Shown: positions 1 to 64,000 of the stretch, in pieces | Position numbering within the stretch: the first letter of the stretch is position 1 | How the letters are laid out: every line of letters begins with the position of its first letter | NCBI GenBank assembly: GCA_016218975.1 | Contig: JACRCO010000053.1 | Location: 15,523-79,522, forward strand | Reading direction: 5' to 3' | Source: Deltaproteobacteria bacterium | GTDB taxonomy: Bacteria; Desulfobacterota; Deferrimicrobia; Deferrimicrobiales; Deferrimicrobiaceae | Length of the DNA: 64,000 bases | Made by a program: the position numbers and the translations under genes | The notes under the pieces: model-generated | What the model saw: the letters and a program-made list of their open reading frames with translations, nothing else | Database searches by the model: none | Told to the model about the DNA's origin: nothing

Positions 1-185
1 TCCGCCCCGGTACCCCCGGGCGCTCCTGCCAGCTGTAAATTGAAATAATACTTCGTCGCATCGGATGTAAAGCTCGATCCGACGATGTCCTGCCCCGGCG
101 TCAGCGCAGCATGGCATGGCAACGACGATAACGCCGGTAGAAAAATCGAAAACGCCAGGACAGTTTTCAGCAACGCGCGCAACAT
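1..185 (-). CDS. Partial secreted hypothetical protein; 5' end at ATG 185, continues past the window start
   Basis: Strong RBS AAAGGAGGT 7 nt upstream of ATG at 185. N-terminus MLRALLKTVLAFSIFLPALSSLPCHAA is signal-peptide-like. The frame stays open to position 1. Not in the ORF track because it has no in-window stop. Confidence 0.4.
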   Translation of the reverse strand, partial: MLRALLKTVLAFSIFLPALSSLPCHAALTPGQDIVGSSFTSDATKYYFNLQLAGAPGGTGA

Positions 186-449
186 GTGTTACCTCCTTTT
201 TTGGTGGTTTTACGACCACTTGTATATACTTTGTATACACGGTGAGAACACCGTCTCACCTGGTGAAATTAACGACAAGGATAGATAATCCACTGCGAAA
301 TATAAGCATTCCCGCGCCTTAACTTCACGCATGTCCATAATTCAGCAATACGTGTGCCGATAAGTTGCCAGGAACATTTATTGCTGTACCGGTGGGCTAT
401 CATTTATGATGGCCATGTAAACAGACGATTCGGAAGGTATGAGCGTATT

Positions 450-902
450 ATGAAAAGGTCGTTGCTTACCTGTGTGTTTGCCGTCCTGTGCCTCGTCATG
501 TCTGAATGGAATACCGCGAATTCGTTCCCACGACCGGGAAAGGATCCGCAATCCATGCAGGGATGGCCTATCGTTTCGGGAACGGTCAACTGTCGCGAAC
601 GCGCCGATCTTCCCCGAACGGCTATGGTCCACGTCGAACTTATCGATTTATCGCAGAAGGATCCGACGAAGGCGTTATTGGGAGAAGAGTCGATCTGGCC
701 CGCAGGAATAAAGTTGCCCGTCACCTTCCGGATTCCGTACGACCCTTCGCGGATCGATCCGTCGCACATCTACGTTTTGCGCGCACGCATCACAGATGGC
801 GAGAAGACCTTGTTCGTAAGCTCGTCGATGTCGTACGTACTGACCAGGGGAGCGCCGAACATCGCCGATATCGTTGTCGTGCGGGTGATGATCCGTTATT
901 GA
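450..902 (+). CDS. YbaY-like secreted protein
   Basis: ORF 354..902 trimmed to ATG 450 (MKRSLLTCVFAVLCLVMS signal peptide). Architecture GTV...VHVELIDLS...IYVLRARITDGEKTLFV resembles the YbaY family. Confidence 0.5.
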   Translation: MKRSLLTCVFAVLCLVMSEWNTANSFPRPGKDPQSMQGWPIVSGTVNCRERADLPRTAMVHVELIDLSQKDPTKALLGEESIWPAGIKLPVTFRIPYDPSRIDPSHIYVLRARITDGEKTLFVSSSMSYVLTRGAPNIADIVVVRVMIRY

Positions 903-1338
903 ACCTGGCTTTTTATCAGGCGGCCGTACGGCAGGTGGCCTGCATTTCCAATAACGAAATAGAAGCTGTTTTGGGGGAATTCCCCGATCCACTGGGGAAA
1001 ATCACCCAATAGTTCCGGTCGGATCGCATCCCGCCCGAGTATTTTCTTTCGCCCTTCCATGCAGTCCCCCTCATACGGGGTTTACGGTTCTTCCCGCCGG
1101 AACGATCCGGGAGCGTGTATGCAATCGTAATCATTATATTTAAGGCTTGGCATCTATAGATGAAGTCCGTTCAGGCAAAGCGAACGGCCTGATTTGTCAA
1201 AGGAAAATAACTTCCCTTCTTTCCCTAAAATATCGGCTCCAGGCGGGACATCGTTCCCGGGTATGCATCTTGCTGTTTCCGCTGGTCCTGAAGTTTTAAC
1301 TGCCGCGAGTTACTTCGCTTTTTCATTCATGAAGGGGG

Positions 1339-4300
1339 ATGCAGATGGGAACGTTCACCGGATTGGATCATGCCATGTCGAAACGAAAGCGACGGGGGTG
1401 GACAGACCCGGTCATGCCCTTGTGCCTCGTACTTCTCTTTCTGTCGGTTGCAACAGCGCACGCACAGACAGGCATCTTCTGCGGGCCGACGGGAAGCGAA
1501 GCGATCCGCACCGACAAGTACGAATACCAGCCCGGCGAAGATGTCTACATAACCGGCACGGGCTTCCAGCCGCGCTGCGACGTATACGTCCGTGTGACGC
1601 GACCCGACGGGAAGGTCATGAAGGGCGACGGCACAACAACGCCGGGGATGGATATCGCAACAACCGACGATTCGGGAAATTTCGTCTCCGTATATGTCCG
1701 CCAGGGCAATTCCATCTCCGGGGAACACGTGGTCGATGTTCTGGACGGCGAAATAAACGTCGTCTCGTACTCCATCTTTTACAATCCCGAGCCTCCTGCG
1801 CCTCTCGCATGCCCCTTTACGGTCGATCCTTCGATCCCCGCGGACAACCTGGACGCGAGCACCTTCAAGACGATACAGTCCGCCGTCACCTATCTGCCCA
1901 ACCCCGGACCCTGCACGATCGAAGTGCTCCCCGGAACGTACGACGAGTTCGTAAACCTCGTAACGAAAAATACCGCCGCGGCCGACGAATCGCAGAGGAT
2001 CACGCTCGAAGCGCCGTACGGACCCGTCATCGTTGCCCCGAAAGTCCTGAATTCCGTCGGTTTCACATTGACCAATTCGAAATACATAACGATAACCGGC
2101 TTCACTGTGAAGGGAAGCAGCGTCCACAGAGGGATTTCGCTTAGCGGCGCAACCGGAAACTCCAACTGGGACATATCCATCGACGGGAATTTCCTGCAGG
2201 AAATCGGCACGCCTTCGGCCGCAGGGTCCGCCGGCATCGCGGTAGGATCGGGAAATCCGCGCACCTGGATAACCAACAACCTGATCAGGAACAACGCCAG
2301 GGGCGGCATCGACATTTCCAACGGGTCGGGCCCGACGTACATCGTCAACAACACGATTCACGGAAACGGATGGAACGGGATAACGCGGGCTTCCGGATCC
2401 GGAACCAATGCCGTGGCATCCATGATCAACAACCTGGTAACCGGCAACGGAGCCGCCGCGGACGTGGCATGGGGCAGGTGGGGGATTTACCAGTCCGGCA
2501 CCGGCAACGCCGCCCAGGCGACACTCCGGAACAACATGTTTTTCTACAACGGAGCTTACTCGGGAGGTGCGTTGTCCAGCGGCGGAGACATCTCGACCGC
2601 AGGGCTGCTCGATTCCACCGATTGGGACAATTACACGACGAACGGGCGCGCTTCCAGTTCATCCAGTCCGGCGACGGGCATCGCGGGGTGCATCTTCACG
2701 GACTGCTACCCATCCCACCTCTTCACGGAAATATATTCGGACACGGTGGATTACGTCCCGCTGAAGACCGCTTCCCTGTTATCGCCCGCCGTAGACAAGG
2801 GGCTTAACTCTTTCTACGACTCGGGATATGAATGGGTTCCGGCAGTCGATCTTTACGGCGGCCCCCGCGTACTGGACGGAGACGGGAACGGGACGGCCAT
2901 CGCGGACATGGGTTATTGCGAGGCTCCCGGAACCGATACGGCCCCGCCGGATACGATCATCGACAGCGGGCCTTCGGGGAGCGTAAATACGACATCGGCG
3001 ACTTTCACTTTCCATGCGACGGAACCCGGCAGCACGTTCCTGTGCAGCCTGGACGGCGGCGCGGAAGCCGCCTGCAACACCCGCTCCGCGAGCTACGGCG
3101 GCTTGACGGAAGGCAGCCACACTTTCTCGGTCCGGGCGACCGACGGTTCGGGAAACGCGGACCCGGATCCGGCGATCCGCACATGGACGGTCGATACGAC
3201 GCCTCCCGACACGATTATCGACACCGCTCCTCCATCGCCGGGAGGAGATACCGCCGCCTTTACGTTCCGCGCGACCGAGAGCGGAAGCACGTTCGAGTGC
3301 GGGATCGACGGCGGGCCGTTTACCGCCTGCACCAGCCCGAAATCGTATTCCGGACTGGCGGACGGCGGCCACAACTTCCAGGTGCGCGCAAAGGATCCGG
3401 CAGGCAACACCGACGCTTCGCCCGCCGTTTTTACCTGGACGGTGAACAACTTCCCCGATACTTTCATTACGATAAGTCCCCCGGCTATTTCCGGCAGCGG
3501 CAGCGCCGCATTCTATTTCACCGGGACCAAGGCGGGATCCAGCTTCGAGTGCAGCCTCGATGCCGCCGTTTTTGCGCCCTGTTCGAGCCCGGCAACCTGG
3601 TCCGGCTTGCAGGACGGCAGCCACTCGTTCTCCGTCAGGGCGATCGACGGAGCGGGCAAGATCGATCCGACTCCCGCAGCTTTCTCCTGGACGATCGACA
3701 CGGTTGCGCCGGACACGATCATCGACAGCGGCCCGGCCGATCCGGCCAACCTGCTGAGCGCGACCTTCACGTTCCGCTCGACCGAAGCCGGCGGCACGTT
3801 CGATTGCAGCCTTGACGGGGAAACGTTTTCAGCGTGTTCAAGCCCTAAAAGCTACATCGGTCTCGCTTCGGGGCCCCATACCTTCCAGGCAAGGGCAAAG
3901 GACGCGGCGGGCAACGCCGATCCATCGCCCGCCGTATCGAGCTTCAACTGGAGCGTCGACACGTCCACACTGACGGTCGTGACGGACGTGACGAAAACCT
4001 ACCAACCATATAACCAGGTGATTTACCTGACGGCCGCGATCAGTTCCTCCGCCGGACAGGTGAACGAAGGAAACGTGGTCTTCACGGTTAGGAACGCGTC
4101 ATCCACCGTGTTGGGGCCGATAACCTCGCCGCCGGTTTCCGGGGGAATCGCCACGACTTATACTATCCTTCCCGCCGGCACGCCTGCGGGCATCTACACT
4201 ATGGAAGCCAGGTACAGCGGCGGCCCTACATTCAAACCAGGCGTCGGGAACGGCGTACTGATCGTCAACCCGTGGCCCGCCACGATCACGTTGAGCAACC

Positions 4301-6423
4301 TGACCCGGAACTACGACGGCACGCCGAAGCAGGCAACCGTAACCACGAACCCGCCGGGGATCGCCGTCTCGGTGACATACGACGGCTCCGCATCTCCGCC
4401 GATAAACCCCGGCAGCTATGCGGTCGTGGCGTCCCTGGCCGATCCGAACTATGCGGGCCCGAATGCCGGCGGCGTGCTGAACATAATAGGGATGGCCGTT
4501 CCGGCGATTTCCTGGAACAACCCGGCGGACATCGTCTACCCGACTCCGTTGAGCAGCCTTCAGATGAACGCTTCCGCCGACGTTCCCGGCGCCTTCACCT
4601 ATGCGCCGTCCGCCGGAACGGTGCTCGATGCCGGCACGTCGCAGAGTCTGAGGGTCGATTTCGCGCCGGTGGACACCGCGAACTATATCGCCACATTCAA
4701 GGTCGTTTCGATCAACGTCCTGAAAGGAAGCCAGGCGATAAACTTCGGTCCTTTGGCGGACAAGGCATTCGGAGCCCCGGACTTCAACGTAACCGCGACC
4801 TCTTCATCGAACCTTCCCGTTACATTCGCCGCGAGCGGAAGCTGCACCGTCTCCGGGAACACTGTCGCCATAACGGGGGCGGGCTCATGCACCGTGACCG
4901 CATACCAGGCGGGAGACGCCAATTACAACCCCGCGCCTGAGTCGGCACAATTCTTCGACATCGCGAAGGCAACGGCGACGATTTCATTGGCCGGCCTTGC
5001 CCAGGTTTACGACGGCTCTCCCAAACCCGTCACCGCCTCCACCGATCCTCCCGGAGCGGGTTTCGTCGATATGACATATGACGGCCTGCCGGCGGCTCCG
5101 GCGGAAGCGGGCAGCCATACCTTAGTCGCATCGCTTGCAAGTTCGAATTACGAGGCTCCTGATGTCACCGCCACATTGCTGATTCTGAGGGCGGAGGCCG
5201 GCCAGGACCAGACGGCTGCCGAAAACAGCGGTGAGGTATCCATAGGCAGCGCGGCGAGCTTCGGAACGGTGTATGAATGGATCCAGCTTGCAGGGCCGCC
5301 CGCGGCGTTGAGCGATCCGGCGATTCCGTCCCCTTCCATTTTCGTTCCGTCGCTTGAAGGAGGCTTCGGATCTCAAGTCGTAACGTTCCGGTTGTCGGTG
5401 AGCGGCGGGGGCCTGTCGACATCGGATACGGTCAATATCACCGTCGTAAACGTCAATCACTCCCCCGTGGCCGAAACCGGCGGCGACCAGACCGTGAACG
5501 AAGACGCCGTCGTGACGCTCTCGGGAACCCATAGCTACGATCCCGACGGAGATACCGTCTCGTATCGATGGGTACAGACCGGCGGGCCTGCGGTGGCGAT
5601 CGCCGACGGAGATTCCGAATCCGTATCTTTCATGGCGCCATCGGTTCCCGGCGGCATCGGAGGGCGGGCCGTGTTGGCGTTCCAGCTCACCGTTTCGGAC
5701 GGCGAGCTCTCCGATACGGAAAACGTCGTCGTAACCGTCGAACAGGTCAACCACGTCCCGACTGCCGACGCGGGCGCGGACATGACCGTCAACGAAGGCA
5801 GTGAAGTTACGCTGAACGGCTCAGGCGCCGATCCGGACGGGGATTCCCTGGCCTATCGCTGGACGCAGACCGGCGGACCGGCCGTCGTCTTGACGGATAT
5901 CCAAAGCGCTTATCCATCCTTCACGGCGCCGCTCACGGGGCCGGGAGGCGCCACGCTGGCGTTCAGTCTCGTCACGAGCGACGGGGCTGCCGAAAGCATC
6001 CCGGACACGGTTACGGTCGCGATTCTCAACATCAACGATCCTCCGGTATGCAACCTTGCCCGTGCGAATCCGGAACTTCTCTGGCCGCCGAACCACAAGC
6101 TCGTCGAGGTCGGAATCACGGGTGTAAACGATTCCAACAACGATTCCGTGAAAATTACCGTAACAGGCGTCATGCAGGACGAGCCGGTGAACGGCCTCGG
6201 GGACGGAGACACGGGTCCGGATGCCGTCTTGCAGGGAGATAAGGCGCTGTTGCGCGCGGAACGGTCGGGAAGCGGGAACGGAAGGGTTTACAGGGTCGAC
6301 TTCGTGGCGGAGGACAATAACGGAGGATCGTGCACGGGATCGGTCCGCGTGACCGTTCCACAGAACATGGGGCGGGGAAAAACCGCGACCGACGACGGCC
6401 AGTCCTATGTATCGACGAACTAA
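1339..6423 (+). CDS. Giant secreted protein (about 1,690 aa): N-terminal right-handed beta-helix (NosD/pectate-lyase-like), four tandem ~86-aa Cys-pair domains, Ig/MBG-like and cadherin-like (VCBS/PKD-like) repeats
   Basis: Long ORF with RBS GAAGGGGG just upstream (best spaced for the second ATG at 1345). Signal peptide MSKRKRRGW..LFLSVATAHA. Beta-helix signatures (NNLIRNNARGGIDISNG, NNTIHGNGWNGI). Repeated DTII..TFTF..GSTF.C.LDGG..C.SP.SY.GL.DG.H.F.VRA.D..GN.D.SPA. Later repeats NHSPVAETGGDQTVNEDAVVTLSG..DPDGD. Confidence 0.85.
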   Translation: MQMGTFTGLDHAMSKRKRRGWTDPVMPLCLVLLFLSVATAHAQTGIFCGPTGSEAIRTDKYEYQPGEDVYITGTGFQPRCDVYVRVTRPDGKVMKGDGTTTPGMDIATTDDSGNFVSVYVRQGNSISGEHVVDVLDGEINVVSYSIFYNPEPPAPLACPFTVDPSIPADNLDASTFKTIQSAVTYLPNPGPCTIEVLPGTYDEFVNLVTKNTAAADESQRITLEAPYGPVIVAPKVLNSVGFTLTNSKYITITGFTVKGSSVHRGISLSGATGNSNWDISIDGNFLQEIGTPSAAGSAGIAVGSGNPRTWITNNLIRNNARGGIDISNGSGPTYIVNNTIHGNGWNGITRASGSGTNAVASMINNLVTGNGAAADVAWGRWGIYQSGTGNAAQATLRNNMFFYNGAYSGGALSSGGDISTAGLLDSTDWDNYTTNGRASSSSSPATGIAGCIFTDCYPSHLFTEIYSDTVDYVPLKTASLLSPAVDKGLNSFYDSGYEWVPAVDLYGGPRVLDGDGNGTAIADMGYCEAPGTDTAPPDTIIDSGPSGSVNTTSATFTFHATEPGSTFLCSLDGGAEAACNTRSASYGGLTEGSHTFSVRATDGSGNADPDPAIRTWTVDTTPPDTIIDTAPPSPGGDTAAFTFRATESGSTFECGIDGGPFTACTSPKSYSGLADGGHNFQVRAKDPAGNTDASPAVFTWTVNNFPDTFITISPPAISGSGSAAFYFTGTKAGSSFECSLDAAVFAPCSSPATWSGLQDGSHSFSVRAIDGAGKIDPTPAAFSWTIDTVAPDTIIDSGPADPANLLSATFTFRSTEAGGTFDCSLDGETFSACSSPKSYIGLASGPHTFQARAKDAAGNADPSPAVSSFNWSVDTSTLTVVTDVTKTYQPYNQVIYLTAAISSSAGQVNEGNVVFTVRNASSTVLGPITSPPVSGGIATTYTILPAGTPAGIYTMEARYSGGPTFKPGVGNGVLIVNPWPATITLSNLTRNYDGTPKQATVTTNPPGIAVSVTYDGSASPPINPGSYAVVASLADPNYAGPNAGGVLNIIGMAVPAISWNNPADIVYPTPLSSLQMNASADVPGAFTYAPSAGTVLDAGTSQSLRVDFAPVDTANYIATFKVVSINVLKGSQAINFGPLADKAFGAPDFNVTATSSSNLPVTFAASGSCTVSGNTVAITGAGSCTVTAYQAGDANYNPAPESAQFFDIAKATATISLAGLAQVYDGSPKPVTASTDPPGAGFVDMTYDGLPAAPAEAGSHTLVASLASSNYEAPDVTATLLILRAEAGQDQTAAENSGEVSIGSAASFGTVYEWIQLAGPPAALSDPAIPSPSIFVPSLEGGFGSQVVTFRLSVSGGGLSTSDTVNITVVNVNHSPVAETGGDQTVNEDAVVTLSGTHSYDPDGDTVSYRWVQTGGPAVAIADGDSESVSFMAPSVPGGIGGRAVLAFQLTVSDGELSDTENVVVTVEQVNHVPTADAGADMTVNEGSEVTLNGSGADPDGDSLAYRWTQTGGPAVVLTDIQSAYPSFTAPLTGPGGATLAFSLVTSDGAAESIPDTVTVAILNINDPPVCNLARANPELLWPPNHKLVEVGITGVNDSNNDSVKITVTGVMQDEPVNGLGDGDTGPDAVLQGDKALLRAERSGSGNGRVYRVDFVAEDNNGGSCTGSVRVTVPQNMGRGKTATDDGQSYVSTN
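2941..3966 (+). repeat. Four tandem ~255-270 bp coding repeats inside the giant secreted protein gene
   Basis: Protein-level repeat units start at about 2941, 3199, 3448 and 3703. Each encodes a PDTIID...TFTF...C...C...VRA.D..GN.D module. Confidence 0.7.
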
Positions 6424-6470
6424 GCGCTCAGGCTATTAACGACTGCAACTCGCAGTGGAGGAGCGAGCCG

Positions 6471-6506
6471 CCTCGCGGGGTGCCCCTCGCGGGGTACCCC
6501 GCGAGG
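6471..6506. terminator. GC-rich palindrome between convergent genes (possible bidirectional terminator)
   Basis: cctcgcgggg-ta-ccccgcgagg is a perfect 10-bp inverted repeat at 6485..6506, preceded by a direct copy of cctcgcgggg (6471..6480). Lies between the + gene ending 6423 and the - gene ending 6524. No clear U-tract. Confidence 0.35.
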
Positions 6507-6523
6507 CGTGCATAGCACCTCCC

Positions 6524-7426
6524 CTACTCGACGATCGTGAACGCCTCGACCCGGTTGTTCCCACGGTCCGCGATGAAGACGTTGCCGATTTCGTTGACGC
6601 ACATGTGTGCGGGGTAGCGGAGAAAGCCGTCTTTCCATCCCATGCTCAAACGCCGTCCGCGCACTGCGCCGTCTTGCCCGAGGATAAGAATGCCGCCGCC
6701 GTTCTGGTCCACCAGGTAGATGTTGCCCCTCCCGTCCGCGGCGATCGAAACCGGGAAATACGCGTCCTCCTTCAGGCTGGCCGATAACGGCAAAACGGCC
6801 GCGGAATCTTTCGCCGCCTTGTACACTCTCCCCTGCACGCTGTCTACCAGGAGGATGTTCCCGCCCGAATCGACGGCAAGATCGGAGAAGAAACCGTACT
6901 CCTTCGGGAACGGGATCTGGCGCTGCATCTTGCCCGCGGGATCGAGCACCAGTATCCGGGCTGAAAACACGTCGAGAACGAAGAGGTTGTCGTTTTTATC
7001 GATCCGGAAGCTCCTCGGCACGACAGCGCCTTGGACATCGCCCGAAACGGCGATGTACCCCTGGAACTCGCCCGAGGGAGAAATGCGGGCGATCCTGCGC
7101 ACCTTCCCGTCGAGAACGAAGATCTCACCCCTGGAATTCGCCTCCGCCCGGATGGGATTGGGCAATTGGGGCAGAACGATTTCGGCTCCCGGGGTCCAGC
7201 TCCCTTCCGACATCGCGTACCGCAGGATCCGGCCGTTCCCGGTATCGGCTACAAGCAGGGATCCGCCCCTGCAGCCGACGCCTTCGGGAAGCTTGATCCC
7301 CGCTCCCTTGCCGTCCACGTAAACTGGAGCGTTCATCCTGAATTTGACGGCCTCCGCGGCATGGCCGTCGGCGCCCGCGGCAAGGAGCACCGCCGCGAAC
7401 AGGGCCGCTTTCGGTATATTCCGCAT
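6524..7426 (-). CDS. NHL-repeat protein, secreted
   Basis: ORF 6524..7690 trimmed to ATG 7426 (MRNIPKAALFAAVLLAAGADGHA signal peptide). Repeated NHL-like blades (GNIYLVDQNGGGILILG, GNVFIADRGNNRVEAF). Confidence 0.8.
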   Translation of the reverse strand: MRNIPKAALFAAVLLAAGADGHAAEAVKFRMNAPVYVDGKGAGIKLPEGVGCRGGSLLVADTGNGRILRYAMSEGSWTPGAEIVLPQLPNPIRAEANSRGEIFVLDGKVRRIARISPSGEFQGYIAVSGDVQGAVVPRSFRIDKNDNLFVLDVFSARILVLDPAGKMQRQIPFPKEYGFFSDLAVDSGGNILLVDSVQGRVYKAAKDSAAVLPLSASLKEDAYFPVSIAADGRGNIYLVDQNGGGILILGQDGAVRGRRLSMGWKDGFLRYPAHMCVNEIGNVFIADRGNNRVEAFTIVE

Positions 7427-7431
7427 CCTGG

Positions 7432-8703
7432 TCACCTCTTGTATTTCTCGTGGCACTGAACGCAAAGATCCATCTTTATGTCGTAATGCACGAACCGCTT
7501 GTGCCCGGAGCCGTGGTTGCTGTGGCAGCTCTCGCAATCCATGCCGAGATTCCTGTTCCGCTTGTCGACCACCTTTTCGCCGATGGGATGGCTTGAGTGC
7601 TTCTGCCAGTCGTGGCACGCGCCGCACACGTTGATCGTGCTCGCGTTGTCCATAAGGAAAACGGAATTGGATGAGTGCGGCCTGTGGCACTTGGTGCAGT
7701 TACCCTCCTGAACGGGCTTGTGCTTTGTGAGGGATTTCTCCTGCTTCTCGATGGTATCGCGGTGGCATTCGCCGCACAGGGCCAGTTGGGGGCCTTTAAG
7801 AAGTGCGCTTTCCTTCGAGGCGTGCGGGTTGTGGCAATTCCCGCATGAGTTCCTGTCAAGCACGGGCCAGTGCATCCGGTTCCTGCCGAACGTCTCGTTC
7901 ATCATGTTGTTGTGGCATCCCCGGCAAAGTTCGTACCCGGCCTTCCTGGTCTTCAGCGCATCGGGGGAAGCCGCATCCTGGTGGCACTGGCTGCACATTT
8001 TATTGACGACCGGCTGGTGCCCTTTCCCGAGGAACATCCCCCGGCTGCCGGACCCGTGCGGGTCGTGGCACGATGTGCACCGCGATTTCGCCACGGGATA
8101 TCCCATATGCTGCTTTCCGAAGGATGGGGTTTCCGTCCTGTGGCATTTGACGCATATGCCCGGGACGTCTTCCTTGAGCAATGCCCGGGCATTAGATGAC
8201 GCATGGGGGTTATGGCAGTTGAGGCATCCCTTCTCCACGGGACTGTGCTTGAATTTGTTCCCGGCCACCGCCTTCGCGACGCTTTCATGGCAGCCGAAGC
8301 ACAGCTCGTTGCCCGCCCGCAGAAGGTTGTTCCTGTTCGCGGCCGCATGGGGGTCATGGCATTTTACGCAATTCCCCTCGACCGCCGGCCTGTGGGCGCT
8401 CGGCGCCTTGTCCGGAACGATCCCGTCGTGGCAGGAAAAACAGATCTTCTTCACGTCGTCCGCAAGGAGCTTTCCATGGGTGGAAGTGTGCGGATTGTGG
8501 CAGTCGGAGCAATCTCCCTTCTTTACCGGCGTGTGGAGAAACGGGAGCTTAAGCTTGTCCTTGAAGGTTTCGTGGCAGGTCACGCAGACTTTACCTTTCG
8601 CCCCCGGCTTGAGGCGGAACTTGTCCTGGGAGTGCGACAGGGAGACCGCCCCCAGGGATACGATCGCAAGGAGAACCAGTGCGAATTTGGTTCGAAGCGT
8701 CAT
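7432..8703 (-). CDS. Multiheme cytochrome c, 16 CxxCH motifs
   Basis: ORF trimmed to ATG 8703 (MTLRTKFALVLLAIVSLGAVSLS signal peptide). I counted 16 CxxCH motifs with regular c7-like spacing. Confidence 0.9.
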   Translation of the reverse strand: MTLRTKFALVLLAIVSLGAVSLSHSQDKFRLKPGAKGKVCVTCHETFKDKLKLPFLHTPVKKGDCSDCHNPHTSTHGKLLADDVKKICFSCHDGIVPDKAPSAHRPAVEGNCVKCHDPHAAANRNNLLRAGNELCFGCHESVAKAVAGNKFKHSPVEKGCLNCHNPHASSNARALLKEDVPGICVKCHRTETPSFGKQHMGYPVAKSRCTSCHDPHGSGSRGMFLGKGHQPVVNKMCSQCHQDAASPDALKTRKAGYELCRGCHNNMMNETFGRNRMHWPVLDRNSCGNCHNPHASKESALLKGPQLALCGECHRDTIEKQEKSLTKHKPVQEGNCTKCHRPHSSNSVFLMDNASTINVCGACHDWQKHSSHPIGEKVVDKRNRNLGMDCESCHSNHGSGHKRFVHYDIKMDLCVQCHEKYKR

Positions 8704-8716
8704 GTCTTCTCCTCTG

Positions 8717-10702
8717 TCATCGCTTTTCCGCGATATGGCATTCGTCGCAGGACCGGCCGGCGAAAGGCGCGTGCACATTTTCCTTGAAGAACTTGGGGTC
8801 CTTCGAAGCGTGCGGATCGTGGCAACTGCGGCAGTCGATCGCCGCCGGGTCTATATTCAGATGCGCCTTGCCGAAGGACGCATCCTTCACATTGTGGCAC
8901 TCGCCGCACAGCGCCTGCACGGGCTGCGACAGGAGAGCCGCCTGGCCGGAGTAGTGAGAGGCATGGCACCGCAGGCAGTCGCGTACGGCCGGGGAGTGGC
9001 CCTTTTCCTTCTGCATCTTCTCCTTCAGATTCCTGTGGCAGGTAAGGCACAGATCGGGAGATTCCACGAGCAGAAGCTTCGAAAGCTTCGACTTGTGCGG
9101 GCTGTGGCATTTTGTGCACTCTCCGCCCGATACCGGCTTATGCCCGCTTTTCCCGGCTTTCAACCCGTCCTTCAGGTCCGAGTGGCACTCGAAGCATACC
9201 TTGTCCTGCTTCGCGACGATCATCCCCGCGATGTTCGACGCGTGAGGATCGTGGCAGGTCAGGCATTCCCCGCCCTTGAAGGGGTCGTGGACCGTGCCCC
9301 CGGCGACCTCTTTCATCAGGTCTCCGTGGCAGTTCGCACAGAGGGCGGATCCGGCCTTGCGCACCAGTTTCTTTTCCTCCGATCCGTGCGCGAAGTGGCA
9401 CGCTGTGCAGTTGCCTATCATTACCGGCCGGTGGATGTTTCGCTTGAGGAAGTTCGACTCCGAGTCGGAGTGGCACCCGTAACAGACCTTGTCGGTCCGG
9501 TCTTTGAGGATCGCCGGAAGATCCGACCCGTGCGAATCGTGGCAGGATGCGCAATCCCCCTTGGCGAACGGCTCGTGCCGTGTTTTCGCTTTCTCAGCAG
9601 TCCTGACCTTCGCATGGCAGGAATAGCAAAGTTCCCCTACCCCTGCGGAAAGAAGTCCCTTGTTCTTCGCTGCGTGGGGCTTATGGCAGGAAAGGCACCC
9701 CTTCCCTTTATCGACCGCGGCGTGGGGCCTCGAAACCGTTTTCCCCTTTTCGGCGTGGCATTCCACGCAGAGCCCGTTCCCTTTCCTGGCAAGGAGTTTC
9801 GGGTTTACGGAAGAATGGGGATCGTGGCAGGATGTGCACTCGCCCTCCTTGAAGGGATTGTGCAGCACCGTTCCGTCCGCCTTCAGCTTCGCCTCGTCAT
9901 GGCACTGGTAGCAGAGCTTGCTCCCCTTCTCCGTCGCCGCGAAGGGCTTTTCGGACGTCGGTGACGGATGGCATGCATCACAGCTTTTTTCGACGACGGG
10001 GTTGTGGGCGCTCGCTTTCATCAGCTTCGGCCGGGAAGAGGAGTGCGGGTCGTGGCAACCTGTGCAGGAGGCGGACTCCACGGGATAGTTCCCGTGCGCT
10101 TTCCTGAATCCCCCCTTTCCCGCGTCGTGGCAGGAAAGGCAAAGAGGCGTCTTCGCCTTCACGAGCAGGTCGTTCTCGCCGGAGCCGTGCGGATTGTGGC
10201 AGGCGCGGCACCCCTCCTTTTCGAGCACGGCATGCTTCACATTCTGCGTGTACGCCTCTTTCTTGTGGCACTGGAAGCAGGCTTCCGATCCTTCCGCTTT
10301 CAGCAGGTGGCTTCCCTGGGAGGCGTGCGGGTTGTGGCAGGAGGTGCATTTGCCGGTTTTCAACGCCGTGTGGACCTTGGGGCGGTTCAACCCGACCTTT
10401 TCCTTCGCGTGGCATGCGTAGCAGATCTCGTTCCCTTCCTTTTTGAGGAGGAGCTTGGGGACGATCCCGTGACGAAGATGGCAGTCCTCGCACTTCCCCT
10501 GCTTGACGACGGCGTGGACGTCCTTCATCGAGAGATACTTGTCCGCGAACTTCTTGTGGCAATCGAGACATCCCTTCCGCTCGAACTTCCGTTGCTGCGC
10601 CCACGAGGAACCCTGGTGGAAAAGTGCCGCAGCCCCTCCAAGGAGCAGGAAAATTCCAAGGATGGTCAAAATCCTTTTTCGAAAGGCTGTCCTCATACGC
10701 AC
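8717..10702 (-). CDS. Multiheme cytochrome c, 26 CxxCH motifs
   Basis: 661-aa ORF with a signal peptide (RILTILGIFLLLGGAAALF). I counted 26 CxxCH motifs. It sits 14 bp upstream of the 16-heme gene. Confidence 0.9.
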   Translation of the reverse strand: MRMRTAFRKRILTILGIFLLLGGAAALFHQGSSWAQQRKFERKGCLDCHKKFADKYLSMKDVHAVVKQGKCEDCHLRHGIVPKLLLKKEGNEICYACHAKEKVGLNRPKVHTALKTGKCTSCHNPHASQGSHLLKAEGSEACFQCHKKEAYTQNVKHAVLEKEGCRACHNPHGSGENDLLVKAKTPLCLSCHDAGKGGFRKAHGNYPVESASCTGCHDPHSSSRPKLMKASAHNPVVEKSCDACHPSPTSEKPFAATEKGSKLCYQCHDEAKLKADGTVLHNPFKEGECTSCHDPHSSVNPKLLARKGNGLCVECHAEKGKTVSRPHAAVDKGKGCLSCHKPHAAKNKGLLSAGVGELCYSCHAKVRTAEKAKTRHEPFAKGDCASCHDSHGSDLPAILKDRTDKVCYGCHSDSESNFLKRNIHRPVMIGNCTACHFAHGSEEKKLVRKAGSALCANCHGDLMKEVAGGTVHDPFKGGECLTCHDPHASNIAGMIVAKQDKVCFECHSDLKDGLKAGKSGHKPVSGGECTKCHSPHKSKLSKLLLVESPDLCLTCHRNLKEKMQKEKGHSPAVRDCLRCHASHYSGQAALLSQPVQALCGECHNVKDASFGKAHLNIDPAAIDCRSCHDPHASKDPKFFKENVHAPFAGRSCDECHIAEKR

Positions 10703-10723
10703 TCCCGGGTCGATGGCGTTGCG

Positions 10724-12415
10724 CTACCTGGCGAGGGGTTTCACGATCCTGTCGAGCTTGTCGCCGGTGGCATAAATCTTCACTTCCGATGCCTTCCTCA
10801 GCTTCTCTTCCCAATCCCGAAGCGTCCGTTGGCGTTTATCGAGGAACAATTTCTGCCGGATGCCGTCTTTAACCGATTCGTATTTCTGCGGCTGCGGGGG
10901 AAAAACTTCACGGACGTACAACACGTAAGCGGGTCCTTCCGCTTCCGAATAAATCCGGAAATCCCCGCCGGTCGCCCCCGAGACCGCCTTTCGCGCTCCT
11001 TCCGGCAATTCCGTCACGATCATCGTCCCGCCGAATCGAAGCAGGTTTTCCGCCTTGGCCGGATCCACCCTGCCGTCGGCGTTCTCTTTCGTCCAAATGA
11101 AATCCGCGCCCTTCCGCAGCTTTTCGACAGCGTCCTCCGCATCCGCCCTCTTGTGAAAGGCGATGCTGTCCATCCGCATCATCTCCGGAGTCGTGTATTC
11201 CGCGATATGACCCTTCAGGTACTCCCTGATTTCCGCTTCGTCCACCTTGATTTCCGGGTCGATCGCTTTCCTGACGAACGTCCCGAACACCAGTTCGTTC
11301 CTGTAGCCATCGACCCGGGTCTTAAAAAACTCCGCCCGGTCCAGTTTTTTCAGTCTCGCCTCCTTGAGCGCGACCCGCCTTGCGAGGATCTCGTCGAGGA
11401 CAACAGGTTTCCTTTTGTTTATTTTCTTTTTCTCCGCCGCCTTTTCCGCACCGTGAAAGAATTTCCGCTGAAGCGCCGTCGTAAGGTCGGCCACCGTGAC
11501 GGGCGCCTCTCCCTTCACCTTCGCCACGACGCGCTTGTCCTCGAGCAGTTTTTCGAACCCCGGCTGAATCGAGTCGTAATCGAGGCCATCGAGGATCTTA
11601 CCGTTCACCTTCACATATTTTTTCTTGAGCTCTTCCGAGTATTTGCCGAGAACGACGACCCTTTTTGCCTTCAAGGCTTCCATTCCGGCCTTCTCTTTCG
11701 CCGCCGGATCGTCAGGGTAACGTACCCCCTCGAACTTGAGCATCGAGTAATGGTTCCCCACCTTTATCAGAGGGCTTATTTCGCCGGCCTTCATGGAAGA
11801 AACGGCGGCCGCCACATCGGGAGACAACGATTCGAATTTCATGTACCTGCCTTCCAGGCTCCCTTTCGCCTCTCCGGCGTCGAGCATCCGTTTCGCGGCG
11901 GATTCGAAATCCCTTCCGGACTTCACCTCGGCTTCCAGCCGCTTTCCTGTCTCCTCTTTCTCCATGAGCACGGACTTGACCTTGACCTCCTTGACTGTTT
12001 CGCGGTAAAGCCTGTCGATTTCCTTCTTGTCCCCCTTCTTCACGTTTTTAACCCGTTCTCCGTACAACATTCCTCTCAACGACTCTTCCTCGTAAGCCTT
12101 TACCGCCGCCGTCACCTCCGTCAATGAGTCCAGGCCTATATTCCGCGCTTCCTGCAGGATGAGCTTCGCGTTTATTATCCGTTCCAGTATCGCCGACGGG
12201 CTGGAGTGCGCCTTCGCCGAATTGTCGGACACTCCTTCGTGAATGGATGCAAGCACGTTGTAGAATTCATGGAGAGTGACCGGCTCGCCGTTGACCGAGG
12301 CAAGGGCTGGTTTTCCGCCGATTTCAGGCAGCTTCGGGTCTGCGGCGCCCCCTTCGATCGCGGCGAATGCCAGGAAACACACCACGATCGTCAACAGGAA
12401 ACATATTTTTCTCAT
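10724..12415 (-). CDS. SurA-N-domain periplasmic chaperone-like protein (SurA/PpiD family)
   Basis: ORF trimmed to ATG 12415 (MRKICFLLTIVVCFLAFAAIEG signal peptide). Lys/Glu-rich chaperone-like sequence with SurA-N-like motifs. No clear parvulin signature seen. Confidence 0.65.
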   Translation of the reverse strand: MRKICFLLTIVVCFLAFAAIEGGAADPKLPEIGGKPALASVNGEPVTLHEFYNVLASIHEGVSDNSAKAHSSPSAILERIINAKLILQEARNIGLDSLTEVTAAVKAYEEESLRGMLYGERVKNVKKGDKKEIDRLYRETVKEVKVKSVLMEKEETGKRLEAEVKSGRDFESAAKRMLDAGEAKGSLEGRYMKFESLSPDVAAAVSSMKAGEISPLIKVGNHYSMLKFEGVRYPDDPAAKEKAGMEALKAKRVVVLGKYSEELKKKYVKVNGKILDGLDYDSIQPGFEKLLEDKRVVAKVKGEAPVTVADLTTALQRKFFHGAEKAAEKKKINKRKPVVLDEILARRVALKEARLKKLDRAEFFKTRVDGYRNELVFGTFVRKAIDPEIKVDEAEIREYLKGHIAEYTTPEMMRMDSIAFHKRADAEDAVEKLRKGADFIWTKENADGRVDPAKAENLLRFGGTMIVTELPEGARKAVSGATGGDFRIYSEAEGPAYVLYVREVFPPQPQKYESVKDGIRQKLFLDKRQRTLRDWEEKLRKASEVKIYATGDKLDRIVKPLAR

Positions 12416-12494
12416 GTCATTGCCTTCCGTGGGATACCCGGGATTGTCGACTGTGTGCATTTTAACAAAGAATGATTCTCGGTATTGAAATAAA

Positions 12495-12539
12495 TTCTTC
12501 GGAAAATAAATATTTCACCCGGATCAGCGACGCTCCGGG
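12495..12539 (-). terminator. Rho-independent terminator candidate after the lipoprotein gene
   Basis: Minus-sense CCCGGAGCGUCGCUGAUCCGGG hairpin (plus 12518..12539) followed by U-rich UGAAAUAUUUAUUUUCC. Confidence 0.4.
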
Positions 12540-12541
12540 CT

Positions 12542-13708
12542 TCAGAAAGTTTCCGCCGCATTCCCGTCCTCGTCCATCATCCTCTCGACCACGGCGCGCG
12601 TCATGCCGGATGCCAGCGCATATGCGGTATTGACTCTCCCCTGGTTGAAGAAGATCACCCGGTCGTCGCCGCGGTTGAAACTTATCGACGACCATACGAC
12701 CTGCCTTGTTTTCGTGTCGTATATGCGGACCGTAAAGTTAACCTTCGGATTCCCTCCCGGGCCGCTATAATCGTCGTACTCGTAAACGTTACCCGACATG
12801 ACCAGATCGACACCGAGCATTTCACGCAGCAGGTCCGCCTGGGGGATGGACAGGCCCCCTTCCATGATCGTCCTCGACATGAGCAATGCCTGCCTCACCA
12901 CACCTGGCTCCGAAACTTCGAAAGATCCATGCTCCGAAAGTCTTCTCACCAAATGCAGGGCCATGATGTCGCCTGCGTTTCTCCGTGTGCTGTCGTTCGC
13001 AAGGGGAAGGACGGCGATCGACTTTTTTTCTCCTTCGAATGCACGGTTCCCGAGTCCCCTGAAGATATCCTTCGGCCGATACTTGTCCATCTCCTCTTCA
13101 TGCTTTTCAAGGGCTAACGCGCCTTGCGGAACGCTTCGCGGATTTTTTCCCGCAAGCCGATCCGCAAGTGAATCGACGACTTCGTCCCTGACCTTGTTCC
13201 ACAGCGCCCATGGATCATTGATCATGCCGAGAAGAAGGAAGCCCGGAGCATCGTTTCCCGCCATCGCCACGCCTTCCATCCAGAGGACCGCCGGCATCCC
13301 TGCGGTGGAAACCAGCCTCGCCGTCAAGGCCATTTTCGGCGGCGCCGCCTCATCGTATTGGTCGAGCGAGACGAAAAGGACGGCTTTCGTCCCTGTCTCG
13401 GAAAGGAAATCCTTTCCAAGGGCTTCGGTCAGCCCGCCGGCGTACCGGACCCGGTGCCTCTCCATGAATTTTTCCATCGAATCGTCATCCAGGAGAAGGA
13501 AGCCTTTCGACCGCAATCCCTCCTTCAGGGATTTCTCGATCCCCTTGAGCGGAACGGACGTTCCCGACAGGTTTTCCATCGGCATTACCGCAATCCGGAA
13601 GTCGCCGGCGGGGGCTCCCGTTTTCACGGGAGAAGCGGCGCAACCCGAAAACGCAAGCAACCCGATGAATATGACGACGGGGTATTTACTTGCCGAAAAG
13701 TTTGTCAA
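12542..13708 (-). CDS. Two-domain lipoprotein, CsgG/LpoB/DUF799-superfamily-like, tandem internal duplication
   Basis: Signal peptide plus Cys (LLAFSGCAAS). Two copies of the module IAVMPMENLSGT / IAVLPLANDST ... VDLVMSGNVYEY ... TRQVVW. Confidence 0.7.
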   Translation of the reverse strand: MTNFSASKYPVVIFIGLLAFSGCAASPVKTGAPAGDFRIAVMPMENLSGTSVPLKGIEKSLKEGLRSKGFLLLDDDSMEKFMERHRVRYAGGLTEALGKDFLSETGTKAVLFVSLDQYDEAAPPKMALTARLVSTAGMPAVLWMEGVAMAGNDAPGFLLLGMINDPWALWNKVRDEVVDSLADRLAGKNPRSVPQGALALEKHEEEMDKYRPKDIFRGLGNRAFEGEKKSIAVLPLANDSTRRNAGDIMALHLVRRLSEHGSFEVSEPGVVRQALLMSRTIMEGGLSIPQADLLREMLGVDLVMSGNVYEYDDYSGPGGNPKVNFTVRIYDTKTRQVVWSSISFNRGDDRVIFFNQGRVNTAYALASGMTRAVVERMMDEDGNAAETF

Positions 13709-14267
13709 GCAGTTCTTCCACCGCCTTCTGCGTCACGAAATTCATCGGTTCTCCGCCCCCGCCGAAAAGGCGGTCCGCCGTCGTCACCCCCCCCTTGGTG
13801 GTCGCCGCCGTCCAGACCACCTTTCCCGTCTGCGCTTCCATCATCTGGAGGCTCACCGAGATGACGTTCGCACTTGTCGATCCGGACCTCACTTCGCCGT
13901 ATTCCGAGACCGTTCCGGTTATCACCACGTCCGCGTTCAGGTTCTTGGCGAACTTGACGATCTCCTCGGCGGTGGGCGTCGCCGGACGCTCCACATTGGC
14001 CCGGGAAATTCCGCGCGACACTTCCCCGGGAGGGATGACGTAGAGGCCGCCCGTCGCCTGGAGCATCGTCATGAAGACGTCGCGCACCCTGTCGGCCGCA
14101 AGCTGCTCCCTCGTAAGGTTCGTGAACGGCAGGACGGCCACGGCCTGGATGGATCCGAAATCCATGTTCGGATCCCGGAACACGTTATGCGACGTCCCGG
14201 CGCACCCCGTCGCGACGAGCAGAAACAGAAAGACCGCCCTCAGGCGCCGCATCGGCTTTTCTTTCAT
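13686..14267 (-). CDS. Lipoprotein, CsgG/LpoB/DUF799-superfamily-like
   Basis: MKEKPMRRLRAVFLFLLVATGCAGT lipoprotein signal. Hallmark AVAVLPFTNLT...ADVVITGTVSEY...TGKVVW. Confidence 0.7.
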   Translation of the reverse strand: MKEKPMRRLRAVFLFLLVATGCAGTSHNVFRDPNMDFGSIQAVAVLPFTNLTREQLAADRVRDVFMTMLQATGGLYVIPPGEVSRGISRANVERPATPTAEEIVKFAKNLNADVVITGTVSEYGEVRSGSTSANVISVSLQMMEAQTGKVVWTAATTKGGVTTADRLFGGGGEPMNFVTQKAVEELLDKLFGK

Positions 14268-14335
14268 GATCCGGGTCCTCCCCCCATTAATATTACACTG
14301 CCCGCCTCAGGCCGGCCCGCATTCATCATGCGGGT

Positions 14336-16525
14336 TTAGAACCCCACATGGAACGTCCCGCCGTATGACTTCGTTGCGGTGGACAGCGCAGGACCTACGG
14401 TCTTCAGGTCCTGGTATGAAATGTCGAGGTACGATCGCGACGAGATGTTCCATCGCAAGCTCGGGATGACGGACCTCTCCCGCGAGTTGTCCTCCGGCCG
14501 TACGGTTTCGTTGTAAAAGAAGTTCAGGTGCAATGTCCCGTCCGGGAACGGCGCCCAGTTGGCGGTGTAGTTCCTGATGCGCCTGTCGCTTTTTTCGCCC
14601 CCCTCGTCCCGGTGCTCTATCCGGTAGGAACCGAACAAATAAATGGTCCGGACGGGCGTCAACCCCGCATTGGCCTCCCACGACCGGGTGATGTCCTTCC
14701 TTTCGCCGATCGTCTCCCCGCCTTTCGTTTTCGCCGAGGAATCGGTGAAGCCCAGGTTGAAGACGGCAACCGGATGCGGAACCAGGGTCGCGCTCGCGTT
14801 GACCTGGGTCTGGTCCGTCCTCCTCCCCGTGCCCGAAATCGACCGGCTCGCCCCTCCTCCGAGGTTCGCGTCGATCCCTTCGTACAATCTTGCGCTGTTG
14901 TAGAGATACAGGGAATTGGCGGTGCTGTTGCTTCCCGCCGTCGTTTCATCGCTTCCGCTGAAGACCAGGCTGTGCCGCAGCGTATCGTAGGGCACTGCCG
15001 CCACCGAGGCGGTGTACAAGTAGGCTACCCTGGTGCCCGCCCTCTCCTTTCCGTCTTCACGCGAAATCCGCGCCCTCCCCGAGAATACCCTCGAGTACTG
15101 CTGCTGGTACGCCAGCCCGTTGGAAACCGTGTAGATGGACGGGGACGGCTCCGCCTTTCTCAAAAAATAGGAAAACTCGTGGTAAAGGGAGGGCGAATCG
15201 AGGATCCGGGTCCGGATATCCAGGTTGTACAGGTGAGAGGTCGAGACGGTTTTGCCCGTGATTTCGGACGCCGGCCTTCGGACTTCCGCCTGGAGCTCCG
15301 TGACCAGGATATCCGGGAACCTGGTGGCGTTCGGTGTCGCAAGCGACAGGGGCGAGACGACAACCTTGATGAACCGCGCCGTGACGTTTAAGAAACGTAT
15401 CTCGAACCGCTGGAGAAAGGCGTTGAACGTCGCGGGAGAAACGGTCTGGCGCAATACCCAGTCCTGGTTGTTGGAACTGGTATAGATCCTCCAGGAAAAC
15501 GAGTCGGCGACCTCGGCGGCGTCCTGGCCGCCCGCAACGACCGTCACGAGCATGGTGTTGACTTCCGTATCGGCGCCGAAGTCCAGTCCCATGTTCCTCT
15601 GATTCGCATCTTCGCCCGCGGACGGGAGGCCGAGATCGATTCCGGCGCTTGCGACCAGGTCGCCGTTGGTGAGGAGCGTATTCGTTTCGAGCCGGACGTT
15701 TTCCGGGGTATTGCTTATGCCGGACAGGCCCGTTGCGAAGAAGATGCGGAACCCCACTTCCCCACCACCGCCGACGGCGGTTCTCACTTCATCGCGAACG
15801 AAGCTGTAATCGGAATTCACGGAAACGCGGCGCTGCCACAACCGGTCGGAATACACGATCTTCCCCGTATGGTTTACGTCTTCGACGGTCGTGTCGGTCA
15901 GGCGGTCCTCGCGGTCCCCCACGGAAAGCTGGTAGCGCAGGAACAGCGGGGTGACCGGACGGTATTGGGAAGTAACCCCGAACCGGCTGTCGGTCGTGTC
16001 CGTGACCCGGCGTTCCTTGTCGAAATTGTCGGTCCGGAAATACTCAAGCTTGACGTCGGGAAACCCGTCCGGCTTCCACTGGAACGCGGAAGACCAGGTT
16101 TCCCTCACCGTCGCGAACGGCGCAAGCCCGGAAGTCTTCCGTTTCTCCTCGCTTCGGTTGTATCCCGCGTCGGCGGAATAGAGCGGGGTGCGGAAATTGA
16201 GGCCGACGAACGGCCTGATGCGGGTGCTCGTCGAATCGGTCTCCACACCGCCCGATTCGAAAGCCGAATCCTGCTTCTCGAACAAACCTCCCGCAAGAAG
16301 TCCCAGGTTGGGATAGATCTTTCTGTCCAGGGTGATGCTGTACTTTTGCGTGAAGGAATCGGCGCTTGTCCTGGCGGACTGGCCCGCGGCATCCACGTTC
16401 GTGGTGTCGGTCCTGTTGATGCCGGCCTCGAGGTACCCGCTCAAGCCCTCAGCCGAGCACGTTCCGGCGATGAGACCAGAGACAGCCATCAGCGAAAGGA
16501 AAACAAGGAGGGCGCGCGATTCCAC
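14336..16525 (-). CDS. Predicted outer-membrane beta-barrel protein (about 730 aa), start probably GTG 16525
   Basis: C-terminal ...SYGGTFHVGF ends in an aromatic residue, as in OMP barrels. Signal peptide RALLVFLSLMAVSGLIAGTCSA. Ser/Thr/Asp/Arg-rich alternating-strand composition. The ATG at 16606 would overlap the upstream gene by 76 nt. GTG 16525 has a GGGGGAG RBS and lies 5 nt after the upstream stop. Confidence 0.6.
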   Translation of the reverse strand: MESRALLVFLSLMAVSGLIAGTCSAEGLSGYLEAGINRTDTTNVDAAGQSARTSADSFTQKYSITLDRKIYPNLGLLAGGLFEKQDSAFESGGVETDSTSTRIRPFVGLNFRTPLYSADAGYNRSEEKRKTSGLAPFATVRETWSSAFQWKPDGFPDVKLEYFRTDNFDKERRVTDTTDSRFGVTSQYRPVTPLFLRYQLSVGDREDRLTDTTVEDVNHTGKIVYSDRLWQRRVSVNSDYSFVRDEVRTAVGGGGEVGFRIFFATGLSGISNTPENVRLETNTLLTNGDLVASAGIDLGLPSAGEDANQRNMGLDFGADTEVNTMLVTVVAGGQDAAEVADSFSWRIYTSSNNQDWVLRQTVSPATFNAFLQRFEIRFLNVTARFIKVVVSPLSLATPNATRFPDILVTELQAEVRRPASEITGKTVSTSHLYNLDIRTRILDSPSLYHEFSYFLRKAEPSPSIYTVSNGLAYQQQYSRVFSGRARISREDGKERAGTRVAYLYTASVAAVPYDTLRHSLVFSGSDETTAGSNSTANSLYLYNSARLYEGIDANLGGGASRSISGTGRRTDQTQVNASATLVPHPVAVFNLGFTDSSAKTKGGETIGERKDITRSWEANAGLTPVRTIYLFGSYRIEHRDEGGEKSDRRIRNYTANWAPFPDGTLHLNFFYNETVRPEDNSRERSVIPSLRWNISSRSYLDISYQDLKTVGPALSTATKSYGGTFHVGF

Positions 16526-16529
16526 AACG

Positions 16530-17966
16530 CTACTTCTCCCCCATGACCGCCGCCTGGTAAGGGTCTTCGCCGACGTCGATCTCCGCCGCCGTCCCCTTCC
16601 CGACAAGCTGCAAAATCCTGAGGCGGCCGCTCTCAGGGAGTACGGAAAGGAGCCTGTTCCCGTCCCCGTCGATCGTCATGTACGACACTTCGCCTGCCCC
16701 CTGCAGGAAATCGACGGGAAGGAAGGAAAACGGATCGAAGACGTCTATTTCGCCGGTGAACCGTTTCGCAAGGTACACGAGGTCCGTGCGCTGGTCGACT
16801 TTAAGGGCGGCTCCGCCGGCGCCTACGTTGATCCTTCGCACGGTAGACAAGGTAAGCGGATCCACGACGGTCAAAAAGGGGGAATCCCGGTGGAGCACGT
16901 AGAGACGGCTTCCTGCCCTGTTGAACTGTCCCCTCACCGGCCCCGACTCGGTGGCGACCGTCGCCGCGACCGCTTCCGCTGCGATGTCGATGACCGATAT
17001 GCTGTTGGCAATCGCACTGAAGACATACGCCTTTCTTCCGTTGCGGTCGATCAGGATGGACTGCGGCCCCGCTCCGACCTGCAATCTCTTCCTCTCTATC
17101 AAGGACGCGCTATCGATAATGCTCACCGTGTTGGAGCCGTTGTTCGCGGAGAGCAGCGTCTTTCCGTCGGGGGTCAGCGCCAGCTCCTGCGGGTTGTCCC
17201 CCGCGGTCAGCCGCTGCCGGTCGATGACGGCTGCCTCGAGCAGGTCGACGGCTTCGACCGCGTCCTCCCCCTGGAGCGCGACATATGCCTTTCGGGAAGC
17301 CGGATCGACCACGATCCCCGCCGGAGATGCGCCGGTCGGTATGACACCTATTACCTGGCCGGTGTTCTTGTCGAACATCGTTACGGCGTTCTCCCGGCGG
17401 CCGGTAACAAGACCGATTGTCCCTATAGGGATTTTCCCGGGGACCGCCCCGGTAAACGAAGGAGCGAAACGGAACCCCTCCCGGACGGACTCCGCGTAAA
17501 GAAAACGCAATGCAAGCACCGTCGCTTTCTTCCCGGCCACGGCGAAGGGCATCGGGACCCGGGGTGAATCCTCAACCGGTTTGAGCGCAGTTTCTCCTTC
17601 CTCCCCCATGAGAGTCGCGCTCTTTAGCTGTAGAGTGAACCCCTCGTACTGTCCGGGAGGCATATCCCCCGATGCGAGGAGCCTCTCCCTTTTCATTTCC
17701 CTGCCGCTTAGATCTTTCACGTGGAGAGTGAGAGGAACCGTTCCTCCTCCCTGGCGCACGGCGGAAATCCCTTCCAGTCGAAAGGAGAGCCTGCCGGCGT
17801 CCTGGGGAAAGGTCTGGAGATATATGTACAGCGCCCCAGAATCGCCCAGTGGCGGTTTCACCAGTGACGGTCTGGGCTGGCAGGAGGAAAAGACCAGGGA
17901 AAGGGCGACCAGGGCCGCCGGGAGAGCCGCGAATCCATTCCGCCGCCCGGATCCGTTCTCCGTCAT
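16530..17966 (-). CDS. YVTN-family beta-propeller repeat lipoprotein
   Basis: Signal plus Cys (LVFSSCQ). Repeated ~40-aa blades (KAYVALQGEDAVEAVDL, GKTLLSANNGSNTVSIID, RKAYVFSAIANSISVIDI, SRLYVLHRDSPFLTVVD). Confidence 0.75.
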   Translation of the reverse strand: MTENGSGRRNGFAALPAALVALSLVFSSCQPRPSLVKPPLGDSGALYIYLQTFPQDAGRLSFRLEGISAVRQGGGTVPLTLHVKDLSGREMKRERLLASGDMPPGQYEGFTLQLKSATLMGEEGETALKPVEDSPRVPMPFAVAGKKATVLALRFLYAESVREGFRFAPSFTGAVPGKIPIGTIGLVTGRRENAVTMFDKNTGQVIGVIPTGASPAGIVVDPASRKAYVALQGEDAVEAVDLLEAAVIDRQRLTAGDNPQELALTPDGKTLLSANNGSNTVSIIDSASLIERKRLQVGAGPQSILIDRNGRKAYVFSAIANSISVIDIAAEAVAATVATESGPVRGQFNRAGSRLYVLHRDSPFLTVVDPLTLSTVRRINVGAGGAALKVDQRTDLVYLAKRFTGEIDVFDPFSFLPVDFLQGAGEVSYMTIDGDGNRLLSVLPESGRLRILQLVGKGTAAEIDVGEDPYQAAVMGEK

Positions 17967-18035
17967 GATCGTCTTCCCTTTCCTCGTACGGGTAATTCGA
18001 ATGCCGATGCGATGCTCCAGGCCATTCTATCGAAT

Positions 18036-18077
18036 CAAGAAAAAGGGAAGGGGGCCTTTTTGCATGCTGGCCCCCTT
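18036..18077 (-). terminator. Rho-independent terminator after the OmcS-family gene
   Basis: Minus-sense GGGGGCC-agcaugcaaaaa-GGCCCCC hairpin followed by UUCCCUUUUUCUUG. Confidence 0.65.
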
Positions 18078-18126
18078 CCCCGGTTTACTTCAGCCGGACA
18101 AGACGATTCCGGCTACACGATCGACA

Positions 18127-19395
18127 TCAGTCCTTCGCGTGGCACTTGTTGCAGAACACACGCTGATACGTCGCAAACTGTGTTACCGGCCTGTCATAGT
18201 ATGCCGTCTTCCACTCGGCCATCGTCCGGCCGCGGTGCTGGAGCGGTGCACGGGAACTGGTCATGGCGGGGTTGTCGCTTCCCAGGTAATTCGAAGCGAC
18301 TGTCATGAATTCATAGCCGTTGTCGTAGCGAAGCATTTCCGCCACGCCGGAGGCATGCGCCCTGTGGCAGGACAGGCACATGACCTGGTCGGTGCTTCCC
18401 GGACCCGCTTTGAGGGCGGAGGAGCCGTTGTTTCCGGCAAGAGCCGCAAGGGCCGTGTAATCGCCGCTGTTCGTCGCGAACGGAGCAAGGGACGAGAACG
18501 CGGTCGCCGAGGTTCCGGTCAGGTCGCCGGATTTTACATAGGAGTTGTAGTTGGCTGCAATGGTGCTGCCGAGCGATTCATCGACCGGGTGCACGTAGTT
18601 GCCGCTGGAATGCATGGCGCCGTGGCAGGTCGCGCACCACTGCCCCCAGGTTACGTGCCCGCTGGCCGTGGCGACACCGTATGCTACGCGGACCTGGTTG
18701 TCGGCCTCGGTCTGGTTGTAGGACGACGGGGCCTTGGCGGCGGGAACGCCGTTGAAGGTTATCCCGTCTTTCGTGTATCCCGCGCCGGCCAGGAGCCTGT
18801 ACACGCCGACCGCCTCGGTCGCCGTAGGCTCGTTGCTGGTGCCGTTATAGGAACCGGAAGCCTTTATGGGTGCTCCGGTCTTCGCGATCGTGCCGCTCTG
18901 GAGTCTCCTGTACTGGCCGTGAGGGTCATGGCAGGAATTGCAGGCGAGCTGCGCGGAGGGGAATGTCCCGCCCGGGGCCGCGGCATTGATCGGATCCACT
19001 ACGTATCCGAAGTCGCCCGCGATGATGTTGTGGCCGTGGATCGCGCCATCCTCGGTATTGGTAGTACCCTGATACGTATAGGTGTAGGTCTTCCTCAGCC
19101 AGCCGAAGTCGCCGCCGGGAGTCCGGTTCACGGGCGACACGCCGTCGCCCATGGCGGAGGCGGTGGTGCTGATATGGTAGCTCGACAGCGTGGGCCCGTC
19201 GTGGCAGGTAAGACACGTGGAGCTCTGGTCCCCTCCGACAAGCAGGAAGGACCCGCCAGCCTTGGGGCTGTGCATGCTGTGGCAGCCTTCGCACTCGGCG
19301 ACGCCGCCCGAATGGAACGCGTAAGCCGTGGTGCCCATTCCGACCGCAAAAAGCGCGGCCGATAGAACGATAAGTGTGATCTTTGCCGCTTTCAT
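18127..19395 (-). CDS. omcS: OmcS-family hexaheme c-type cytochrome (nanowire-type)
   Basis: The mature N-terminus AFHSGGVAECEGCHSMHS matches my recollection of G. sulfurreducens OmcS (FHSGGVAECEGCHTMH). Conserved TPGGDFGW, GHNI, CNSCHDPHGQYRR, CLSCHRAHASG, YQRVFCNKCHAKD. Six CxxCH motifs. RBS GGAGGAGAA. Confidence 0.85.
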   Translation of the reverse strand: MKAAKITLIVLSAALFAVGMGTTAYAFHSGGVAECEGCHSMHSPKAGGSFLLVGGDQSSTCLTCHDGPTLSSYHISTTASAMGDGVSPVNRTPGGDFGWLRKTYTYTYQGTTNTEDGAIHGHNIIAGDFGYVVDPINAAAPGGTFPSAQLACNSCHDPHGQYRRLQSGTIAKTGAPIKASGSYNGTSNEPTATEAVGVYRLLAGAGYTKDGITFNGVPAAKAPSSYNQTEADNQVRVAYGVATASGHVTWGQWCATCHGAMHSSGNYVHPVDESLGSTIAANYNSYVKSGDLTGTSATAFSSLAPFATNSGDYTALAALAGNNGSSALKAGPGSTDQVMCLSCHRAHASGVAEMLRYDNGYEFMTVASNYLGSDNPAMTSSRAPLQHRGRTMAEWKTAYYDRPVTQFATYQRVFCNKCHAKD

Positions 19396-19417
19396 TTCTC
19401 CTCCTTCAGTTCTCCGG

Positions 19418-19500
19418 CAGCCCGGCCGTCCTTGCCTAACGCAAGCACCCGTTGGCTTTGTGCCCCCGCCTTGCGACAGGTTTACCTTTTTCGGAGGAGT
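19418..19500 (-). promoter_or_regulatory. GEMM-I (c-di-GMP/cGAMP class) riboswitch candidate in the omcS-like leader
   Basis: Minus-sense GGUAAACC-UGUC[GCAA]GGCGGG-GGCACAAAGCC aligns with the GEMM-I P1 (GNRA tetraloop) and the conserved GGGACGCAAAGCC region. A P2 hairpin GCUUGC-GUUAG-GCAAG follows. The RBS follows directly. Confidence 0.65.
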
Positions 19501-19599
19501 TTTCAGGGTTCATTGCGACTACCGACCCGACATTGCGTAAATCCAGGTTGCCGTTCCCTCCACGATCTTGCCGGCAGCACCTCCTTTCGATAGATGGAA

Positions 19600-20589
19600 T
19601 CATTGCCGTCCCCCTTCCGTTCCGTAGGAAGACAGAGAAAAAACTGAAACCCCCCGGTTTCTCAACTGCGTCACGTACAGCTTTCCCGAATTGCCCACGG
19701 CCACTTCGTTCGGCCGAATCAGGTTCCAGGGTTTCTCTCCCCGGTATCCGAACTCCTGGACGAACCTGAATTCCCTGTCGAACACCATCACGACGCTGCG
19801 AAGCCGCTCGACCACCAGGTAATTGCCTTCGTCGTCGACCGCTATGCCGCTTATGACTCCGAACATTCCGGGAGCGGAACCGGACTTGCCGAAAGAGACG
19901 ATCAGCTTCCCTTCCGGCGACACTACGTACGCCTTGAAATGCACGGCGACCGTGAACAACATGTTCCCCGAACGATCCACGCTGAAACCGAAGATTTCGG
20001 TGGTCAGCCTGTCCTTCTCGGGAACATCGACGATCCGGCCGAAGTCATAACCTTTTTGGAATTTGCCGTTTCGATCGGTGACTATCGCCTGCATCCTGCT
20101 CGTGCTCACCAGGAGCAATTCCCCGCCGCGCATAAACATGCGGTTCGGGCAGAAACCATAAAAATCGCCCGGAAGACCGCCGATCCTGACCGTACCTTTC
20201 AGATCTCCGCGGTAATTGCACTTCGAAATCCAGTAATCGGGACCGTCTGCGGGGTGGCTGAAATCGAAGGAAAGGAGAAGCAGGTCACCCTTTTCATCGA
20301 CGGCGATATCGTAAATCGTGCCGAGCGCCCGATTATCGCCGAACCAGAACACTTCCATGCCGGTTTCGTTGAAAACCTTTACGATTCCGCGGTCAAGGAC
20401 GTATACCTCATCCCTTGCCCGGTCCACGTGAAGCCTTACATCGCTATAAGGAATCTTTCCCGAAAAATTAGAAAGGTTGTAAAGGTACGCGGACTTTACG
20501 TTCGTTGCGAACGCCGGGAAGGAACAAACCAGCAGAAGAAAGAAAGCCGGCAGAATCCTGATCGCTTGTTTTTTGTTGTAACTCCTCAT
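19600..20589 (-). CDS. NHL-repeat protein, secreted
   Basis: Signal peptide MRSYNKKQAIRILPAFFLLLVCSFPAFA. NHL-like repeats (GNYLVVERLRSVVMVFD, GKLYVTQLRNRGVSVF). Confidence 0.8.
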   Translation of the reverse strand: MRSYNKKQAIRILPAFFLLLVCSFPAFATNVKSAYLYNLSNFSGKIPYSDVRLHVDRARDEVYVLDRGIVKVFNETGMEVFWFGDNRALGTIYDIAVDEKGDLLLLSFDFSHPADGPDYWISKCNYRGDLKGTVRIGGLPGDFYGFCPNRMFMRGGELLLVSTSRMQAIVTDRNGKFQKGYDFGRIVDVPEKDRLTTEIFGFSVDRSGNMLFTVAVHFKAYVVSPEGKLIVSFGKSGSAPGMFGVISGIAVDDEGNYLVVERLRSVVMVFDREFRFVQEFGYRGEKPWNLIRPNEVAVGNSGKLYVTQLRNRGVSVFSLSSYGTEGGRQ

Positions 20590-20817
20590 GGCGAATCGTT
20601 ATCAGCAAGCCATATGCCAATCCAAATATAGGCATATTGGCCTTATATAACGACATGTTATGAGTTGCAGATTTCCGAAGGGACCGTTTTACGGGGAAAT
20701 AACGAGTGCAGCTTGGGGTTTTCACCGATGCCGGCTGATTTCAACAAACTGTCATATTTTTGACGCTTTGATATAAATTCCCACTATCGACCTTCCGAAA
20801 TATCCACGGGAGGCGCC

Positions 20818-22086
20818 ATGAAAACAATTTCGGACACCCCCTTATCGGCGGCATTCGTCATGACTGCACTTCTGGTTGCCTTCCCCATTCATCGAGCGGC
20901 AGCGTTCCACGCAGGAGGCGTGGGTGAGTGCTCAGGATGCCACTCCTCCCACAGCGCGGGGGCAAACAATCCCTTCCTTCTCGTTTCGGGCGACCCGAGT
21001 TCCACATGCCTCATGTGCCACATGCAGGCAGGAGAAACAGCCCCGAATGCGCATCACGTGGCAACCGACGAGTCGGACATGCCCTCAGGATCCCCTCCCG
21101 TACAGTTGACCCCCGGCGGAGATTTCGGATGGCTTAAGAAAAATTACAAATGGAATGCGGCCGACGGAGGGCCGGGCGGACAGAGCGCCGGCGAGCGGCA
21201 CGGGCATAACATCGTGGCAGCCGTTTACGGATTCGCGGCGGACACCACGCTGACGGCCGCCCCGGGGGGCGCCTACCCCGCAGCCGGTCTGTCCTGCACA
21301 AGCTGCCATGACCCCCACGGAAGATATCGCCGCCTGGCGGACGGAACCATACAATCCAAGGGATCGCCGGTAGTCGATTCTGGGTCGTACAAAACCAGCC
21401 CGGATCCCACGGAGACGACTGCGGTCGGCGTTTACAGGATGCTCGGCGGCAAGGGATACTCAAGGCCCGGGGCAAGCGAAACGTTCAACTTCGATCCTCC
21501 CGCGGCTGTCGCCCCGCCGGATTACAACCGGTCCGAAAGCGGTTCCGACACGCGGGTCGCCTACGGCGGCGGCATGTCGGAATGGTGCACGAATTGCCAC
21601 GGAGCCTACACCGGGAACCGCAACGCGCCCGGCCACCCGGCTGGAAGCCTCGTCAAGATGACGCCTCGCGCCGTCTCGAATTACAACGCATACGTGTCCT
21701 CCGGAAACGTCACCGGAACTTCTTCGACCGCCTACACGTCCCTCGTGCCGTTCGAAATGGGCACTTCCGATTACGCTCTCCTGAAAAAAGCGGCATCCAC
21801 GGACGGTTCGATGAAAGCGGGGCCGGATACCAACTCCAACGTGATGTGCGTCTCCTGCCACCGGGCGCACGCCTCCGCATGGGACCAGGCGGCCCGCTGG
21901 AACATGAAATCCGAATTCATCCTTTACAACGGAGACTATCCGGGCGCGGACAGGACCGATCTGCCCTTACGCATGTCACAGGGTCGCACGAAGACGGAAA
22001 CCAGGCGCGCTTACCATGAAAGACCGCCGATCGCTTTCGCGAGCTACCAGCGGACACTCTGCAACAAGTGCCACACCATGGATTGA
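20818..22086 (+). CDS. OmcS-family hexaheme c-type cytochrome, paralog
   Basis: AAFHAGGVGECSGCHSSHS, LTPGGDFGWLKK, GHNIVA, CTSCHDPHGRYRR, CVSCHRAHAS, YQRTLCNKCHTMD. RBS GGGAGG. Six CxxCH motifs. Confidence 0.85.
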   Translation: MKTISDTPLSAAFVMTALLVAFPIHRAAAFHAGGVGECSGCHSSHSAGANNPFLLVSGDPSSTCLMCHMQAGETAPNAHHVATDESDMPSGSPPVQLTPGGDFGWLKKNYKWNAADGGPGGQSAGERHGHNIVAAVYGFAADTTLTAAPGGAYPAAGLSCTSCHDPHGRYRRLADGTIQSKGSPVVDSGSYKTSPDPTETTAVGVYRMLGGKGYSRPGASETFNFDPPAAVAPPDYNRSESGSDTRVAYGGGMSEWCTNCHGAYTGNRNAPGHPAGSLVKMTPRAVSNYNAYVSSGNVTGTSSTAYTSLVPFEMGTSDYALLKKAASTDGSMKAGPDTNSNVMCVSCHRAHASAWDQAARWNMKSEFILYNGDYPGADRTDLPLRMSQGRTKTETRRAYHERPPIAFASYQRTLCNKCHTMD

Positions 22087-22263
22087 CCGGGGATTGACCG
22101 ATAGAATTAACATCGCGCATTCACCAATTGTGGGGAAATCCCCCTGCACAAGAGGGTATTTCGCCGAAAAAAACAATGTGATTCTTTCGATCCTGCTCCG
22201 CTCCTACGTTCAACATGCCGAATTATTAAAACAAACTTGCTATTGAAAATCCTTTTCTTTAAT

Positions 22264-22279
22264 AGGCATATAAATTGCT
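22264..22279 (+). promoter_or_regulatory. Sigma-54-like -24/-12 element (AGGCAT-N5-TTGCT)
   Basis: GG at 22265-66 and GC at 22277-78 have canonical spacing. The -12 GC lies ~14 nt upstream of ATG 22292, implying a nearly leaderless transcript. That is unusual. Confidence 0.3.
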
Positions 22280-22291
22280 CTCTTGCGGAGC

Positions 22292-22975
22292 ATGCTCGAA
22301 ACCGCCCTTAAACGGGTCCTCGTCGTCGACGACGACAACCTGATCTGCTGGGCTCTCGATAAGGAGTTCAACGGCTCCGGCCTGACATCGAATTCGGTGG
22401 AAAATATCGCGGATGCCCTCGAAGAATTGAAAAGGGAACACTACGACGTCGTGTTCCTCGACATCCGCCTGCCGGACGGAGACGGAATCGAAATACTGGC
22501 GGAGATCGGCAGGATATCGCCGGAGTCGCGAACCGTCGTCATGAGCGGAAACGCGAGCGAGGGAAACCGGCAAAGGGCGTTCGAACGGGGGGCGGTGAAA
22601 TTCCTCGAAAAACCTTTCGAGATCTCCGAGGCTCACGCCATATTGAGGGACGCATTGGCCGGACGGCTGAAGAAACGGCGGCATGTAAGGAACCCTTGCC
22701 GCGTCCCCTTGCGCATCACGATCGTGAAACCGTCCCCGGAGGAGGAGAGGTACAGCGTCACGAGCATACGGGCGGTTATGGCGGATGTGGGATTCGGAGG
22801 ATTCGGCATTCGGACGAAATATCTCCTGTCAGTCGGGCAATTCGTTCAGGCGCATGTCGACCCGGCGGGAGGGGATAACGTCATGAAGTATTTCACGCCG
22901 CAAACGACGGCCGAAGTGGTGTGGGTCGCGCCGTCCGTCGAAAGCTTAACGGCAGGCCTCAAGTTCGTTTCCTGA
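22292..22975 (+). CDS. Response-regulator receiver domain fused to a C-terminal PilZ domain (c-di-GMP binding)
   Basis: N-terminal KRVLVVDDD...DVVFLDIRLPDGDG receiver. C-terminal RRHVR...DVGFGGFGI matches PilZ RxxxR/DxSxGG. The track starts the ORF at TTG 22283; ATG 22292 is preferred. Confidence 0.7.
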   Translation: MLETALKRVLVVDDDNLICWALDKEFNGSGLTSNSVENIADALEELKREHYDVVFLDIRLPDGDGIEILAEIGRISPESRTVVMSGNASEGNRQRAFERGAVKFLEKPFEISEAHAILRDALAGRLKKRRHVRNPCRVPLRITIVKPSPEEERYSVTSIRAVMADVGFGGFGIRTKYLLSVGQFVQAHVDPAGGDNVMKYFTPQTTAEVVWVAPSVESLTAGLKFVS

Positions 22976-22990
22976 CCCGGACCGCCTGAC

Positions 22991-24375
<1,385 letters not shown>

Positions 24376-24379
<4 letters not shown>

Positions 24380-25830
24380 GTGGCCGTCTCCGCAGCAACG
24401 GCGGCGACGGGAAGCAGGATCCGGAACACCGTGCCGCCTCCCGGGTTGTCTGCGGCAGAAATTTCTCCGCCGTGCTGTTCGATCAGCTGTTTGGAAATGG
24501 CCAGTCCCAATCCAGTGCCCTTGGGCTTTGTCGTGAAGAACGGCTGGAAGATCTTTTCGATGTTTTCCCTCGGGATCCCCTTGCCGGTGTCGGCGAATTC
24601 GATCCGAAGGAAATCCGTTTCCTTTTCATGGGAGGTGCGCACCGAGAGCGTTCCCCCGTTGGGCATTGCATCCACGGCGTTCAGGACGAGGTTCAGGAAG
24701 ATCTGCTGGAGCTGCATGGGATCCGCCATCGTTTCCGGGAGCGGCTGAAGGTCCTTCTCTATACGGACGGCGTTCGGGCGGTCCGGCGCAGACGGGCGGC
24801 TTTTCATGTAAAAGGCAAGGACGGTGTTGACGAGGCTGTTTACGTTCAGATCCGCAAGCTGCGGCTTGGCCGGCTTGGCGAAGTTAAGGAAGTTCCTCAT
24901 CAGGGATTCCACGCGCACGACCTCCTGCGCGACTTTGCGGATGACTTCCCGGTCTTCCGCAGACATGCTCGTTTCCTCGGACAGAACGTGCATGGCCACC
25001 TTGATGCCCGCGAGCGGGTTCTTGATCTCGTGGGCAAGGCCCGCCGCCAGCTCGCCGACGATCACCATCTGCTCGGTCCGCTGCATCTTCAACATCTGTT
25101 CCTTGAGCGATGCCGCCATCTCGTTGAACGATGCAGCCAGCTCTCCGAATTCGTCCTTCAGGGCCTCGACCCGGTGATCCAGGTTTCCGGCTTTCAGCTT
25201 TCTCGTCGAATCGAGCAGCACGTTGACCGGGTTCGTCAGCCCGGACAGGAATATGTAGCCGAGGAACGCCGACATCAACGGGCCGATCCCGACGAGGAAA
25301 TACAGCATATACTTCGTCCGCGCGATGCGGATCATCGCCCTTTGCGTATTCTCCGCAAGCTTCGAGCTCGTGATCGCGATCACGTCCCGGACCTTGCCGA
25401 TCAGGTCCTCTCCGATCTGGAAGGCCGCATCCTCCTCCGCCAGGATCCTTGCGGTGTTCGCGCGAAGCGTCAGCACGCGGCTCAATGCGTCCTTGTAGGT
25501 CTCCGTCTGCTTTTTCAGGTCCTGGAGCCTCTCGGTCGCCTGCTGGTTGTGATGGCAGTCGAAACAGGTATCTACGATCCTTCCCATGCTGACGACGTTC
25601 TGGACGACGGTGTCGAAAGTACGCTTATGCCGCGTGTCCTTGAGGGTCAGGTCCGTTTGGACCCTTTTTACCTGCAGCAGGTAGTGCTCCCTCAGGATTT
25701 CCACCTGGTGGAGCGTTATCAGCCTGTCGAGCTCAGTCGTCGCGGACTGGATGATGTAGATGATGTAGATGCCGCAGAGGAGAAAAAACAGCGTATAGAT
25801 GCCAAGGCCGATGATTATCTTCTTCTTCAT
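24376..25830 (-). CDS. Sensor histidine kinase (TM, periplasmic domain with one CxxCH, TM, HAMP, HisKA, HATPase)
   Basis: TM1 IIIGLGIYTLFFLLCGIYII. Periplasmic loop contains VDTCFDCHHN (about 25552..25566). TM2, HAMP, H-box LAAGLAHEIKNPL, G-boxes DTGKGI / GTGLGLAIS. Overlaps the regulator gene by 4 nt. Confidence 0.85.
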
Positions 25831-25839
25831 AAATGAACG

Positions 25840-26748
25840 TCAGTCGTTGATGTAGTCGTAGGTGGCCAGGTTGAGATGGATTTCACTCGCGTAGTTCACG
25901 ACGGGGGTGTAATCCGCGTTCGTGGTTTCGATGAACCATCGCGCCCCGAACTGCTCCAGGACCGCCTTCCCCTCCGGATCTTCGTGCATTTTCAGAAGCG
26001 CATCCTTCATGCTGCTTCTCAACGCCTTATCGATATCCTTCCGGAGAGCCAGGCCGTTTTCGGGGACGTCGGGAGACTTCGCGAGAATCGTCAGCTCCTT
26101 CAGGATACGCGGGTCCGCCTTCGCGACCCGGTAGTACACCGTATTTTTCGCCGCTCCGACATCGGCTTTCCTGTTCAACACGTCGTATACGGCATCCTCG
26201 TGCGTCCCCGAGAAATACGCTTCCCCAAGGTATTTCTTCCAGTCGTCGATTCCCGCCTCGTGAAAATACCGCTTCGGGAACAGGTAGCCTGCGGTCGTGG
26301 CCTTGTCCACTAAGGCGAACCGCTTTCCCTTCATCTCCCGTCTGGACGCGATGCCGCTGTCCTTCCGCACGAAGATCAACCCGTGGTAGCTCGAGGTGTT
26401 GTCGAGCGCAACCGGCCTGGCCAGCACTTCCACCCCGATTTTGGCGTGGGCGAGCGCATATGTGAAACTCCCGAAGAATGCGCCGTCCAATCCCGCCATC
26501 TTGAAGTTGTCTATGATGTTCCCGTACCTGGGGAGGATCTTAAGCGTGATCCTCGTCCCGGTTTTCGACGAGAGATAGACGGCAAGGGGCTCGTATCGCT
26601 CGATCTGCTTGAAAATGTTCTGTTCCGGAATAAGGCCGATCAGTATGGTCTTTCGCTTGTCCGCGGAAGGCTTGAAAGGCGTATTTTCCTGGCTGCACCC
26701 GGCGAGAAGAAAAAGGAAGAGGCATGCGGCGAGCAGATGTCGGGCCAT
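25840..26748 (-). CDS. PhnD/SsuA-like periplasmic substrate-binding lipoprotein (phosphonate-ABC SBP family)
   Basis: MARHLLAACLFLFLLAGCSQ lipoprotein signal. LIGLIPEQNIFK...LPRYGNIIDNF...GAFFGSFTYA...VDKATTAGYL typical of the PhnD family. Confidence 0.8.
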   Translation of the reverse strand: MARHLLAACLFLFLLAGCSQENTPFKPSADKRKTILIGLIPEQNIFKQIERYEPLAVYLSSKTGTRITLKILPRYGNIIDNFKMAGLDGAFFGSFTYALAHAKIGVEVLARPVALDNTSSYHGLIFVRKDSGIASRREMKGKRFALVDKATTAGYLFPKRYFHEAGIDDWKKYLGEAYFSGTHEDAVYDVLNRKADVGAAKNTVYYRVAKADPRILKELTILAKSPDVPENGLALRKDIDKALRSSMKDALLKMHEDPEGKAVLEQFGARWFIETTNADYTPVVNYASEIHLNLATYDYIND

Positions 26749-26797
26749 CTTTTAGAATACTACCATATATTTCGATTACTTCGCCATAAATCAAGCG

Positions 26798-27706
26798 TCA
26801 GTCATTTATGTAGTCGTAGGTGGCGAGGCTCAGGCCGGCTTCTTTTGCATACCTTGCCACGGACTCGTAATCCTTGTTCGTGGTCTCGACGAATCTCCGC
26901 GCACCGAACTGCTCCAGCACCGACTTTCCCCTGGCGTCGAGGTGCATGTTCAGGAGCGCATCCTTCAAACCGGTTCGGAAGGAATCTTCGATATCCTTCC
27001 GGAGCGCCAGGGAGTTTTCCGGCATGTCGGGGGATGTTTCCAGGATCGACAACTCTCTTTTTATCCGCGGGTCGGATACCGCGACCCGGTTGAACACCGT
27101 GTTCTTCGACGCGCCTATGTCGGCCTTCCTGTTGAGCACATCGAAGATCGCGTCCTCGTGCGTTCCCGTAAAATAACCCTCCTTGAGATATTTTCTCCAA
27201 TCGATTCCCTTCTCATGGAAATATTTCAGGGGGAAAAGATAACCGGCGGTCGTCGCCTTGTCCACGAAAGCGAACCGCTTCCCTTTCATGCCGTCGATCG
27301 TCCTGATCCCGCTGTCCTTCCTTACGAAAATCATCCCGTGGTAGGTGGATGTGTTGTCGTTGTATTCCGGACGCGCAAGGACTTCCACCCCAAGCTTCGC
27401 GTGGGCAAGCGCGTACGTGAAACTCCCGAAAAATGCGCCGTCCAGCCCCGACATCCTGAAATTGTCGATGATGTTCCCGTACCTCGGGAGAATTTTAAGA
27501 GATATATTCATCCCGGTTTTCGCGGAGAGATACGCGGCCACGGGTTCGTATCTCTCCAACTGCTTGAATATGTTCTGCTCCGGTATCAGCCCGATAAGGA
27601 CGGTCTTCCGGTTGACCGCCGGGGATCTTGAAGGAGGATTGTCCTGGCTGCACCCTGCCGCAATAACAACTCCCAGGATAACGATAAAAGCCGATCTCCG
27701 GAACAT
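26798..27706 (-). CDS. PhnD/SsuA-like periplasmic substrate-binding lipoprotein, tandem paralog
   Basis: Same motifs as the 25840..26748 gene (LIGLIPEQNIFKQLERYEP...). Visibly similar at the DNA level. Confidence 0.8.
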   Translation of the reverse strand: MFRRSAFIVILGVVIAAGCSQDNPPSRSPAVNRKTVLIGLIPEQNIFKQLERYEPVAAYLSAKTGMNISLKILPRYGNIIDNFRMSGLDGAFFGSFTYALAHAKLGVEVLARPEYNDNTSTYHGMIFVRKDSGIRTIDGMKGKRFAFVDKATTAGYLFPLKYFHEKGIDWRKYLKEGYFTGTHEDAIFDVLNRKADIGASKNTVFNRVAVSDPRIKRELSILETSPDMPENSLALRKDIEDSFRTGLKDALLNMHLDARGKSVLEQFGARRFVETTNKDYESVARYAKEAGLSLATYDYIND

Positions 27707-27747
27707 TAATGGCCCCCGTTCATCAACATGAGGATATTGAAAGTTGG

Positions 27748-30700
27748 CTATAGTTCATGCTGGCCTTTCTTGTGGCAGCGCTTGCAGAGATCGGCCCGCT
27801 TGTTCGCATTCGTCATTTTTTCGAAATCGGATCCGTGCGGGTTATGGCAACTGATGCAATCGATGTACTTACCCGTTTTCGCATCCACGTATTTCCCTTT
27901 TCCCATCCCGTGGAGGTGAGTGTCGGGAACCTTCGGATGGCAACCAAGGCACAGTTTGTTCATGTCCGCCGAGAGCAGCTTGGGCTGTTCCCCCGTATGC
28001 GCCACGTGGCAGCTTTCGCAACCCTTCTCCACGGGTGGGTGCTTATAGGTAACCTTCGCCATTTCCGCGCCGTGGCAATCGAAGCACAGGCCCGGAGAAG
28101 AACGGTAAAGCAGGCCCTTCGCAGGCGCGGAGTGCGGCGAATGGCAGCTGCCGCATTTTTTGTCCGAATCGATCGGGAAGTGGCGTGTTTTCCCCGCAAA
28201 TCCCTTTTTCTTCACATCCTGGTGGCAGTTGAAGCAGAGGTCCGGGCCTCGGGCCGAAAGCTCCTTTTTCCCCTCTCCCGCATGGCATGATACGCACTTC
28301 CCCTCGGAATACGGCTGATGTCCGAAGTTGTGCGCCAGCGCCTTTGCGCCCTTTGCGCCGGCATGCGGGTCGTGGCAGGTGAGGCAATCGGCCCTCGAAA
28401 TATCCATTCCCCTGTGTTTCGGGGCCGCTCCGGCGGCATCGTGGCAGGTCCAGCAGATGTCCGGAACCGGCTTCGAGAGCAGCCGCCTCTGGTTCGTCCC
28501 GTGCGGATCGTGGCAGGAACCGCAGGCGCCTTCGGCGACCGGGTCGTGGAGTTTTTTCCCCGCGAGCCCCTGCCTGAACGATTCGTGGCACCCGTAGCAG
28601 AACTCCTTCTCCGGTTTCGGCAGAAGGAACCTGTTCCCCGCCGAGTGGGCGGCGTGGCACGCCTTGCACGATCCTTCCTCGAGGGGCTTGTGCCTGTATT
28701 TCCTTTGCGGAATGTCGGCCTTGTCGGAATGGCATGCGTTGCAGAATTTCGCACCCTGCGCGACGAGCAGTTTATCCCCCGAAGATGCATGCGGGTCGTG
28801 GCATGATACGCACTCTCCCTTCTTCACCGGTCCGTGCACCACAGGGTCCTTCTGCGTCTTCTCCATCCCGGAATGACAGGTGAAGCAGAGCTTCTCCTTC
28901 GGCGCGGCCAGCACGATTTCGCCGTTCGCCCCCGCCTTTCCGTGGCATGAATCGCATTTGCGGGTTTTGAACGGCTCGTGGGCCTTTGCCTTCATCAGCT
29001 TTCCGGTTACCGAAGAGTGCGGGTCGTGGCACGAGGCGCAGTTGGATTTCCTGTCCGCCATGTCCCGGTGGACCTTCCGGAATTCATCTTTCGTGAGGCT
29101 GTGGCAGGAGGCGCACAGGTCCCCCACCGGTTTCACGAGGCTGCCGGGATTGCTGGAGCCGTGTGGGGAGTGGCAGGTGTCGCACTTCTCCTTCTCCACC
29201 GGAAGGTGGACCTTCCCCTCCCTGAACCGCTTCTTCTCCTCCTTGTGGCAGGAGTAGCAGAGCTCGGCGCCGGCCAGTGAAAGAAGCTTCGGCCGGTCCG
29301 CGCCGTGCGGATCGTGGCAGCCGGCGCAGTCTCCCCGGGCCGCCGGCGTGTGCACCGCCCTTCGCTTGAAGATCTCCTTCAGATCGTCATGGCACGAAAG
29401 ACACAGCGATTTTTCATCCTTCGCCAGCATTGCCTTCGTGTCGCTGCCGTGAGGACCGTGGCAGGAAACGCACCCTTCCGTGGCGGGGGAGTGGGGGAAC
29501 TTCTTCGCCACGGCCTTCTTCATGTCCCCGTGGCACGTGTAGCACAGGCCGGCGCCTTCCTGCTTCGTTAGCCCCTTGCCCTCCGAGCGGTGCGGAGTGT
29601 GACAAACCGAACACCCCTGTTCGACAAGCGGTTTGTGCTTGCGGCGATATCCCCCGGCTTCCTTCAGGTCGCCGTGGCAGCCGGTGCACAGGACGGCTTC
29701 GGCCGCGACGAGCAGCTTCCCGTTCAGCGTCGAGTGGGCGCCGTGGCACGTCAGGCAGCCGTTGTCGTCTAAAGCCGCGTGGCGCGTCCCGGTCCGGGCG
29801 AGCTCCTTCGCGACCTTTTCGTGGCAGGAAAGGCAGAGTCCTTCCCCTGCGGACCTGACGAGTTTTTTGTTGTCCGATCCGTGCGATTCGTGGCAGGCGT
29901 CGCACCGGCTTTTCGCCATAGGAGCGTGTACCTGCGGCTTTTTGAAATCGTCGTCGAGGCGCAGGTGGCATTCGAGGCATATTCCCTTCAAATCGCCTTT
30001 CAGGAGGGGACGCGAAGCGCTTTTGTGCGGCGAGTGGCATTTCAGGCAGTCCCCGTCCCTGGCCGGGAAGTGCGAAACCGGTTTCTTCGTCTTTTTCGAG
30101 ATGTCGTCGTGGCAGTTGGCGCACAGCTCCTTGACCGGCTGGACCAGGGAGCTCTTCACCTTCCCTTCCGTTCCGACCTCGTGGCAGTCGGCGCAGTCCC
30201 CGCGCGCATACGGCTCGTGGACTTCCGGCAACACCCCGCCCTTTTTCGCCGTTCCGTGGGGGCTGTGGCAGGCGGTGCAGGACTGGTTCTTCACCTCCGC
30301 TATGTCGTGAGGCTTTTTCCCCGCCGTTTTTTCCGCCGCGTGGCAGGAGAAGCATAGGTCATTTCCAGCCTTCAGCAGCAGCCTCGGTTCGTCGGTCGAG
30401 TGAGGCGGGTGACAAAGCGAACACTCCCCGTTCCTGAACGGCGAATGGATCCAGACGCCGGACGAAAGCCGCTTCATCTCCTTGTGGCATTCGAAGCAGA
30501 CGGAGGACTTGTCGGCGGTTTCCCTGACGAGCCCTTTGAGGTTCGAAGCATGGGGGTCGTGGCAGGCGGTGCACTCGCCTTTTTTCGCCGGAGAGTGCAT
30601 CGTTTTCTTCCCGAACTTGTCCTTCAGGTCCTTGTGGCACGAATAGCAGAGCTGCGCGCCCTTTTCCTTGAGGATCAGCTTGTTCGAGAAGCCGTGGCGC

Positions 30701-30897
30701 CGGTGGCACGCCTCGCAGTCCTCCTTCGCCACGGGAGCGTGCACGAATTTCCTTTGATGCGCCGCCTTCGCTTTCGGGTGGCAGTCGTAGCAGCCCTTTT
30801 TCGCCGCCAGGATATCGCCCGCGCCACCGGCGAAAATGCAAAGGATTGCGACAGTAGATAAAGCGCCCAGGACCGCTATCCGCCGAACCGTTTTCAT
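27748..30897 (-). CDS. Giant multiheme cytochrome c, about 42 CxxCH motifs (1,049 aa)
   Basis: Signal peptide MKTVRRIAVLGALSTVAILCIFAGGAG. I counted 42 CxxCH motifs, regularly spaced (c7-polymer type), alternating CxxCHxxH and CxxCH. Confidence 0.9.
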   Translation of the reverse strand: MKTVRRIAVLGALSTVAILCIFAGGAGDILAAKKGCYDCHPKAKAAHQRKFVHAPVAKEDCEACHRRHGFSNKLILKEKGAQLCYSCHKDLKDKFGKKTMHSPAKKGECTACHDPHASNLKGLVRETADKSSVCFECHKEMKRLSSGVWIHSPFRNGECSLCHPPHSTDEPRLLLKAGNDLCFSCHAAEKTAGKKPHDIAEVKNQSCTACHSPHGTAKKGGVLPEVHEPYARGDCADCHEVGTEGKVKSSLVQPVKELCANCHDDISKKTKKPVSHFPARDGDCLKCHSPHKSASRPLLKGDLKGICLECHLRLDDDFKKPQVHAPMAKSRCDACHESHGSDNKKLVRSAGEGLCLSCHEKVAKELARTGTRHAALDDNGCLTCHGAHSTLNGKLLVAAEAVLCTGCHGDLKEAGGYRRKHKPLVEQGCSVCHTPHRSEGKGLTKQEGAGLCYTCHGDMKKAVAKKFPHSPATEGCVSCHGPHGSDTKAMLAKDEKSLCLSCHDDLKEIFKRRAVHTPAARGDCAGCHDPHGADRPKLLSLAGAELCYSCHKEEKKRFREGKVHLPVEKEKCDTCHSPHGSSNPGSLVKPVGDLCASCHSLTKDEFRKVHRDMADRKSNCASCHDPHSSVTGKLMKAKAHEPFKTRKCDSCHGKAGANGEIVLAAPKEKLCFTCHSGMEKTQKDPVVHGPVKKGECVSCHDPHASSGDKLLVAQGAKFCNACHSDKADIPQRKYRHKPLEEGSCKACHAAHSAGNRFLLPKPEKEFCYGCHESFRQGLAGKKLHDPVAEGACGSCHDPHGTNQRRLLSKPVPDICWTCHDAAGAAPKHRGMDISRADCLTCHDPHAGAKGAKALAHNFGHQPYSEGKCVSCHAGEGKKELSARGPDLCFNCHQDVKKKGFAGKTRHFPIDSDKKCGSCHSPHSAPAKGLLYRSSPGLCFDCHGAEMAKVTYKHPPVEKGCESCHVAHTGEQPKLLSADMNKLCLGCHPKVPDTHLHGMGKGKYVDAKTGKYIDCISCHNPHGSDFEKMTNANKRADLCKRCHKKGQHEL

Positions 30898-30919
30898 CTT
30901 TTGCGACCTTCCCTGCAGC

Positions 30920-31537
30920 CTATTTTCGAAGCGACGCGGAGAACGCCCTGGCCATCTCGGCCGCCGTCTCCTCCGCGAGGTTGTTGATGGAATGGATCCT
31001 GCCTATCCCGAAAACCGTTTCCCTGTCGCTGCCTCGCCGGGAGGCGTTGCCCGCCCAGACGATATCCCCCGTGGAGGCGTCGAGTATGCGAAGGGACATC
31101 GAGACCACCGGAATCTGTCCCGAGCCCCCCGCCCCCGTGGCGATCTGCATGTCGAAGTCGTGCACCGTTCCCATCATGAACAGGTCCACTCCGAGCCCTC
31201 TGCCCAGGGCGACGAGGGTCTCCCTGGGTATGCTGGTCGCCAGCCGTACCCTCTCCTTCGAAAGCATGGCGTTAACCTCGCCGGGATCGAGGACCATAAC
31301 CGGGGCGTTTTTCAGGAGTTCCACGAGGATGTAGCTTTCCATCGATTTCCCCGCCCCCTGGGTCTTGCTCAAATTCTCGAACGGCAGGATCGCCATCTTC
31401 ACCCCTTCGCCTTTCCTGAGGCCGGCGCCGGTGAACGGCTTCAGGGTGGGTCCGCACCCGAACAGCAGCGCGGAGACCAGCAGCAGGGCGGCGATCCGCA
31501 AACGAGACGATCGGCGTCCGGTAACGTGTATTCCCAT
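30920..31537 (-). CDS. Lipoprotein, CsgG/LpoB/DUF799-superfamily-like
   Basis: LLLVSALLFGCGPT lipobox. VKMAILPFENLSKT...VDLFMMGTVHDF...TGDIVW. Confidence 0.7.
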   Translation of the reverse strand: MGIHVTGRRSSRLRIAALLLVSALLFGCGPTLKPFTGAGLRKGEGVKMAILPFENLSKTQGAGKSMESYILVELLKNAPVMVLDPGEVNAMLSKERVRLATSIPRETLVALGRGLGVDLFMMGTVHDFDMQIATGAGGSGQIPVVSMSLRILDASTGDIVWAGNASRRGSDRETVFGIGRIHSINNLAEETAAEMARAFSASLRK

Positions 31538-31552
31538 CTTCGTACCCGCTTT

Positions 31553-32167
31553 CTATTTCGAATATGCCTTCTTGTAGAAATCCTTGACGACGATTGCGCA
31601 CGATTTTTGCGAAAGTTCCCCGAGCGTGAACGTTTCGCCGATGCTGACGACGGGGAGATACGGACCGCCGGTGGCATTTATGCTCCCTTGCCACGCCACT
31701 GTTCCGGTGGGAGCGTCGATGAACTTGACCGTCATGGAGATCATCGGGTATTGATCCCCGCCGAGCTGGATCAGCTTGAAGTCGTGGACCGTCCCCGTGA
31801 ATACCCCCTGGACTCCCGCGACGCTCGCAACCTGGGAAAGCTGGGAGGGACTCAATTCGAGCGTCGACGTCGGAGCGTTCGACCGGACGACCTGCGCCAC
31901 CACGGCGTTGAACTGCCCCGGGTCCATCACTTCCAGTTCTCCGGCGATAAGCAGCTCGGTCATGAAATTCTCCGTCACCTTCTCCCCCGCGAGCCGGTCC
32001 TCGGCCTGGTTGCGGAACGGCATGAGCCCTACCTTCTTGTAAAAAGCAAAGTCCGCCTGGGGGTTCAGGAAACTTCGAGTGCTGACCAGCGAAGAGCAGC
32101 CGGCCGCGCACGAGGCGAGCAGGAGCACGAAGCCGAAAAGCATTCTTCTTGCCATTCGATCTCCCAT
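31553..32167 (-). CDS. Lipoprotein, CsgG/LpoB/DUF799-superfamily-like
   Basis: FVLLLASCAAGCSS lipobox. KKVGLMPFRNQA...VQGVFTGTVHDF...TGTVAW. Confidence 0.7.
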   Translation of the reverse strand: MGDRMARRMLFGFVLLLASCAAGCSSLVSTRSFLNPQADFAFYKKVGLMPFRNQAEDRLAGEKVTENFMTELLIAGELEVMDPGQFNAVVAQVVRSNAPTSTLELSPSQLSQVASVAGVQGVFTGTVHDFKLIQLGGDQYPMISMTVKFIDAPTGTVAWQGSINATGGPYLPVVSIGETFTLGELSQKSCAIVVKDFYKKAYSK

Positions 32168-33924
32168 CAGAACGATTTGCTGAAACGGACCCGGAAGAAG
32201 TCTGTCCGTTCCTCCCTGAAAAGTTGCGTGCCGGAATAGGCAAGCTCCAGGCTGACACGCTTCCTGAATGCGAGCCCCAGCGTCCCCGAGAAGGTATGGT
32301 CGCTCCTGCCTGCCGCCTGCCTCGCGCCGTAGTTCAGGCTCATCTGGTGCCCGCGCCGGAAACGGTAGGCCATCGTTCCAGTGGCCGAATAAGACGATCT
32401 CCCGGTCTCCGGCAGCGACACCGTCCCGGAAAGGCCGTAGATGGTCCGCCGGTTGGCCATGTATGAAAGGGAAGTGTTGAAGTTCTGGTTGCCGATCCTG
32501 CCGAGGTCCAGCCGTTCGGCGGACGATGCCGAGGAATAGCTGAGCGCCAGGTTCGTCTTGTCGGTAGGTATCGCGTTCACCTGGACCGACTTGTTGACCG
32601 AATAACTTTCCGTGACCGGTTCGACGTGGGCCGTAAGGACCCAGTCTCCGATCGCGGTCGAGTTCTTCGTGTACAGGTCGTTGCCGACGACGTCGAAATA
32701 GGTGAAGCCGGGAGGACGGTCGTCGAACAGGACCCTGTCCGCCAGCGTCCCGGAAGCGTTGTAGCCGGCCGTGCTTACGAAAGTGCGCGACTCGCTCCGG
32801 TTCGCGTTCAGGTTCAGGCGCAGCGAGATCCGCTGCGTCAGGTCCATCGTGGAGTTGACCCCGAAATTGTCGCTTACGTTCCTGCCCTGGTCAGGGTCGG
32901 ATTCGACGCTCCGCGAACCGCTCGCCCCGAGAAGTACCCCCTCCCTTAGCTGCTTGCTGACGTTGGCGGCGTAAGTGACGAAATCGACGCTGCGCATCGT
33001 CTGCGCGTCGTTGAAACGCCTGTTTCCCGTCGTGCCCGAGAACCGCAGGAAGGGATATGGGTCGAGGTTGGCGGTCACGTCGGAGAACTGCTGCGTGGTC
33101 CTGGTCACGGCGGCGGACGGGGAATCGAAGTCGGTGTCCGTCCTCGAGTAATTCCCTGTGAATCCGAGCCACGGCAAGGGCCGCGTGTCGGCGCTCATGC
33201 GGAAGGCGTTGCCGATCGTCGCCGTCTCCTGCCCCGCGCCGCTCGTGGCGGAAAAGCGGTTGTAATCGTAGTCGCCCGTCAAGGTCGTCCTGGGCAGGAT
33301 TTCGTAGCTCCCCCCGAAACCCAGCAAGACGGTAGACGACTCCAGCCCCGCCTGCCCTCCGGACGTTCTCCGGTCGTTGGAATACCCCCCGCGGAAGTTC
33401 ATCCACTTGTACCGGTAGTCGCCGAAGAAGGATGCCGTGTCGCTCGACGTGACCGATCCCCCGGTCGCCGACTCGGTGCGCGAGAAGCTCGCCGAGAGCC
33501 GGGGGAGATCCTTGGGGGAAAGAGAAAGGGCCGCCCTGGAATTGCTCGTCTCGGTCAGCTGTGCGGCGGAGCTTATGGTGGAAAAACGGCTATGCTGGAG
33601 ATTCAGGGCGAACGCCTCCCCGGACAGATCCATACCCAGGTTGCCGACGGGGGATACGTTCAATACGCTCTCTTCGTCGGACCTGGTGTAGTTGAGGCGG
33701 AGGCTCAGGCGCGCCTGGATCTTTTTTTTCGTGGGCGGATATAAATCGAGGTTCACTCCGCCCTGGAAAAGCCTGGTGTCGTCCCGGGGCCCTCTCGCGT
33801 ATGTATCATCGAGGAAGAAATTACCGTTCACGCGTGTTATCGCCTCCGCGCGCTGCGGCGCGGCCGCCGTCAGCAGCGATGCAGCCGCCGCAAGAGCCAG
33901 AATTTCGAGCCATCCGGACTTCAA
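32167..33924 (-). CDS. Predicted outer-membrane beta-barrel protein, paralog-like of the 14336..16525 protein (start uncertain: TTG 33924 or ATG 33978)
   Basis: Ends ...FFRVRFSKSF (C-terminal aromatic). Signal peptide KSGWLEILALAAAASLLTAAAPQRAEA. Ser/Thr/Asn/Arg-rich strand-like composition. The full ORF would overlap the upstream cytochrome gene. Confidence 0.6.
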   Translation of the reverse strand: MKSGWLEILALAAAASLLTAAAPQRAEAITRVNGNFFLDDTYARGPRDDTRLFQGGVNLDLYPPTKKKIQARLSLRLNYTRSDEESVLNVSPVGNLGMDLSGEAFALNLQHSRFSTISSAAQLTETSNSRAALSLSPKDLPRLSASFSRTESATGGSVTSSDTASFFGDYRYKWMNFRGGYSNDRRTSGGQAGLESSTVLLGFGGSYEILPRTTLTGDYDYNRFSATSGAGQETATIGNAFRMSADTRPLPWLGFTGNYSRTDTDFDSPSAAVTRTTQQFSDVTANLDPYPFLRFSGTTGNRRFNDAQTMRSVDFVTYAANVSKQLREGVLLGASGSRSVESDPDQGRNVSDNFGVNSTMDLTQRISLRLNLNANRSESRTFVSTAGYNASGTLADRVLFDDRPPGFTYFDVVGNDLYTKNSTAIGDWVLTAHVEPVTESYSVNKSVQVNAIPTDKTNLALSYSSASSAERLDLGRIGNQNFNTSLSYMANRRTIYGLSGTVSLPETGRSSYSATGTMAYRFRRGHQMSLNYGARQAAGRSDHTFSGTLGLAFRKRVSLELAYSGTQLFREERTDFFRVRFSKSF

Positions 33925-33935
33925 CCTCCGCCGAC

Positions 33936-35339
33936 CTATCGCGGGTAGTTGACCGCGTACGATTTCGTCGCATGGCATGTCGGAGTGCAGCTTCCGCCGC
34001 CTCCGCCCGGGACGAAGCTCAGGATCCCCGGGCTCCTCCCTGTTGCTATAAGCGCCGGGAACTGCGGCGAGCCGTGGGAATCGTGGCATGCGTAGCACGG
34101 GATGTTCCGCTCTCCGACGTGGAAAGCGTGCCCCCTCGTCGAGGATGGGGGGTTGAACCGGCTCGCCTGCTGCTCCGGCGCCGATGAAAACGGATTCGCA
34201 TACGTCTCGAAGTTGTGGCAGAGGAAACAGAGCTCCTGCCTGGTGACGACGCGGTTGAAGCTTCGTGCGTCGTACGCCCTGCGGAGCAGGTTGGGGAACT
34301 GCGATCCGTGCGGCCCTTTAAGGTTCGAATCGTCGGAGCCGTGGCAGTCGGCGCAATGGATGACGCTCATTGCGTTCCTCCCCGCCACGAACGCTGCCGG
34401 GTTGATCCCCGTGTTTTTCCCCTGTGCTTCCACCGGATGGAAGGAGGCGTTGTTCACGTTGAACAAACGGGCCATGTCCTGCTCGCCCGGCGGCTGGTTC
34501 GTCCACGACGAGTGGCACTTGAAGCAGATCTCGTATTCCAGCACCGGGGTGCTTACGTCGTTCGCAGGACGGTACTCGTAGAAAGGAATGGTCCCAGCGG
34601 CTCCGTTCACGACCCTTATGCGGCTCACCCTCGAGTTGCGGTTGGAGGCCGCAGGCGGGGCCGGCGGCAAGGGGTCCGCGGAAACGGCGTGTGCGTTGTG
34701 GCAGTCGGCGCATTCCGCATGCCGGTTGCCGCCGACGTAGGAAAAGAGCGCAGGGTCGCCTCCCTCGCCGGCACGGTGTTTTCCGGCCGTAATGACCGCG
34801 GGGTGGCTGTACGGCTTGCGGATCTCGCGCGCGATGTCGCGGAACGAGGGGTCTCCGTCGTGGCAGGCCGTGCAGAGGCTTTCCTCCCGTGCGACCATCT
34901 GGCTCGGTATCGCTCCCCGACTGTCCTGGCGGCCATGGGGGTCGTGGCAGTTCAGGCATTTGCCCGCTGCGCCAGCCTCCCTCCTCGAAGGCGGATACGG
35001 TCCCGGCCAGACCGTGCGTCCGTCGGTGCGATGGTTCGATGATTCGTAAGCGATCCGGCCGGGGTAGGTGCCGGCTATATTTTCGTTCTGGTGGCACGTA
35101 AAACAGAGTTCGTTGTCGTTCTCCCGCCAAAGCGCCTTGGGAAACCTGGCCTGGGCGTCTTCGTCCACGTGGCAATGGTTGCACCCGCCCCTGGATATCG
35201 CAGGGTCGCGCAGAACGCCCGTGACGGGGTTTCCGTGCCCGGTTTCGGCGTAAACACCCGCGGCCGCCGGCAAGGCACAGACCGTCCCCGCCATGATCGC
35301 GATCGCGAAGTTTACGAGCGCATGCCGCCTGCGGCTCAT
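33936..35339 (-). CDS. Multiheme cytochrome c (nine CxxCH plus one CxxxCH)
   Basis: ORF trimmed to ATG 35339 (MSRRRHALVNFAIAIMAGTVCALPAAAG). Motifs include CNHCH, CFTCH, CLNCHDPH, CTACHDG, CADCHNAH, CFKCH, CADCHGS, CFLCH, CYACHDSH and CTPTCH. Confidence 0.85.
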   Translation of the reverse strand: MSRRRHALVNFAIAIMAGTVCALPAAAGVYAETGHGNPVTGVLRDPAISRGGCNHCHVDEDAQARFPKALWRENDNELCFTCHQNENIAGTYPGRIAYESSNHRTDGRTVWPGPYPPSRREAGAAGKCLNCHDPHGRQDSRGAIPSQMVAREESLCTACHDGDPSFRDIAREIRKPYSHPAVITAGKHRAGEGGDPALFSYVGGNRHAECADCHNAHAVSADPLPPAPPAASNRNSRVSRIRVVNGAAGTIPFYEYRPANDVSTPVLEYEICFKCHSSWTNQPPGEQDMARLFNVNNASFHPVEAQGKNTGINPAAFVAGRNAMSVIHCADCHGSDDSNLKGPHGSQFPNLLRRAYDARSFNRVVTRQELCFLCHNFETYANPFSSAPEQQASRFNPPSSTRGHAFHVGERNIPCYACHDSHGSPQFPALIATGRSPGILSFVPGGGGGSCTPTCHATKSYAVNYPR

Positions 35340-35368
35340 GCCCGTGGCGATCCTCCTTCCGGGCGCGT

Positions 35369-36379
35369 CTATCGGTTGTGGCACTGCTGGCACCCCGCTA
35401 TCGAATCGGCGGGCCTACCGGGTTCCTTGTACGGCCACACCAAGCCCTTCCGATATTTCCCGCCGTGCGCCAGGTGGCAGCTTCCGCACATGACCTGGTT
35501 GCTTGCCGACACGGTTTTCGACGAGGCGAAATCGACCGCCCCGGCCGCCTGGAACCGCAGCCTCGGCACTCCTTCCACAAGGTCGCCCGTCGCAGTTCCG
35601 AAGCCGGCCCCCGAGCCGTCCGCCCAGTGGGCCGGATCCGTCGGCCACCCGGAGGGATATCCCGCTCCGTCGATCGGAACGTCGGAAAGATGGTGGAGCC
35701 GGTTGCCCGGCAGGTTCACGCTCGACTTCAGCCGGTCGTGGCACTCGGCGCACCATGCGGACGTTCCGGCCTTGTATCCTTCGTTCGACTCCTTGTATGC
35801 GGCGGCCGTGGCCGCGGCCGACGGAGGATCGCCGGGAGGCGCCTCCCTGAATACGTCCTTTCCCATCTCCGTTCCGATCCCCTGCCCTCCCGCCGGCGCG
35901 GTGAGAACGTTCCTGTAGTTGGGGGTCCCATGCGGGTCGTGGCAGGAGGCGCAAGTAAGGGTCGCGTTCGAAAGGGTGCTGAAAGGGACGGACGTCGAAT
36001 TAATCCCGAGATCGTGCCCGTTCTGGTTGGCGGCGCCTCCGCTGTTGGAGAAAGATCCGGCCCCGGAGTGCTCGTCGCCGCTTCCCGAATACATCGTCAC
36101 GGGTTCGAGGACGTCGGGAGCCTTGGGGTCGCTGCCGTCGTGGCAGAAAAGACAGAGCTTGTTGGTGGTGGCCCGGACCAGGAGCCTGGGAAACGGCCCT
36201 CCCGGCTCCACCTTCGCGGGCACGCCGCCCGCCTCGCTGTAGTGAAGCGTGTGGCAGTCGCCGCACGGCTGCCGGTTCTTCTGCAGGTCGTGATAGTAGG
36301 CGTGCGACACGTGCCCGGCGGCCAGGAACAGGAAGAGTCCTCCCGCGATCGATCCGCAATACAGGGACGCTCGTCTCAT
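35369..36379 (-). CDS. Hexaheme c-type cytochrome with OmcS-like motif order (family C)
   Basis: Signal peptide, then YYHD...CGDCHTLH, CLFCHDG, CASCHDPHG, CAECHDRL, CGSCHLAHGG, C-terminal CQQCHNR. This parallels OmcS heme-motif order and spacing. Confidence 0.8.
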   Translation of the reverse strand: MRRASLYCGSIAGGLFLFLAAGHVSHAYYHDLQKNRQPCGDCHTLHYSEAGGVPAKVEPGGPFPRLLVRATTNKLCLFCHDGSDPKAPDVLEPVTMYSGSGDEHSGAGSFSNSGGAANQNGHDLGINSTSVPFSTLSNATLTCASCHDPHGTPNYRNVLTAPAGGQGIGTEMGKDVFREAPPGDPPSAAATAAAYKESNEGYKAGTSAWCAECHDRLKSSVNLPGNRLHHLSDVPIDGAGYPSGWPTDPAHWADGSGAGFGTATGDLVEGVPRLRFQAAGAVDFASSKTVSASNQVMCGSCHLAHGGKYRKGLVWPYKEPGRPADSIAGCQQCHNR

Positions 36380-36383
36380 CCGC

Positions 36384-37301
36384 CTAATCCTTCAGGTCTC
36401 CCACCTGGAAAACCTGGACGCGCTCCGCCCCTTTCTCGAGGACGAAGAGCTCCCCTTTCTCGCCGAAACAGAGATCGACCGGAAAGAAGAACCCCCCGCT
36501 TTCGGTCGTCTCTTCCAGCCGCCCGAAGTTGAAAAGGAACTCTCCTTCCGCGGAGAACACCTTCAGCCGGTGCTGGAACGGGTCGGCGATCCAGAGCCGG
36601 CCCTTCGCGTCGGATGCGAACCCGGTCGGAAACGACATGTTCCTGTCCGACTTGTCGCCATGGTCTCCGAAGGAACGCAGGAGCTTGCCGCCGTCGTCGA
36701 AGAGCTGCACCGCCTTCCCCTGTGCGCTGACGCCCACGATACGCCCGCCGCTTTCCCTCCCGGCTTTCTGGAGGTAATCGAACTTTCCCATCGACCGGAT
36801 AAAATCTCCCCGCGAGGACAAGAGAAGGATTTCATTGCCGTCCAGGTCGGCGACATAAACCCGGTCGTCCCTGCCAAGCGTGATCCGGCCGGGTGAAACC
36901 TTGCGGCCCGCCGCATGGGCGAGGTCTATTTCGTCGGAGATCGCCCCCCCCGGACTGAAGATCTTCAGCAGGCCGGTCCGCACCTCGCTGACGTAGATCC
37001 GGCCCGCGTTGTCCAGCGCAACGCCGTACGGCGTGACCAGGCCCGCATCCGCGCCCATCCTCTTGACGATAGACCCGGCTTTGTCGAGGATGACTACCTC
37101 GCCGGACTCGAAGCTCGAAACGATCAGTTCCCCGCTTTTTCCGTCCCGGACGATCGCGAGAGGGCTCCTCAACGCCCGCTCTCCACCCTCATCCTTGAAG
37201 ACGGCGATCCGCCGGATCTCGGGAGCCATGACCTGCGCGAACCCCGGATGCGCGGCAAAAAGCAAGTTCAAACCCGCTGCTGCGAGCAGGATCCGCACCA
37301 T
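36384..37301 (-). CDS. NHL-repeat protein, secreted
   Basis: ORF trimmed to ATG 37301 (MVRILLAAAGLNLLFAAHPGFAQ). NHL-like blades (GRIYVSEVRTGLLKIF, DRVYVADLDGNEILLL, GRLWIADPFQHRLKVF). Confidence 0.8.
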   Translation of the reverse strand: MVRILLAAAGLNLLFAAHPGFAQVMAPEIRRIAVFKDEGGERALRSPLAIVRDGKSGELIVSSFESGEVVILDKAGSIVKRMGADAGLVTPYGVALDNAGRIYVSEVRTGLLKIFSPGGAISDEIDLAHAAGRKVSPGRITLGRDDRVYVADLDGNEILLLSSRGDFIRSMGKFDYLQKAGRESGGRIVGVSAQGKAVQLFDDGGKLLRSFGDHGDKSDRNMSFPTGFASDAKGRLWIADPFQHRLKVFSAEGEFLFNFGRLEETTESGGFFFPVDLCFGEKGELFVLEKGAERVQVFQVGDLKD

Positions 37302-37416
37302 GAACGTCGCGCCGCCAAGCCGGCGGGCGAGCCCCCGCGAGGGACACCCCGTGAGGCGTGCGTAGCCCGGCACTGTAACGGAAAATATTTTCGGAGCGGA
37401 AGACATCGGCTGTCGC

Positions 37417-38328
37417 TCAGATACCGGCGATCGAAAACACCGAGATCCGATTCCCCCCTTCTTCAAGGACGTACAGGTTCTCGTGCGGATCGACGGCAAG
37501 GTCCGCCGGGGAGAACAGGCCCTCTCCGCTCATCGAGAAGATCACGTTCCCGAGCGGATCGAGCGCCTTTATCCCGCGACCCCCCTCCTCAACGACCCAT
37601 ATCCGGCTTCGCGCGTCTACCGCGAGGGCCTTGATCCTGAGCGGCTCCCTCGAGCGCAGGGTTGATGTTCCGATCGTCCGAAGCTGTTTCCCGCGGTCGT
37701 CGTACACCCGGATCCCCCCGAACCCCGGGTCCGCCACGTATATCTTTCCCGTACGGTCGACCCATATGTCCGCGGGCTCGCCGACGTCTGCGATGGAGAA
37801 ACGCAGCTTCTCGTCAGCCCCGAAGGCAAGGACCTGCCGGTTCCCCCGGTCGGCGACGTAAAGATCGCCGTTCCAGTCCGCGAAAAGCGCGGCCGGCTGC
37901 ACCGGCGACGTTCTTCTGTATTGCTTGAGATCTATCTCGCGGTACGCCTCGGCGGCAACGGCGTCGTACCCGTCGAGCGCCTTCACGATTTCGCTTTCCC
38001 TCCCGGCGATGAAAAGCTTCCCTCCGCGCGTTGCGGCCACAGCCCTCGGATATCCCAGCTCGCCGCCTTTCCCCAGGACCTTGACGATCTGTCCTTTGCG
38101 GTCCAGAACGGAAACCTGGTGCAGCAGCGGATTGGCGACCGAAAGGTATCCCCTTTGCTCGTCGTACCAGAGGCCTGTCGGGGAAAGTAAGGCGAGGTCC
38201 GGACCGGAAGGAACGATCGTGACGGACCTTTCCAGGCACAGCGTCCGGGCGGGTGCCGGCGCAAGGATCATGAGTGCGGCCGTCAGCACGACCGCGAAAA
38301 GATCCTTTCGTGAAAATACATGGCGCAT
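37417..38328 (-). CDS. NHL-repeat protein, secreted
   Basis: Signal peptide MRHVFSRKDLFAVVLTAALMILAPAPA. Repeats GDLYVADRGNRQVLAF, GKIYVADPGFGGIRVY, ENLYVLEEGGNRISVF. Confidence 0.8.
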   Translation of the reverse strand: MRHVFSRKDLFAVVLTAALMILAPAPARTLCLERSVTIVPSGPDLALLSPTGLWYDEQRGYLSVANPLLHQVSVLDRKGQIVKVLGKGGELGYPRAVAATRGGKLFIAGRESEIVKALDGYDAVAAEAYREIDLKQYRRTSPVQPAALFADWNGDLYVADRGNRQVLAFGADEKLRFSIADVGEPADIWVDRTGKIYVADPGFGGIRVYDDRGKQLRTIGTSTLRSREPLRIKALAVDARSRIWVVEEGGRGIKALDPLGNVIFSMSGEGLFSPADLAVDPHENLYVLEEGGNRISVFSIAGI

Positions 38329-38346
38329 CCCTGCCGGTTCCCTTCC

Positions 38347-40515
38347 CTATTCCTTTGCCGCGGGGTCGACCCGGCCGGGCTGCGCCGGTTTCAGGAAGAA
38401 TGGTCTTTTATCCGAGCCGTCGCTGTTCATGACGAACAGGCGCTCGTCGTTCTCATCCAGCGAGACGTAAACGATGGTCCCTTCCTCCGGAAGAAGCGCG
38501 GGGAATATCGCTCCCGTCTCCGTCAGCGGCGCCGGCTGGCCCCCCTCCGCCTTCACGGCGAATACGTTGGGAATTCCGTTATGCAAGGCCGTGAATATGA
38601 CGTGCTCGTCAGTCGCATCGAAAAACGGCCGGTGGGTATATTCCGGCTGGAACACCTGGAACTGGCTGTCCACCTCGCTGGAATGAAGTTTTTTCGTTTC
38701 CGTTCCGTCGGCGTTCGATGCGATGAGCTCGCGAACGACCTTCTTCCCGTCGTAAACTGTAAAGGTGTATCCGATCTTTTTCCCGGCCGCGGACCAGAAC
38801 GGATGGGAAGCCGTGGACGGAGGCCTGTCCTCGCCCTTGTTGCTCTCCGCGAACGATGTCACGCGAACCCTGCCGGTCCCGTCTCCCTTCATCGTCCAGA
38901 CATCGACCCCGTCCGTGAATGCGATCTTCTTCCCGTCGTTGGACCACTTCGGCTGAAGGTAAAGCTCGGCCGCGACCTCAGGGGCCGAAGGATAGCGCAG
39001 ATCGCTCAACCGGAACGCATTGTCCGACGCCGTCAGCATGTACAGGCCCGGCGTCTCGCCGTATCTCGGTATGGCGCTTACAAGGACCTTGTCGTCCTGG
39101 ATGGAAGCATCGGCGTCGAGATAGGACCTGAGATCGCCATTGTTGGGAAAATCGATCGGGCCCTTCTCCGAGAAGGCGTGCAGCCCCCTTGCCGAAAACA
39201 CAAGGAGCCCCTCGCTGCGCGGAAGCCAGAATATTCGGGTGTCGCCTTCAAGCGCGAAACCGGGATAAGAAGCCGATTCCTCTCCCGCGATACCCGCGAC
39301 CTTCAAGAATTCGACCCCTCCCTCGTTGGTGAAGAAGGCCACCTTCGTCGCGTCCGGAGAAGGCACTGGCATCCATGCGGAAGGCCTGCTCTTCGCGAGC
39401 GGTTTTACGCTTCCCGTAATCCCGTCAAGTAGGTAGAGCTCGGCGGAGCCGCTCCTCTCCGAAACCCCGGCGAGGACGATGTCTTTTCCGCCGGGGGAAA
39501 GCGAAAAATCGGACAGGTGCAGTTCGGGGGGCGAAATCCTCCTCTCGATGCCGGATGCCATATCAAGCCGCCAGAGCGCGTTGACGCCCACCTGCCTGTT
39601 GCCCGACTTCCTGGTCTCATGCGGCGCCCGCGGTTTTTCCCTGTCATCGTCCACCTTCGCGCCTGCGGTGTTGTCGGCTGCGACGGCGTTATCCGCAGGC
39701 ACGATCTCTATATCCTGCCCGATGTAAAAAATCCCCTTGCCGTCGACATCCCATGCGATACGTCGCCCCGCGAGCCTCGGGGCCTTGAGGACCGTGACCT
39801 CCTTGCCGGACAGATCCATGGTGCGGATCTCGAACTCGCCGGGGCTGGTGGGGAACGGATAGGCTATGAGCCCCGCCTTGTTCGAATAGGCCGGTGTCCC
39901 GATGTACTTGTTCAGAAGCGGCTTGCTCTCCATATCGGACAGGTCGATCTCCCAGATTCCGACTCCGTACGTCTTGCCGGCCTCGTAATAGACCTTTCGG
40001 CTGTCCGGGCTAAAAAAAACCGATCGGACGCTTATCTTTTCGGTCACCGCCTCGACCCTCGATCCGTCCGAGGTGCCGATCCACAGGTCCCGTACGTTTT
40101 GCTGTTCCCCGGGGGCCGTGAAAGCGAAAAGCTTCCCGTCCGGCGACTCGATCGGGATCCCTGCGTTGGGAGGGATACCGGGAATCCGTTCTTCCGGCCT
40201 GCCTCCGTCGATGCCGATCCGTAAAACCTCCTCGTACCCCTTGCGCCTGGCGGAGAACAGGATGGTTTTTCCGTCCGGCGCCCAGCGGAAATGAGAAACC
40301 CCGCGAGTCGTAAGCCGCCGTTTTCCGGAACCGTCGGCGTTCATCACCCAAAGGTCCGCAGGCGTATGCAATGTGGAGGAAAGAAAGGCTATCTTGCTTC
40401 CGTCGGGAGAGTGGACAGGGCTTCTGCCTCCGTTGGGTTCGGCGCTGTTGGCCGGGTTGAACGCAGACATGACAATTATAAAGATAACGGTTAACGACAG
40501 CAGATACTTTTTCAT
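38347..40515 (-). CDS. TolB-like periplasmic protein with multiple PD40/WD40-like beta-propeller repeats
   Basis: Signal peptide MKKYLLSLTVIFIIVMSAFNPANSA. Many SPDG.KIAF-type PD40 repeats (SPDGSKIAFLS, APDGKTILFSA, SPDGKLFAFTA, SPDSRKVYY, SPDATKVAFF, SNDGKKIAFTD). Confidence 0.8.
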   Translation of the reverse strand: MKKYLLSLTVIFIIVMSAFNPANSAEPNGGRSPVHSPDGSKIAFLSSTLHTPADLWVMNADGSGKRRLTTRGVSHFRWAPDGKTILFSARRKGYEEVLRIGIDGGRPEERIPGIPPNAGIPIESPDGKLFAFTAPGEQQNVRDLWIGTSDGSRVEAVTEKISVRSVFFSPDSRKVYYEAGKTYGVGIWEIDLSDMESKPLLNKYIGTPAYSNKAGLIAYPFPTSPGEFEIRTMDLSGKEVTVLKAPRLAGRRIAWDVDGKGIFYIGQDIEIVPADNAVAADNTAGAKVDDDREKPRAPHETRKSGNRQVGVNALWRLDMASGIERRISPPELHLSDFSLSPGGKDIVLAGVSERSGSAELYLLDGITGSVKPLAKSRPSAWMPVPSPDATKVAFFTNEGGVEFLKVAGIAGEESASYPGFALEGDTRIFWLPRSEGLLVFSARGLHAFSEKGPIDFPNNGDLRSYLDADASIQDDKVLVSAIPRYGETPGLYMLTASDNAFRLSDLRYPSAPEVAAELYLQPKWSNDGKKIAFTDGVDVWTMKGDGTGRVRVTSFAESNKGEDRPPSTASHPFWSAAGKKIGYTFTVYDGKKVVRELIASNADGTETKKLHSSEVDSQFQVFQPEYTHRPFFDATDEHVIFTALHNGIPNVFAVKAEGGQPAPLTETGAIFPALLPEEGTIVYVSLDENDERLFVMNSDGSDKRPFFLKPAQPGRVDPAAKE

Positions 40516-40583
40516 ACTACTTCACCACCCTTACGGCCCATTTCTATCGCATGTGATGGGAAACGGAAATCCACCGGGAGAGA

Positions 40584-40625
40584 ATGGAATTCTTCCATGT
40601 TTCCGACATGATGGAAATGGAAATA
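40584..40625. promoter_or_regulatory. Cluster of ATGGAA/TTCCAT inverted half-sites and GGAAAT direct repeats upstream of the TolB-like gene
   Basis: ATGGAAttcTTCCATgTTTCCgacatgATGGAAATGGAAAT. The same half-sites occur at 54347..54393. Confidence 0.3.
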
Positions 40626-40711
40626 TAACAATTTGAACCGTAGTTTGCAAGGCATAATTAAGAACCGTTATCAAACGATTCCCTGTCCTTTTTTCCCCAA
40701 AGTAACTATTA

Positions 40712-42052
40712 TCAAAATCCCTTGACGTAAGCTTTTGTCCCGCCCTTCTGATGGCACTTTCCGCACCCGAATGCAGGGTTGTCCCCGATCGAGACCGCGC
40801 CCGTGAAATCCTGCTGCCCGGCGGGGAGAAACGAGTGGGAGTTCGTGTCCCACCGGGTCATGTTTTCGTAGTTCGAAGCGTGCGCCTTGTGGCATGTGAG
40901 GCACATGATACGGTCCGTAGCCGCAAGCGTTGCCGGATCGGAGGCGGAGGCGACGTTCGCCCTGACGGAGAAGTCGGCATCCCCCTTAACCAAAGGGTAT
41001 TTCCAGTCATAACCAACGGGGTTCGGGTTGTTCCCCTGTGAATTCGTAACGGCCGCATTGTAGGTATCGATGCCGTACTTGCTTCCGGTCGATCTATCCA
41101 TAGTCACGTTGGTCGGGTGCCGTATCCATGCATCGCCCGACCGGGTCTTGTCGTTGTCGGCGTTCCTGTTCTCGCCGTTTCCTCCGTGGAAGTCGCCATG
41201 ACAGACGGCGCAGAACGAGGAGAAGCCGCCCCGGTAGACGTTCTTGTTCGTGTCCGACTCGGCCGTGTTCGGGTACAGTTTCGCGCCTTCGAGCGGGTTA
41301 CCGTCCTTGCGAGTATTCAAATACGTGGTCTCGTTCGGGCCTCCCCGTATGTCGCCGCGCGAGTTGGAAAGGATCGGCTCGTATCCCGGCGCGGTCGTCC
41401 CTTCGTTACCCCCATAGCTCTCGACGCCTTTCGCCGCCGTCTCGCTCCCCGTGTGAACGATCCCGTTCACCTTGCGGCGCAACTGTCTCCATGCCGCCAC
41501 GTTTTCACCGAACCGGTTGTGGGGATCGTGGCACGAGGCGCAGTCCCAGTCGTTCGTCGAAAATCCTCCTCCGGGAGACGCCGTCAACACCGGGTCCGAA
41601 GGCATGACCATCGACTGAACCCCCCTGCTCTTCCCCGGGTTGTGTCCCTTCTTCGGATCGTTGAAGCTCAAATGGAAATCCCCGCCCGGCAACGCGTAAT
41701 TCGACGGGATGTTCCCGGCGCTGCTCATCACCGCCGGGGCCTTGAATGCGGTGCTCGCGGGATAGAGATGGCATTGCAGGCATATGTCGGTGACCGTTGG
41801 CTGCTTGAGAAGTCTCGCGTACGGCCCGGGATTCCCCGTGGTCCCGGCGATGATCGGAGCGCCGTCCTCGCTGTTGTGTATCGTATGGCAGTCGTAGCAA
41901 ACCAGCCCGTCGTACGAGTGGTAAAGCCGCGTGTTCACGCTCCCGGTTATATAGTCGATAAAAGCGTATGCCGGAGGCGCGGCGCCGAAGCAAAGCGCGG
42001 CCATCGAACAAGCGAGGACGAAGCCGGCGGCGGCTCTGGTTCTTTTATTCAT
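40712..42052 (-). CDS. Hexaheme c-type cytochrome, divergent OmcS-related family B
   Basis: ORF trimmed to ATG 42052 (MNKRTRAAAGFVLACSMAALCFGAAPPAYA). YHSYDGLVCYDCHTIHNS, LPGGDF...KGHNPGK, CASCHDPHNRFG, CAVCHGDFHG, CLTCHKAHASNYENMTRWDTN (compare OmcS CLSCHRAHASGFDSMTRFN), C-terminal GCGKCHQKGG. Six CxxCH motifs. Confidence 0.8.
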   Translation of the reverse strand: MNKRTRAAAGFVLACSMAALCFGAAPPAYAFIDYITGSVNTRLYHSYDGLVCYDCHTIHNSEDGAPIIAGTTGNPGPYARLLKQPTVTDICLQCHLYPASTAFKAPAVMSSAGNIPSNYALPGGDFHLSFNDPKKGHNPGKSRGVQSMVMPSDPVLTASPGGGFSTNDWDCASCHDPHNRFGENVAAWRQLRRKVNGIVHTGSETAAKGVESYGGNEGTTAPGYEPILSNSRGDIRGGPNETTYLNTRKDGNPLEGAKLYPNTAESDTNKNVYRGGFSSFCAVCHGDFHGGNGENRNADNDKTRSGDAWIRHPTNVTMDRSTGSKYGIDTYNAAVTNSQGNNPNPVGYDWKYPLVKGDADFSVRANVASASDPATLAATDRIMCLTCHKAHASNYENMTRWDTNSHSFLPAGQQDFTGAVSIGDNPAFGCGKCHQKGGTKAYVKGF

Positions 42053-42138
42053 GATCACCCCCCGGAGGTGGTGAAGCCCTGCGGGCGTGGAGTCACGCCC
42101 GCAGGGCGGCATGAAACATTCTCAAATGGACAGGCGAT

Positions 42139-43536
42139 TTAGAACCCCTTCACGTACGCCTTCGTCCCGCCCTTCTGGTGGCACTTTCCGCAACCGAAGG
42201 TCGGGTTGTCGCCGACTGATGCTCCGGCAACCCAGGCGGTTCCGTTCCAGGTCTGGCCTTCCACATCCGCTCCCCCGTTCGGAAGGAACGCGTGGCCGTT
42301 GGTATCCCATCGTGTCATGTTCTCGAAACTGGATGCGTGCGCCTTGTGGCAGGTGAGGCACGAAAGCCGATCGTTGCCAGACAGCGTGGCGGGATCGGCG
42401 GCCGAAGCCGAAGTGCTCAGCACGGCGAAGTCCGCGTCCGCCTTGATGAGCGGATACCGGAAGTCGTAGCCGACCGGGTTAGGGTTGTTTGCCTGGGCGT
42501 TGGTGACGGTGGCCTTATAAGTGGTGATGCCGTATTTCCTGCTTGTCGGCGTCATATCCATTTTCAGGTTGGTCGGATGCTTCATCCAGACACCGGCGGT
42601 TTGGGTCTTGTCTGTCCCGCCTTCGGTCTGCTCGGTGCCGTGGAAATCCCCGTGGCATGCGGAGCAGAAGGAGGAGAAGCCGCCCTGGTAGACGTTCTTG
42701 TTCGTGTCGCTGTAATCGACAAAGAGGTCCGCGCCCTGGAGATCCTTGCCGTCCTGGCGCTTGTTGACGTAGGTCGTTCCCTGGATGTCGCCGCGGGAGT
42801 TCGACTTGATAGGCTCGTAAGCGGTGTTCTGGGTCTCGCCGCCCGCCGATGTCTCCACGCCGAACGATGTTACGTTGCCGGTAACCACGACGCCGTTCAC
42901 CTTCCGCTTGATCTGCCGCCATGCCGTGTAGCTGCCGCTGAACCGGGAGTGCATCCCGTGGCAGGAGTGGCAGGACCACTCGCCGTCCGTGATGGTGCCG
43001 CCCGGAGGCGCGTTCCCGAGAACCGTGTCAGCCGCCATCAGTTTGGAGGTGGGGCTTGCGGATCCCTTGGTATACGCCGGGTTGTGCCCTTTCTTCGGGT
43101 CCAAATTGGACTGATAGAAGTCGCCCGCAGGCATGGAGATGCCGGCCGGAATGGCGCCGGTGAGCGTCATGACGATCGGGGCGGTCCAGCCTGTGTTCTC
43201 CACGCCCACGAGATCGGCGGATGCGGAAGTGTTGTACCCCTGCTTGTGGCAGGAAAGGCACATATCGGTCCAGTCGCCCTTTTTCAGCAATTCGCGGTAA
43301 GACCCGCCCGCGCCGGGATTCCAGTCCGTGGCGCCGCCGTCCTGTAGCTTGTTACCGGATATGCGGGCGCCGCCATCGCTGTTGTGCAAGGTGTGGCAGT
43401 CCGTGCAGACGAGGCCGTCATAGGAGTGATACTGTGCCGTATTGGGACCGGCGCCCGTCGTCTGGCTGGGCACCGCCGCAATCGCCGGCGCGGCCGTCAG
43501 GGCCGCAATCGCGATCGATAGCAAGAATTTTTTCAT
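42139..43536 (-). CDS. Hexaheme c-type cytochrome, family B paralog
   Basis: ATG 43536 with GGAGGA RBS. MKKFLLSIAIAALTAAPAIAA signal peptide. Same motif set as the 40712..42052 gene. The 867-aa track ORF is a read-through extension. Confidence 0.85.
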   Translation of the reverse strand: MKKFLLSIAIAALTAAPAIAAVPSQTTGAGPNTAQYHSYDGLVCTDCHTLHNSDGGARISGNKLQDGGATDWNPGAGGSYRELLKKGDWTDMCLSCHKQGYNTSASADLVGVENTGWTAPIVMTLTGAIPAGISMPAGDFYQSNLDPKKGHNPAYTKGSASPTSKLMAADTVLGNAPPGGTITDGEWSCHSCHGMHSRFSGSYTAWRQIKRKVNGVVVTGNVTSFGVETSAGGETQNTAYEPIKSNSRGDIQGTTYVNKRQDGKDLQGADLFVDYSDTNKNVYQGGFSSFCSACHGDFHGTEQTEGGTDKTQTAGVWMKHPTNLKMDMTPTSRKYGITTYKATVTNAQANNPNPVGYDFRYPLIKADADFAVLSTSASAADPATLSGNDRLSCLTCHKAHASSFENMTRWDTNGHAFLPNGGADVEGQTWNGTAWVAGASVGDNPTFGCGKCHQKGGTKAYVKGF

Positions 43537-43556
43537 TGCATCCTCCGAAGTTTTCT

Positions 43557-43640
43557 CTGGCGGCCCGGCCGTCCTTCCATCGAAGGATCCGTGGGCTTTG
43601 CGTCCCCCGATTACTCGAGGTTTGCCTTTTTCAGAGGATT
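43557..43640 (-). promoter_or_regulatory. GEMM-I (c-di-GMP/cGAMP class) riboswitch candidate in the leader of the family-B hexaheme gene
   Basis: Minus-sense GGCAAACC-UCGA[GUAA]UCGGGG-GACGCAAAGCC aligns base-for-base with the Vc2-type GEMM-I P1 and core. P2 hairpin UCCUUC-GAUG-GAAGGA covaries with the 19418..19500 copy. The P1 overlaps the stop codon of the upstream NHL gene. Confidence 0.7.
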
Positions 43641-44675
43641 GTTGGGTGTTGACTGCGAAGCGATCCGTCGTTCCTGCGAATTTTCCGTGCACGCCGTTTT
43701 CGTTTCCTGCACCACCTCCTTCTCCTTGAGAAATCGAACCTTGAACACCTGCACACGCTTGAGCGTGTTCTCCAGTACGTAGATACGGTCCCTTCCGTCC
43801 GAGGCGATCCGGGAGGGCATGTAGAACTGGCCGTACCCCTCCCCGATCTTTCCGAACTCCTCGATGAACTCCCCCTCCCGGTCGAAGCAGGAGACCTTGT
43901 TGGTGACCGTGCTGACTACGAAGATATGGCCCGCATCGTCGGCGGCGATGCCGATGGGACGGTCGAGCTGGCCGTAGAGAACGCCGGGCGATCCGAAACG
44001 CTTGAATGTTTTTCCCCTGGGGTCGTAGATCACGACGGAATAGGGGCGCATGTCCGTAAAGAGAAACCGGCCGTTCCGATCGACGGCCATCCCGTAAATG
44101 GTGTTCGGCGCCCCCTCGCCGGAGATGGGGATCTCCTCGTGCGCCACGCCGTCGGGGTCCACCTTGACCACCCCCCCCCGCGTCTTGAGCACGTAGATTC
44201 CGCCGCTCCCCCCGTTGGCGATGGCCATTGGGCGGACGGCGCTTCCGGGCGCGTCTACGATCCCGGGGAGAAGAAGCGCGTCCAGGGGGTTCCCGCGGAA
44301 ATCGAGGATGCTGATCTTCGGGCTGTTCACGTGGCCGAGAAACATCCTTCCCTCGGCGTCCACCGCGACCATCCTCGCCGACCCTTCCTTCTCGCCGGGG
44401 TCGATCGCCTGCACGAACATGCCGTTCCGGTCGTATATAAGGATCTTCCGGATGGCGGCGTCCGCGATGTAGAGTTCGCCGGTTTTCCTGTCGACGAAGA
44501 TGTCCATCGGCTCCCGGAGCCTGTCGGAGCGCCCGCCTGCGTACTCGATCGCATAGAGGAACTCGACGCTCAGGAGGCCGCGATCCGTTCCCGCGGCCGG
44601 GGAGGGCGTTGCAGGCCATGGAATCATGAGGATCGCAAGGATGAGCAGAGCGGGAATTTTCAATCTCGACGGCAT
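43611..44675 (-). CDS. NHL-repeat protein, secreted
   Basis: Probable start ATG 44675 (MPSRLKIPALLILAILMIPWPATPSPAAG). NHL-like repeats (GELYIADAAIRKILIYD, GRFLFTDMRPYSVVIYD, GHIFVVSTVTNKVSCFD, DRIYVLENTLKRVQVF). Confidence 0.8.
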   Translation of the reverse strand: MPSRLKIPALLILAILMIPWPATPSPAAGTDRGLLSVEFLYAIEYAGGRSDRLREPMDIFVDRKTGELYIADAAIRKILIYDRNGMFVQAIDPGEKEGSARMVAVDAEGRMFLGHVNSPKISILDFRGNPLDALLLPGIVDAPGSAVRPMAIANGGSGGIYVLKTRGGVVKVDPDGVAHEEIPISGEGAPNTIYGMAVDRNGRFLFTDMRPYSVVIYDPRGKTFKRFGSPGVLYGQLDRPIGIAADDAGHIFVVSTVTNKVSCFDREGEFIEEFGKIGEGYGQFYMPSRIASDGRDRIYVLENTLKRVQVFKVRFLKEKEVVQETKTACTENSQERRIASQSTPNNPLKKANLE

Positions 44676-44786
44676 GACGCCCAAAGGTTTTGCATCGGGC
44701 ATGCCGCTTGCCCACGCCACCTGCAACCGCCCGATAATTCAAAGGGTTTAAAAAATCAGTCGAGACCGGTTACCCTCCTCGAAATC

Positions 44787-44876
44787 CGAAATGAACAAAC
44801 CTTTTGTTCATTTCGACAACGTATCGAAACGGAAACAATTGCGGCGGAAGGTTACGGATTCGGAAACGTGCGCAAT
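44787..44876. promoter_or_regulatory. 29-bp perfect palindrome plus three GGAAAC direct repeats in a divergent intergenic region
   Basis: CGAAATGAACAAA-cct-TTTGTTCATTTCG (44787..44815), then cgaaacGGAAACAATTGcgg and ttcGGAAACgtgcgcaat. GGAAACAATTG recurs as its reverse complement at 54343..54353. Confidence 0.3.
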
Positions 44877-44973
44877 ATCGCCCTCGTCGGGATATCGACC
44901 CGAATTTTCAGGAGATAATCGGCTTTTGAAAGCAGGAATTCCATCCGGCACGCCGATTGCGTATAAAAACGGC

Positions 44974-45366
44974 ATGACTTCGATGAAGGTATTGATCGTG
45001 GATGACAACCAGTTGCTGTGCTGGGGGCTCGGCAAAACACTTTCGAAGCGTGGCATCATCCATCACGCGGTGGAGAACGGGACCGACGCACTCTCCGAAA
45101 TTCGCAGCGCCTTCTACGATCTTGTTTTTCTCGACATAAAACTTCCGGATGCGAACGGGCTGGACCTGTTGCCGGTAATCCGCGGGATCTCTCCCGGAAC
45201 GAAAGTCGTCGTCATCAGTTCCAACGGGTCGGAAAGCAATGTACGCCGGGCGATGGCTGCGGGCGCCGTCCGGTTCATGGAAAAACCGTACACCTGCGAG
45301 GAGCTTGCGGAAGCGCTCGAAGCGGTCTTCCCCCGGAAATCCGAAGGGAAGCCTGCAAGCAAGTAG
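44974..45366 (+). CDS. Single-domain CheY-like response regulator
   Basis: MTSMKVLIVDDNQLL...LVFLDIKLPDANG...VVVISS...K receiver signature. The 44791 N-extension falls inside the palindrome and is probably not coding. Confidence 0.7.
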   Translation: MTSMKVLIVDDNQLLCWGLGKTLSKRGIIHHAVENGTDALSEIRSAFYDLVFLDIKLPDANGLDLLPVIRGISPGTKVVVISSNGSESNVRRAMAAGAVRFMEKPYTCEELAEALEAVFPRKSEGKPASK

Positions 45367-45370
45367 CCCC

Positions 45371-46759
45371 CTATTCCAACCCGAATTTCTTTATCTGGTA
45401 CCTCAGCGACTGATACGTGACGTTCAGGAGTTTCGCCGCCACCGACTTGTTCTGCCTGCTTCTGTCCAGCGCCTGCACGATGAAATCCCTTTCCACGTCA
45501 TCGAGCGAGATTCCCGATTCGGGCAGCAGGAACCGCACTTCGTTTCCGCTTTCCGGTGACGGCAGCGTGCGAACCATCTCCTTCGGCAGGTGTTCCGGCC
45601 GGATCGTATCCGCATTCTCCAGCACGACGAGCCTTTCGATCACGTTTTTCAATTCCCTGACGTTTCCGGGCCACCGGTAGGTCGTCAGCATTTTCGCGGC
45701 CTCCGGGGAAAATCCTTCCACGTTGCACTTGTTATATCTTTTACGGAAGTAGGAAAGGAAATGCTCCGCAAGGACGGGAATATCCTCCCTACGCTCCCTC
45801 AACGGAGGGATGTTGATGGAAAACGCGTTGAGCCGGTAATAGAGATCCATGCGGAAATCGCCCGTTTCGATCCCCTTCACCAGGTCCCGGTTCGTCGTGG
45901 CGATGACGGCGACGTCGACCGGGATCTCCGACCCGCCCCCGATCCTGCGCACCGCTTTCCGCTCCACGATCCGCAACAGCTTCGTCTGGCAGTTCTGCTT
46001 CATGTCGCCGATCTCGTCGAGAAGAATCGTCCCCTTGTTCGCCATTTCAAAGACGCCTTTTTTATCCGCCTTCGCGTCGGTGAAGGCGCCCTTTTCGTAC
46101 CCGAAGAGCTCGCTCTCCAGGAGAGATTCCGGCAGGGCGGTGCAGTTGACGGGGATGAAAGGCGCCCGCCGGGATGCTTCCTCCCCGTGGATCGACCGGT
46201 GGAGGAACCTCGCGATCACTTCCTTCCCCGTGCCGCTTTCCCCGGTGATAAGCAGCGTGGAAACACGCGCCTGCACCATCTTCCGGATCTTTTCCCGGAT
46301 CTCGCCCGCGGCATCGGAAGCGCCTATGAACTCCGCTTCCGAAAGGTCCGAATGGACAAGCCGGAGGGACTGGACCTCCCGCTCGAGCCGGTCTTTCTCG
46401 AAAACCTTGTCGATGACGATTCCGACCTCTTCGAGGTTGAACGGCTTGGTCAGGTAGTCCACGGCGCCCAGTTTCATCGCCTTGATCGCCGTTTCGGCGG
46501 TGTCGTCCGAGGTAAGCATGATCACCTTCGTATCGATCCGGCTGGCGGTGATTTCCTGGAGGATCTCGATGCCGTTCTTCACGGGCAGCTTTATGTCCAG
46601 GAGGACGATGTCGGGAAGGAACGAGTTGACCAGCCCGAGGACGTCATCGCATTTCGTGTCGGGTTGGATCTCGTATCCCTGCTTCCTGAACCATCTCGAC
46701 AGCGTGGCGACGATCAGCGGATCGTCGTCGACGAGCATTATCTTTCCTCTCGCCGTCAT
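45371..46759 (-). CDS. Sigma-54-dependent response regulator (NtrC family), paralog of the 22991..24379 gene
   Basis: Receiver (IMLVDDDPLIV), AAA+ (GESGTGKE, ESELFGYEKGAFTDA), C-terminal HTH. Confidence 0.9.
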   Translation of the reverse strand: MTARGKIMLVDDDPLIVATLSRWFRKQGYEIQPDTKCDDVLGLVNSFLPDIVLLDIKLPVKNGIEILQEITASRIDTKVIMLTSDDTAETAIKAMKLGAVDYLTKPFNLEEVGIVIDKVFEKDRLEREVQSLRLVHSDLSEAEFIGASDAAGEIREKIRKMVQARVSTLLITGESGTGKEVIARFLHRSIHGEEASRRAPFIPVNCTALPESLLESELFGYEKGAFTDAKADKKGVFEMANKGTILLDEIGDMKQNCQTKLLRIVERKAVRRIGGGSEIPVDVAVIATTNRDLVKGIETGDFRMDLYYRLNAFSINIPPLRERREDIPVLAEHFLSYFRKRYNKCNVEGFSPEAAKMLTTYRWPGNVRELKNVIERLVVLENADTIRPEHLPKEMVRTLPSPESGNEVRFLLPESGISLDDVERDFIVQALDRSRQNKSVAAKLLNVTYQSLRYQIKKFGLE

Positions 46760-48216
46760 CCCGGTTTCCCTTCTTCCTCCACCGTTTTTCGCGGAAGAAC
46801 GATCCGGACAAGGATGCCCCCCGCCGGATTGTTCCCCACGGTGATATCGCCGCCGTGCTGCCCGATGAGCTGCCTGCAGATCGCGAGTCCAAGACCGGTC
46901 CCCTTCGATTTCGTGGTGAAGAAGGGCTGGAAAATCTTGCAGATCATGTCCGGGTCGATTCCCTTGCCCGTGTCCGTGATGTCGATCAGGATGGAATCGC
47001 CGGAGACGTCGTAGTGGGTTCCCACGGCGAACATGCCCCCGCCCGGCATGGCGTCGATGGAATTCAGGAGCAGGTTCAGGAAGACCTGCTGGAGCTGGAC
47101 CGGGTCGGCCATCGTCAAGGGAATCCGGTCGTCAAGGTCCTTGACGATCCGGATGCCGTTTTGCCCTTCGGGGGAAGAACGGTTGGATTTCAGGTAGAAA
47201 TCTATCGTCGTGGCGATGATTTCGTTCAGATCGACGCTCTCCCACTGCGGCTTGGGAGGCTTGGCGAAGTTGAGGAAATTCTTCATCAGGGTTTCGAGCC
47301 TGCCCACTTCGTCGACGATCTGCGAAAAGAGGATCCGGTCCTCGTTCCGCAGCGTCAGTTCCTCGGAGAGCAGGTTCACCGCCGCCTTGATCCCGGCGAG
47401 CGGGTTCTTCACCTCGTGCCCCAATCCCGCCGCCAATTCCCCGACAACCGCCATCTGTTCCGTCCGCTGCATCTGGAGCATCTGCTCCTTGAGGGATCTC
47501 GCCATTTTGTTGAAGGAAGCAGACACCTCCCCGAACTCGTCCTTCAGTCCCTCGATCCGGTAATCGAGATCGCCGCTCTCCAGTCTCCGCGTGGCGGTGA
47601 GAAGCTCGTTCATGGGGCGCGCCAGTCCCCGTATGGACACATACGCGAAGATGACCGAGAAGACGGGTCCCGCCGCGATAAGGACGAAGAGCATCGTCTT
47701 CATCAGCGCAATCTGGCGGAACGCCACCTGGGTGTTCGACGAAAGGTTCCTGCTCGTCAGGGCGACTATGCTGTTCACCTTTTCGATCAGCCCCTGCCCC
47801 GTTACGATGGCGCGGTCCTTCTCGGTCTCCAGCCGGTCGCTCCCTGCGCCGAGCGTCAACACGCGGCTTAAGGCATCCTTGTAATTCTCCGTCATGCGCT
47901 TCAGGTCGTTCAGGTTTTCCAACACCTCGGGCGAGTGGTGGCACGTGAAACACTTGTCGGCCACTTTCCCCATGTGAATGCTGTGGGTCACGATGGTATC
48001 GACGCTGCTGGCGTACCGCGTTCCGCTCAAGGTGAGGTCGGACTGCACGCCCTTGATATGGATCAGCAGGTGTTCCCGGAGAATTTCGACCTGGTGCAGC
48101 TTGATGAGCTTGTCGAGCTTCGAAGTCGCCCGTTCGACGGTGACGATGATGTAGATTCCGCAAAGCGTGAACAGGAAACAGATTACACCCAGGGCGATGA
48201 TGATCTTCTTTTTCAT
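46756..48216 (-). CDS. Sensor histidine kinase with CxxCH in the periplasmic loop, paralog of the 24376..25830 gene
   Basis: N-terminal MKKKIIIALGVICFLFTLCGIYII. Periplasmic KVADKCFTCHHS (about 47938..47952). H-box LAAGLGHEVKNPL, HATPase G-boxes. Confidence 0.85.
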   Translation of the reverse strand: MKKKIIIALGVICFLFTLCGIYIIVTVERATSKLDKLIKLHQVEILREHLLIHIKGVQSDLTLSGTRYASSVDTIVTHSIHMGKVADKCFTCHHSPEVLENLNDLKRMTENYKDALSRVLTLGAGSDRLETEKDRAIVTGQGLIEKVNSIVALTSRNLSSNTQVAFRQIALMKTMLFVLIAAGPVFSVIFAYVSIRGLARPMNELLTATRRLESGDLDYRIEGLKDEFGEVSASFNKMARSLKEQMLQMQRTEQMAVVGELAAGLGHEVKNPLAGIKAAVNLLSEELTLRNEDRILFSQIVDEVGRLETLMKNFLNFAKPPKPQWESVDLNEIIATTIDFYLKSNRSSPEGQNGIRIVKDLDDRIPLTMADPVQLQQVFLNLLLNSIDAMPGGGMFAVGTHYDVSGDSILIDITDTGKGIDPDMICKIFQPFFTTKSKGTGLGLAICRQLIGQHGGDITVGNNPAGGILVRIVLPRKTVEEEGKPG

Positions 48217-49194
48217 CTACTCGTTCGAAAACCGGTAGGTGGCAAGGTCGATTCCGAGTTCCCTGGTATAGGACAGCACCGGCTCGTAGTCGGCATCGGT
48301 CGTCCTGATGAAACTCCGCGCCCCGAACGCCTTCAATACTTTCGCTCCTTCCGGGTCCGCATGCATGGTGACCAGCGCCTCCGAAATCTTCCGTTTCACC
48401 GCATCCTCGAGGGTTTTCCGCAACGCCAGGCCGTTTTCGGGCACATCCGCCGATCTCGCCAGGATCGTGAGCTCGCGGCCGATCCGGGGGTCCTCCGCGG
48501 CAAGCCTTTTGAAAACCGTGTTTTTCGCGGCGCCGATATCCGCCGCGTTTTCGAGCACGTCCCGCACCGTGCCTTCGTGCGTACCCGTAAAGTGCACGTC
48601 GCCGAAATAGGAGTCGATGTTCCCGACCCCGGCCCTTTTCATATGGATCAAGGGGAACAGGTACCCCGCGGTGGTCGCCCTGGCCACCAGCGCGAGCCGC
48701 TTCCCCTTCATCCGGCCGACCGTCCTGATTCCGCTGTTTTTCCGGACGAAGATGACCCCATGATACGTCGATGTCCCGTCCGGCTCTTCTGGCCTGGCGA
48801 GGACCTCGACGCCGAGTTTCGCCTTGGCCAACGAATAGCCGAAACTTCCGAAGAAAGCGCCGTCGAGTTTCAGGGCCTCGAAGTTGTCTATTACATTCCC
48901 GTAGTAGGTCAGCACCTTCAATTTGATCCGGACCCCCGCTTTCTTCGACAGGTAGTCGGCGAGGGGCTCGTACCGCTCGATCTGCTTGAAGATGTTCTGT
49001 TCGGGGATAAGGCCGATGAGAAGAGTGGTTTCCGGAGGCGGCTGCTCGGCCGTTTCCCGGTCTCTCTGCCCGCAGCCCGTAAAAAAAGCGAAGAAGAGAA
49101 AAAGGAATGCCAGGAAACGGGGGAACGCCCGGCGAACCCGGGTTTCGCTCAGAAGGCTTTCCGGAACGCTTTCGAGCCCCCCATACGATGGCAC
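48217..49194 (-). CDS. PhnD/SsuA-like periplasmic substrate-binding lipoprotein (start uncertain)
   Basis: The C-terminal ~300 aa of the 792-aa track ORF matches the PhnD-like paralogs (LIGLIPEQNIFKQIERYEPLADYL...). Lipoprotein N-terminus RRAFPRFLAFLFLFFAFFTGCGQ has no in-frame ATG. The nearest candidate is GTG 49194, which overlaps the upstream gene by ~45 nt. Confidence 0.65.
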   Translation of the reverse strand: MPSYGGLESVPESLLSETRVRRAFPRFLAFLFLFFAFFTGCGQRDRETAEQPPPETTLLIGLIPEQNIFKQIERYEPLADYLSKKAGVRIKLKVLTYYGNVIDNFEALKLDGAFFGSFGYSLAKAKLGVEVLARPEEPDGTSTYHGVIFVRKNSGIRTVGRMKGKRLALVARATTAGYLFPLIHMKRAGVGNIDSYFGDVHFTGTHEGTVRDVLENAADIGAAKNTVFKRLAAEDPRIGRELTILARSADVPENGLALRKTLEDAVKRKISEALVTMHADPEGAKVLKAFGARSFIRTTDADYEPVLSYTRELGIDLATYRFSNE

Positions 49195-50456
49195 TTGCCG
49201 CAGCCGTGCGCCGGGTTGTCTCCCGTCGAAGCGACGCCGGACGGATCCTTCTCTCCGGCGGCAAGAAACGAGCGGGCGCCCGTATCCCAGCGCGTCATGT
49301 TCGCGAAGGGGGATGCATGCGCCTTGTGGCACGTCAGGCAGGATATCCGGTCGCTTCCCGCGATCGTGGCAGGGTCGTTCGCGGACGCAGCGCGGCTTCT
49401 CACGGAAAAATCGGCTTCCGCCTTGACCAGCGGATACTTCCAGTCGTAGCCGGCAGGATTGGGGTTGGCGCCCTGCGAATTTACGACCGCGGCCGCATAC
49501 GAGGCGATCCCGTGCTTCGCCCCCGATTCGCCCATCGGCATGTTGGCCGGGTGCCGGATCCACCCTCCCCCGGCGCGCGTTTTCCCGTTGTCGGAGGATC
49601 GCGTTTCCCCGCTCCCCCCGTGGAAGTCGCCGTGGCAGGCCGAACAGAAGGAGGAAAATCCCCCGCGGTAGACGTTCTTGTTGTCGTCCCCTTCCGTTTT
49701 GGATAGATCCGCACTCTCGAGTTCCTGTCCGTCCTTGCGCCGGTTCAGGTAGGAAGTCCCCTGGATGTCGCCGCGAGAATTGGAAAGGATGGGCTCGAAG
49801 CCCGGCGACGTCGCCCCCAAGGTTCCTCCGGAGCTCTCCACCCCTTTTTCCACGGTTTCGTTCCCGGTATGAACGATCCCGTTGACCCTCCGCTTCAGTT
49901 GCCGCCACGCCGCCACCGTCTCCCCGAACCGGTCGTGGGGATCGTGGCAGCTTACGCAGTCGAAGTTGTTGGCCGAAAAGTTCCCTCCTGGCGCGACGGT
50001 CAGGACCGGATCCGAAGGGATCGATGAGGACTGCGCGCCGCGGGTCTTCCCCGGGCTGTGCCCCTTCCGCGGATCCGTCGAACTCCAGTAGAAATCGCCG
50101 GCGGGAAGGGAGGTTCCGCCCGGCGCGGCGCCGTTGGAAGTCATCACGGCAGGGGCCTTGAATGCGGCATTGCCGGGGGCGAGATGACACTGGAGGCAGA
50201 GGTCCGTCACCGACGGTTTCTTCAGAAGGATAGCGGAAGGGCCGCCGGAGGCCGTCCCCGTGGGCTTCGCCGCACCGTCCTCGCCCGAATGGAGAACGTG
50301 GCAATCGCTGCAAACGAGGCCGTCGGCGGAATGGTAAAGCTTCGTGTTCACGCTCAGGGATATGTCCACGTAGGGGAAGGACGGTGAGGGAAAAACGATT
50401 ATCGACCCGATGGCCAGCGTAAAGAAAATAACGGCAGAAGATTTTGTTCCGATCAC
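49149..50456 (-). CDS. Hexaheme c-type cytochrome, family B paralog (start probably GTG 50456)
   Basis: YHSADGLVCSDCHVLHSG, LPAGDF...KGHSPGK, CVSCHDPHDRFG, CSACHGDFHGG, CLTCHKAHASPFANMTRWDTG, C-terminal GCGKCHRMGG. Signal peptide VIGTKSSAVIFFTLAIGSIIVF after GTG with a GGAGAC RBS. Confidence 0.8.
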   Translation of the reverse strand: MIGTKSSAVIFFTLAIGSIIVFPSPSFPYVDISLSVNTKLYHSADGLVCSDCHVLHSGEDGAAKPTGTASGGPSAILLKKPSVTDLCLQCHLAPGNAAFKAPAVMTSNGAAPGGTSLPAGDFYWSSTDPRKGHSPGKTRGAQSSSIPSDPVLTVAPGGNFSANNFDCVSCHDPHDRFGETVAAWRQLKRRVNGIVHTGNETVEKGVESSGGTLGATSPGFEPILSNSRGDIQGTSYLNRRKDGQELESADLSKTEGDDNKNVYRGGFSSFCSACHGDFHGGSGETRSSDNGKTRAGGGWIRHPANMPMGESGAKHGIASYAAAVVNSQGANPNPAGYDWKYPLVKAEADFSVRSRAASANDPATIAGSDRISCLTCHKAHASPFANMTRWDTGARSFLAAGEKDPSGVASTGDNPAHGCGKCHRMGGSKAFRKAF

Positions 50457-50614
50457 CGTCAGAGTCTCCGCTCGATTCTTCCGAAGGAACCCGTTTGCCG
50501 GGATTCCCGATGGCAACTTTCATTTCGGAAGAAGGAACGGATACCCTTAGCAGCATAACGTCAAGTTTTTGACATATTCGGTAATAAATATTCAATGCAG
50601 GTCCTTGATAGCCG

Positions 50615-50685
50615 GCCGGGGCCCTTAAGCGGCAAAGGGCCCCGGCATCAAATTACCGGGGCCCCCGAGGGGAGGAGAGCCCCGG
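50615..50685 (-). terminator. Two GC-rich stem-loops between the MtrB-like gene and the downstream hexaheme gene
   Basis: gccggggccc-N12-gggccccggc (50615..50646) and ccggggc-N16-gccccgg (50656..50685). No clear U-tract. Possible attenuator or processing site. Confidence 0.35.
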
Positions 50686-50697
50686 CCTCGCTGTCGG

Positions 50698-53172
50698 TTA
50701 GAACTTGTACACCAGGTAGACCTGGCCGACGTGCGCTTCGTAACTCTTGTAAGTCGCGTCGGCGAAGACGAACCTGGTCGAATTCTCGGCCGTCAGCCCC
50801 GCCATGTAGGGCTGCAGGTTGTCCCAGGCGAAATCGTCGAGCTTGTACCACTCGAACAGGTAGCCGACCCCAACCGTCACGTTGCTGAACCACTTGTAGG
50901 CAAGGTTGGCCTTGACCTCGTGCAGCCGGTTGACCACGGAGGGCCAGGGCTGCGCCACCGCGTTGGAGAGCTTTGCGCCGTTGGTGAACCCGTTGGCGAT
51001 AGCCAGGTCCCTGTTGGGGTTGAAGGTGTTGTAGTCCGCTTTGCTGTAAGACAGGTTGTAAGAGGTATCGAGCGTCAGCTTGTTGGGTACGAGCTGCAGC
51101 TTGGCGCCCAAACCCACCGTGTCCGTCGTTTCCTTGATGTCGGTGCTCCAGTAGTTCAGAGGGTTGAAGTTTCCGAAAAGCGTCGTCTCGTTGTCCGTTG
51201 TGGAGGCGATGTCGAAGGAGTCGTCCTTGGCGGCCGAGTCCATCCTGCTCTTCCGGTACTCTCGCAGGTAGCTGAGGATGAGGGAGACCCTCTCGGTTGG
51301 CGTGTAAGTTACATCCAGGCCGCCCCCGGCGTTCTCGACCTTCTTGAGTCCGAACCGGCTGTCCTGGGCCAACTTGTCCCGTAAATACAGGCCGTGGATA
51401 CCGAGAGAAAGGATATCCGACGGGTCGTATGAGAACCTTGCATCTGCCTTGTGGCGCACGCGGTCGGCCCAATCGTAATTCCTCAAGCCCACCGCCTCGG
51501 GGTTTTCCGCCCTGTCGCCCGCCTTGTAACCGTCGACGGTCCGCTTCGCATATTTGTAGGCGGCCTTCAGGTTCGCGGTTTTCGTCGGCTTGTAAAGGAA
51601 GCCGGCGCCGGCGCTCCATTCCGTGGTGGAGTCGATCCGGAGCTTCTCCCGTTTCCATCCCTCCCACCCGGCGTCGAACAGGAGTGTCAGCGGCTTCGAA
51701 GCGTGATAGTCGAGGAGCAGGTTTGCGGTCTGCCGGGTGAAGGAGAGCGGCTCGTTGAAAACGGCCGCGTCGGTTGTGCTGGTGTCGTTTTTGATCAACC
51801 GCCAGTAGGATTCGCCGAATCCGGCATAGCCGGGGAACCGGATCTCGCTCGAATCGTTGTTGTAATCGTAGAAGCGGTACTTAAGCGTCGCCTTGAGCGG
51901 TTCGATCGGCCTGCCGGTGATCTTGAAGCTCCCTGCAAGCGTCTTTACATCGCCGTCCAGGTTCGACTTGGGAAGGCTCCCTGCGTTCGTCACATCGAAG
52001 GTGGGGGATGCTCCAGGGGCGCCGGAGAAGGTCAGGTTGTTCAGGGCGCTGTTCAACGAGTAGGGAACGAACGGGCTGTCCTGCGTGATCCATCCGTAAC
52101 TGACGGTGCCGGAAAACCTGCCGCGGTACGGCAGGTCCGCCCCCCCCGACACGGTGAAGTCGTGCGACTTGCTGTCGGGCGGAAGGGAAAGCTGGCCGCG
52201 TGCGAACCGGCCGCGTTCGAAACCGTTGTCACCGGCCGCGGCCGAAGCGCCTGCCGAGCTCGTCGCGGTGTTGTCGGAGATACGGAACGGGTTGTCCCAG
52301 ATCAGCGCGCCATTGCCGTTGTTGAAATCGGTAAACGTGTATTCGAGGTCCGCCAGCCAGCTTTTCTTGTAGATCCCCGCTCCGACCGAAACGGAGGTCG
52401 TGCGGTAGTCGATCGGCTCCGCAAGGTCGGCCCCGCTCACCACGAACAGGTCGGCGGTGTGCGCAAGCCCGCTTCCCTGGGCGTAGCGTTCGTACGTCCC
52501 GGCCGTGATCACCCTGGCGCCGGTCCGCTTTTCGTTCGTCACCTTGGCCCAGGTTTTGACGTCCTGGGAAATGTTCAGTTCGAGCGAGAAGCCGGCCTTC
52601 TCACGCTTGAGCTTGAACGTGAACGGATTGGCTTCCGAATAAAGTCCCCTGACGATCGACTGGGCAAGCGCGTCCTCACCGGTGGTATCGGTGATAACGT
52701 TCCCGCGCTCCACGCGCGTTTGTTCCACCGCCTGGAGGGCGCTCTGGACGTTATCGGGAATGGAGAGCCGGTTGGTCCCTGCGCCGTTGAACAGGAGCGT
52801 GCCGCCGCTGAAGTTGTGGGGTATGGTGTCGAAGTAGATGTTGTACTTGAACTTGCCGTGCTTCCCGCCCGTCACGCTGTAGTATTCGTTTTCCTGCGCG
52901 GGATTCTTGATCTTCACGTCGAGGAAGTACCCCGCGTCTCGCTCCATCTTGAACGCGGCATCGTTGAACAGGAAGCCGTTCTTCACGTCGCGGTACTCCT
53001 CGAACTTCTCGTCGGAGCCCCTGACGTTCTTCTGCTGCACGGCGGCGTCGACCTGCCCGGAGGTCTCCCCGATCCAGGCGCCGAACTGCTGCTGGGCTTG
53101 CGCCGTTCCGGCGTACAGCGCGAGCGACAGGAGCAGGGCGGCCGCCGCGCATGCGATTTTTCCGCGAATCAT
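50698..53172 (-). CDS. MtrB/PioB-family outer-membrane porin candidate (decaheme-associated beta-barrel), about 825 aa
   Basis: ORF trimmed to ATG 53172 (GGAGGAA RBS; MIRGKIACAAAALLLSLALYAGTAQA). Ends YLVYKF. Gly/Tyr/Asp-rich barrel-like repeats. Immediately downstream of an MtrA/DmsE-family decaheme gene; size close to PioB/MtoB. Confidence 0.7.
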   Translation of the reverse strand: MIRGKIACAAAALLLSLALYAGTAQAQQQFGAWIGETSGQVDAAVQQKNVRGSDEKFEEYRDVKNGFLFNDAAFKMERDAGYFLDVKIKNPAQENEYYSVTGGKHGKFKYNIYFDTIPHNFSGGTLLFNGAGTNRLSIPDNVQSALQAVEQTRVERGNVITDTTGEDALAQSIVRGLYSEANPFTFKLKREKAGFSLELNISQDVKTWAKVTNEKRTGARVITAGTYERYAQGSGLAHTADLFVVSGADLAEPIDYRTTSVSVGAGIYKKSWLADLEYTFTDFNNGNGALIWDNPFRISDNTATSSAGASAAAGDNGFERGRFARGQLSLPPDSKSHDFTVSGGADLPYRGRFSGTVSYGWITQDSPFVPYSLNSALNNLTFSGAPGASPTFDVTNAGSLPKSNLDGDVKTLAGSFKITGRPIEPLKATLKYRFYDYNNDSSEIRFPGYAGFGESYWRLIKNDTSTTDAAVFNEPLSFTRQTANLLLDYHASKPLTLLFDAGWEGWKREKLRIDSTTEWSAGAGFLYKPTKTANLKAAYKYAKRTVDGYKAGDRAENPEAVGLRNYDWADRVRHKADARFSYDPSDILSLGIHGLYLRDKLAQDSRFGLKKVENAGGGLDVTYTPTERVSLILSYLREYRKSRMDSAAKDDSFDIASTTDNETTLFGNFNPLNYWSTDIKETTDTVGLGAKLQLVPNKLTLDTSYNLSYSKADYNTFNPNRDLAIANGFTNGAKLSNAVAQPWPSVVNRLHEVKANLAYKWFSNVTVGVGYLFEWYKLDDFAWDNLQPYMAGLTAENSTRFVFADATYKSYEAHVGQVYLVYKF

Positions 53173-53210
53173 CTGCCGTTCCTCCGTGGAATGTATATTC
53201 GTCATGTTCG

Positions 53211-54116
53211 TCACCTCTGCAGGACCGGTCCGGACGGGTTGTTGGACCCGTGGATCATCGGGTGGCAGTTCAGGCAGGACCTGTTTATGGCGTAGGCGGA
53301 GTTCGTGGAGAGGGTCCCCGTCTGATGCCTTCCCTGCATGTGGCACTGCTGGCAGAGGCGCGGCGCTTTCTGTACCAGCATCTTGTCGAAGGAAGACCCG
53401 TGCGCGGCGTGGCAGGTGAGGCAGTCCTCCTTGACCGGCGAATGTTCCCAGAGAACCGGCGCCTTCTTCTCCGCGTGGCATTCGTAACACTTGTCGTTGA
53501 CGGACTTGGCGTTTATGAGCTTCTCGCTCCTTGCTCCGTGCGGGTTGTGGCATGCGGAGCAGCCCATCTTCCCCTCCTGGGTCGGGGAAGAGGAATCCCG
53601 CATCGGGTGCTTCGACCTCTTAAGCATCGTGGCGCGCACCTCTCCGTGGCAACCGAAGCAGACCTGCTTTTCATCGGCATTGGAAAGAAGGTGCTGCTTC
53701 CCTCCATGCACCTTGTGGCAGGCGACGCAGCCGGCTTCCTGGCTGTCGTGGGCGCTCCCCTTCCAGAACAACTGCACCTTGTCTTTGGAATGGCAGGAAG
53801 CGCAGACCGCCGTGGCGGCTTCCGCCGCGATTTTGGCCGGGTTGACGATTTTGGTCTTGTCCCCCTCTTTCACGTGTTCCGCCGCGGGGCCGTGGCACGA
53901 TTCGCAGCCGCTTATCTTCGCGCCGTAGTACGCGGTCTTAGAGTGGATGTTGGTGCGGAAAGGTCCGACGATCGCTTCATGGCACTCCTTGCATTTCTCG
54001 CTTCCGACGTAGCCGCCGCCGTCCGCGGCGAGCACGAGCATGGCCGCCGCCAGGATCAGAAAGACCGCCAGCGCCGCCACCCGGACGAGCCTTACGGGCT
54101 TAGCCGTTTCTCTCAT
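53211..54116 (-). CDS. MtrA/PioA/DmsE-family periplasmic decaheme cytochrome c
   Basis: ORF trimmed to ATG 54116 (AAGGAGG RBS; MRETAKPVRLVRVAALAVFLILAAAMLVLAA). Exactly 10 CxxCH motifs in about 300 aa, ending ...CQQCHMQGRHQ...CLNCHPMIHGSN as in the MtrA family. Confidence 0.85.
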   Translation of the reverse strand: MRETAKPVRLVRVAALAVFLILAAAMLVLAADGGGYVGSEKCKECHEAIVGPFRTNIHSKTAYYGAKISGCESCHGPAAEHVKEGDKTKIVNPAKIAAEAATAVCASCHSKDKVQLFWKGSAHDSQEAGCVACHKVHGGKQHLLSNADEKQVCFGCHGEVRATMLKRSKHPMRDSSSPTQEGKMGCSACHNPHGARSEKLINAKSVNDKCYECHAEKKAPVLWEHSPVKEDCLTCHAAHGSSFDKMLVQKAPRLCQQCHMQGRHQTGTLSTNSAYAINRSCLNCHPMIHGSNNPSGPVLQR

Positions 54117-54331
54117 CAAACCGAACCTCCTTTGTCTGTGCGTTTCTATCGATCGATCCCGAAAAGCTTCAACTGCTTCCTGAGATGTTGAAAAAAACAA
54201 TTTTGATTTATCCAGAGGGATTCTCAGCAATCGGCATGCCGATTATGGCAGGCGGAAGCGCTGACGAATTTTCAAACTATTATCGAAAGGTTAGGGGGCG
54301 AATGACTGAGACGTCTCACTGCAGGCAAGTT

Positions 54332-54393
54332 GTTGAAGTCAACAATTGTTTCCATAGGGAAACAAAGAGAAGGCCACGTTTCCATATGGAAAC
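54332..54393. promoter_or_regulatory. Three adjacent palindromes upstream of the mtrA-like gene
   Basis: GTTGAagTCAAC (54332..54343), TGTTTCCATAGGGAAACA (54347..54364), and the perfect 16-bp GTTTCCATATGGAAAC (54378..54393). They lie ~215-285 bp upstream of the mtrA-like start and are candidate activator sites. Confidence 0.35.
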
Positions 54394-54424
54394 ATGGCCG
54401 GTCGTATCCGGGAGTAATCCTTCT

Positions 54425-55792
54425 CTATCCTTTCAGGCGCTCCCAAAGAGCCTTGCGGCCTATGCCCAAAAGCTCCGAGGCGCCGGTCTTGCTTCCCCCC
54501 GTTGCCCTTAGCGCCCGCTGAATATGATCGAGCTCGAACCGCCTTACCGCCTCCTTCAACGGGAGGATCGCCCGGGGGTCGGAATTCTCACCGGAGGATG
54601 TATTGAGCGAGTCCGGGATCTCCGGTGGAAGGTGCCTGGGCTCGATCGTCCCTTCCCTGCAAAGAATGGTGGCGCGCTCGACGATGTTCCACAATTCCCG
54701 GACGTTCCCCGGGTAACCGTAGTTCATGAGGAGCGACATCGAGCTTTCGGAGACGCTGCGGTTGCCTCCGAGTTTCCCGACGAAATTTTCGACGAGCAGG
54801 GGAACGTCCTCGAGCCGATCGCGCAGCGGGGGAAGCCGGATCGCGAAGACGTTCAACCGATAAAACAGGTCCTCCCGAAACCCACCCTCGGCGACCATCG
54901 ACTTCAGGTCGTCCTTGTTCGTTGCAGTGACTATGCGGATGTCGACCGGAACGTTTTCGTGCCCGCCGATCCTCGTGATGACGCGCTCCTGGAGCACACG
55001 CAAAAGCTTCGCCTGCGCCGGGAGCGGCATATCCGCTATTTCGTCGAGGAAAAGGGTGCCCCCGCCTGCCTGCTCGATCTTGCCTTCGGTGCGTTTCAGC
55101 GCCCCGGTGAAGGCGCCCTTCTCGAAACCGAAAAGCTCCGCTTCGAACAGGGTTTCGGGTATCGCCGCGCAGTTGAGCGCCACGAACGGCCCGTCTTTCC
55201 TTTTTCCACGCCGGTGGACCGCCCTCGCGACCAGCTCTTTACCGGTGCCGCTCTCCCCGAGGATAAGCACAGTGGCGTCGGTATCGGCTACAAGCGTGAC
55301 GAGGTCGAAAACCTCCCGCATTGGCTTGCTCTTTCCGATCAGCTCCTCGAAACGCGACTGCGATGCGATGAGCTTCTTAAGGTCCCGGTTTTCCTCTTCG
55401 AGCGCCCTGACGCGCAGGACCTTGTTCAGCAGCAGCATGAACTCTTCCATCGAGAACGGCTTGGTCAGGTAATCTTCGGCGCCGAGTTTCATCGCCGCCA
55501 CGGCGGATTCGACGCTGCCGAAACCGGTGATGGTTATGACTGACGGAGCCGGGGTTTTCGACTTCGCCTCCTTGAGGACTTCCAGCCCGTCTTTGCCGGG
55601 AAGCCTTATGTCCGTAACGACGATGTCGAACGTTTCCGAAGCGAGCAGGCGGACCGCATCCCCGCCGTCGTCCGCGGAGGAGACGGCGTATCCCGCTTCT
55701 TCAAGGTTGTCCGTCAAGGTGAAGCGCAATCCAGGATCGTCTTCCACGACCAGGATCCGTCGGCAAGGCGTGTCCATCGTGGCCCCTTTCAT
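54425..55792 (-). CDS. Sigma-54-dependent response regulator (NtrC family)
   Basis: Receiver (RILVVEDDPGLR...DIVVTDIRLPGKDG), AAA+ (GESGTGKE, EAELFGFEKGAFTGA), C-terminal HTH. Start is ATG 55792 or 55777. Confidence 0.9.
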   Translation of the reverse strand: MKGATMDTPCRRILVVEDDPGLRFTLTDNLEEAGYAVSSADDGGDAVRLLASETFDIVVTDIRLPGKDGLEVLKEAKSKTPAPSVITITGFGSVESAVAAMKLGAEDYLTKPFSMEEFMLLLNKVLRVRALEEENRDLKKLIASQSRFEELIGKSKPMREVFDLVTLVADTDATVLILGESGTGKELVARAVHRRGKRKDGPFVALNCAAIPETLFEAELFGFEKGAFTGALKRTEGKIEQAGGGTLFLDEIADMPLPAQAKLLRVLQERVITRIGGHENVPVDIRIVTATNKDDLKSMVAEGGFREDLFYRLNVFAIRLPPLRDRLEDVPLLVENFVGKLGGNRSVSESSMSLLMNYGYPGNVRELWNIVERATILCREGTIEPRHLPPEIPDSLNTSSGENSDPRAILPLKEAVRRFELDHIQRALRATGGSKTGASELLGIGRKALWERLKG

Positions 55793-57277
55793 CTATGTAG
55801 GCGAGCACGGCAGAGAGATGAAAAACGTCGTGCCGTCTCCCGGCCTGGAGGTAACGCGCATTCTCCCCCCGTGCTGTTCCACGATTTTCTTGCAAACCGC
55901 GAGCCCAAGTCCGGTCCCCTTCCCCGCTACTTTCGTCGTGAAGAACGGCTCGAATATCCTTTCGTGGTTCTCCTCCGGGATCCCGCAGCCCGTATCCGCC
56001 ACGACAAGGGTATGGAATTGCCCGTCGTTCATGTGCCCGATATCCAGCTTTCCCCCGGAAGGCATGGCGGCGACGGCGTTCAGCACCAGGTTGACCATGA
56101 CCTGTTCGATCTTGTGGGCGTCCGCTCTCACGGTCACGGAAGGAACGCGGTTCGCCACCTCTATCCGCCCCTTGTCGAGCTGGAAGTCCAGGAGCTCGAG
56201 CGTCTTCCCGACGAGGACCCGGAGGTTGCATTCGGAATAGTGCGTCGCATGCACCGTCGAGTAGTCGAGAAGCTGCGAGACCGCACGGTGGATGCTTTCG
56301 AGACTTTCGCCGACCACCGTAAGGTACTGCTCCCGCTTGTGGGGAGGCAGCGACTCCTTCTTAAGCGCCTGGACTCCGTGCATCGCCCCCGTCAGCGGGC
56401 TGTTGACTTCGTGCGCAAGTCCGGCGGCCAGCGTCCCGATAGTCGCCATTTTCTCGGTGCCGGTCAGAAGCTCCTGGGTCCTTTTTCGCTCGACCTCCTC
56501 TTCTCTCAGCCGGTTCACCATGATCCGGTAGCTGTCGTAGAGCTTGCCCAGCTCGTCGTTACGGCCGGGGAGCGGGGCGGGGTCGAGGTTTCCCAGCCGC
56601 ACCGAATCAAGCGCGTCCGACAATCGGCGGATCGGCCTCGTCATTATCCTGGCGGCGGCGAAGACGGCAAATACGAGGACGAACGCGGCGGAAAGCGATA
56701 TGAACAGGATTTTCCTGCTCAGCGCGTTGACTTCATCGGCCATTCCCGCGAGGGAATAGCCGATGCGCAGGGTCCCGAACCGCTTGGATGAGATGCTCAA
56801 CGGCGCCGCCACGTCGATCAAGCCGCCGTCCAGCGGCTCCCCGACCATGGTGAGTGTTATGTCGGAGGCGGACAGCGCCTTCGCGGTCAAGGGGTCGTCC
56901 GGATGCTTGCGAAACTGCGTCAGGTCGCTGTGGGAGAGGACGACGCCGTCCGGACCGAGGACCATGGCGTAGGTCACGCGCATGTCCTTGTTTCCGGCAA
57001 GCCGCGCAATGTAGAGGTCCAGCAGCCCCGCCTCGGCCACAAGGCCGATCTCTTCATAGAGCAAAACCTGGGTGATGGGAAACCGCATCGAAACGGCCAG
57101 GGTCCGCGCCGCACGCCTCTCCCTTTCCAGGAGATGGCTCTTTTCCTCCTCGACGAGGGAAACATGCAGGGCCAGCGCGAAGAAAAAGATGGCTGCCACT
57201 CCCGCGGTCGTGAACTTCCCCGCCAGAGAGGAAAAGGGGCGTCTTATTATTTCAGGAACGGATTCGATGAGTGGCAA
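55793..57277 (-). CDS. Sensor histidine kinase (two TM helices, periplasmic domain without heme motif, HAMP, HisKA, HATPase); start uncertain (TTG 57277?)
   Basis: H-box LAAGLAHEVNSPL, G-boxes DTGCGIP / GTGLGLAVCK. No ATG between the upstream stop and TM1; TTG 57277 would overlap the PhnD-like gene by 30 nt. Confidence 0.75.
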   Translation of the reverse strand: MPLIESVPEIIRRPFSSLAGKFTTAGVAAIFFFALALHVSLVEEEKSHLLERERRAARTLAVSMRFPITQVLLYEEIGLVAEAGLLDLYIARLAGNKDMRVTYAMVLGPDGVVLSHSDLTQFRKHPDDPLTAKALSASDITLTMVGEPLDGGLIDVAAPLSISSKRFGTLRIGYSLAGMADEVNALSRKILFISLSAAFVLVFAVFAAARIMTRPIRRLSDALDSVRLGNLDPAPLPGRNDELGKLYDSYRIMVNRLREEEVERKRTQELLTGTEKMATIGTLAAGLAHEVNSPLTGAMHGVQALKKESLPPHKREQYLTVVGESLESIHRAVSQLLDYSTVHATHYSECNLRVLVGKTLELLDFQLDKGRIEVANRVPSVTVRADAHKIEQVMVNLVLNAVAAMPSGGKLDIGHMNDGQFHTLVVADTGCGIPEENHERIFEPFFTTKVAGKGTGLGLAVCKKIVEQHGGRMRVTSRPGDGTTFFISLPCSPT

Positions 57278-58182
57278 CGGATGCCGCAACCCCCGGCGCC
57301 GGTTATCGAAGTGATCTTGCGGTAAAGGAAATCGTACTCTTCGCCGTGCGCTGTAACGAATCCCCCGCGGATTTCCGGCCCGAGGCCTTCCGATCCGGAC
57401 CGCCCTCTTTCCTTCGTTTCGTCGATCGACAGGAGGGCCCCCGTCAACGCCTTCTCCGCATCCATGGAAAGGGACGGACCCGCTGCGATCGGCGCGTTCG
57501 GCAGCTCTTCCGACACGGCGACGACCCGCAGCCCCTGATCCTTGTACTTCCACGCGACGACGTCCTTCACGGCCCCCGCTTCGAAAACCCCCTTCAGAAC
57601 CGCCCTTGCAACCTCCTCGTGATTGCGCAGATTCTTCCTGCGACCGAGTTTGTCGGGGGTCACGCCCGCTTCGCAAAGCATTATCGTGGGAATCAGGCTG
57701 CCGGTCGTGGAACGCCGGGCTCCGAACGCGAAACTTCGTCCTTTCAGATCGGACAATTTCCGGACGGGGCTGTCGCTCCGAACGATGATGTTGCACCGAT
57801 ACGCCGACTTCCCCTGCGCGTTCAATGGCTTTACGAGCGCCCGTGCGCCGAATCGGTGCCTGGCAAGGGCGTAAGTCGCGCCGCCGAGATACGCGACGTC
57901 GGTGACTCCCTTGCGCAGATCTTCTATCGTTTCCATGTAAGATCGGCCGATCCGGAGCTCGAATCTATATGGGGTATTCCGCGAAAGGTAATCCATCAGC
58001 GGCTGGTAATATTCGTACATCACGTGAGGATTGAACCTCGGGATGACGCCGAAACGGATGGTCCTGTTTCCCGAATTTTCGGGAAAGCCCGCTGTCGCGG
58101 GAGCCGCAATGAGGAAAGCAAGAAAAAAGGCCCCCCACACCCTGTGGCGGGCAATGAGCACACTCTTCAATACGCTTCGCAT
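57247..58182 (-). CDS. PhnD-like (phosphate/phosphonate ABC) periplasmic substrate-binding protein
   Basis: Signal peptide MRSVLKSVLIARHRVWGAFFLAFLIAAPATA. RFGVIPRFNP...VAYLGGATYA...RSTTGSLIP pattern of the PhnD/TIGR01098-like family. Confidence 0.75.
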   Translation of the reverse strand: MRSVLKSVLIARHRVWGAFFLAFLIAAPATAGFPENSGNRTIRFGVIPRFNPHVMYEYYQPLMDYLSRNTPYRFELRIGRSYMETIEDLRKGVTDVAYLGGATYALARHRFGARALVKPLNAQGKSAYRCNIIVRSDSPVRKLSDLKGRSFAFGARRSTTGSLIPTIMLCEAGVTPDKLGRRKNLRNHEEVARAVLKGVFEAGAVKDVVAWKYKDQGLRVVAVSEELPNAPIAAGPSLSMDAEKALTGALLSIDETKERGRSGSEGLGPEIRGGFVTAHGEEYDFLYRKITSITGAGGCGIRCHSSNPFLK

Positions 58183-58229
58183 CGGCTAATGCTTCCCGCT
58201 AATAGTATACATGCGCGGGGAACGGAGAT

Positions 58230-58308
58230 AACCCGTATTTCTCACCACGGTTCGTCGCGAGGCGGTGGAGACGGGTATGGCTACAAGACGTACTGAGAAA
58301 TGCGGGTT
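58230..58308. repeat. 15-bp inverted repeat pair (1 mismatch) upstream of the third PhnD-kinase-regulator operon
   Basis: AACCCGTATTTCTCA (58230..58244) and TGAGAAATGCGGGTT (58294..58308), separated by ~50 bp. Confidence 0.3.
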
Positions 58309-58358
58309 AAGTCCAATTAAATGCAAACGCATCTGGCTAACCGGAAACCCCGTCGGCT

Positions 58359-59333
58359 TCAGGCCTTGCCGGTCACGATCCCCACCCCCCGTGGATCCGG
58401 CTTGTCCGGGCTGACATGCCGGTATCCGGCGGCCTTCAACATCGAGACGATCTCGCCACGGGAATATGCCCTTCCTCCTTCGGTAACTGCGACCATGTGG
58501 ACCGAGAAAAAAGCCGGGCCAGGCGGTGAGGTTTTGTTCTCCTCAAGGATAAACTCCTGGACGGCGAGCGTTCCTCCGGAAGCCAGCGCGCGCTTCGCTT
58601 TCCGCAATAAGGCGATGCAGTCCTTTTCGGAGTATGCATGGAAGATATGGGAAATCCATATGAAGTCGAATGGGCCTCCGAGCGGATCCCTGGTAAAATC
58701 GCCTTCCGCGAGGCGGACCAGGCGTGAAGCACCATTTTCCTTCAGAATCTTCCTGGTCACCCGCAGCGTTTCGGGAATGTCATAGACCGTGATCTCCGAC
58801 CCCGGGTACATCCTCGCCCATTCGACCGCGTAAGTTCCCGGGCCGCCGCCGAGATCAAGAACGCGTTCCCCGGCCCGGAGGGGGAACCTTGCGGCGACCT
58901 GGGCGGCGCGTTCCCGCGCGTTCTCCTCCATGCCGCGGATGAAATTTTCCTGGAATCCGCTCCCCTCCGGCCGCCCCTTGCCGTCTCCGCGTATCTTTTT
59001 TTCGAGCGCCGCCCAGTCGCGCCAGCAATCGAGGTGGTGCAGAAGGATGAAGCGCCGCGAACGAGGGCCGTCCGCAAGGAAATTTTCCGCAACCTCCGTG
59101 TTCCGGTACTTGTCGCCTCCCTTGGCCAGCAACCCCATCGCGACGAGGGCGTTCAGGAGGATGGCGAGATTCCGCGGGTCCGCCGCGATCCCGCCGGCAA
59201 GCGTCCTGGCGTCTTTCGCCCCCCCCGCGAGCGCGGAGAACACGTCGAGCCGCAACGCAACGAACAGCGTCATCGACCACTGGTATCCGTGCGCCGTCTC
59301 CATCAAGGAGTCGAGGCTTCTTACGGGCATCAT
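58359..59333 (-). CDS. Class I SAM-dependent O-methyltransferase-like protein
   Basis: VLDLGGGPGTYA SAM-binding motif plus an N-terminal dimerisation-like domain. Overlaps cysS by 4 nt. Confidence 0.7.
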   Translation of the reverse strand: MMPVRSLDSLMETAHGYQWSMTLFVALRLDVFSALAGGAKDARTLAGGIAADPRNLAILLNALVAMGLLAKGGDKYRNTEVAENFLADGPRSRRFILLHHLDCWRDWAALEKKIRGDGKGRPEGSGFQENFIRGMEENARERAAQVAARFPLRAGERVLDLGGGPGTYAVEWARMYPGSEITVYDIPETLRVTRKILKENGASRLVRLAEGDFTRDPLGGPFDFIWISHIFHAYSEKDCIALLRKAKRALASGGTLAVQEFILEENKTSPPGPAFFSVHMVAVTEGGRAYSRGEIVSMLKAAGYRHVSPDKPDPRGVGIVTGKA

Positions 59334-60778
59334 CCGTTTCCCCTTCCCACGATTTTTTTCACCCGCGGAGGCCCGCTACCCTCGTCGACGACATCGTACC
59401 CGGTCTCGCGGATCTTATCCCTGAGCGTGTCGGCTTCCTTGAAATCGCGCGCCTTCCTCGCCGCCTCGCGCCGCTCGACGAGTTCCACCACCGGGGCCGG
59501 CAGAAAGGAAGCGTCGCCCGCAACCTTTTCCCCGGCTTCCCCCGTTTCCGCGCCTGCGGCGGGAATGAGACCCAATCCGAGCACCGTATCCCATTCGGCA
59601 GCAAGCTCGCGTAACGCCGCCCCCGGCAGGCCCGCATGCGCCGCCTCGTGGACGACGCCGACCGCCTTCGGGAGGTTGAGGTCGTCCTCCACCGATTCAC
59701 GGAACTTTCGACGAAACCCGGCCGCCGCTTCCTGGCCCGGTCCGGCCGCCGTCGCGGACCCGGAAAAGGCCTTTTTCAATCTGGAAAACGCCTTGGCGGC
59801 CGCGGCCTGGCCCTCCCAGGTGAAATTCATCGGCGTCCTGTAGTGAAGTGTCAGGCAGTAATACCTGAAATCCATCGGGTCGACGCCGCGGGACGAAAGG
59901 TCGTCCAGCGTGTATTCGTTCTTCATCGATTTGGACATCTTGTGCCCCTCCACCAGGAGGTGCGCCGCATGCATCCAGAGGCCCGCGAACCGGCCGTCCG
60001 TCGCGGTCATCGCCATCGACCGCGAATTCTCGTGATGCGGGAACCGGAGGTCCGAGCCTCCGACGTGGATGTCGAAGTCGTCGCCGAGATACTTCAGGGC
60101 CATCGCCGCGCATTCGATGTGCCAGCCGGGCCAACCCCTGCCCCACGGGCTGTCCCAGCTGAACTCTCTCCCCGGCTCCGCAGGCAGCCACAGGGTGAAG
60201 TCCTCGGGGTGCCTTTTCCTGCGGTGGATGGATACGTCCGTGCGCTCCGCCGCCTCCCCCTCTCCCAACCGCGCACCCGAAAGCTCGCCGTATCCCTTCG
60301 CGCGGGCCACGTCGAAGTAGACGTAATCCCCTTCCCGGTACGCCGCGCCGCGCCGCTCGAGTTCGCGGGCGATCGCGATCATTTCGGGAACGTGCGCGGA
60401 CGCACGCGGATACACGTCCGCCGGAAGGAAATTCATGCGCCGGCAGTCGGCGAAAAACGCCTCCGTGAAGTACTCCGCTATTTCCCGGCCCGTCTTCCCG
60501 GCAGCGCGGGCCGCCGCGATCACCTTGTCCTCGACCCGGTCGAGCGCCTCCTCGTGCATGTGGCCCATGTCGGTTATGTTCTGTACGGCGAACGGAACGA
60601 TCCCCTCGAACCTCAAGCTCCGGATCAGCAGGTCCGTCAGCAGGTAGGTTCTCAGGTTGCCTATGTGGGCGTAGCGGTAAACGGTGGGGCCGCAGGTATA
60701 GATTCCCGCGCGCCCGGGCCGAAGCGGAACGAACGTCGTCTTTTTTCTTGCCGCGGTATCGTAAAGGGAGAGCGCCAA
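59330..60778 (-). CDS. cysS: Cysteine--tRNA ligase
   Basis: HIGN motif (YRYAHIGNLRTY), KMSKS, Zn-binding Cys residues, CysRS-type C-terminal domain. Confidence 0.93.
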   Translation of the reverse strand: MALSLYDTAARKKTTFVPLRPGRAGIYTCGPTVYRYAHIGNLRTYLLTDLLIRSLRFEGIVPFAVQNITDMGHMHEEALDRVEDKVIAAARAAGKTGREIAEYFTEAFFADCRRMNFLPADVYPRASAHVPEMIAIARELERRGAAYREGDYVYFDVARAKGYGELSGARLGEGEAAERTDVSIHRRKRHPEDFTLWLPAEPGREFSWDSPWGRGWPGWHIECAAMALKYLGDDFDIHVGGSDLRFPHHENSRSMAMTATDGRFAGLWMHAAHLLVEGHKMSKSMKNEYTLDDLSSRGVDPMDFRYYCLTLHYRTPMNFTWEGQAAAAKAFSRLKKAFSGSATAAGPGQEAAAGFRRKFRESVEDDLNLPKAVGVVHEAAHAGLPGAALRELAAEWDTVLGLGLIPAAGAETGEAGEKVAGDASFLPAPVVELVERREAARKARDFKEADTLRDKIRETGYDVVDEGSGPPRVKKIVGRGNG

Positions 60779-60818
60779 GTGTCCCCCCCGATATCCCGCA
60801 TTTCCGAATGCGGGAGCG

Positions 60819-61019
60819 CTACATCTCCTGGTAGATTTCCTTCTCGATCTCTTCCTGGAGAAGCTTCACGTGTTTCTTCTCCTCCTCAACGAGGAAGAGG
60901 AACATTTCGCGGATGGACTTGTCCTCCGCGGTCTGTGCGAACTCGTTGTATTCCTGCACGGCTTCCTTTTCCCGCTCCAGCGCCATGCGGATGACCTCGA
61001 TCGGGTTCTGCGCCATCAT
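60819..61019 (-). CDS. Small rubrerythrin/ferritin-like (half-ferritin) protein
   Basis: 66 aa: MALEREKEAVQEYNEFA...EEEKKHVKLLQEEIE. E...E..H diiron-type motifs. Paralog at 62707..62937. Confidence 0.45.
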   Translation of the reverse strand: MMAQNPIEVIRMALEREKEAVQEYNEFAQTAEDKSIREMFLFLVEEEKKHVKLLQEEIEKEIYQEM

Positions 61020-61075
61020 TTCCCTCCTGGATTGTCAAGGATGCGATACCTGAGCGATACACTTGGCTTCCATCG

Positions 61076-61456
61076 TCAAGGGCGCCTCTTCGCGTAATCG
61101 TCCAGCGCGGCCTTGACCGCCTGCTCCGCCATCACCGAGCAGTGGATTTTCACCGGAGGAAGCCCGTCGAGCGCTTCGGATACCTGCTGGTTCGTTATCG
61201 CGCGCGCCTCATCGACCGACTTCCCCTTGATCATTTCCGTCAGCATGGAGCTGGAGGCGATCGCCGCGCCGCAACCGAAGGTCCGGAACTTCGCCTCCAC
61301 GACCTTCCCATCCTCCACTTTCACGTACAGCCGCATCATGTCGCCGCACGCAGGATTGCCGACTTCCCCCACGCCGTCGGCGTTCTCGATCTCGCCCACG
61401 TTTCTCGGGTTCATGAAGTGGTCCATCACCTTCGCGCTGTACGGTCCGCCCGCCAT
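61076..61456 (-). CDS. iscU: Fe-S cluster scaffold protein IscU/NifU-type
   Basis: ORF trimmed to ATG 61456 (GGGGAGGAAAG RBS). NPACGDMMRLYVKV..., FRTFGCGAAIASSS, PPVKIHCS conserved Cys triad. Confidence 0.88.
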   Translation of the reverse strand: MAGGPYSAKVMDHFMNPRNVGEIENADGVGEVGNPACGDMMRLYVKVEDGKVVEAKFRTFGCGAAIASSSMLTEMIKGKSVDEARAITNQQVSEALDGLPPVKIHCSVMAEQAVKAALDDYAKRRP

Positions 61457-61458
61457 GG

Positions 61459-62673
61459 CTACTTTCCTCCCCTTGCGGTCTGCTTCTGATAGTCGAGATA
61501 GGTCGGGGACATCTCCCAGAGCCGCCGCACGATCCCCGGCAAAACTCCCAGGACCTCGTCGACCTCCTCCTCCGTGTTCCCCTTCCCCATGCTGAAGGTT
61601 ATCGAGCCCGTGCAGATGTCCGTAGGGACTCCGATGGCCCGCAGGACGGGCGACGCCACCAGGTCCTCCTCGTCGCGGCCGCGCAGGTTCGAACTGCACG
61701 CCGAACCCGAAGCCGCCATTATTCCGTGAACGTTCAAAAAGAGGAGCAGCGACTCCCCTTCGGCATATTCCACCCAGAAACTCACATGGCCGGGCAGCCG
61801 GTCCGTCGGATGCCCCGTGAGGTGAAGATGTTCCACCGACGCCTCGATGCCGCCGCGCAGTTTCTTCTCCAGCGCCCGCAGGCGCACAGCCCACTCCCTG
61901 TTCTCTTTCGCCGCGATCCCGGCGGCCGCACCCATTCCGACGATGGCCGGGACATTTTCCGTTCCTGCGCGAAATCCCCTCTCCTGGAACCCTCCGTCGA
62001 TCTGCGAGGCGAGCGCCACGCCCTCGCGTACGAATAGTGCGCCGACCCCCTTGGGTCCGTAGAAGTTGTGGGCGGAGAGGGTGACGAGGTCGGCCCCGAT
62101 TTCACTTACGTCGAGCGGTACGTGCCCGGCGGAGGCCGTGGCGTCGGTATGGAAAAGGACACCACGGTCCCGCGTGATCCGGCCGATTTCGGCGACGGGT
62201 TCCATGGTCCCTATTTCCGCATTGGCGTGCATCACCGAGACGAGGACCGTATCCGGGCGGATCGCCTTGCGCACGTCCCCGGGGTCTACCTTGCCGTCCC
62301 GGTCCACTCCGAGGATGGTCACCTCGAATCCCCTGTTGCGCAGGGGAATGAGGGCGTTCAACACGGAGAAGTGTTCGACCTCCGATGCGACTATATGTTT
62401 CCCCTTGCCCGCCCTTGCCTCGGCTGCTCCCTTGACCGCAAGGTTGTTCGCTTCGGTCGCTCCCGACGTGAAAACGATCTCCTCCGGGCGCGCGCCGATC
62501 AACGCCGCCACCGATCCCCGCGCCGCATCCACGCCTTTCAGGGCCGCCTGCCCCTGGTCGTGGATGTGCGAAGACGGGTTCCCGTAGAAATCCGTGAAAT
62601 ACGGCGCCATCGCCGCGAAAACCCGCGGATCGAGCGGCGTGGTGGAAATGTGATCGAAAAAAATGCGCGCCAT
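61459..62673 (-). CDS. iscS: Cysteine desulfurase (IscS/NifS family)
   Basis: PLP-fold class V: FTSGATEANN, SAHNFYGPKGVGALF, SGSACSS active-site Cys loop. Confidence 0.88.
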   Translation of the reverse strand: MARIFFDHISTTPLDPRVFAAMAPYFTDFYGNPSSHIHDQGQAALKGVDAARGSVAALIGARPEEIVFTSGATEANNLAVKGAAEARAGKGKHIVASEVEHFSVLNALIPLRNRGFEVTILGVDRDGKVDPGDVRKAIRPDTVLVSVMHANAEIGTMEPVAEIGRITRDRGVLFHTDATASAGHVPLDVSEIGADLVTLSAHNFYGPKGVGALFVREGVALASQIDGGFQERGFRAGTENVPAIVGMGAAAGIAAKENREWAVRLRALEKKLRGGIEASVEHLHLTGHPTDRLPGHVSFWVEYAEGESLLLFLNVHGIMAASGSACSSNLRGRDEEDLVASPVLRAIGVPTDICTGSITFSMGKGNTEEEVDEVLGVLPGIVRRLWEMSPTYLDYQKQTARGGK

Positions 62674-62706
62674 GGGGTTTCCCGCGTAGCTGGCCGTACC
62701 CTGCGG

Positions 62707-62937
62707 CTACTCCTTCACCTTGAGCTGCGCCATCTTGTCCCGGATCAGCTTCGCGTGCTTCTTCTCCTCTTCGGCCAGGAATGTTAACATCGCTTTCAAC
62801 GAGGGAATCTGCGCCTCGTTCGCTCCTTTCTGGTACTCGCCGAAATGAGTCATTTCGAGCCTCAACGCCCTGCGCAGGACTTCTTCCATCGTCCACTTTG
62901 CCATAGGTGTCCTCCCCGTAGGTGTTCGGGCATACAA
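62707..62937 (-). CDS. Small rubrerythrin/ferritin-like (half-ferritin) protein, paralog
   Basis: LRLEMTHFGEYQ...FLAEEEKKHAKLIRDKMAQL, similar to the 60819..61019 protein. Confidence 0.45.
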   Translation of the reverse strand: MYARTPTGRTPMAKWTMEEVLRRALRLEMTHFGEYQKGANEAQIPSLKAMLTFLAEEEKKHAKLIRDKMAQLKVKE

Positions 62938-63115
62938 GCCCGCATATCCTGCTGAAACCGGGCGCCGCCGCCCGTTCGCGCATTCTTCCCGATTTTATTA
63001 GGATTGATGAAGGGTCCCTGCCGTTTCAGGGGCATTGACCCGAAACCCGTAAAATACCCTCTCCGTATATAATCTCAACATCGACAAGGGGTCAAGGTAT
63101 TGTAATATCGAACTT

Positions 63116-63652
63116 ATGAAAAAATCATCCATACTGTTGGCCGTGACGGCGGCCGTCGTCCTTATCGCCGCCTTCCTCTGGTACCGCGGCAGGCCGGTCG
63201 CGCCGGGCGGCGGGACGGCATCTCCGCCGGCGGCTTCCGTCGACCGTATCGCGCCCCCGTTTACGTTGAGCGACATAAGCGGCAACAACGTCTCTTCCTC
63301 GCAGTTCCTCGGGAAACCCACAGTCATAAACTTCTTCGCGACATGGTGCCCCCCCTGCCGCGAAGAGATCCCGGGCTTCGTGGAAATCTACAAAAAGTAC
63401 AAGAACAGCGGATTCGAGCTTGTGGGGATCGCCCTCGACACCGACACAAGGTCGACGCTTCCCCAGTTCCTTGTACAGAACAGGATCGAATACCGGATCC
63501 TCATCGGCGACGTGGCGGCCGTCAGGGCATACGGCGGCGTCCGCTCCATCCCCACCACCTTTTTCGTAGGCAAGGACGGCAAGATCCGCAATGTCCACGT
63601 CGGTTATATCGACAAGGACTCCTTCGAACGGGAAGTCCGGAAGCTCCTGTAA
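63116..63652 (+). CDS. TlpA/ResA-family thiol:disulfide oxidoreductase (thioredoxin fold, membrane-anchored)
   Basis: N-terminal TM anchor, INFFATWCPPCREE (WCxxC), FELVGIALD, IPTTFFVGKDGKI. Confidence 0.85.
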   Translation: MKKSSILLAVTAAVVLIAAFLWYRGRPVAPGGGTASPPAASVDRIAPPFTLSDISGNNVSSSQFLGKPTVINFFATWCPPCREEIPGFVEIYKKYKNSGFELVGIALDTDTRSTLPQFLVQNRIEYRILIGDVAAVRAYGGVRSIPTTFFVGKDGKIRNVHVGYIDKDSFEREVRKLL

Positions 63653-63653
63653 C

Positions 63654-63790
63654 CTTAGAAACAGGGGACGTTCCCGTACTTAAAAACGGGGACGTTCCTG
63701 AACTTTTTCTGACGTGTGATAAAAAAAAGTTCAGGAACGTCCCCGTTTTTAAGTACGGGAACGTCCCCTGCTTCTAAGAACGTCCCCTGC
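63654..63790. repeat. Near-perfect ~55-bp-arm inverted repeat (hairpin) containing GGGGACGTTCC unit repeats, between convergent genes
   Basis: Left arm 63655..63709, loop tgacgtgtgat, right arm 63721..63778 (54 of 55 bp match). Each arm carries two GGGGACGTTCC(C/T)G units. A third GAACGTCCCCTG copy lies at 63779..63790. Confidence 0.8.
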
Positions 63791-63839
63791 CGGGTGCTGC
63801 GGGCGGCTTCTTCGCCCTTTGCGGAATGCGGGTAACCCG

Positions 63840-64000
63840 CTACGCCGGAACGCACGCAGCGGTGGGACACACCCCTGCGCAAGCGGCGCAATCGGTGCAC
63901 TTGCCCGCATCGATCGTGTAAATGGGGTCCCCCTCCGAAATGCACTGGGCGGGGCACTCCGGAACGCACGCGCCGCAAGCGATGCATTCCTCGGTTATTT
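63840..64000 (-). CDS. 2x[4Fe-4S] ferredoxin, C-terminal part only (5' end beyond window)
   Basis: Minus frame reads ...ITEECIACGACVPECPAQCISEGDPIYTIDAGKCTDCAACAGVCPTAACVPA*, two CxxCxxCxxxCP motifs, stop at 63840. Not in the ORF track (no in-window start). Confidence 0.6.
   Translation of the reverse strand, partial: ITEECIACGACVPECPAQCISEGDPIYTIDAGKCTDCAACAGVCPTAACVPA

Follow-up and report, generated by a model that had tools for sequence, protein, structure and literature searches.

Cyclic-dinucleotide riboswitches that precede the cytochromes of extracellular electron transfer, omcS included, are already established in Geobacter. Three nucleotides of the class-I c-di-GMP (GEMM-I) aptamer contact the ligand: G20 and C92 by pairing with G-alpha and G-beta, respectively, and A47 by intercalation (PMC6140456, PMC5888326). 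The Vc2 RNA binds c-di-GMP in the pM range and cGAMP only at about 10 μM (PMC6140456). The same study reports that A at position 20 leads to cGAMP or bispecific binding and that the exchange G20A turns Vc2 bispecific. Likewise, a second study reports that A20G switches a Geobacter cGAMP riboswitch to c-di-GMP selectivity (PMC6456294). The cGAMP riboswitches of class GEMM-Ib combine A20 with an intrinsic terminator, and mutations that destabilize the terminator bypass the ligand (PMC6456294). The Geobacter omcST riboswitch has been reported to respond to both cGAMP and c-di-GMP, and omcST expression falls 2-3 fold upon deletion of cGAMP synthesis (PMC6456294). Tan et al. 2022 has no content on omcS.

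Most of mature OmcS was rebuilt from a PDB alignment, and with it a Geobacter OmcS (P0233, 95% identical) and its locus (L042/L043) were retrieved. The order in this locus is sensor kinase, sigma54-dependent response regulator, GSU2505-like gene, a gap of 245 nt, OmcS and OmcT, in agreement with the published annotation of GSU2507-GSU2504 (PMC10599522). The aptamer detected by Rfam lies 24 nt before omcS and scores 82.4 bits on our own covariance model (see below). A second Geobacter (DSM 9736) has C at position 20 and a shortened linker.

A GEMM-I riboswitch controlling an OmcS-family cytochrome is known from Geobacter, and the element at 43.5 kb of the window (the whole 64-kb stretch of DNA analysed here) is another example. 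Our reading of its sequence and predicted folds, to which we assign a probability of about 0.7, is that it comprises a functional GEMM-I aptamer, is intercistronic in one sigma54-type operon and most likely acts as a translational ON switch.

Identity, covariation and ligand contacts of the aptamer

A preliminary description of this DNA had placed a GEMM-I riboswitch at 43557-43640. The minus strand of 43553..43640 matches the sequence quoted there exactly, and the element is genuine, with Rfam accepting the region well above threshold. When the whole 64-kb window was scanned at the Rfam gathering threshold (35 bits for RF01051), c-di-GMP-I (RF01051) was found at 43556..43636(-) with 62.2 bits and E 9e-10, covering model positions 1-87 of 87. 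Apart from this element and a sister copy at 19412..19495(-), the scan of the window returned nothing. A covariance model of our own, built to include the closing helix P1, placed the element at 43553..43637(-) with 98.6 bits. The parts of the aptamer are as follows.

43553..43637, minus strand: GEMM-I aptamer including closing helix P1 (Rfam, own model, covariation, contact nucleotides)
43636..43632, minus strand: P1 5' strand, CUCUG
43559..43555, minus strand: P1 3' strand, CAGAG
43625..43600, minus strand: basal GC/GC helix and GNRA hairpin
43614..43611, minus strand: GUAA loop
43597..43562, minus strand: second hairpin (Rfam P2)
43626, 43599 and 43560, minus strand: equivalents of the contact nucleotides G20, A47 and C92

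In type-1 members of the class, a GNRA tetraloop on hairpin 1 docks into a receptor in hairpin 2. Here hairpin 1 is capped by GUAA, and the Rfam alignment of this copy has deletions at the model positions of the 11-nt receptor. A helical tetraloop receptor of the CC:GG type in P2 is, we presume, possible.

Loci encoding relatives of the downstream cytochrome, which belongs to a divergent OmcS family ('family B'), were fetched from genome and metagenome collections. By Rfam, an aptamer of the c-di-GMP-I clan ends ~20 nt before the cytochrome start in 11 of these loci (L001, L002, L003, L004, L005, L007, L008, L011, L034, L035 and L038) and lies ~100 nt upstream of it in L016. Across 278 kb, our own model recovered 14 distinct copies (63-99 bits) and no further credible ones, either in the window or in the 38 sources; four weak matches (E 0.03-0.6) were noise. 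A MAFFT alignment of the aptamers, in which several rows were shifted, was dropped for a model-based alignment. In the latter, 91.4% of the cells of the 14 copies are standard pairs and 15 of the 27 pairs vary on both sides, counts that lean towards the structure to which the alignment is fitted; this bias is mitigated by slid-partner controls and by direct comparison of the two window copies. Moving the 3' partners by 1-3 columns left at most 48% paired, and none of 500 shuffles reached the observed covariation values. Covariation supports all five helices (27 pairs), including the outer P1, where U-A is replaced by C-G in two sequences, and with them the layout of two hairpins meeting in a three-helix junction that P1 closes.

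The copy at 19.4 kb provides the direct comparison. Its features are listed here.

19410..19497, minus strand: sister riboswitch (Rfam; own model 88.1 bits)
19499..19493, minus strand: anti-Shine-Dalgarno (anti-SD), CUCCUCC
19496..19492 with 19416..19412, minus strand: P1, CUCCG with CGGAG
19486 and 19417, minus strand: equivalents of G20 and C92
19404..19398, minus strand: Shine-Dalgarno (SD), GGAGGAG; ATG at 19395
18127..19395, minus strand: OmcS orthologue 3' of the sister copy (E 3.8e-108)
19600..20589, minus strand: NHL-like gene 5' of the sister copy
20604..20619, minus strand: sigma54-type box TGGCATATGGCTTGCT of that NHL-like gene

The window copies are identical in 65 of 85 aligned aptamer columns (76.5%). 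The 27 pairs comprise 18 identical and 6 fully compensatory ones, plus 3 with a mismatch in one copy. Compensatory changes between the copies had been noted before and attributed to the P2 hairpin. The changes are real, but they lie mainly outside P2, whose CUU/AAG is common to both copies: three of the six pairs belong to the GNRA hairpin, one to its basal GC/GU helix, one to P1 and one to the P2 tip. Similarly, the claim that about 100 nt are conserved between the two leaders holds in length (about 105 nt), but the conservation is confined to the aptamer and the short expression platform; upstream of the anti-SD there was no alignment between the two leaders. The structural alignment, which had been set beforehand as a refuting test, shows covariation both in the window pair and in the 14 homologous copies.

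The contact nucleotides were assigned by model column. Rfam model positions 11, 38 and 83 correspond to G20, A47 and C92, and the constant offset of 9 at all three contacts makes this mapping valid without alignment by eye. G20 and A47 are present in 14 of 14 copies. C92 is present in 12, both window copies included, the remaining two having U in this column (L008 and L038). As judged from its sequence, 43553..43637(-) is thus a class-I c-di-GMP (GEMM-I) aptamer with the canonical contacts G20, A47 and C92.

Two related classes were considered and rejected. For the sister copy (19412..19495, minus strand), the best Rfam model was the clan member RF03167 (c-di-GMP-I-GGC), with 60.8 bits against a cut-off of 59, probably because RF03167 includes the outer P1 and a short P2. 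We took the meaning of 'GGC' from the consensus lines of the models (GACGCGAA in one and GACGCAAA in the other), in which the A47 column has G in place of A. As A occupies this column in both window copies, the variant was rejected for both. GEMM-Ib, the cGAMP class, needs A at the equivalent of G20, where both window copies, and all 14 copies, have G.

The preliminary description had read this G by eye in both window copies and had suggested selectivity for c-di-GMP over cGAMP. The model alignment confirms the G, and the combination of G20, A47 and C92 in both copies supports the suggested selectivity, a call made stronger by the A20 of the Geobacter omcS leader. G20 with C92 is the c-di-GMP-selective configuration, from which we infer the ligand of the 43.5-kb RNA. 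The same aptamer and platform could instead respond to 3',3'-cGAMP, or be bispecific as in Geobacter GEMM-Ib. The closest studied homologue, the Geobacter omcST leader, shares gene order and platform and is reported to answer to cGAMP as well as c-di-GMP (PMC6456294), so that nucleotide 20 may predict selectivity incompletely; moreover, contact positions vary in the clade, as the U in the C92 column of L008 and L038 shows. However, the G20 of both window copies, invariant in all 14 copies, differs from the A of the omcS leader, the G20 of Vc2 disfavours cGAMP by orders of magnitude (PMC6140456), and A20G is reported to give a Geobacter cGAMP riboswitch c-di-GMP selectivity (PMC6456294). We therefore regard cGAMP or dual recognition as rather unlikely and c-di-GMP as the probable ligand. 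A regex scan of the 64-kb window for GGDEF, EAL and HD-GYP enzymes, which is a weak check, found none; the lone HD...GYP match, at about 35.7 kb, is a multihaem cytochrome. Such enzymes may still be encoded elsewhere on the 276-kb contig.

A resemblance arising by chance, or a decayed relic without function, might be considered in view of the patchy distribution of the riboswitch. Among the relatives, L036, L037, L039, L041 and L045 are without detectable aptamer, and L036 resembles a degenerate remnant; this patchiness suggests repeated loss or gain. For the 43.5-kb copy, however, the match has E 9e-10 across the full model length, all contact nucleotides are intact, the substitutions covary instead of showing decay, and the expression platform is conserved (see below). 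The Rfam score, the covariation and the contact nucleotides effectively refute chance or decay, to which we give a negligible probability.

Predicted expression platform and probable direction of the switch

Three features between the aptamer and the cytochrome gene define the predicted platform.

43630..43639, minus strand: anti-SD AUCCUCUGAA, overlapping the P1 5' strand (MFE folds, duplex energies)
43540..43549, minus strand: SD strand UUCGGAGGAU, with the core GGAGG at 43546..43542 (sequence)
43536..43534, minus strand: ATG of the cytochrome, with the SD 5 nt upstream

The anti-SD can pair either with CAGAG, forming P1, or with the SD strand, and the two pairings are mutually exclusive. 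The leaders have a common layout, (A/U)UCCUCUG-AAAAAG-aptamer-GC-CAGAG-AAAA-UUCGGAGGA-N5-8-AUG, and 12 further leaders, like that of Geobacter omcS, show the same competition between P1 and anti-SD pairing. The platform logic is kept despite altered sequence in the sister copy and in L035, with P1 co-varying (CUCCG/CGGAG); L035 has the anti-SD CCUUCCUCC, the SD GGAGGAAGG and the P1 strands CCUCCG/CGGAGG.

In the 43.5-kb copy, the calculated duplex energy of P1 is -6.0 kcal/mol versus -13.1 kcal/mol for anti-SD:SD. All five SD core nucleotides are paired in the free fold, with a probability of 0.00 for the SD being unpaired, P(SD unpaired). If the aptamer and P1 are imposed, the fold becomes 5.9 kcal/mol less favourable and P(SD unpaired) increases to 0.41. 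The cost is 6.4 kcal/mol for the sister copy and 5.4 kcal/mol (ddG) for the Geobacter omcS leader, where P(SD unpaired) rises from 0.00 to 0.46. Of the 13 leaders of this design, 12 have a completely paired SD core in the MFE structure, and 10 have a P(SD unpaired) of about 0.00 in the free ensemble; the median P(SD unpaired) for 11 riboswitch-less leaders of the same cytochrome family is about 0.72. Note that forcing P1 frees the SD just partly in several leaders (0.11 in L007, 0.30 in L008). These predicted energies and folds lend computational support to the alternative pairing and to its conservation.

No intrinsic terminator was found 3' of the 43.5-kb aptamer, and transcription attenuation was therefore set aside. 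A ligand bound in the nM-pM range has a binding energy well above a few kcal/mol. As the cost of 5.9 kcal/mol is within reach of this energy, we interpret the platform as an ON switch of translation. The longer anti-SD:SD helix would prevail as long as ligand is absent, leaving the cytochrome gene untranslated. Binding of c-di-GMP would lock P1, which adjoins the ligand pocket, and so consume the anti-SD; release of the SD would then turn translation of the cytochrome ON. In the MFE fold the anti-SD:SD helix encloses both aptamer hairpins, which are still formed, so that folding energetics alone are compatible with the ligand binding to the SD-sequestered form.

The coexistence of the aptamer hairpins with anti-SD:SD, which resembles an extended closing stem, would also suit an OFF switch, in which the ligand stabilizes the fold with anti-SD:SD outermost, and control could further occur through Rho-dependent termination or mRNA decay. 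Both polarities are reportedly known among c-di-GMP-I riboswitches (Sudarsan et al. 2008). However, CAGAG directly follows C92, and its sequence changes together with that of the 5' strand (CUCCG/CGGAG in the sister copy, W19, and in L035; U.G in L001). This would be expected only with the short P1 as the ligand-stabilized helix. The alternative fold, moreover, leaves 11 unpaired nucleotides after C92, and in Geobacter the dinucleotide activates rather than represses the homologous operon (PMC6456294). An OFF switch or control at another level thus appears quite unlikely. Helix geometry, P1 covariation and the in vivo behaviour of the Geobacter homologue point to ON as the probable direction.

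Downstream cytochromes, probable operon and the NHL stop codon

The riboswitch lies within a set of genes on the same strand.

42139..43536, minus strand: regulated hexahaem c-type cytochrome, 465 aa, divergent OmcS family (family B) (ORF, Pfam multihaem domains)
40712..42112, minus strand: second family-B hexahaem paralogue, probable start MNKR at 42052 (ORF, Pfam)
38347..40515, minus strand: PD40/Tricorn-like beta-propeller gene, conserved last member of the cassette (Pfam PD40)
43611..44726, minus strand: NHL-repeat beta-propeller gene (ORF; Pfam NHL/DUF5128)
44691..44706, minus strand: sigma54-type -24/-12 box CGGCATGCCCGATGCA, candidate operon promoter just 5' of the NHL gene
45371..46759, minus strand: NtrC-type sigma54 activator (Pfam Response_reg, Sigma54_activat and HTH_8)
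46756..48216, minus strand: HAMP/HisKA-type sensor kinase, read from the translation (ORF adjoining the activator)

The cytochrome downstream of the 43.5-kb riboswitch has six CXXCH motifs in OmcS order, with the CHxxH motif after haem site 1 conserved. The protein itself matches OmcS (PDB 6ef8) with E 2.5e-10, collinear over residues 37-429, and a 36-member profile of family B matches with E 2.3e-20, OmcS being the only meaningful solved relative. Family B comprises about 110 proteins, each from a MAG or a metagenome (Deltaproteobacteria, Nitrospirota, Desulfobulbia and Geobacteraceae). No separate riboswitch was detected for the paralogue at 40712..42112(-) with Rfam or our own model. The preliminary description had tied both riboswitch copies to nanowire-type cytochromes. 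This link is firm for the 19.4-kb copy, which precedes a clear OmcS orthologue (6ef8, E 3.8e-108), and looser for the 43.5-kb copy, which precedes a remote member of the family; going by homology and the neighbouring propeller genes, this cytochrome may form a conductive, nanowire-type filament.

A search with the pattern NGG[CT]A[CT]-N5-NTGC (reference form TGGCAC-N5-TTGC) detected a single sigma54-type box in each of 12 of the 13 loci with sequence, immediately 5' of the NHL gene and 1060-1240 nt before the aptamer; the background density is 0.10 per kb per strand. No such box occurs between the NHL gene and the aptamer across the 13 loci. When up to 2 mismatches were allowed, the whole window contained 19 matches versus 18.8 by chance, and the box owes its significance solely to its positional conservation across loci. 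The 43.5-kb box (CGGCAT-N5-ATGCA) is weaker than the consensus. Only a very short leader separates it from the presumed NHL start, which is likely the ATG near 44675, opening the signal-peptide-like sequence MPSRLKIPALLILAIL.

A transcription start inside the 3' end of the NHL gene had been envisaged earlier. We found no sigma70-like promoter in 43400..44900 and instead the conserved sigma54-type box upstream of the gene, which leaves such a start without support; an internal promoter in the 43.5-kb locus stays conceivable. The activator and kinase are also neighbours in L034, L041 and the Geobacter omcS locus, and the PD40 propeller gene follows the cytochrome in L034-L041. The operon would accordingly run from the sigma54-type promoter through the NHL propeller, the riboswitch, the hexahaem cytochrome and its paralogue to the PD40 propeller. 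From this arrangement the riboswitch appears to be intercistronic, with a candidate promoter and probable co-transcription with the NHL gene, a position that suits a translational mechanism.

The overlap of the riboswitch with the NHL stop codon (GAG-UAA), pointed out previously, is borne out. The GUAA tetraloop contains the UAA (43613..43611) as three of its four nucleotides, and the 5' part of the riboswitch thereby encodes the last 9 NHL codons (NPLKKANLE) and the stop. The NHL ORF enters the aptamer, by 25-27 nt, only in the window and its closest relatives, L002 and L034; in the ten remaining loci it ends 7-175 nt short of the aptamer. From VQVF, the last conserved propeller motif, to the UAA there are exactly 47 codons in the window, L002 and L034. 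The middle of this tail has strongly diverged, and its constant length despite divergence indicates that the reading frame is kept.

Might the overlap itself be regulatory? Ribosomes ending at the tetraloop UAA could unfold the 5' half of the aptamer together with the anti-SD, which we consider improbable. NHL translation might then be coupled to cytochrome translation, or might reset the switch, a proposal that is equally doubtful. In its strongest and no less speculative form, the aptamer would be unfolded and reset every time the NHL gene is translated, and cytochrome synthesis would need upstream translation in addition to c-di-GMP; this would be a translation-coupled intercistronic riboswitch, read by ribosomes as well as by its ligand. 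The shared end within the tetraloop in three loci, their constant 47-codon tail and the apparently intercistronic position would agree with such a role. On the other hand, ten loci have the same riboswitch design without overlap, so the overlap is unnecessary for function. GUAA and GUGA loops inherently carry a stop in one frame, the final nine codons are set by the conserved RNA sequence, and three close relatives may reflect a single evolutionary event. In our view an upstream stop was lost, and the overlap is a by-product of this loss that is specific to the lineage.

Comparison with described systems

The findings extend the NHL-riboswitch-cytochrome cassette to uncultured Deltaproteobacteria, Nitrospirota/Thermodesulfovibrionia and Desulfobulbia, where it also precedes a second, divergent family of OmcS-like cytochromes. 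The platform, a competition between P1 and anti-SD, is simple, conserved and directly testable. If the operon reading holds, two layers of control would be combined, transcription through the two-component system and sigma54, and translation through c-di-GMP. These points are useful for annotating cytochrome-nanowire loci in metagenomes, although they will not surprise the specialist.

The G. sulfurreducens-group omcS/omcT leader (GSU2507-GSU2503 region) has the same neighbourhood as the window copies, the GSU2505-like protein being 40% identical to the NHL-like gene product of the sister copy (E 1e-81). Its aptamer architecture and its platform are also the same, with CUCCG/CGGAG (P1) competing against UUUCCUCC/GGAGGAAA (anti-SD/SD). 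The systems differ in three respects. Position 20 is A in the Geobacter leader (GAAAAG-A-GU), as in cGAMP-type or bispecific aptamers, and G in both window copies. The Geobacter leader precedes OmcS itself, whereas the cytochrome after the 43.5-kb copy belongs to a divergent paralogous family. Finally, the upstream ORF enters the aptamer at 43.5 kb, whereas the upstream gene in Geobacter ends well before it, leaving the 245-nt gap. G20 outside Geobacter versus A20 in the omcS leader would fit cGAMP control as a re-tuning, in the Geobacter lineage, of an older c-di-GMP circuit.

Vc2 of Vibrio cholerae (PDB 3irw/3mxh) has in common with the 43.5-kb copy the RF01051 family, the contacts G20, A47 and C92 and a GNRA loop. 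In contrast to Vc2, the 43.5-kb copy lacks the 11-nt receptor positions in P2, and its loop is GUAA, not GAAA. Given a GUAA loop, Vc2 binds at about 2 nM instead of in the pM range (PMC5888326), suggesting that the affinity of the 43.5-kb RNA may also be in the nM range. The GEMM-Ib cGAMP riboswitches, such as Gs1761 upstream of pgcA, have the same fold and share the theme of cytochromes for extracellular electron transfer. In contrast to these A20 RNAs with their terminators, the 43.5-kb element combines G20 and a terminator-less leader with predicted sequestration of the Shine-Dalgarno sequence.

Ligand-contact columns and Rfam labels

The top Rfam model for the window's aptamer at 19412..19495 (-), and for those of L001, L007, L011 and L035 (loci with family-B cytochrome genes), was RF03167 (c-di-GMP-I-GGC), with scores just above the cut-off. 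All of these copies carry A at the column of Vc2 contact A47, where the RF03167 consensus has G. Annotation pipelines would be likely to assign them wrongly to the variant class.

At the C92 column, U replaces C in two family-B leaders, L008:2889-2971 and L038:2416-2498 (duplicates L027, L040), and G20 is preceded by just four A's in both. These features might reflect another dinucleotide preference, for example A in the beta site. The position-20 column is C in the aptamer at L044:1388-1475, in the OmcS-like leader of Geobacter sp. DSM 9736, and the linker there is 3 nt long (GAAC-GU) versus AAAAAG. The arrangement of anti-Shine-Dalgarno and Shine-Dalgarno segments is retained in L044 (AUCCUCC / GGGAGGAU).

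Leaders without a detectable aptamer

The L036 gene is the second-closest family-B relative (71% identity). Its leader (L036:2400-2500), containing GGGACGCGAAGGC, matched neither Rfam at the gathering threshold nor our own covariance model, which includes P1, at E<1. With G at the A47 column and a non-GNRA loop, the leader resembles a GEMM element that has decayed or a variant of one. The nearest relative of the window's OmcS orthologue (L045, 79% identity) has an AT-rich leader of 240 nt (L045:1260-1500) from which the riboswitch is absent. Thus, riboswitch distribution is patchy even among near relatives. The family-B leaders of L010 and L028 likewise lack the riboswitch; a sigma54-type box (TGGCAC-N5-TTG) is found ~60-90 nt before the family-B start, directly upstream of the cytochrome gene.

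Other elements near the leaders

Between the stop codon of the NHL (beta-propeller) gene and the leader, L001, L003, L004, L005, L011 and L035 carry a GC-rich hairpin with the pattern GCCGGC-NNNN-GUCGGC and no U tract; the hairpin occurs also in the riboswitch-less L037 and L025. Positioned 5-10 nt 5' of the anti-Shine-Dalgarno, its stems vary in sequence by locus with pairing preserved. The hairpin is missing from the window, where the NHL reading frame spans that stretch. Possible roles for it are in processing, in stability or in weak termination. On the metagenome contig L033, group II intron domains (RF02001, RF00029; 239-407 and 2156-2238) adjoin a family-B gene fragment.

Genes around the two cassettes

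Further genes of the window
14336..16606, -, 756-aa protein, downstream of the OmcS orthologue; no Pfam match
16530..17966, -, YNCE-like beta-propeller, downstream of the OmcS orthologue
20818..22086, +, second OmcS-like gene, divergently transcribed, without riboswitch
33936..36379, -, two more multihaem c-type cytochromes (485 and 336 aa), between both riboswitch cassettes

An HD…GYP pattern match within 33936..36379 (-) was a false alarm; it proved to be a multihaem cytochrome. The 756-aa protein is possibly an outer-membrane barrel. The gene layout at 14336..17966 (-) and 20818..22086 (+) resembles that of published cytochrome-nanowire clusters.

Follow-up and report, generated by a model that had tools for sequence, protein, structure and literature searches.

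The 64-kb window (the whole stretch of DNA analyzed here, which is part of a 276-kb contig) carries a conduit of the MtrA/MtrB type without MtrC, of the known MtoAB/PioAB-like kind. The reading that we favor, with moderate confidence, is that of a stand-alone conduit that has its own regulatory cassette and lies within a modular extracellular-electron-transfer island, the OmcS-related hexaheme cytochrome encoded next to it not being its dedicated subunit. It is debated whether extracellular cytochrome filaments are supplied with electrons through porin-cytochrome conduits or charged directly by periplasmic PpcA-E, and a natural operon uniting an Mtr conduit with an OmcS-type cytochrome would make a valuable test case. 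The evidence points to a modular island rather than such a joint operon: a mobile mtrAB-plus-sensor cassette, found in several phyla in groundwater, appears to have arrived next to an OmcS-like module in a single lineage.

Both conduit genes are on the minus strand. The mtrA-like gene (53211..54116) has an ATG start codon with AAGGAGG just upstream and codes for a periplasmic decaheme cytochrome of 301 amino acids with 10 CxxCH motifs, whose N-terminus, MRETAKPVRLVRVAALAVFLILAAAMLVLA|ADGGG, resembles a Sec signal by eye. In the profile search, this protein scored 238.3 bits with TIGR03508 (DmsE family, curated cut-off 192.2), and it aligned with Shewanella baltica MtrA (6r2q_A) up to the C-terminus (E = 3e-63). 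The mtrB-like gene (50698..53172), which is preceded by GGAGGAA and starts 39 nt downstream of the mtrA-like gene, codes for an outer-membrane β-barrel protein of the MtrB/PioB type (824 amino acids, C-terminus VYKF). It scored 293 bits with TIGR03509 (cut-off 240.05) and 437 bits with PF11854, over model positions 5-635 of 635. Its AlphaFold (AF2) model is a barrel with ~26-27 long strands (mean pLDDT 63.5; strands 80-94), and the top Foldseek match in the PDB is MtrB (6r2q_B, E = 8e-32); the match of the sequence alone to 6r2q_B is weak (E = 1e-9). The clade to which the barrel belongs is at most 30% identical in the barrel to other recovered MtrB/PioB matches. An earlier note on this DNA, which had described a DmsE/MtrA-family decaheme of ~300 amino acids followed by an MtrB/PioB-like barrel of ~825 amino acids and had proposed the profile search and a barrel-strand prediction, is thus borne out: both conduit proteins exceed the curated cut-offs and the model is a barrel. 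Models for the GSU2203 decaheme (NF041028) and the GSU2204 CXXCH (seleno)protein (NF041027) of G. sulfurreducens were also tried; the MtrA-like protein scored 240.6 bits with the former and the barrel gave a partial match to the latter (E = 1e-17), and since both scores lie under the curated cut-offs (325 and 350, respectively), neither conduit protein is a member of these families.

No multiheme ORF within the 64-kb window reaches the cut-off of the OmcA/MtrC model TIGR03507, so that the absence of an MtrC/OmcA-type outer decaheme, as claimed earlier, holds for the window that the search covered. The best score, 110.7 bits vs. 209.3, comes from a 42-heme protein. Beyond 58.2 kb, the window contains housekeeping-type genes. 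MtrC was not found in the 10-kb flanks of related mtrAB loci either, and a decaheme lipoprotein of locus L004 gave no match to TIGR03507 at E ≤ 0.001. An mtrA-mtrB pair without mtrC is present in the window and in about 25 related loci. Clusters of mtr genes that lack mtrC are known, and MtrAB alone carries electrons across membranes (PMC4245776). MtrC-less MtrA/MtrB operons with substrate-binding-protein genes have already been published for Geobacterales, in which MtrC is nearly absent (Soares et al. 2024, PMC11492766).

The Shewanella MtrCAB system (6R2Q) shares with the window the MtrA-like decaheme, the MtrB-like barrel and the gene order mtrA, mtrB. It differs in that the window has no MtrC/OmcA lipoprotein and a barrel that is ~130 residues longer, and in that the window mtrAB genes are predicted to be under sigma-54 and two-component regulation. 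MtoAB of Sideroxydans/Gallionella and PioAB of Rhodopseudomonas palustris have the same two-gene MtrC-less architecture, a large barrel, and TIGR03508 plus TIGR03509 proteins, but the host of the window resembles a Geobacter-type metal reducer and mtoD, cymA (mtoC) and pioC are missing next to its mtrAB, with no small monoheme, HiPIP or quinol-dehydrogenase gene adjacent. The Pcc complexes OmaB-OmbB-OmcB and ExtABCD follow the same design principle of a barrel sheathing multiheme cytochromes, and modules of this design co-occur in the island (here as a block with a 585-aa barrel, in L004 as a Pcc-type trio after mtrB); the window pair, in contrast, is Mtr-type, and the porins and cytochromes of Pcc have no sequence relation to MtrB and MtrA (PMC4245776).

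Upstream of mtrA, and also on the minus strand, lies a set of sensor genes, the first of which codes for a PhnD-like periplasmic substrate-binding protein (57247..58182; TIGR01098, 132.7 bits vs. the cut-off of 112). It is followed by the genes of a HAMP/HisKA/HATPase sensor histidine kinase (55793..57250, start approximate; NCBIfam AtoS/ZraS-like matches) and of an NtrC-type sigma-54-dependent response regulator (54425..55792; full-length AtoC/NtrC-type matches). The kinase orthologues contain sCache_3_2, HAMP, HisKA and HATPase_c domains and the regulator orthologues contain Response_reg, Sigma54_activat and HTH_8 domains. Pattern search revealed two perfect GTTTCC-N4-GGAAAC palindromes, 30 bp apart (54348..54393, minus strand), which are the only perfect matches in the whole window and to which the regulator may bind as enhancer sites. 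L003, L004, L032 and L034 share the half-sites GTTTC-N6-GAAAC as well as the spacing of 30 bp, and L033 has one copy. On the same strand, ~110 nt before the ATG of mtrA, there is a sigma-54-type consensus match, CGGCATGCCGATTGCT (GG-N10-GC; 54226..54241). The window as a whole is not enriched in matches of this type; L003, L004, L032, L033 and L034 have this one at the same position and with conserved sequence, and the consensus match together with this conservation suggests that it serves as the mtrA promoter.

The mtrAB genes form a self-contained cassette with their own PhnD-like protein, kinase, sigma-54 regulator, sigma-54-type promoter match, palindromes and 3′ hairpins. The mtrA-mtrB pair with the kinase and the sigma-54 regulator recurs in ~25 loci from Deltaproteobacteria, Geobacter/Geotalea, Nitrospirae and Elusimicrobia, and a PhnD-like gene is also found upstream of mtrA in L001, L003, L004, L020, L024, L026, L032, L033 and L034. 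Geotalea uraniireducens Rf4 has this cassette too (at 4.24 Mb of CP000698; PhnD-like protein, kinase, sigma-54 regulator, no MtrC), its MtrA and MtrB being 67% and 51% identical to those of the window; it differs in having a transposase after mtrB and no hexaheme. Unlike Geotalea uraniireducens, the members of the window mtrAB subclade (relatives with 67-82% identity) come from uncultured groundwater Deltaproteobacteria.

What follows mtrB varies. The hexaheme gene is present in 2 of 24 related mtrAB loci (those with at least 2 kb of downstream sequence), both being the closest relatives of the window, and in 16 of the 24 the first 5 kb after mtrB contain no ORF with at least three hemes. Besides the transposase and the Pcc-type trio mentioned above, unrelated genes (L032, L034) and, in Elusimicrobia, a second MtrA-like decaheme gene are found at this position. 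The hexaheme is absent even beside mtrAB relatives with 67-69% MtrB identity. Conversely, none of 55 metagenome loci carrying OmcS-like hexahemes has MtrB nearby. Three independent assemblies (the window, L003 and L031) show mtrB and the hexaheme gene adjacent on one strand, as would be expected of a joint complex. Since ~1 in 8 window genes is an OmcS-related hexaheme, such adjacency alone is weak evidence.

The two GC-rich hairpins that had been noticed between the two genes are real (50606..50697, minus strand; −59.9 kcal/mol, z = −4.4). There are four sites of such strength in the 64 kb, all intergenic. Two hairpins are also present in L031, whereas L003 has one, followed by eight U. The hairpins are a probable transcription terminator or 3′ end of the mtrAB transcript. 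In the window and L031 they have no U tract and may only attenuate transcription; therefore, read-through from mtrB into the hexaheme gene is conceivable. Alignment of the window with L003 and L031 revealed a separate, conserved promoter-like block (GTCA-N6-TGAC, TTGACG...TAAGGGTA) and a structured leader between the hairpins and the hexaheme gene (50457..50600, minus strand). The leader, whose architecture is shared, folds with −35 to −40.5 kcal/mol, and in this fold the GGAG that serves the gene as ribosome-binding site is paired; no Rfam family matches the leader. No sigma-54 promoter or conserved copy of the palindrome was found in the hexaheme region. The hairpins, the conserved block and ribosome-binding site of the hexaheme gene, and the conserved promoter match and palindromes of mtrA argue for separate transcription of mtrAB and the hexaheme gene.

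The hexaheme gene itself (49149..50456, minus strand) codes for a 435-aa protein with six CxxCH motifs. Its GTG start is aligned with ATG in relatives and the NCBI protein has equal length. The protein matches OmcS (6ef8_A) with E = 1.3e-22 and ~27% identity, residues 61-433 corresponding to residues 1-367 of the chain. With OmcS (6EF8) and its paralogues OmcT, OmcJ and GSU2501/OscC it shares near-full-length homology, six CxxCH motifs in the same order and conserved non-motif histidines; its family, B, is set apart from OmcS by extra segments, an extension at the N-terminus and a C-terminus of the form K[AG]F. All six heme motifs are conserved, and CSDCHVLH aligns with CEGCHTMH of OmcS, which includes the CxxCHxxH histidine. 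In 2019, Wang et al. reportedly found this residue, His16 of OmcS, to ligate heme 5 of the neighboring subunit. [quoted passage not shown] We also considered the hexaheme as an OmcS orthologue and rejected this assignment: two other window hexahemes (18127-19395 and 20818-22086) are genuine OmcS-type proteins with 52-54% identity, vs. 27% here, and the protein groups with family B, apart from them. In this OmcS-related family it is a recent paralogue, and genes of its type (Hexa49) make up a small clade of their own. The protein has a plausible Sec signal and is probably secreted, in agreement with the earlier description of the next gene as a secreted family-B hexaheme.

The hexaheme may instead belong, with no functional link to MtrAB, to the genes that follow it, a reading that is possible yet doubtful. 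Eleven nucleotides past its stop codon begins a second PhnD-like/histidine kinase/sigma-54 regulator set (45371..49137, minus strand; ORFs 48217-49137, 46756-48216 and 45371-46759), and the order of hexaheme and second sensor set is the same in L003 and L031. In L003, the hexaheme, PhnD, kinase and regulator genes are then followed by NHL, Hexa42 and Hexa40, and a 42-heme gene of the window likewise stands directly before a pair of PhnD-like genes with kinase and regulator genes (30897 to 22991). The downstream family-B block (44726 to 32167), which comprises NHL, the hexaheme(s) Hexa42/Hexa40 (paralogues of the hexaheme beside mtrB), a TolB-like propeller, two NHL, 6-heme and 9-heme cytochromes and the 585-aa barrel (model pLDDT 84.7), is kept in syntenic form in L035, L038, L040 and L041. 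In L028, the earliest-branching Hexa49-type gene is located after such a barrel block and not after mtrB, while the L032 mtrAB cassette, from the same metagenome, stands alone. Against this reading, a clear sigma-54 promoter was not found for the 44726-32167 block, and the block could be either a conduit or secretion/assembly machinery of the osc-cluster kind. Genes of the Hexa49 type were seen three times beside MtrAB and once beside the 585-aa-barrel block, which fits a general role of family B as conduit partners.

It is rather unlikely that MtrAB works inward, like MtoAB/PioAB of Fe(II) oxidizers, with Fe(II), minerals or partner cells as the source of its electrons. A large barrel is a feature of PioB/MtoB-type systems, and the 824-aa barrel in a two-gene MtrC-less architecture agrees with this direction. 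Clusters without mtrC are typical of oxidizers (PMC8805035, PMC4245776). The mtrAB clade is also common in groundwater MAGs of several phyla, and in the Elusimicrobia locus L008 genes for CbcL-like and NapC-like quinone-linked cytochromes lie beside mtrAB. However, OmcS-type and giant multiheme cytochromes abound in the island, as is typical of metal reducers, and mtrAB has no MtoD- or PioC-like gene next to it. Electrons can flow either way through Mtr conduits, whose sequence does not reveal direction (PMC8805035).

The earlier note had gone further and suggested a hybrid porin-cytochrome complex. An MtrC-less MtrAB followed by a hexaheme gene is indeed present; a dedicated complex is possible yet unsupported because of the terminator hairpins between the genes and because they are neighbors in three close relatives only. 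In favor of a hybrid, the rise in current that OmcS expression brings about in S. oneidensis depends on MtrA and MtrB (bioRxiv 10.1101/2023.10.26.564108), and the conserved heme motifs and CxxCHxxH histidine, the plausible Sec signal and the separate Hexa49 clade are in line with it. Given the intervening hairpins and promoter-like block, the missing sigma-54 promoter and palindromes, the counts of 22 of 24 and 0 of 55 loci, and the arrangement in L028 and L032, it is improbable that the Hexa49-type hexaheme replaces MtrC as the dedicated extracellular partner of MtrAB, whether by capping the conduit or by forming the base of an OmcS-like filament, and accepts electrons from MtrA heme 10. We give slightly less credence still to a duplicated OmcS-related hexaheme having been recruited as the extracellular partner of MtrAB in a narrow groundwater deltaproteobacterial lineage, where it would dock on, or polymerize from, the heme-10 face of MtrA. 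If true, this would be a natural case of a Geobacter-type nanowire cytochrome joined to a Shewanella-type conduit and, therefore, a concrete answer to how OmcS-like filaments plug into the cell. Since the three proteins are few and well defined, the locus is a reasonable candidate for testing an MtrAB-hexaheme interaction.

For the stand-alone conduit that we favor, the conserved sequence elements suggest that the PhnD-like protein and the histidine kinase would act on the NtrC-type regulator, which would bind the two palindromes and fire the sigma-54 promoter, the resulting mtrA-mtrB transcript presumably stopping at the hairpins 3′ of mtrB. By homology to 6R2Q, the Sec-exported decaheme inside the ~26-strand barrel would span the outer membrane with a wire of 10 hemes. 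The outermost heme, not being capped by MtrC, may exchange electrons directly with substrates in soluble or colloidal form or with displayed extracellular cytochromes. The hexaheme would have a promoter of its own and share a transcript with the second sensor set, and it might be one among several acceptors of the conduit; it probably came to lie beside mtrB when two modules were brought together in a single narrow lineage. In annotation, the MtrC-less MtrAB pair and its PhnD-like/kinase/sigma-54 genes can be treated as a recurring unit, and the OmcS-like family B more consistently accompanies a different, barrel-plus-cytochrome block.

The gene at 53211-54116 of the window (minus strand; ATG preceded by AAGGAGG) codes for a 301-aa protein with ten CxxCH motifs, which scores 238.3 bits against TIGR03508 (DmsE/MtrA family; curated cut-off 192.2) and aligns with Shewanella baltica MtrA (6r2q_A) up to the C-terminus (E = 3e-63). 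The 824-aa product of the following gene (50698-53172, minus strand) passes the TIGR03509 cut-off (293 vs 240.05 bits) and covers the whole Pfam MtrB_PioB model (437 bits). Its AlphaFold model, for which 12 homologues were used, contains ca. 26-27 long strands and has MtrB as the best PDB match (6r2q_B; E = 8e-32, TM 0.51/0.62), with TonB-dependent receptors far behind. No ORF within the 64-kb window reached the cut-off of TIGR03507 (OmcA/MtrC). The next gene (49149-50456, minus strand; Hexa49) encodes a 435-aa protein with six CxxCH motifs that matches OmcS (6ef8) over almost the full length (E = 1.3e-22), and two strong GC-rich hairpins (-59.9 kcal/mol, z = -4.4) are located 3′ of mtrB. Profile searches, structure comparison, ORF scanning and hairpin analysis thus bear out in every particular what an earlier note had observed, i.e., an MtrA-family decaheme and an MtrB/PioB barrel without MtrC in the window, followed by two hairpins and an OmcS-related hexaheme. 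Proteins of the window are 100% identical to those of NCBI locus tags HY896_06765 to 06830.

Clusters of mtr genes without mtrC and electron transfer through MtrAB alone are established (PMC4245776; PMC8805035). Across Desulfuromonadia, genes of MtrA-family decahemes share operons with MtrB/PioB genes (Soares et al. 2024, PMC11492766); in Geobacterales, such operons carry genes annotated as "ABC transporter substrate-binding protein", and just two species have MtrC (PMC11492766). The pair belongs to this known MtrC-less MtrAB (MtoAB/PioAB-like) kind and is accompanied by a conserved sensor and σ54 cassette. Groundwater MAGs that carry MtrB of the same clade (40-82% internal identity; no more than 30% to the MtrB/PioB proteins recovered outside it) belong to Deltaproteobacteria, Geobacter/Geotalea (with G. 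uraniireducens Rf4 among them), Nitrospirae/Thermodesulfovibrionia and, in many cases, Elusimicrobia. BLASTP and CxxCH counts were applied to 25 loci from genomes and to several contigs from metagenomes. In the loci scanned, mtrA and mtrB were never apart; in most, genes of a histidine kinase and an NtrC-type σ54 regulator lie directly upstream, usually preceded by the gene of a PhnD-like binding protein; in the window, this three-gene set occupies 54425-58182 (minus strand).

Downstream of mtrB, the loci differ. Sequence of 2 kb or more is available on this side for 24 loci. In 16 of them, ORFs with at least three hemes are absent within 5 kb, and an OmcS-related hexaheme follows mtrB in only two, L003 (MtrB 82% identical) and L031, a JGI contig. 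Four further relatives with 67-69% identity (L004, L032, L033 and L034) have mtrAB without such a hexaheme; unrelated genes stand downstream in L032 and L034, and a transposase gene follows mtrB in G. uraniireducens. Our preferred reading, which we hold to be reasonably probable, is that the pair acts as a stand-alone MtrAB conduit. Evidently, different conduit modules stack beside mtrAB in different lineages. Directly after mtrB, L004, the next-closest MAG, carries a Pcc-type trio (12943-16918) made up of a 412-aa barrel (...NVDF), a cytochrome with nine hemes (253 aa) and a lipoprotein with ten (647 aa; LLAGC). This lipoprotein, considered as a candidate MtrC, was ruled out since it had no TIGR03507 match at E <= 0.001. 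In the Elusimicrobia MAGs L008 (2661-9393) and L010 (6849-7859), a second DmsE-family decaheme (TIGR03508, 249.8 bits) follows mtrB. Further on in L008 there are genes for a CbcL-like protein (11 hemes and a cytochrome b561 domain) and then a 13-heme NapC/NirT-type protein. Taken as a set, these genes make up a whole quinol-to-surface route, and the Elusimicrobia are not known for electron export.

A σ54-type GG-N10-GC element, CGGCATGCCGATTGCT, is located upstream of mtrA (54226-54241). The only two perfect GTTTCC-N4-GGAAAC palindromes of the window lie ca. 110-150 nt upstream of it, 30 bp apart. L003, L004, L032 and L034 share the element, the half-sites and the distance of 30 bp, and L033 does so in part; the inner bases differ. 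With an NtrC-type regulator gene next to it, this arrangement would be the classic layout of an enhancer-dependent σ54 promoter. This proposal applies to the close subclade; with simple patterns, neither promoter nor palindromes could be made out in the loci of Geobacter and Elusimicrobia, which are more distant.

The hexaheme gene appears to be set apart from this unit. Hairpins also follow mtrB in the two loci sharing the arrangement: there are two in L031 and one in L003, where eight U residues come next, making it a canonical intrinsic terminator. Strong hairpin sites of this type number only four in the 64 kb, all intergenic; a dispersed repeat family was considered for them and rejected. 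The interval between hairpins and hexaheme is a block common to the window, L003 and L031, with a GTCA-N6-TGAC palindrome and TTGACG...TAAGGGTA. On the other side, a second PhnD-like gene starts 11 nt from the hexaheme stop codon, and genes of another kinase and σ54 regulator come next (45371-49137 for the whole set, minus strand). Taken together, the hairpins, the conserved upstream block and the 11-nt gap argue at the sequence level for two units, mtrAB and the hexaheme with the second sensor set. A third sensor set, with two PhnD-like genes (22991-27706, minus strand), likewise lies directly 3′ of a cytochrome gene, that of a 42-heme protein. A search before the hexaheme for the mtrA palindrome or a σ54 promoter gave just one palindrome with two mismatches, inside the leader and not conserved; on this measure, shared regulation of mtrAB and hexaheme was rejected. 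In the leader itself (50457-50545, minus strand), a nested stem pairs the GGAG ribosome-binding site; equivalents with compensatory changes are present in L003 and L031. The leader may be a regulatory RNA element, and an Rfam scan of it returned no family match.

Six OmcS-related hexahemes are encoded in the window. Identity to OmcS is 52-54% for two of them (18127-19395 and 20818-22086); Hexa49 and its paralogues at 42139-43536 and 40712-42112 (Hexa42 and Hexa40; together, family B) share 52-64% identity with each other and 25-28% with OmcS. All hexahemes compared keep the six motifs and non-motif histidines, including the CxxCHxxH histidine, which in OmcS is a ligand of the next subunit's heme. 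One heme ligand of OmcS does come intermolecularly (PMC6584659). Proteins of family B carry no annotation other than hypothetical and have a wide distribution in uncultured Deltaproteobacteria, Nitrospiraceae, Desulfobulbaceae and Geobacteraceae. The Rfam scan placed a c-di-GMP-I riboswitch directly upstream of Hexa42 (43556-43636, minus strand; 62.2 bits, gathering threshold 35) and a c-di-GMP-I-GGC variant directly upstream of the OmcS-type gene 18127-19395 (19412-19495, minus strand; 60.8 bits, threshold 59); unlike these two paralogues, Hexa49 has no c-di-GMP riboswitch detected by Rfam. The C-termini of family B all read ...GG(S/T)KA(F/Y)xK(A/G)F (49149-49180, 42139-42170 and 40712-40745, minus strand), and putative signal peptides of the Hexa49 type have Tyr in place of the AYA cleavage site of Hexa40.

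Hexa42 and Hexa40 belong to a widely conserved block (32167-44726, minus strand), also present in L035, L038, L040 and L041, with the order NHL, hexaheme(s), TolB/PD40-like propeller (38347-40515), two NHL, 336-aa OmcS-like hexaheme (35369-36379), 9-heme cytochrome (33936-35393) and a 585-aa protein (32167 to ca. 33920). The latter has no Pfam or NCBIfam match; its confident AF2 model (pLDDT 84.7) is a large barrel of ca. 28 strands, ending ...FSKSF, with MtrB as the best, though not outstanding, PDB match. Possible roles of the block are those of a second outer-membrane conduit and of a machine for the secretion or assembly of its hexahemes. Soil-metagenome loci with more distant OmcS-like genes keep the core of hexaheme, 6-heme and 9-heme genes. 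The interval that separates the NHL gene from a divergent CheY-like gene holds a palindrome with 12-bp arms, GAAATGAACAAA-AGG-TTTGTTCATTTC (ca. 44795-44823), and a σ54-like element nearly identical to that of mtrA, CGGCACGCCGATTGCG (ca. 44946-44961), stands in front of the CheY-like gene.

In a neighbour-joining tree, Hexa49 falls into a small clade with sequences from L003 and the metagenome locus L028 and with P0123, sister to the Hexa40 type. The earliest-branching Hexa49-type gene, that of L028, comes after a copy of the 585-aa-barrel block, and an mtrAB cassette from that metagenome (L032) is found by itself on a different contig. Judged from these arrangements, the juxtaposition of hexaheme and mtrB looks derived and lineage-specific. 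A set of 55 metagenome loci with hexahemes of family B or of more distant OmcS-like types included none with MtrB nearby; family-B genes are found in the 585-aa-barrel block instead. The earlier note had gone on to propose a hybrid complex, in which a nanowire-type cytochrome serves as the extracellular partner of MtrAB. The sole basis for this is the adjacency of mtrB and hexaheme, common to three close relatives only; against it stand the terminator hairpins, the putative separate promoter of the hexaheme, the wider synteny of both mtrAB and OmcS-like loci and the high density of OmcS-related cytochromes in the island, and we regard such a complex as unlikely. When OmcS was made in S. oneidensis, current rose only with MtrA and MtrB, MtrC being present in that system (bioRxiv 10.1101/2023.10.26.564108), which would make a hand-off from Mtr to OmcS plausible in principle.

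In the region 6524-19495 (minus strand), the OmcS-type hexaheme gene is followed by those of a 478-aa beta-propeller, a 756-aa protein that matches no family, a GNA1162-like lipoprotein and a 578-aa PpiC/SurA-like isomerase and by ORFs with 26 (8717-10702) and 16 (7432-8778) hemes. In size, heme count and order, these genes are similar to GSU2500-2493, the osc (OmcS companion) cluster, the comparison being drawn from sizes, heme counts and secondary citations. The 16- and 26-heme ORFs overlap by ca. 60 nt in different frames and could be two genes or a single 42-heme gene split by a frameshift; an intact 42-heme ORF is present elsewhere in the window (27748-30897).

What the first reader, a model, noticed from the sequence alone, without database searches (positions are those of the whole stretch)
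54332..54393. Three palindromes upstream of the MtrA-like gene
GTTGA-ag-TCAAC, TGTTTCCATAGGGAAACA and the perfect 16-bp GTTTCCATATGGAAAC lie in a row. They are located 215-285 bp upstream of the mtrA-like start, a typical enhancer distance for sigma-54 activators, and just downstream of an NtrC-type regulator gene. I could not identify a convincing -24/-12 element in between.
Basis: seen in the sequence. Interest (0 to 1): 0.55.

Follow-up and report, generated by a model that had tools for sequence, protein, structure and literature searches.

The report
Sigma-54 enhancer of a cytochrome operon

Summary
All three palindromes are in the sequence where stated. Two are real signals. GTTTCC-N4-GGAAAC occurs only twice in 64 kb (0 expected), with centres 30 bp apart. 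The third, GTTGAagTCAAC, is at chance level and is not conserved.

All genes lie on the minus strand, in the order: PhnD-like binding protein, sCache/HAMP histidine kinase, NtrC-type sigma-54 activator, 308-bp spacer, MtrA-like decahaem cytochrome, MtrB/PioB porin.

In 10 independent orthologous loci (activator 67-86% identical) the spacer keeps only four blocks:
- two YGTTTC-N6-GAAACR palindromes, 30 or 33 bp apart
- an IHF-like block
- a GGCAY-N5-TTGCW -24/-12 element, in the window at 54227-54241 on the minus strand

The GG always lies 112.5-115.5 bp from the proximal palindrome, while the promoter-to-ATG distance varies from 62 to 279 bp. The half-sites are invariant; the inner six bases vary and are not complementary. 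This indicates protein recognition, not an RNA stem.

The layout matches the arsenite system AioXSR: tandem GTTNC-N6-GNAAC sites, a -24/-12 promoter, and the same LWE(K/R) recognition-helix signature. The proteins are not AioXSR orthologues and the target differs.

This is a new member of a known kind, of moderate interest.

The parts
54377..54394 (.). Distal activator site (UAS-2): cGTTTCCATATGGAAACa, centre about -170 from the predicted transcription start. It is embedded in a longer dyad at 54372-54399.
   Evidence: An exact GTTTC-N6-GAAAC is present at the same place in 10 of 10 orthologous spacers. As RNA on the minus strand it also forms a 12-bp hairpin with a TTCTCTTTGT tail.
54347..54364 (.). 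Proximal activator site (UAS-1): tGTTTCCATAGGGAAACa, centre about -140. It lies 30 bp (centre to centre) from UAS-2.
   Evidence: The site is exact in 9 of 10 orthologous spacers and degenerate in L082 (GCATC...GAAAC). Spacing is 30 bp in 7 loci and 33 bp in 2.
54281..54293 (+). IHF-like block TATCGAAAGGTTA, with 8 of 9 specified positions of WATCAR-N4-TTR, about 47 bp upstream of the -24 GG.
   Evidence: This is the only conserved block between the UAS and the promoter in alignment A1, with invariant A133, A134, G141 and A144. The consensus is quoted from PMC7962754. Its function is inferred.
54227..54241 (-). Sigma-54 promoter, -24/-12 element CGGCATGCCGATTGC. GG is at 54239-54240 and GC at 54227-54228. 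The predicted start is near 54215.
   Evidence: GG, A and TTGC are invariant in 10 of 10 orthologous spacers. The GG lies 112.5-115.5 bp from the proximal palindrome centre in every locus. The background rate of GG[CT]A[CT]-N5-TTGC is 2e-5 per strand-bp.
54117..54215 (-). Predicted 5' untranslated leader (about 100 nt) with ribosome-binding site AAGGAGG at 54126-54132.
   Evidence: Leader length is not conserved (62-279 nt in orthologues). There are no Rfam matches.
53211..54116 (-). Target gene 1: MtrA-like periplasmic decahaem c-type cytochrome (301 aa, 10 CxxCH).
   Evidence: Pfam Paired_CXXCH_1 and others. NCBIfam TIGR03508, DmsE family decahaem, 238.8 bits against a cutoff of 192.2. Haem motif count.
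50698..53205 (-). Target gene 2: MtrB/PioB-type outer-membrane beta-barrel porin (835 aa).
   Evidence: Pfam PF11854 MtrB_PioB, 437 bits. It follows the MtrA-like gene in 9 of the 10 orthologous loci; in L092 other cytochrome genes follow.
54425..55792 (-). Presumed cognate activator: NtrC-type response regulator and bacterial enhancer-binding protein (receiver, AAA+ with GAFTGA, HTH_8). The public annotation starts 5 codons later.
   Evidence: The recognition helix IGRKALWERLK is invariant in orthologues.
55793..57259 (-). Sensor histidine kinase (sCache_3_2, HAMP, HisKA, HATPase_c). The start coordinate is approximate.
   Evidence: It is conserved upstream of the activator gene in the loci that reach that far.
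57247..58182 (-). PhnD-family periplasmic solute-binding protein, presumed ligand sensor of the three-component system.
   Evidence: Pfam Phosphonate-bd, 215.6 bits. Its PDB relatives are PtxB, ArrX and AioX. It is the first gene of the conserved cluster.

Best explanation
The two GTTTC-N6-GAAAC palindromes are the upstream activating sequences of a sigma-54 promoter that drives the mtrA-like/mtrB-like porin-cytochrome operon.

Proposed mechanism, all steps inferred:
1. The periplasmic PhnD-like protein binds an unknown ligand, probably anionic.
2. It signals to the sCache/HAMP histidine kinase.
3. The kinase phosphorylates the NtrC-type activator encoded immediately upstream.
4. Activator dimers bind the two 16-18 bp palindromes. 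The centres are 30 bp apart, about three helical turns, so both dimers sit on roughly the same face and nucleate the AAA+ hexamer.
5. A bend at the conserved IHF-like block loops the hexamer onto the sigma-54 holoenzyme, which sits closed on GGCAT-N5-TTGC.
6. ATP hydrolysis opens the promoter.

Shown here: the anatomy, its conservation, and its exclusive association with this gene cluster.
Inferred: which protein binds, the direction of regulation, the role of the IHF-like block, and the ligand.
For: 1. Non-randomness. The motif occurs only twice in 64 kb (0 expected). It is absent from 1.36 Mb of paralogous loci.

2. Phylogenetic footprint.
- 10 independent loci with 67-86% identical activators share the synteny: PhnD-like, kinase, activator, spacer, MtrA-like, usually MtrB-like.
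- In spacers with 49% mean column identity, only four blocks are conserved: both palindromes, CTAAC-N-G-N2-A, and GG.A...TTGC.
- 19 of 20 sites are exact at the 10 half-site positions.

3. Geometry.
- Palindrome spacing is 30 or 33 bp.
- The proximal centre lies 112.5-115.5 bp from the GG in all 10 loci, while the -12-to-ATG distance varies from 62 to 279 bp.
- The chance of a promoter-like hit falling in a given 4-bp slot is 8e-5 per locus.

4. Sequence is conserved, not pairing. The inner six bases are complementary in only 5-7 of 19 sites.

5. The activator is competent. It has receiver, AAA+ with GAFTGA, and HTH_8 domains.

6. Natural control. In L089 an orthologous activator (67% identical) is followed by an MFS gene instead of mtrA, and it has neither palindromes nor promoter.

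7. Precedent.
- AioR, a sigma-54 activator partnered with the PhnD-like AioX, binds GTT-N10-AAC. The footprinted site is GTTCGGATTTCCGAAC (PMC5335332).
- GTTNC-N6-GNAAC is predicted as its site in Burkholderiales (PMC3673622).
- Two tandem palindromes plus a -24/-12 element occur in 12 aioBA operons (PMC3834237).
- In NT-26 I found the two sites 33 bp apart.

8. Recognition helix. The motif LWE[KR] is present in every orthologue and in both AioR proteins, but in only 1 of about 134 paralogue tails.
Against: - There is no experimental binding or expression data.
- No rpoN gene lies in the 64-kb window, so sigma-54 itself is assumed from the presence of activators.
- The -24/-12 match alone is not significant in the window: 36 hits at up to 2 mismatches against 48 expected. 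Its weight comes only from conservation.
- The distal palindrome can also form a strong RNA hairpin with a T-rich tail in this genome.
- The flanks of the distal palindrome show some extra dyad symmetry across loci, so it may have a second role.
- Assignment to the adjacent activator rests on co-localisation. A second paralogous activator lies 8 kb away.
- The IHF-like block matches the E. coli consensus well only in some loci.
Confidence: 0.8

Rival explanations
1. The palindromes act at the RNA level. The distal one (54372-54399, minus strand) would be the intrinsic terminator of the binding-protein/kinase/activator operon, and the proximal one a second hairpin. The resemblance between the two would then be incidental.
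For: - The terminator scan finds a 12-pair stem followed by TTCTCTTTGT directly after the activator gene.
- The hairpin energy is -21.9 kcal/mol.
- The 85-nt region folds with a z-score of -5.6.
- Five of 10 orthologues have stems of 8 bp or more around the distal site.
- Flank pairs show some covariation: score 0.161 against 0.103 +/- 0.023, reached by 3 of 500 shuffles. Position -3/+20 is paired in 8 of 10 loci with three pair types.
- L081 has a T7 run after its distal site.
Against: - Hairpin strength ranges from -5 to -35 kcal/mol, and T tracts are present in only 2 of 10 loci.
- What is invariant is the half-site sequence, not the pairing. The inner six bases are unconstrained.
- Two copies of the same sequence at a fixed 30/33-bp spacing, and at a fixed distance from a -24/-12 element, have no explanation under this model.
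- The orthologous activator gene in L089, which lacks the downstream mtrA operon, has no such hairpin.
- A terminator role for the distal site in this genome may exist in addition to the UAS role, not instead of it.
Confidence: 0.1
2. The palindromes are operators for a different transcription factor. Candidates are the paralogous activator at 45371-46759, a CRP/FNR-, Rex- or Rrf2-type redox regulator, or a repressor. The adjacent activator would then act elsewhere.
For: - Binding was not tested.
- 16-bp dyads are used by many dimeric regulators.
- The window encodes a second PhnD-like/kinase/activator module.
- Redox regulators commonly control respiratory cytochromes (general knowledge).
Against: - The only regulator gene consistently next to the motif in all 10 loci is this activator. 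Several loci (L083, L084, L085, L175) have no second module within the 6 kb held on each side.
- The paralogue has a different recognition helix, NVTYQSLRYQIKK.
- No sigma-70-like promoter is found in the region. Positions of -140 and -170 from a sigma-54 promoter are enhancer positions, not class I/II activator or operator positions.
- The motif class GTTnC-N6-GnAAC is the one documented for the sigma-54 activator AioR, which shares the LWE[KR] helix.
Confidence: 0.08
3. The palindromes are non-functional repeats, either chance palindromes or REP/MITE-like intergenic elements.
For: The third palindrome, GTTGAagTCAAC, is indeed at chance level.
Against: For the two GTTTC sites:
- 0 copies are expected and only 2 are present in 64 kb.
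- There are no further copies in the window.
- Their position and sequence are conserved in 10 loci whose surrounding spacer has diverged to 49% column identity.
Confidence: 0.01

Closest known systems
AioXSR three-component system and the AioR enhancer upstream of aioBA (arsenite oxidase), Rhizobium/Pseudorhizobium NT-26, Agrobacterium, Herminiimonas
   Same: - The gene order is the same: PhnD-family periplasmic binding protein, histidine kinase, sigma-54 NtrC-type activator, then the regulated respiratory operon.
- Both have two tandem 16-bp palindromes of the form GTTnC-N6-GnAAC / GTYCG-N6-CGRAC plus a -24/-12 promoter (PMC3834237, PMC3673622, PMC5335332).
- The sites are 33 bp apart in NT-26, against 30 or 33 bp here.
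- The recognition helix is I(G/S)R(K/T)(A/T)LWE(R/K), which is otherwise rare among paralogues.
   Different: - The target is a porin-cytochrome conduit, not arsenite oxidase.
- The activator is only 39-40% identical to AioR, the same as to its own paralogue.
- The binding protein is closer to phosphite-binding PtxB (3.5e-20) than to ArrX (5e-14) or AioX (2.6e-11).
- The kinase carries an sCache_3_2 domain.
- The enhancer is about 115 bp from the GG here, against about 62 bp in NT-26.
- The half-site is GTTTC.
- The lineage is Candidatus Deferrimicrobiota-like, not Proteobacteria.
NtrC enhancer at glnAp2 and NifA UAS/IHF/nifH promoters (classical bEBP architecture)
   Same: Both have tandem dyad sites about three helical turns apart, centred near -140, an IHF-type bend site in between, a GG-N10-GC promoter, and an activator with receiver, AAA+ (GAFTGA) and Fis-type HTH domains. 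The classical positions come from my own knowledge. The usual separation of 100-140 bp is quoted in PMC7962754.
   Different: - The site sequence differs: NtrC uses TGCACC-N5-GGTGCA and NifA uses TGT-N10-ACA (own knowledge).
- The protein stays below every NCBIfam equivalog cutoff, for example NtrC 434.7 against 558.6 and AtoC 447.9 against 714.
- The signal and the regulon differ.
BccR-cbcBA of Geobacter sulfurreducens
   Same: A sigma-54-dependent response-regulator-type activator encoded next to, and required for induction of, a multihaem cytochrome operon used in metal respiration (bioRxiv 10.1101/2021.04.15.440034).
   Different: - The target there is an inner-membrane bc-type quinol oxidoreductase, not an outer-membrane porin-cytochrome pair.
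- The regulator is divergently transcribed.
- No PhnD-like partner is reported, and no binding motif is given in the passages I read.
TtrSR / ThsSR sensors with PhnD-like periplasmic domains
   Same: A PhnD-fold ligand-binding module senses an anionic respiratory substrate (tetrathionate, thiosulfate) and controls the adjacent respiratory operon (PMC5408782).
   Different: There the PhnD-like domain is fused to the kinase. As far as I know those regulators are not sigma-54 activators.

Membership tests
bEBP-dependent sigma-54 promoter with upstream activating sequences | -24 GG and -12 GC separated by 10 nt, matching TGGCAC-N5-TTGCW | tested here: met
   CGGCATGCCGATTGCT lies at 54227-54241 on the minus strand. 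GG, A and TTGC are invariant in 10 of 10 orthologous spacers.
bEBP-dependent sigma-54 promoter with upstream activating sequences | Dyad-symmetric activator sites roughly 80-200 bp upstream of the promoter, often in tandem on one helical face | tested here: met
   There are two 16-18 bp palindromes with centres 30 (or 33) bp apart. The proximal centre is 112.5-115.5 bp from the GG in all 10 loci.
bEBP-dependent sigma-54 promoter with upstream activating sequences | A cognate activator with an AAA+ sigma-54 interaction domain (GAFTGA loop) and a DNA-binding HTH | tested here: met
   Pfam Sigma54_activat 235.7 bits and HTH_8 40.8 bits. GAFTGA is present. The gene is adjacent in every locus.
bEBP-dependent sigma-54 promoter with upstream activating sequences | DNA-bending (IHF) site between the enhancer and the promoter | tested here: inconclusive
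   A conserved block lies at 54281-54293. It matches 8 of 9 specified positions of WATCAR-N4-TTR in the window but only 6-7 of 9 in the two other loci I scored by eye (L081, L083). IHF genes were not examined.
bEBP-dependent sigma-54 promoter with upstream activating sequences | rpoN present in the genome, and transcription dependent on it and on the activator | not testable with these tools
   No RpoN-box ORF lies in the 64-kb window. The rest of the genome and expression data are not available.
AioXSR-type three-component regulatory system | PhnD-family periplasmic binding protein, histidine kinase and sigma-54 activator genes clustered next to the regulated operon | tested here: met
   with conserved synteny. 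Compare the NT-26 aioX-aioS-aioR-aioBA locus.
AioXSR-type three-component regulatory system | Tandem GTT-N10-AAC type palindromes (GTTNC-N6-GNAAC) plus a -24/-12 element upstream of the target | tested here: met
.
AioXSR-type three-component regulatory system | Binding protein belongs to the AioX/ArxX/ArrX arsenic-oxyanion subfamily | tested here: not met
   The best PDB relatives are PtxB phosphite-binding proteins (3.5e-20). ArrX scores 5e-14 and AioX 2.6e-11. By contrast, ArrX against AioX scores 5e-35.
AioXSR-type three-component regulatory system | Activator orthologous to AioR | tested here: not met
   It is 39-40% identical to the two AioR proteins, no more than to the in-window paralogue (39%). 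Only the recognition helix is specifically shared.
AioXSR-type three-component regulatory system | Regulated operon is arsenite oxidase aioBA | tested here: not met
   The downstream genes are a decahaem cytochrome and an MtrB_PioB porin.
Intrinsic (rho-independent) terminator | Stable GC-rich stem-loop followed by a U tract at the 3' end of a transcription unit, maintained across relatives | tested here: inconclusive
   The feature is met in the window for the distal site. Across 10 loci the energy ranges from -5 to -35 kcal/mol and a T tract is present in only 2. There is some flank covariation. The feature is absent after the orthologous gene in L089.
MtrAB/PioAB/MtoAB-type porin-cytochrome module (the regulated genes) | Periplasmic decahaem MtrA/DmsE-family cytochrome followed by an MtrB/PioB beta-barrel | tested here: met
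   TIGR03508 238.8 bits against a cutoff of 192.2, with 10 CxxCH motifs. PF11854 437 bits.

The most novel reading that the evidence does not exclude
The cluster is a previously undescribed branch of AioXSR-like 'binding protein + kinase + sigma-54 activator' systems, retaining the AioR-type DNA recognition (LWE[KR] helix, GTTnC-N6-GnAAC tandem sites). In Deferrimicrobiota-like bacteria it has been recruited to switch on an outer-membrane MtrA/MtrB electron conduit in response to a specific periplasmic ligand. In the known systems the binding protein senses the substrate of the regulated enzyme. The ligand of this PhnD-like protein would therefore reveal the physiological electron donor or acceptor of an otherwise uncharacterised conduit. 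A second paralogous module in the same cytochrome island would point to ligand-specific control of different extracellular electron-transfer routes.
Probability: 0.4. Interest if true: 0.6.

Novelty: new member of a known kind. Interest (0 to 1): 0.42.

Why it matters
Little is known about how outer-membrane porin-cytochrome conduits are regulated outside Shewanella and Geobacter. My literature searches found no report of a sigma-54 enhancer or a PhnD-type three-component sensor controlling an MtrAB-like operon.

This result provides:
- a defined cis-element, YGTTTC-N6-GAAACR in two copies, plus an IHF-like block and a -24/-12 promoter
- a candidate dedicated regulator for an uncultured, iron-cycling lineage (Deferrimicrobiota/MBNT15, PMC9386147)
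- a practical handle: the ligand of the binding protein could identify what the conduit is used for

It also extends the AioR-type recognition code beyond arsenic metabolism. The mechanism itself is textbook, so the surprise for a specialist is moderate.

Tried and rejected
They returned only 40-49% identical paralogues. These served only as 1.36 Mb of negative-control sequence.

2. An exact-sequence look-up of the window's 455-aa ORF failed. The public annotation starts 5 codons later (P0001).

3. The orthologues came from the search for homologous proteins plus 11 contig look-ups.

4. Fetching aio plasmids by guessed accession numbers failed. I reached them instead through an AioX fragment taken from PDB alignments.

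5. Rfam found nothing in 53900-54600.

6. The sigma-70 promoter scan found nothing in the spacer.

7. The Desulfovibrio sigma-54 regulome paper contains no GTTTC or GAAAC string. The MBNT15 genome paper does not discuss regulators of the cytochrome clusters.

8. Rejected:
- The third palindrome as part of the element: it is at chance level and unconserved.
- A global 'cytochrome motif': only 1 of 11 multihaem ORFs is preceded by it.
- Membership in AioXSR proper: three defining features are not met.

Full report
OBSERVATION

- GTTGAAGTCAAC at 54332-54343
- tGTTTCCATAGGGAAACa at 54347-54364
- GTTTCCATATGGAAAC at 54378-54393

The last two are copies of one motif. GTTTCC-N4-GGAAAC matches exactly twice in the 64-kb window, against 0.00 expected from shuffles. 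The relaxed forms GTTTC-N6-GAAAC and GTTNC-N6-GNAAC also hit only these two positions.

The first palindrome is unremarkable. Perfect 5-bp-arm inverted repeats with loops of 0-6 occur 698 times in the window, about 3.4 per 308 bp.

CONTEXT

Everything relevant is on the minus strand, in this order:
- a PhnD-family periplasmic binding protein (57247-58182)
- an sCache_3_2/HAMP histidine kinase (about 55793-57259)
- an NtrC-type response regulator with Sigma54_activat, an intact GAFTGA loop and HTH_8 (54425-55792)
- a 308-bp spacer
- an MtrA-like decahaem cytochrome (53211-54116; TIGR03508 above its cutoff, 10 CxxCH)
- an MtrB_PioB porin (50698-53205)

The palindromes start 31 bp after the activator's stop codon. 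They lie 216-277 bp upstream of the cytochrome ATG.

The activator is identical (over the annotated 450 aa) to a protein of a 'Deltaproteobacteria bacterium' MAG. Some of its relatives are labelled Candidatus Deferrimicrobiaceae (lineage; PMC9386147).

THE MISSING PROMOTER

On its own this match is not significant, since 36 such hits occur in the window against 48 expected. Its weight comes from comparison with related loci.

COMPARATIVE EVIDENCE

Protein-seeded scans of the two big contig collections returned only paralogues. A homology search found about 100 orthologue clusters at 65-86% identity, and contig look-ups yielded 10 independent loci with the same synteny.

In an alignment of the spacers (49% mean column identity) only four blocks are conserved:
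- the distal palindrome
- the proximal palindrome
- a CTAAC-N-G-N2-A block
- GG.A...TTGC

Nineteen of 20 palindrome sites are exact at all ten half-site positions, and L082's proximal site is degenerate. The consensus is YGTTTC-N6-GAAACR.

The geometry is also conserved:
- The two centres are 30 bp apart in most loci (eight counting L082's degenerate proximal site) and 33 bp apart in two.
- The first G of the -24 GG lies 112.5-115.5 bp from the proximal centre in all ten.
- The distance from -12 to the ATG ranges from 62 to 279 nt.

The promoter pattern occurs at 2e-5 per strand-bp in 1.36 Mb of unrelated loci. Ten co-positioned hits therefore cannot be chance.

The motif is absent elsewhere:
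- from the rest of each 7.5-13 kb locus
- from the 1.36 Mb of paralogue loci
- from L089, where an orthologous activator (67% identical) is followed by an MFS transporter instead of mtrA
- from L178, a 55% relative

The third palindrome of the finding is not conserved anywhere.

PROTEIN SITE OR RNA HAIRPIN?

The half-sites never vary. The inner six bases vary freely and are complementary in only 5-7 of 19 sites. That is the signature of sequence-specific recognition by a dimeric protein, not of a stem.

The distal site is nevertheless embedded in a longer dyad in this genome (GGCCATGTTTCC/GGAAACGTGGCC, -21.9 kcal/mol) followed by TTCTCTTTGT, so the terminator scan flags it. Across loci the picture is mixed:
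- Hairpin energy runs from -5 to -35 kcal/mol, and T tracts appear in only two loci.
- Pair counting shows some extra dyad symmetry in the distal flanks: covariation 0.161 against 0.103 +/- 0.023, and position -3/+20 paired in 8 of 10.

I therefore keep a terminator function as a possible add-on for the distal site, not as the explanation of the pair. No Rfam family matches the region, and no sigma-70-like promoter is present.

MECHANISM

With the C of the -12 GC at 54227, the start is predicted near 54215. That places the palindrome centres near -140 and -170 and the conserved middle block near -71.

The middle block reads TATCGAAAGGTTA on the plus strand (54281-54293). It matches 8 of 9 specified positions of the IHF consensus WATCAR-N4-TTR in the window, and fewer in the two other loci I scored.

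This is the canonical enhancer / bend site / sigma-54 promoter architecture. Activator-to-promoter distances of 100-140 bp are typical (PMC7962754). The most likely mechanism is this:
1. The ligand-bound PhnD-like protein activates the kinase.
2. The phosphorylated activator binds both dyads and oligomerises.
3. It contacts the closed sigma-54 holoenzyme complex through a DNA loop and remodels it by ATP hydrolysis.
4. The mtrA-like/mtrB-like operon is induced.

The anatomy, its conservation and its exclusive association with this cluster are shown here. Binding, activation and the signal are inferred.

COMPARISON WITH KNOWN SYSTEMS

The closest precedent is AioXSR.
- The PhnD-like AioX, the kinase AioS and the sigma-54 activator AioR control aioBA.
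- AioR's documented site is GTT-N10-AAC, footprinted as GTTCGGATTTCCGAAC (PMC5335332).
- The predicted site is GT[CT]CG-N6-CG[GA]AC in Rhizobiales and GTTNC-N6-GNAAC in Burkholderiales (PMC3673622).
- Two tandem palindromes plus a -24/-12 element occur upstream of all 12 aioBA operons that have aioXSR (PMC3834237).

I fetched the NT-26 and Hydrogenophaga loci. NT-26 has two sites 33 bp apart, with a TGGCAC-N5-TTGC about 62 bp further on.

The window's motif fits the Burkholderiales formula exactly. Its activator shares the helix-3 signature I(G/S)R(K/T)(A/T)LWE(R/K) with both AioRs.

Membership in AioXSR proper fails, however:
- The activator is 39-40% identical to AioR, no more than to its in-window paralogue.
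- The binding protein is closer to PtxB than to ArrX or AioX.
- The target is a porin-cytochrome pair.
- NCBIfam places the activator below every equivalog cutoff.

So it works like AioXSR but is not an AioXSR. Other relevant precedents are BccR-cbcBA in Geobacter, a sigma-54 activator for a cytochrome operon, and the PhnD-like sensing domains of TtrS and ThsS.

VERDICT

The element is a new member of a known kind. The specific regulator-target pairing was not found in the literature I searched. Confidence in the UAS/sigma-54 explanation is about 0.8. Interest is moderate at 0.42.

Noticed in passing
window 7435-8850, 8720-10723, 27751-31002 and eight further ORFs: The window is a multihaem cytochrome island. 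Eleven ORFs have 4 or more CxxCH motifs, including ORFs with 42, 26 and 16 motifs. The GTTTC-N6-GAAAC motif precedes only the MtrA-like one.
   Followed up: partly
window 45371-49100 (minus strand): A second, paralogous PhnD-like / HAMP kinase / NtrC-type module lies downstream of the conduit genes. Its activator is 39% identical to the first. It carries GAFTDA instead of GAFTGA and has a different recognition helix, NVTYQSLRYQIKK.
   Followed up: partly
window 44787-44815 and 44946-44960 (plus strand): A perfect 13-bp-arm palindrome, CGAAATGAACAAA/TTTGTTCATTTCG, lies about 140 bp upstream of a second sigma-54-like element, CGGCACGCCGATTGC. That element differs by one base from the mtrA promoter. 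Its -12 is only about 14 nt before the ATG (44974) of a receiver-only response-regulator gene. It may be the enhancer and promoter of the second module.
   Followed up: partly
window 20605-20619 (minus strand): Another good sigma-54-like element, TGGCATATGGCTTGC, lies only 16 nt upstream of the ATG at 20589 of ORF 19600-20589. GG[CT]A[CT]-N5-TTGC is about 3.5 times more frequent in this window than in 1.36 Mb of unrelated loci.
   Followed up: no
window 50615-50646: A GC-rich perfect 12-bp-arm inverted repeat, GCCGGGGCCCTT/AAGGGCCCCGGC, lies between the mtrB-like stop and the next cytochrome gene (49149-50516). No T tract follows it, so it is unclear whether the operon ends here.
   Followed up: partly
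L089 7351-7487 (also L090, L091): In the abundant groundwater lineage represented by P0079 (seen on many contigs), the orthologous binding-protein/kinase/activator cluster is followed by an MFS transporter and another activator/kinase pair instead of mtrAB. The 137-bp spacer has neither palindromes nor a -24/-12 element. The target of that orthologue is therefore elsewhere or lost.
   Followed up: partly
L083, L085, L175, L086 versus window, L081: The conserved regulated unit is only mtrA-like plus mtrB-like. An outer multihaem cytochrome gene follows in the window and L081. It does not follow in L083, L085, L175 or L086, a two-gene layout reminiscent of PioAB/MtoAB-type modules.
   Followed up: no
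L179 9520-9635 (Pseudorhizobium NT-26 plasmid): In the NT-26 aio locus the distal AioR-type dyad GTTCGGGGAACTGAAC overlaps the aioR stop codon. The proximal GTTCGAGAATGCGAAC lies 33 bp further on, and TGGCACAACGATTGC follows about 62 bp later. This is a much tighter enhancer-promoter spacing than in the window.
   Followed up: partly

Follow-up and report, generated by a model that had tools for sequence, protein, structure and literature searches.

The tlpA–ferredoxin gap and its palindrome

Near the right end of the window (the whole 64-kb stretch of DNA analysed here), two genes converge: a gene for a TlpA-family thiol-disulfide reductase on the + strand (63116–63652), an ORF identified through its homologues and Pfam redoxin/thioredoxin domains, and on the − strand the 3′ part of a gene for a small 2×[4Fe-4S] ferredoxin (63840–64000), recognized by frame translation and by orthologues with Fer4 Pfam domains, which continues past the window end. 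The ferredoxin stop codon occupies 63840–63842, so the gap between the two genes is 63653–63839 (187 nt). Within it lies a 137-bp element (63654–63790), with the tlpA stop codon ending 1 nt ahead of it. The initial annotation had this element filling the entire gap; in fact it takes up only the left 137 nt, and the 49 nt beyond it (63791–63839, 69% GC) are unrelated GC-rich sequence, of which the last ∼25 nt align with the relative L031. The palindrome has no coding capacity, and the ORFs that cross it, at 63343–63777 (+) and 63655–63987 (−), are only spurious palindromic read-throughs.

The left arm of the palindrome (63654–63708, +) consists of two tandem 24-nt units, AAACAGGGGACGTTCCCGTACTT and AAAACGGGGACGTTCCTGAACTT, with CTTAG ahead of them (TRF period 24, 2.1 copies), and contains two exact copies of an 11-nt core, GGGGACGTTCC, the outer at 63664–63674 and the inner at 63688–63698. 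After a 15-nt spacer, CTGACGTGTGATAAA (63709–63723), the right arm (63724–63778, −) follows as the reverse complement of the left arm at 54 of 55 positions, bearing two further exact core copies in inverted orientation (inner, 63734–63744; outer, 63758–63768). By repeat search the arms are thus 98% complementary, the sole mismatch setting A63661 against the partner of 63771. Outside the palindrome lies a truncated fifth copy, GAACGTCCCCTGC (63777–63790, −), which repeats 63759–63771 at a 19-nt offset and whose core carries one mismatch. The earlier description of an inverted repeat with 55-nt arms, each made of two repeated units and accompanied by an extra copy on the right flank, is thereby borne out, as is its exclusion of a CRISPR array, since the 24-nt units abut without spacers and the arms are mutually inverted.

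At both ends of the palindrome the GGGG side of the core points outward. The palindrome is the only inverted repeat with arms of at least 22 nt in the 64-kb window and contains all of the window’s exact core copies; six matches with one mismatch lie outside it, within the chance range (shuffles: mean 3.4, maximum 8). At 47% GC, compared to 60% in the window, the element falls at the 3rd percentile. Other signals in the window include a second 24-nt tandem repeat at 36428–36473 (unit CCCCTTTCTCGACGAAAAAGAGCT; 1.9 copies, 77% matches), whose sequence bears no relation to that of the element, and two c-di-GMP-I riboswitch aptamers on the − strand, one at 43556–43636 (62.2 bits against an Rfam gathering threshold of 35) and one of the GGC variant at 19412–19495 (60.8 bits against a threshold of 59).

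Predicted folds and terminator-like halves

As RNA, the palindrome is predicted to fold at −104 kcal/mol (+ strand) or −111 kcal/mol (− strand), with z about −16 to −17, and as single-stranded DNA at −67 kcal/mol (z −17); none of 200 shuffles folds as well. Single units fold weakly (−4.3 to −4.8 kcal/mol, z −0.5 to −0.8). No Rfam family matches the palindrome at gathering score. Sub-threshold matches to microRNA precursor models (MIR7696, mir-515, mir-368, and others) appear on both strands across 63662–63770, with E-values down to 1e-10; these are an artefact and a trap for automated annotation, because any long perfect hairpin causes such matches.

Each arm taken alone forms a 14-bp hairpin, because the quasi-palindromic core pairs unit 1 with unit 2. 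The spacer and arm ends contribute T-runs, T5 on the + strand (63704–63708) and T8 on the − strand (63721–63728). Scanning accordingly finds one terminator-like half-element per strand: for tlpA transcripts, a 14-bp hairpin followed by GAAC and U5 (63664–63708, +; −27.1 kcal/mol, z −5.45), and for ferredoxin/nifU transcripts, a 14-bp hairpin followed by GAAC and U8 (63721–63768, −; −26.7 kcal/mol, z −5.33), with the U-tract beginning 4 nt past the stem in both. With a hairpin and a U-tract on both strands, the element plausibly terminates or stabilizes both convergent transcripts. From these predicted structures we infer that it probably serves today as a bidirectional terminator or 3′-end hairpin, transcribed from both sides.

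Orthologous gaps in relatives

We compared six orthologous loci (L031, L032, L166, L170, L171, and L174) whose TlpA proteins are 68–80% identical to that of the window and which have in common the gene order nifS, rubrerythrin-like gene, tlpA (+), ferredoxin (−), nifU (−). More distant TlpA homologues bear the name Candidatus Deferrimicrobiaceae. The element is absent from all six tlpA–ferredoxin gaps, and ∼92 kb of DNA from the relatives contains no tandem or palindromic core copies. In L032, L166, and L170 the two stop codons are only 7–10 nt apart. The gaps of L031, L171, and L174 measure 94–136 nt and hold a conserved GC-rich hairpin, GGGAGGCGAAA-loop-TTTCGCCTCCC (3818–3855 in L031), which is unrelated to the element and presumably represents an ancestral bidirectional terminator; the element of the window plausibly replaces this hairpin in the terminator role.

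Absence from the orthologous sites, together with anomalous GC content, marks the element as a lineage-specific gain. At the relatives’ 68–80% protein identity the exact excision or insertion junction is unreadable from these empty sites, and the comparison is best explained if the element entered or expanded in the tlpA–ferredoxin gap after the split from the nearest sampled relatives.

The core motif in other genomes

Searching one genome per species for a pair of direct cores spaced by 24 nt retrieved 30 loci from unrelated phyla, and a metagenome scan with free spacing (period 12–42 nt) retrieved at least 120 loci from many phyla. The tandem arrangement of these comparison loci is imposed by the search pattern itself, and part of the core matches are plain coding repeats, such as those with 12- or 15-nt periods in GC-rich ORFs; in GC-rich DNA, long open frames do not reliably separate coding from non-coding arrays, and such a sorting was left unused. 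The periods spread evenly over 12–42 nt with no peak, so the 24-nt period of the window’s element is not a family feature. A recurring feature among the matches listed is local duplication of the core along with a stretch of its own flank. Truncated outer copies in the window and in L052 had suggested that duplication or cleavage takes place at a set point in the core, but the junction phases are scattered across 164 adjacent core pairs and lend this idea no support.

The decisive property is one that the search pattern does not force, the polarity of the inverted partner. Among the matches listed, an inverted core with at most one mismatch lies within 300 nt downstream in 43 of 153 arrays and upstream in a single one, compared to a chance estimate of ∼0.4 per side (34 of 4^11 words, 300 positions, 153 arrays). 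This asymmetry indicates a fixed family polarity, with GGGG outward, and the element of the window is built alike. The ∼35 independent palindromic members have a median arm of 27 nt, and the window’s arms (55–59 nt) are the second longest. Across ∼180 fetched loci, no match to the flanks of the window’s units extends beyond the core plus a few bases.

The ends of these elements vary in form. Two-part ends are common, in which an outer GGGGACGTTCCC(C) is followed by a short linker and an inner GGGGACACCC (or GGTACCACC), mirrored on the opposite side (L036, L055, L064, L074, L117, L124, L148, and others); the window’s element has the outer motif alone, without the inner one. A truncated outermost right-end copy, starting with AACGTCCC straight after the preceding unit, is seen both in the window (63772–63790) and in L052 (380–470).

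In Collinsella (L001, L002, L004, L006, L012, L013, L015, L017, L023, L025, and L026), an array of two to three copies of GGCACTTGGGGACGTTCCTTTTGT followed by GGGACACTCC lies ∼100 nt upstream of an adenine deaminase gene. Its conservation extends to at least 11 species-level genomes, where another single core lies ∼3 kb downstream; since the array matches the left end of the transposase element of L068, it resembles a solo end that has become fixed in a promoter region. This single conserved locus dominates the clustering of neighbour genes in the genome collection, among whose motif loci no common neighbour gene was found. Viral contigs gave zero matches to the two-core pattern, use of the element’s translation as a protein query for miscalled ORFs on sibling copies gave zero candidates, and the literature contains the core sequence only as incidental primer or oligonucleotide matches.

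Y1 transposase genes bounded by the core

Downstream of several core arrays we noted an ORF whose product starts MPRKARID..GALHHIIVRG. When all fetched loci were searched with an iterated HMM, Y1_Tnp ORFs were identified in 10 motif-selected metagenome loci and none in the 64-kb window. In 9 of these 10 loci the direct array lies 30–180 nt upstream of the transposase, in the orientation of the gene. Inverted core copies are present past the transposase stop codon in L052, L063, L068, L075, L090, and L141. The exact core flanks the Y1_Tnp genes in those six loci and in three others selected by protein (L157, L158, and L161). Among the loci with the core, a Y1 transposase is the only neighbouring gene in common. 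The likeness of the window’s element to these transposase-linked arrays consists of the 11-nt search core and the architecture only.

The transposases score 39–55 bits against Pfam PF01797 (Y1_Tnp; cut-off 23). Their best NCBIfam model is NF047646 (REP-associated tyrosine transposase), at 53–70 bits and thus under its equivalog cut-off of 80 bits, and the IS200 model, at 21 bits, scores far below this. Their sequences contain the HUH motif (as HVH, HLH, or HFH) and a YIxxNP tyrosine motif. There are >8,000 homologues, which sources name RayT, some with a C-terminal PF08299 extension. The transposases occur in several contexts and contigs in an IS-like manner.

As a check on the bias of a motif-first search, we also picked loci by protein similarity alone. 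Four homologues 69–85% identical to the L063 query, P0176 (from the complete genome of Desulfosarcina ovata), P0137, P0225, and P0218, all carry GGGGACG[TC][TC]C at a distance of exactly 58 nt from the ATG, on its upstream side; in P0176 two direct core copies lie upstream and an inverted copy lies 17 nt past the stop codon. Two copies of P0137 (L158 and L161) share identical transposase genes and right-hand neighbours and differ in their left-hand neighbours, and their sequences converge exactly at TAGGGGACGTTCC, at about position 1940. This convergence suggests an element boundary, with rearrangement or insertion at the motif. Divergent homologues on plasmids (∼30–36% identical) have a like layout with variant cores (GGGGACAG and GGGGTCAG). 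A Pseudomonas aeruginosa plasmid homologue has three copies of AAAGGGGACAGAT and an inverted copy past the stop codon, a Sporomusa homologue has cores GGGGTCAGGCC and GGCCTGACCCC, and an Acetoanaerobium homologue has two copies of AGGGACGGTTC, while one Collinsella plasmid copy has no obvious core layout.

Comparison with known systems

The closest parallel is with the TIRtrons. Di Nocera, De Gregorio and Rocco (2013, PMC3733652) describe many RAYT-like genes as bounded by terminal inverted repeats (TIRs) rather than by GTAG REPs; such units are termed TIRtrons and their enzymes TIRYTs (TIR-associated tyrosine transposases). A GGGGWSAS motif is common to many, though not all, of the published TIRs, and TIRs are also reported as orphans, whether single, in dimers, or in clusters; their numbers are low to moderate and the set of genomes is limited. 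Our fetched loci agree in having a RAYT-like Y1/HUH gene between inverted repeats that start with GGGG, and the head-to-head arrangement and polarity of the window’s element are those of the ends of an autonomous element. The variant cores of related loci, GGGGACAG and GGGGTCAG, and the inner GGGGACAC fit GGGGWSAS, whereas the window core GGGGACGT fits it at six of eight positions, having G and T at positions 7–8 in place of A and S. The window’s element differs further in its lack of the inner GGGGACAC motif, in its two to three tandem subterminal copies per end, and in the absence of a cognate TIRYT gene from the 64-kb window; moreover, the TIRtron paper, as far as consulted, makes no mention of local tandem multiplication with a variable period or of a wide cross-phylum spread of this exact core.

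REPINs and BIMEs offer a second comparison. Like them, the window’s element joins two inverted units into one long hairpin and is intergenic, located past a stop codon between convergent genes, and non-autonomous. Here too the enzyme involved is a Y1 tyrosine transposase, best matched in NCBIfam by the RAYT model. Unlike them, it has no GTAG adjoining any unit, the conserved tetranucleotide at one unit end by which REPs are defined (PMC3733652), and its single units are not real palindromes, whereas a REP unit is a 20–40 nt imperfect palindrome. The transposases also stand apart, scoring under the RAYT equivalog cut-off, carrying a C-terminal extension, and occurring in several contexts in an IS-like manner. 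There is one locus in 64 kb, compared to hundreds of REPINs or BIMEs per genome; among the RAYTs, highly abundant flanking repeats are confined to Groups 2 and 3, those of Groups 1 and 4 being low-copy (Bertels et al. 2017, PMC5581495), so the low density in the window is not unusual for RAYT relatives. We also considered the CGTC-tagged REPs, which the TIRtron paper describes as having an 8–9 bp stem opening with A/T pairs, a 4–5 nt loop, a CGTC tag, a CCA tail, and no transposase. The reverse strand of the core does contain CGTC, but the units lack this stem, loop, and tail structure, and we rejected the assignment.

With MITEs such as Correia/NEMIS, RUP, and ERIC, the element has in common that it is intergenic and non-coding and has terminal inverted repeats; its 137 bp fall within the 70–300 bp size range of MITEs, its arms measure 55 nt, and empty sites are present in related genomes (the six orthologous gaps). 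As with MITEs, a folded transcript could influence neighbouring mRNAs. Classical MITEs are derived from DDE-transposase IS elements and have target-site duplications alongside, whereas the enzyme of the related autonomous elements here is of the Y1 HUH type, and the palindrome has no more than an ambiguous AAC repeat of 3 nt beside it. This AAC (63651–63653 and 63779–63781), expected by chance at ∼1 in 64 and on the right also belonging to the fifth copy, is the sole candidate for a target-site signature at the palindrome, where no clear one was found.

The element resembles rho-independent bidirectional terminators in its position between convergent genes and in having, on each strand, a predicted GC-containing hairpin with a U-tract 4 nt past the stem. 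It departs from them in its 55-bp stem of repeated units and in the placing of its U-tracts, which fall within the loop of the full palindrome and not behind its stem.

Interpretation

Three options had been offered for the element: a strong bidirectional terminator, a small MITE/REP-like element, or a protein-binding array. Of these, the second has the most support, because the same core, polarity, and tandem duplication are found at the ends of Y1 transposase elements and because the element is absent from the orthologous sites; terminator activity is compatible with it as a secondary, current function. More specifically, the reading we favour, and consider probable, is that the element is a gene-less TIR dimer, MITE- or REPIN-like, in which TIRtron-type Y1 ends are set head to head, and that it probably acts as a bidirectional terminator. 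TIRtron-type TIR repeats are already known, and the element would join that class. Behind this reading stand the structure of the element, its absence from the orthologous sites, and the occurrence of its core and polarity both at the ends of Y1 genes and in gene-less palindromes elsewhere.

The main competitor holds that the palindrome is simply a bidirectional intrinsic terminator without a mobile-element origin, formed at this site through local duplication and inversion, and that the shared 11-mer is a coincidence. Several features of the locus speak for it: the position between convergent genes, starting 1 nt past the tlpA stop codon; a 14-bp hairpin in each arm, with U5 or U8 behind it; the hairpin terminator in the equivalent gap of three relatives; and the single copy in 64 kb. 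Yet a near-perfect 55-bp stem far exceeds what termination needs, the relatives’ hairpin is unrelated in sequence, the GC content of the element is anomalous, and five copies of an 11-mer that marks Y1-element ends, with matching polarity, would be a remarkable coincidence. We therefore regard an origin purely as a terminator as unlikely.

A protein-binding array, for instance an operator or iteron-like array recognized by some regulator of the neighbouring Fe–S cluster genes (nifS, nifU, and ferredoxin), would account for five 11-mer copies, direct and inverted, at a regular 24-nt spacing, and the Collinsella arrays do lie upstream of a gene. The element of the window, however, is located at the 3′ ends of both flanking genes rather than in a promoter position and is not conserved, being absent from six syntenic loci with the same Fe–S genes; nor do the core loci share any neighbour gene apart from the Y1 transposase. 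An operator-type array is accordingly very unlikely. An assembly artefact, that is, a chimeric fold-back, comes to mind because the source is a MAG and the arms are nearly perfect, but on either side the DNA is collinear with that of six relatives assembled independently, the palindrome lies internally and is short, its extra fifth copy and one arm mismatch make it asymmetric, and equivalent elements are present in many independent assemblies, including one complete genome. We give such an artefact hardly any credence.

Returning to the gene-less TIR dimer, we infer that the window copy derives from a Y1 transposase element and is mobilized by such a transposase through a single-strand hairpin mechanism. 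Its ends would correspond to two direct subterminal motif copies on the left and, on the right, to two inverted ones followed by a third that is truncated, and no more than 15 nt would be left of the internal region between the TIRtron ends. What is established for IS200/IS605 and RAYT enzymes suggests, by analogy, that a Y1 HUH transposase provided in trans would handle the element as single-stranded DNA, recognizing the motif or the hairpin and cutting and rejoining via a 5′-phosphotyrosine link; the core motif is, on the same analogy, the presumed recognition sequence of the transposase. The 55-bp fold-back would form readily on the lagging-strand template.

A broader proposal is that elements of the GGGGACGTTCC type constitute a still-active, cross-phylum TIRYT transposon family whose end motif multiplies by local tandem duplication and whose gene-less dimers are mobilized in trans as REPINs are. 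We put this forward tentatively, as a doubtful extension of the reading above.

Significance

For the genome itself the consequences are modest: on the favoured reading, an odd 137-bp palindrome is explained as mobile-element debris that is probably the 3′-end hairpin of two Fe–S/redox genes, and annotators are warned against ORF or microRNA-like RNA calls at it. For the TIRtron/TIRYT class, which is published but little studied, the loci reported here contribute one exact 11-nt end motif found across many phyla with strict polarity, for which full elements, solo ends, and gene-less dimers are all easily found. Together with enzymes such as P0176 of Desulfosarcina ovata, GGGGACGTTCC provides test material for end recognition by RAYT-like enzymes without GTAG REPs, and a single exact end motif that combines strict polarity with tandem multiplication may deserve a systematic census. 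If the broader proposal is true, these elements would amount to a second REPIN-like system, independent of GTAG-tagged repeats, from which hosts repeatedly obtain ready-made bidirectional terminators.
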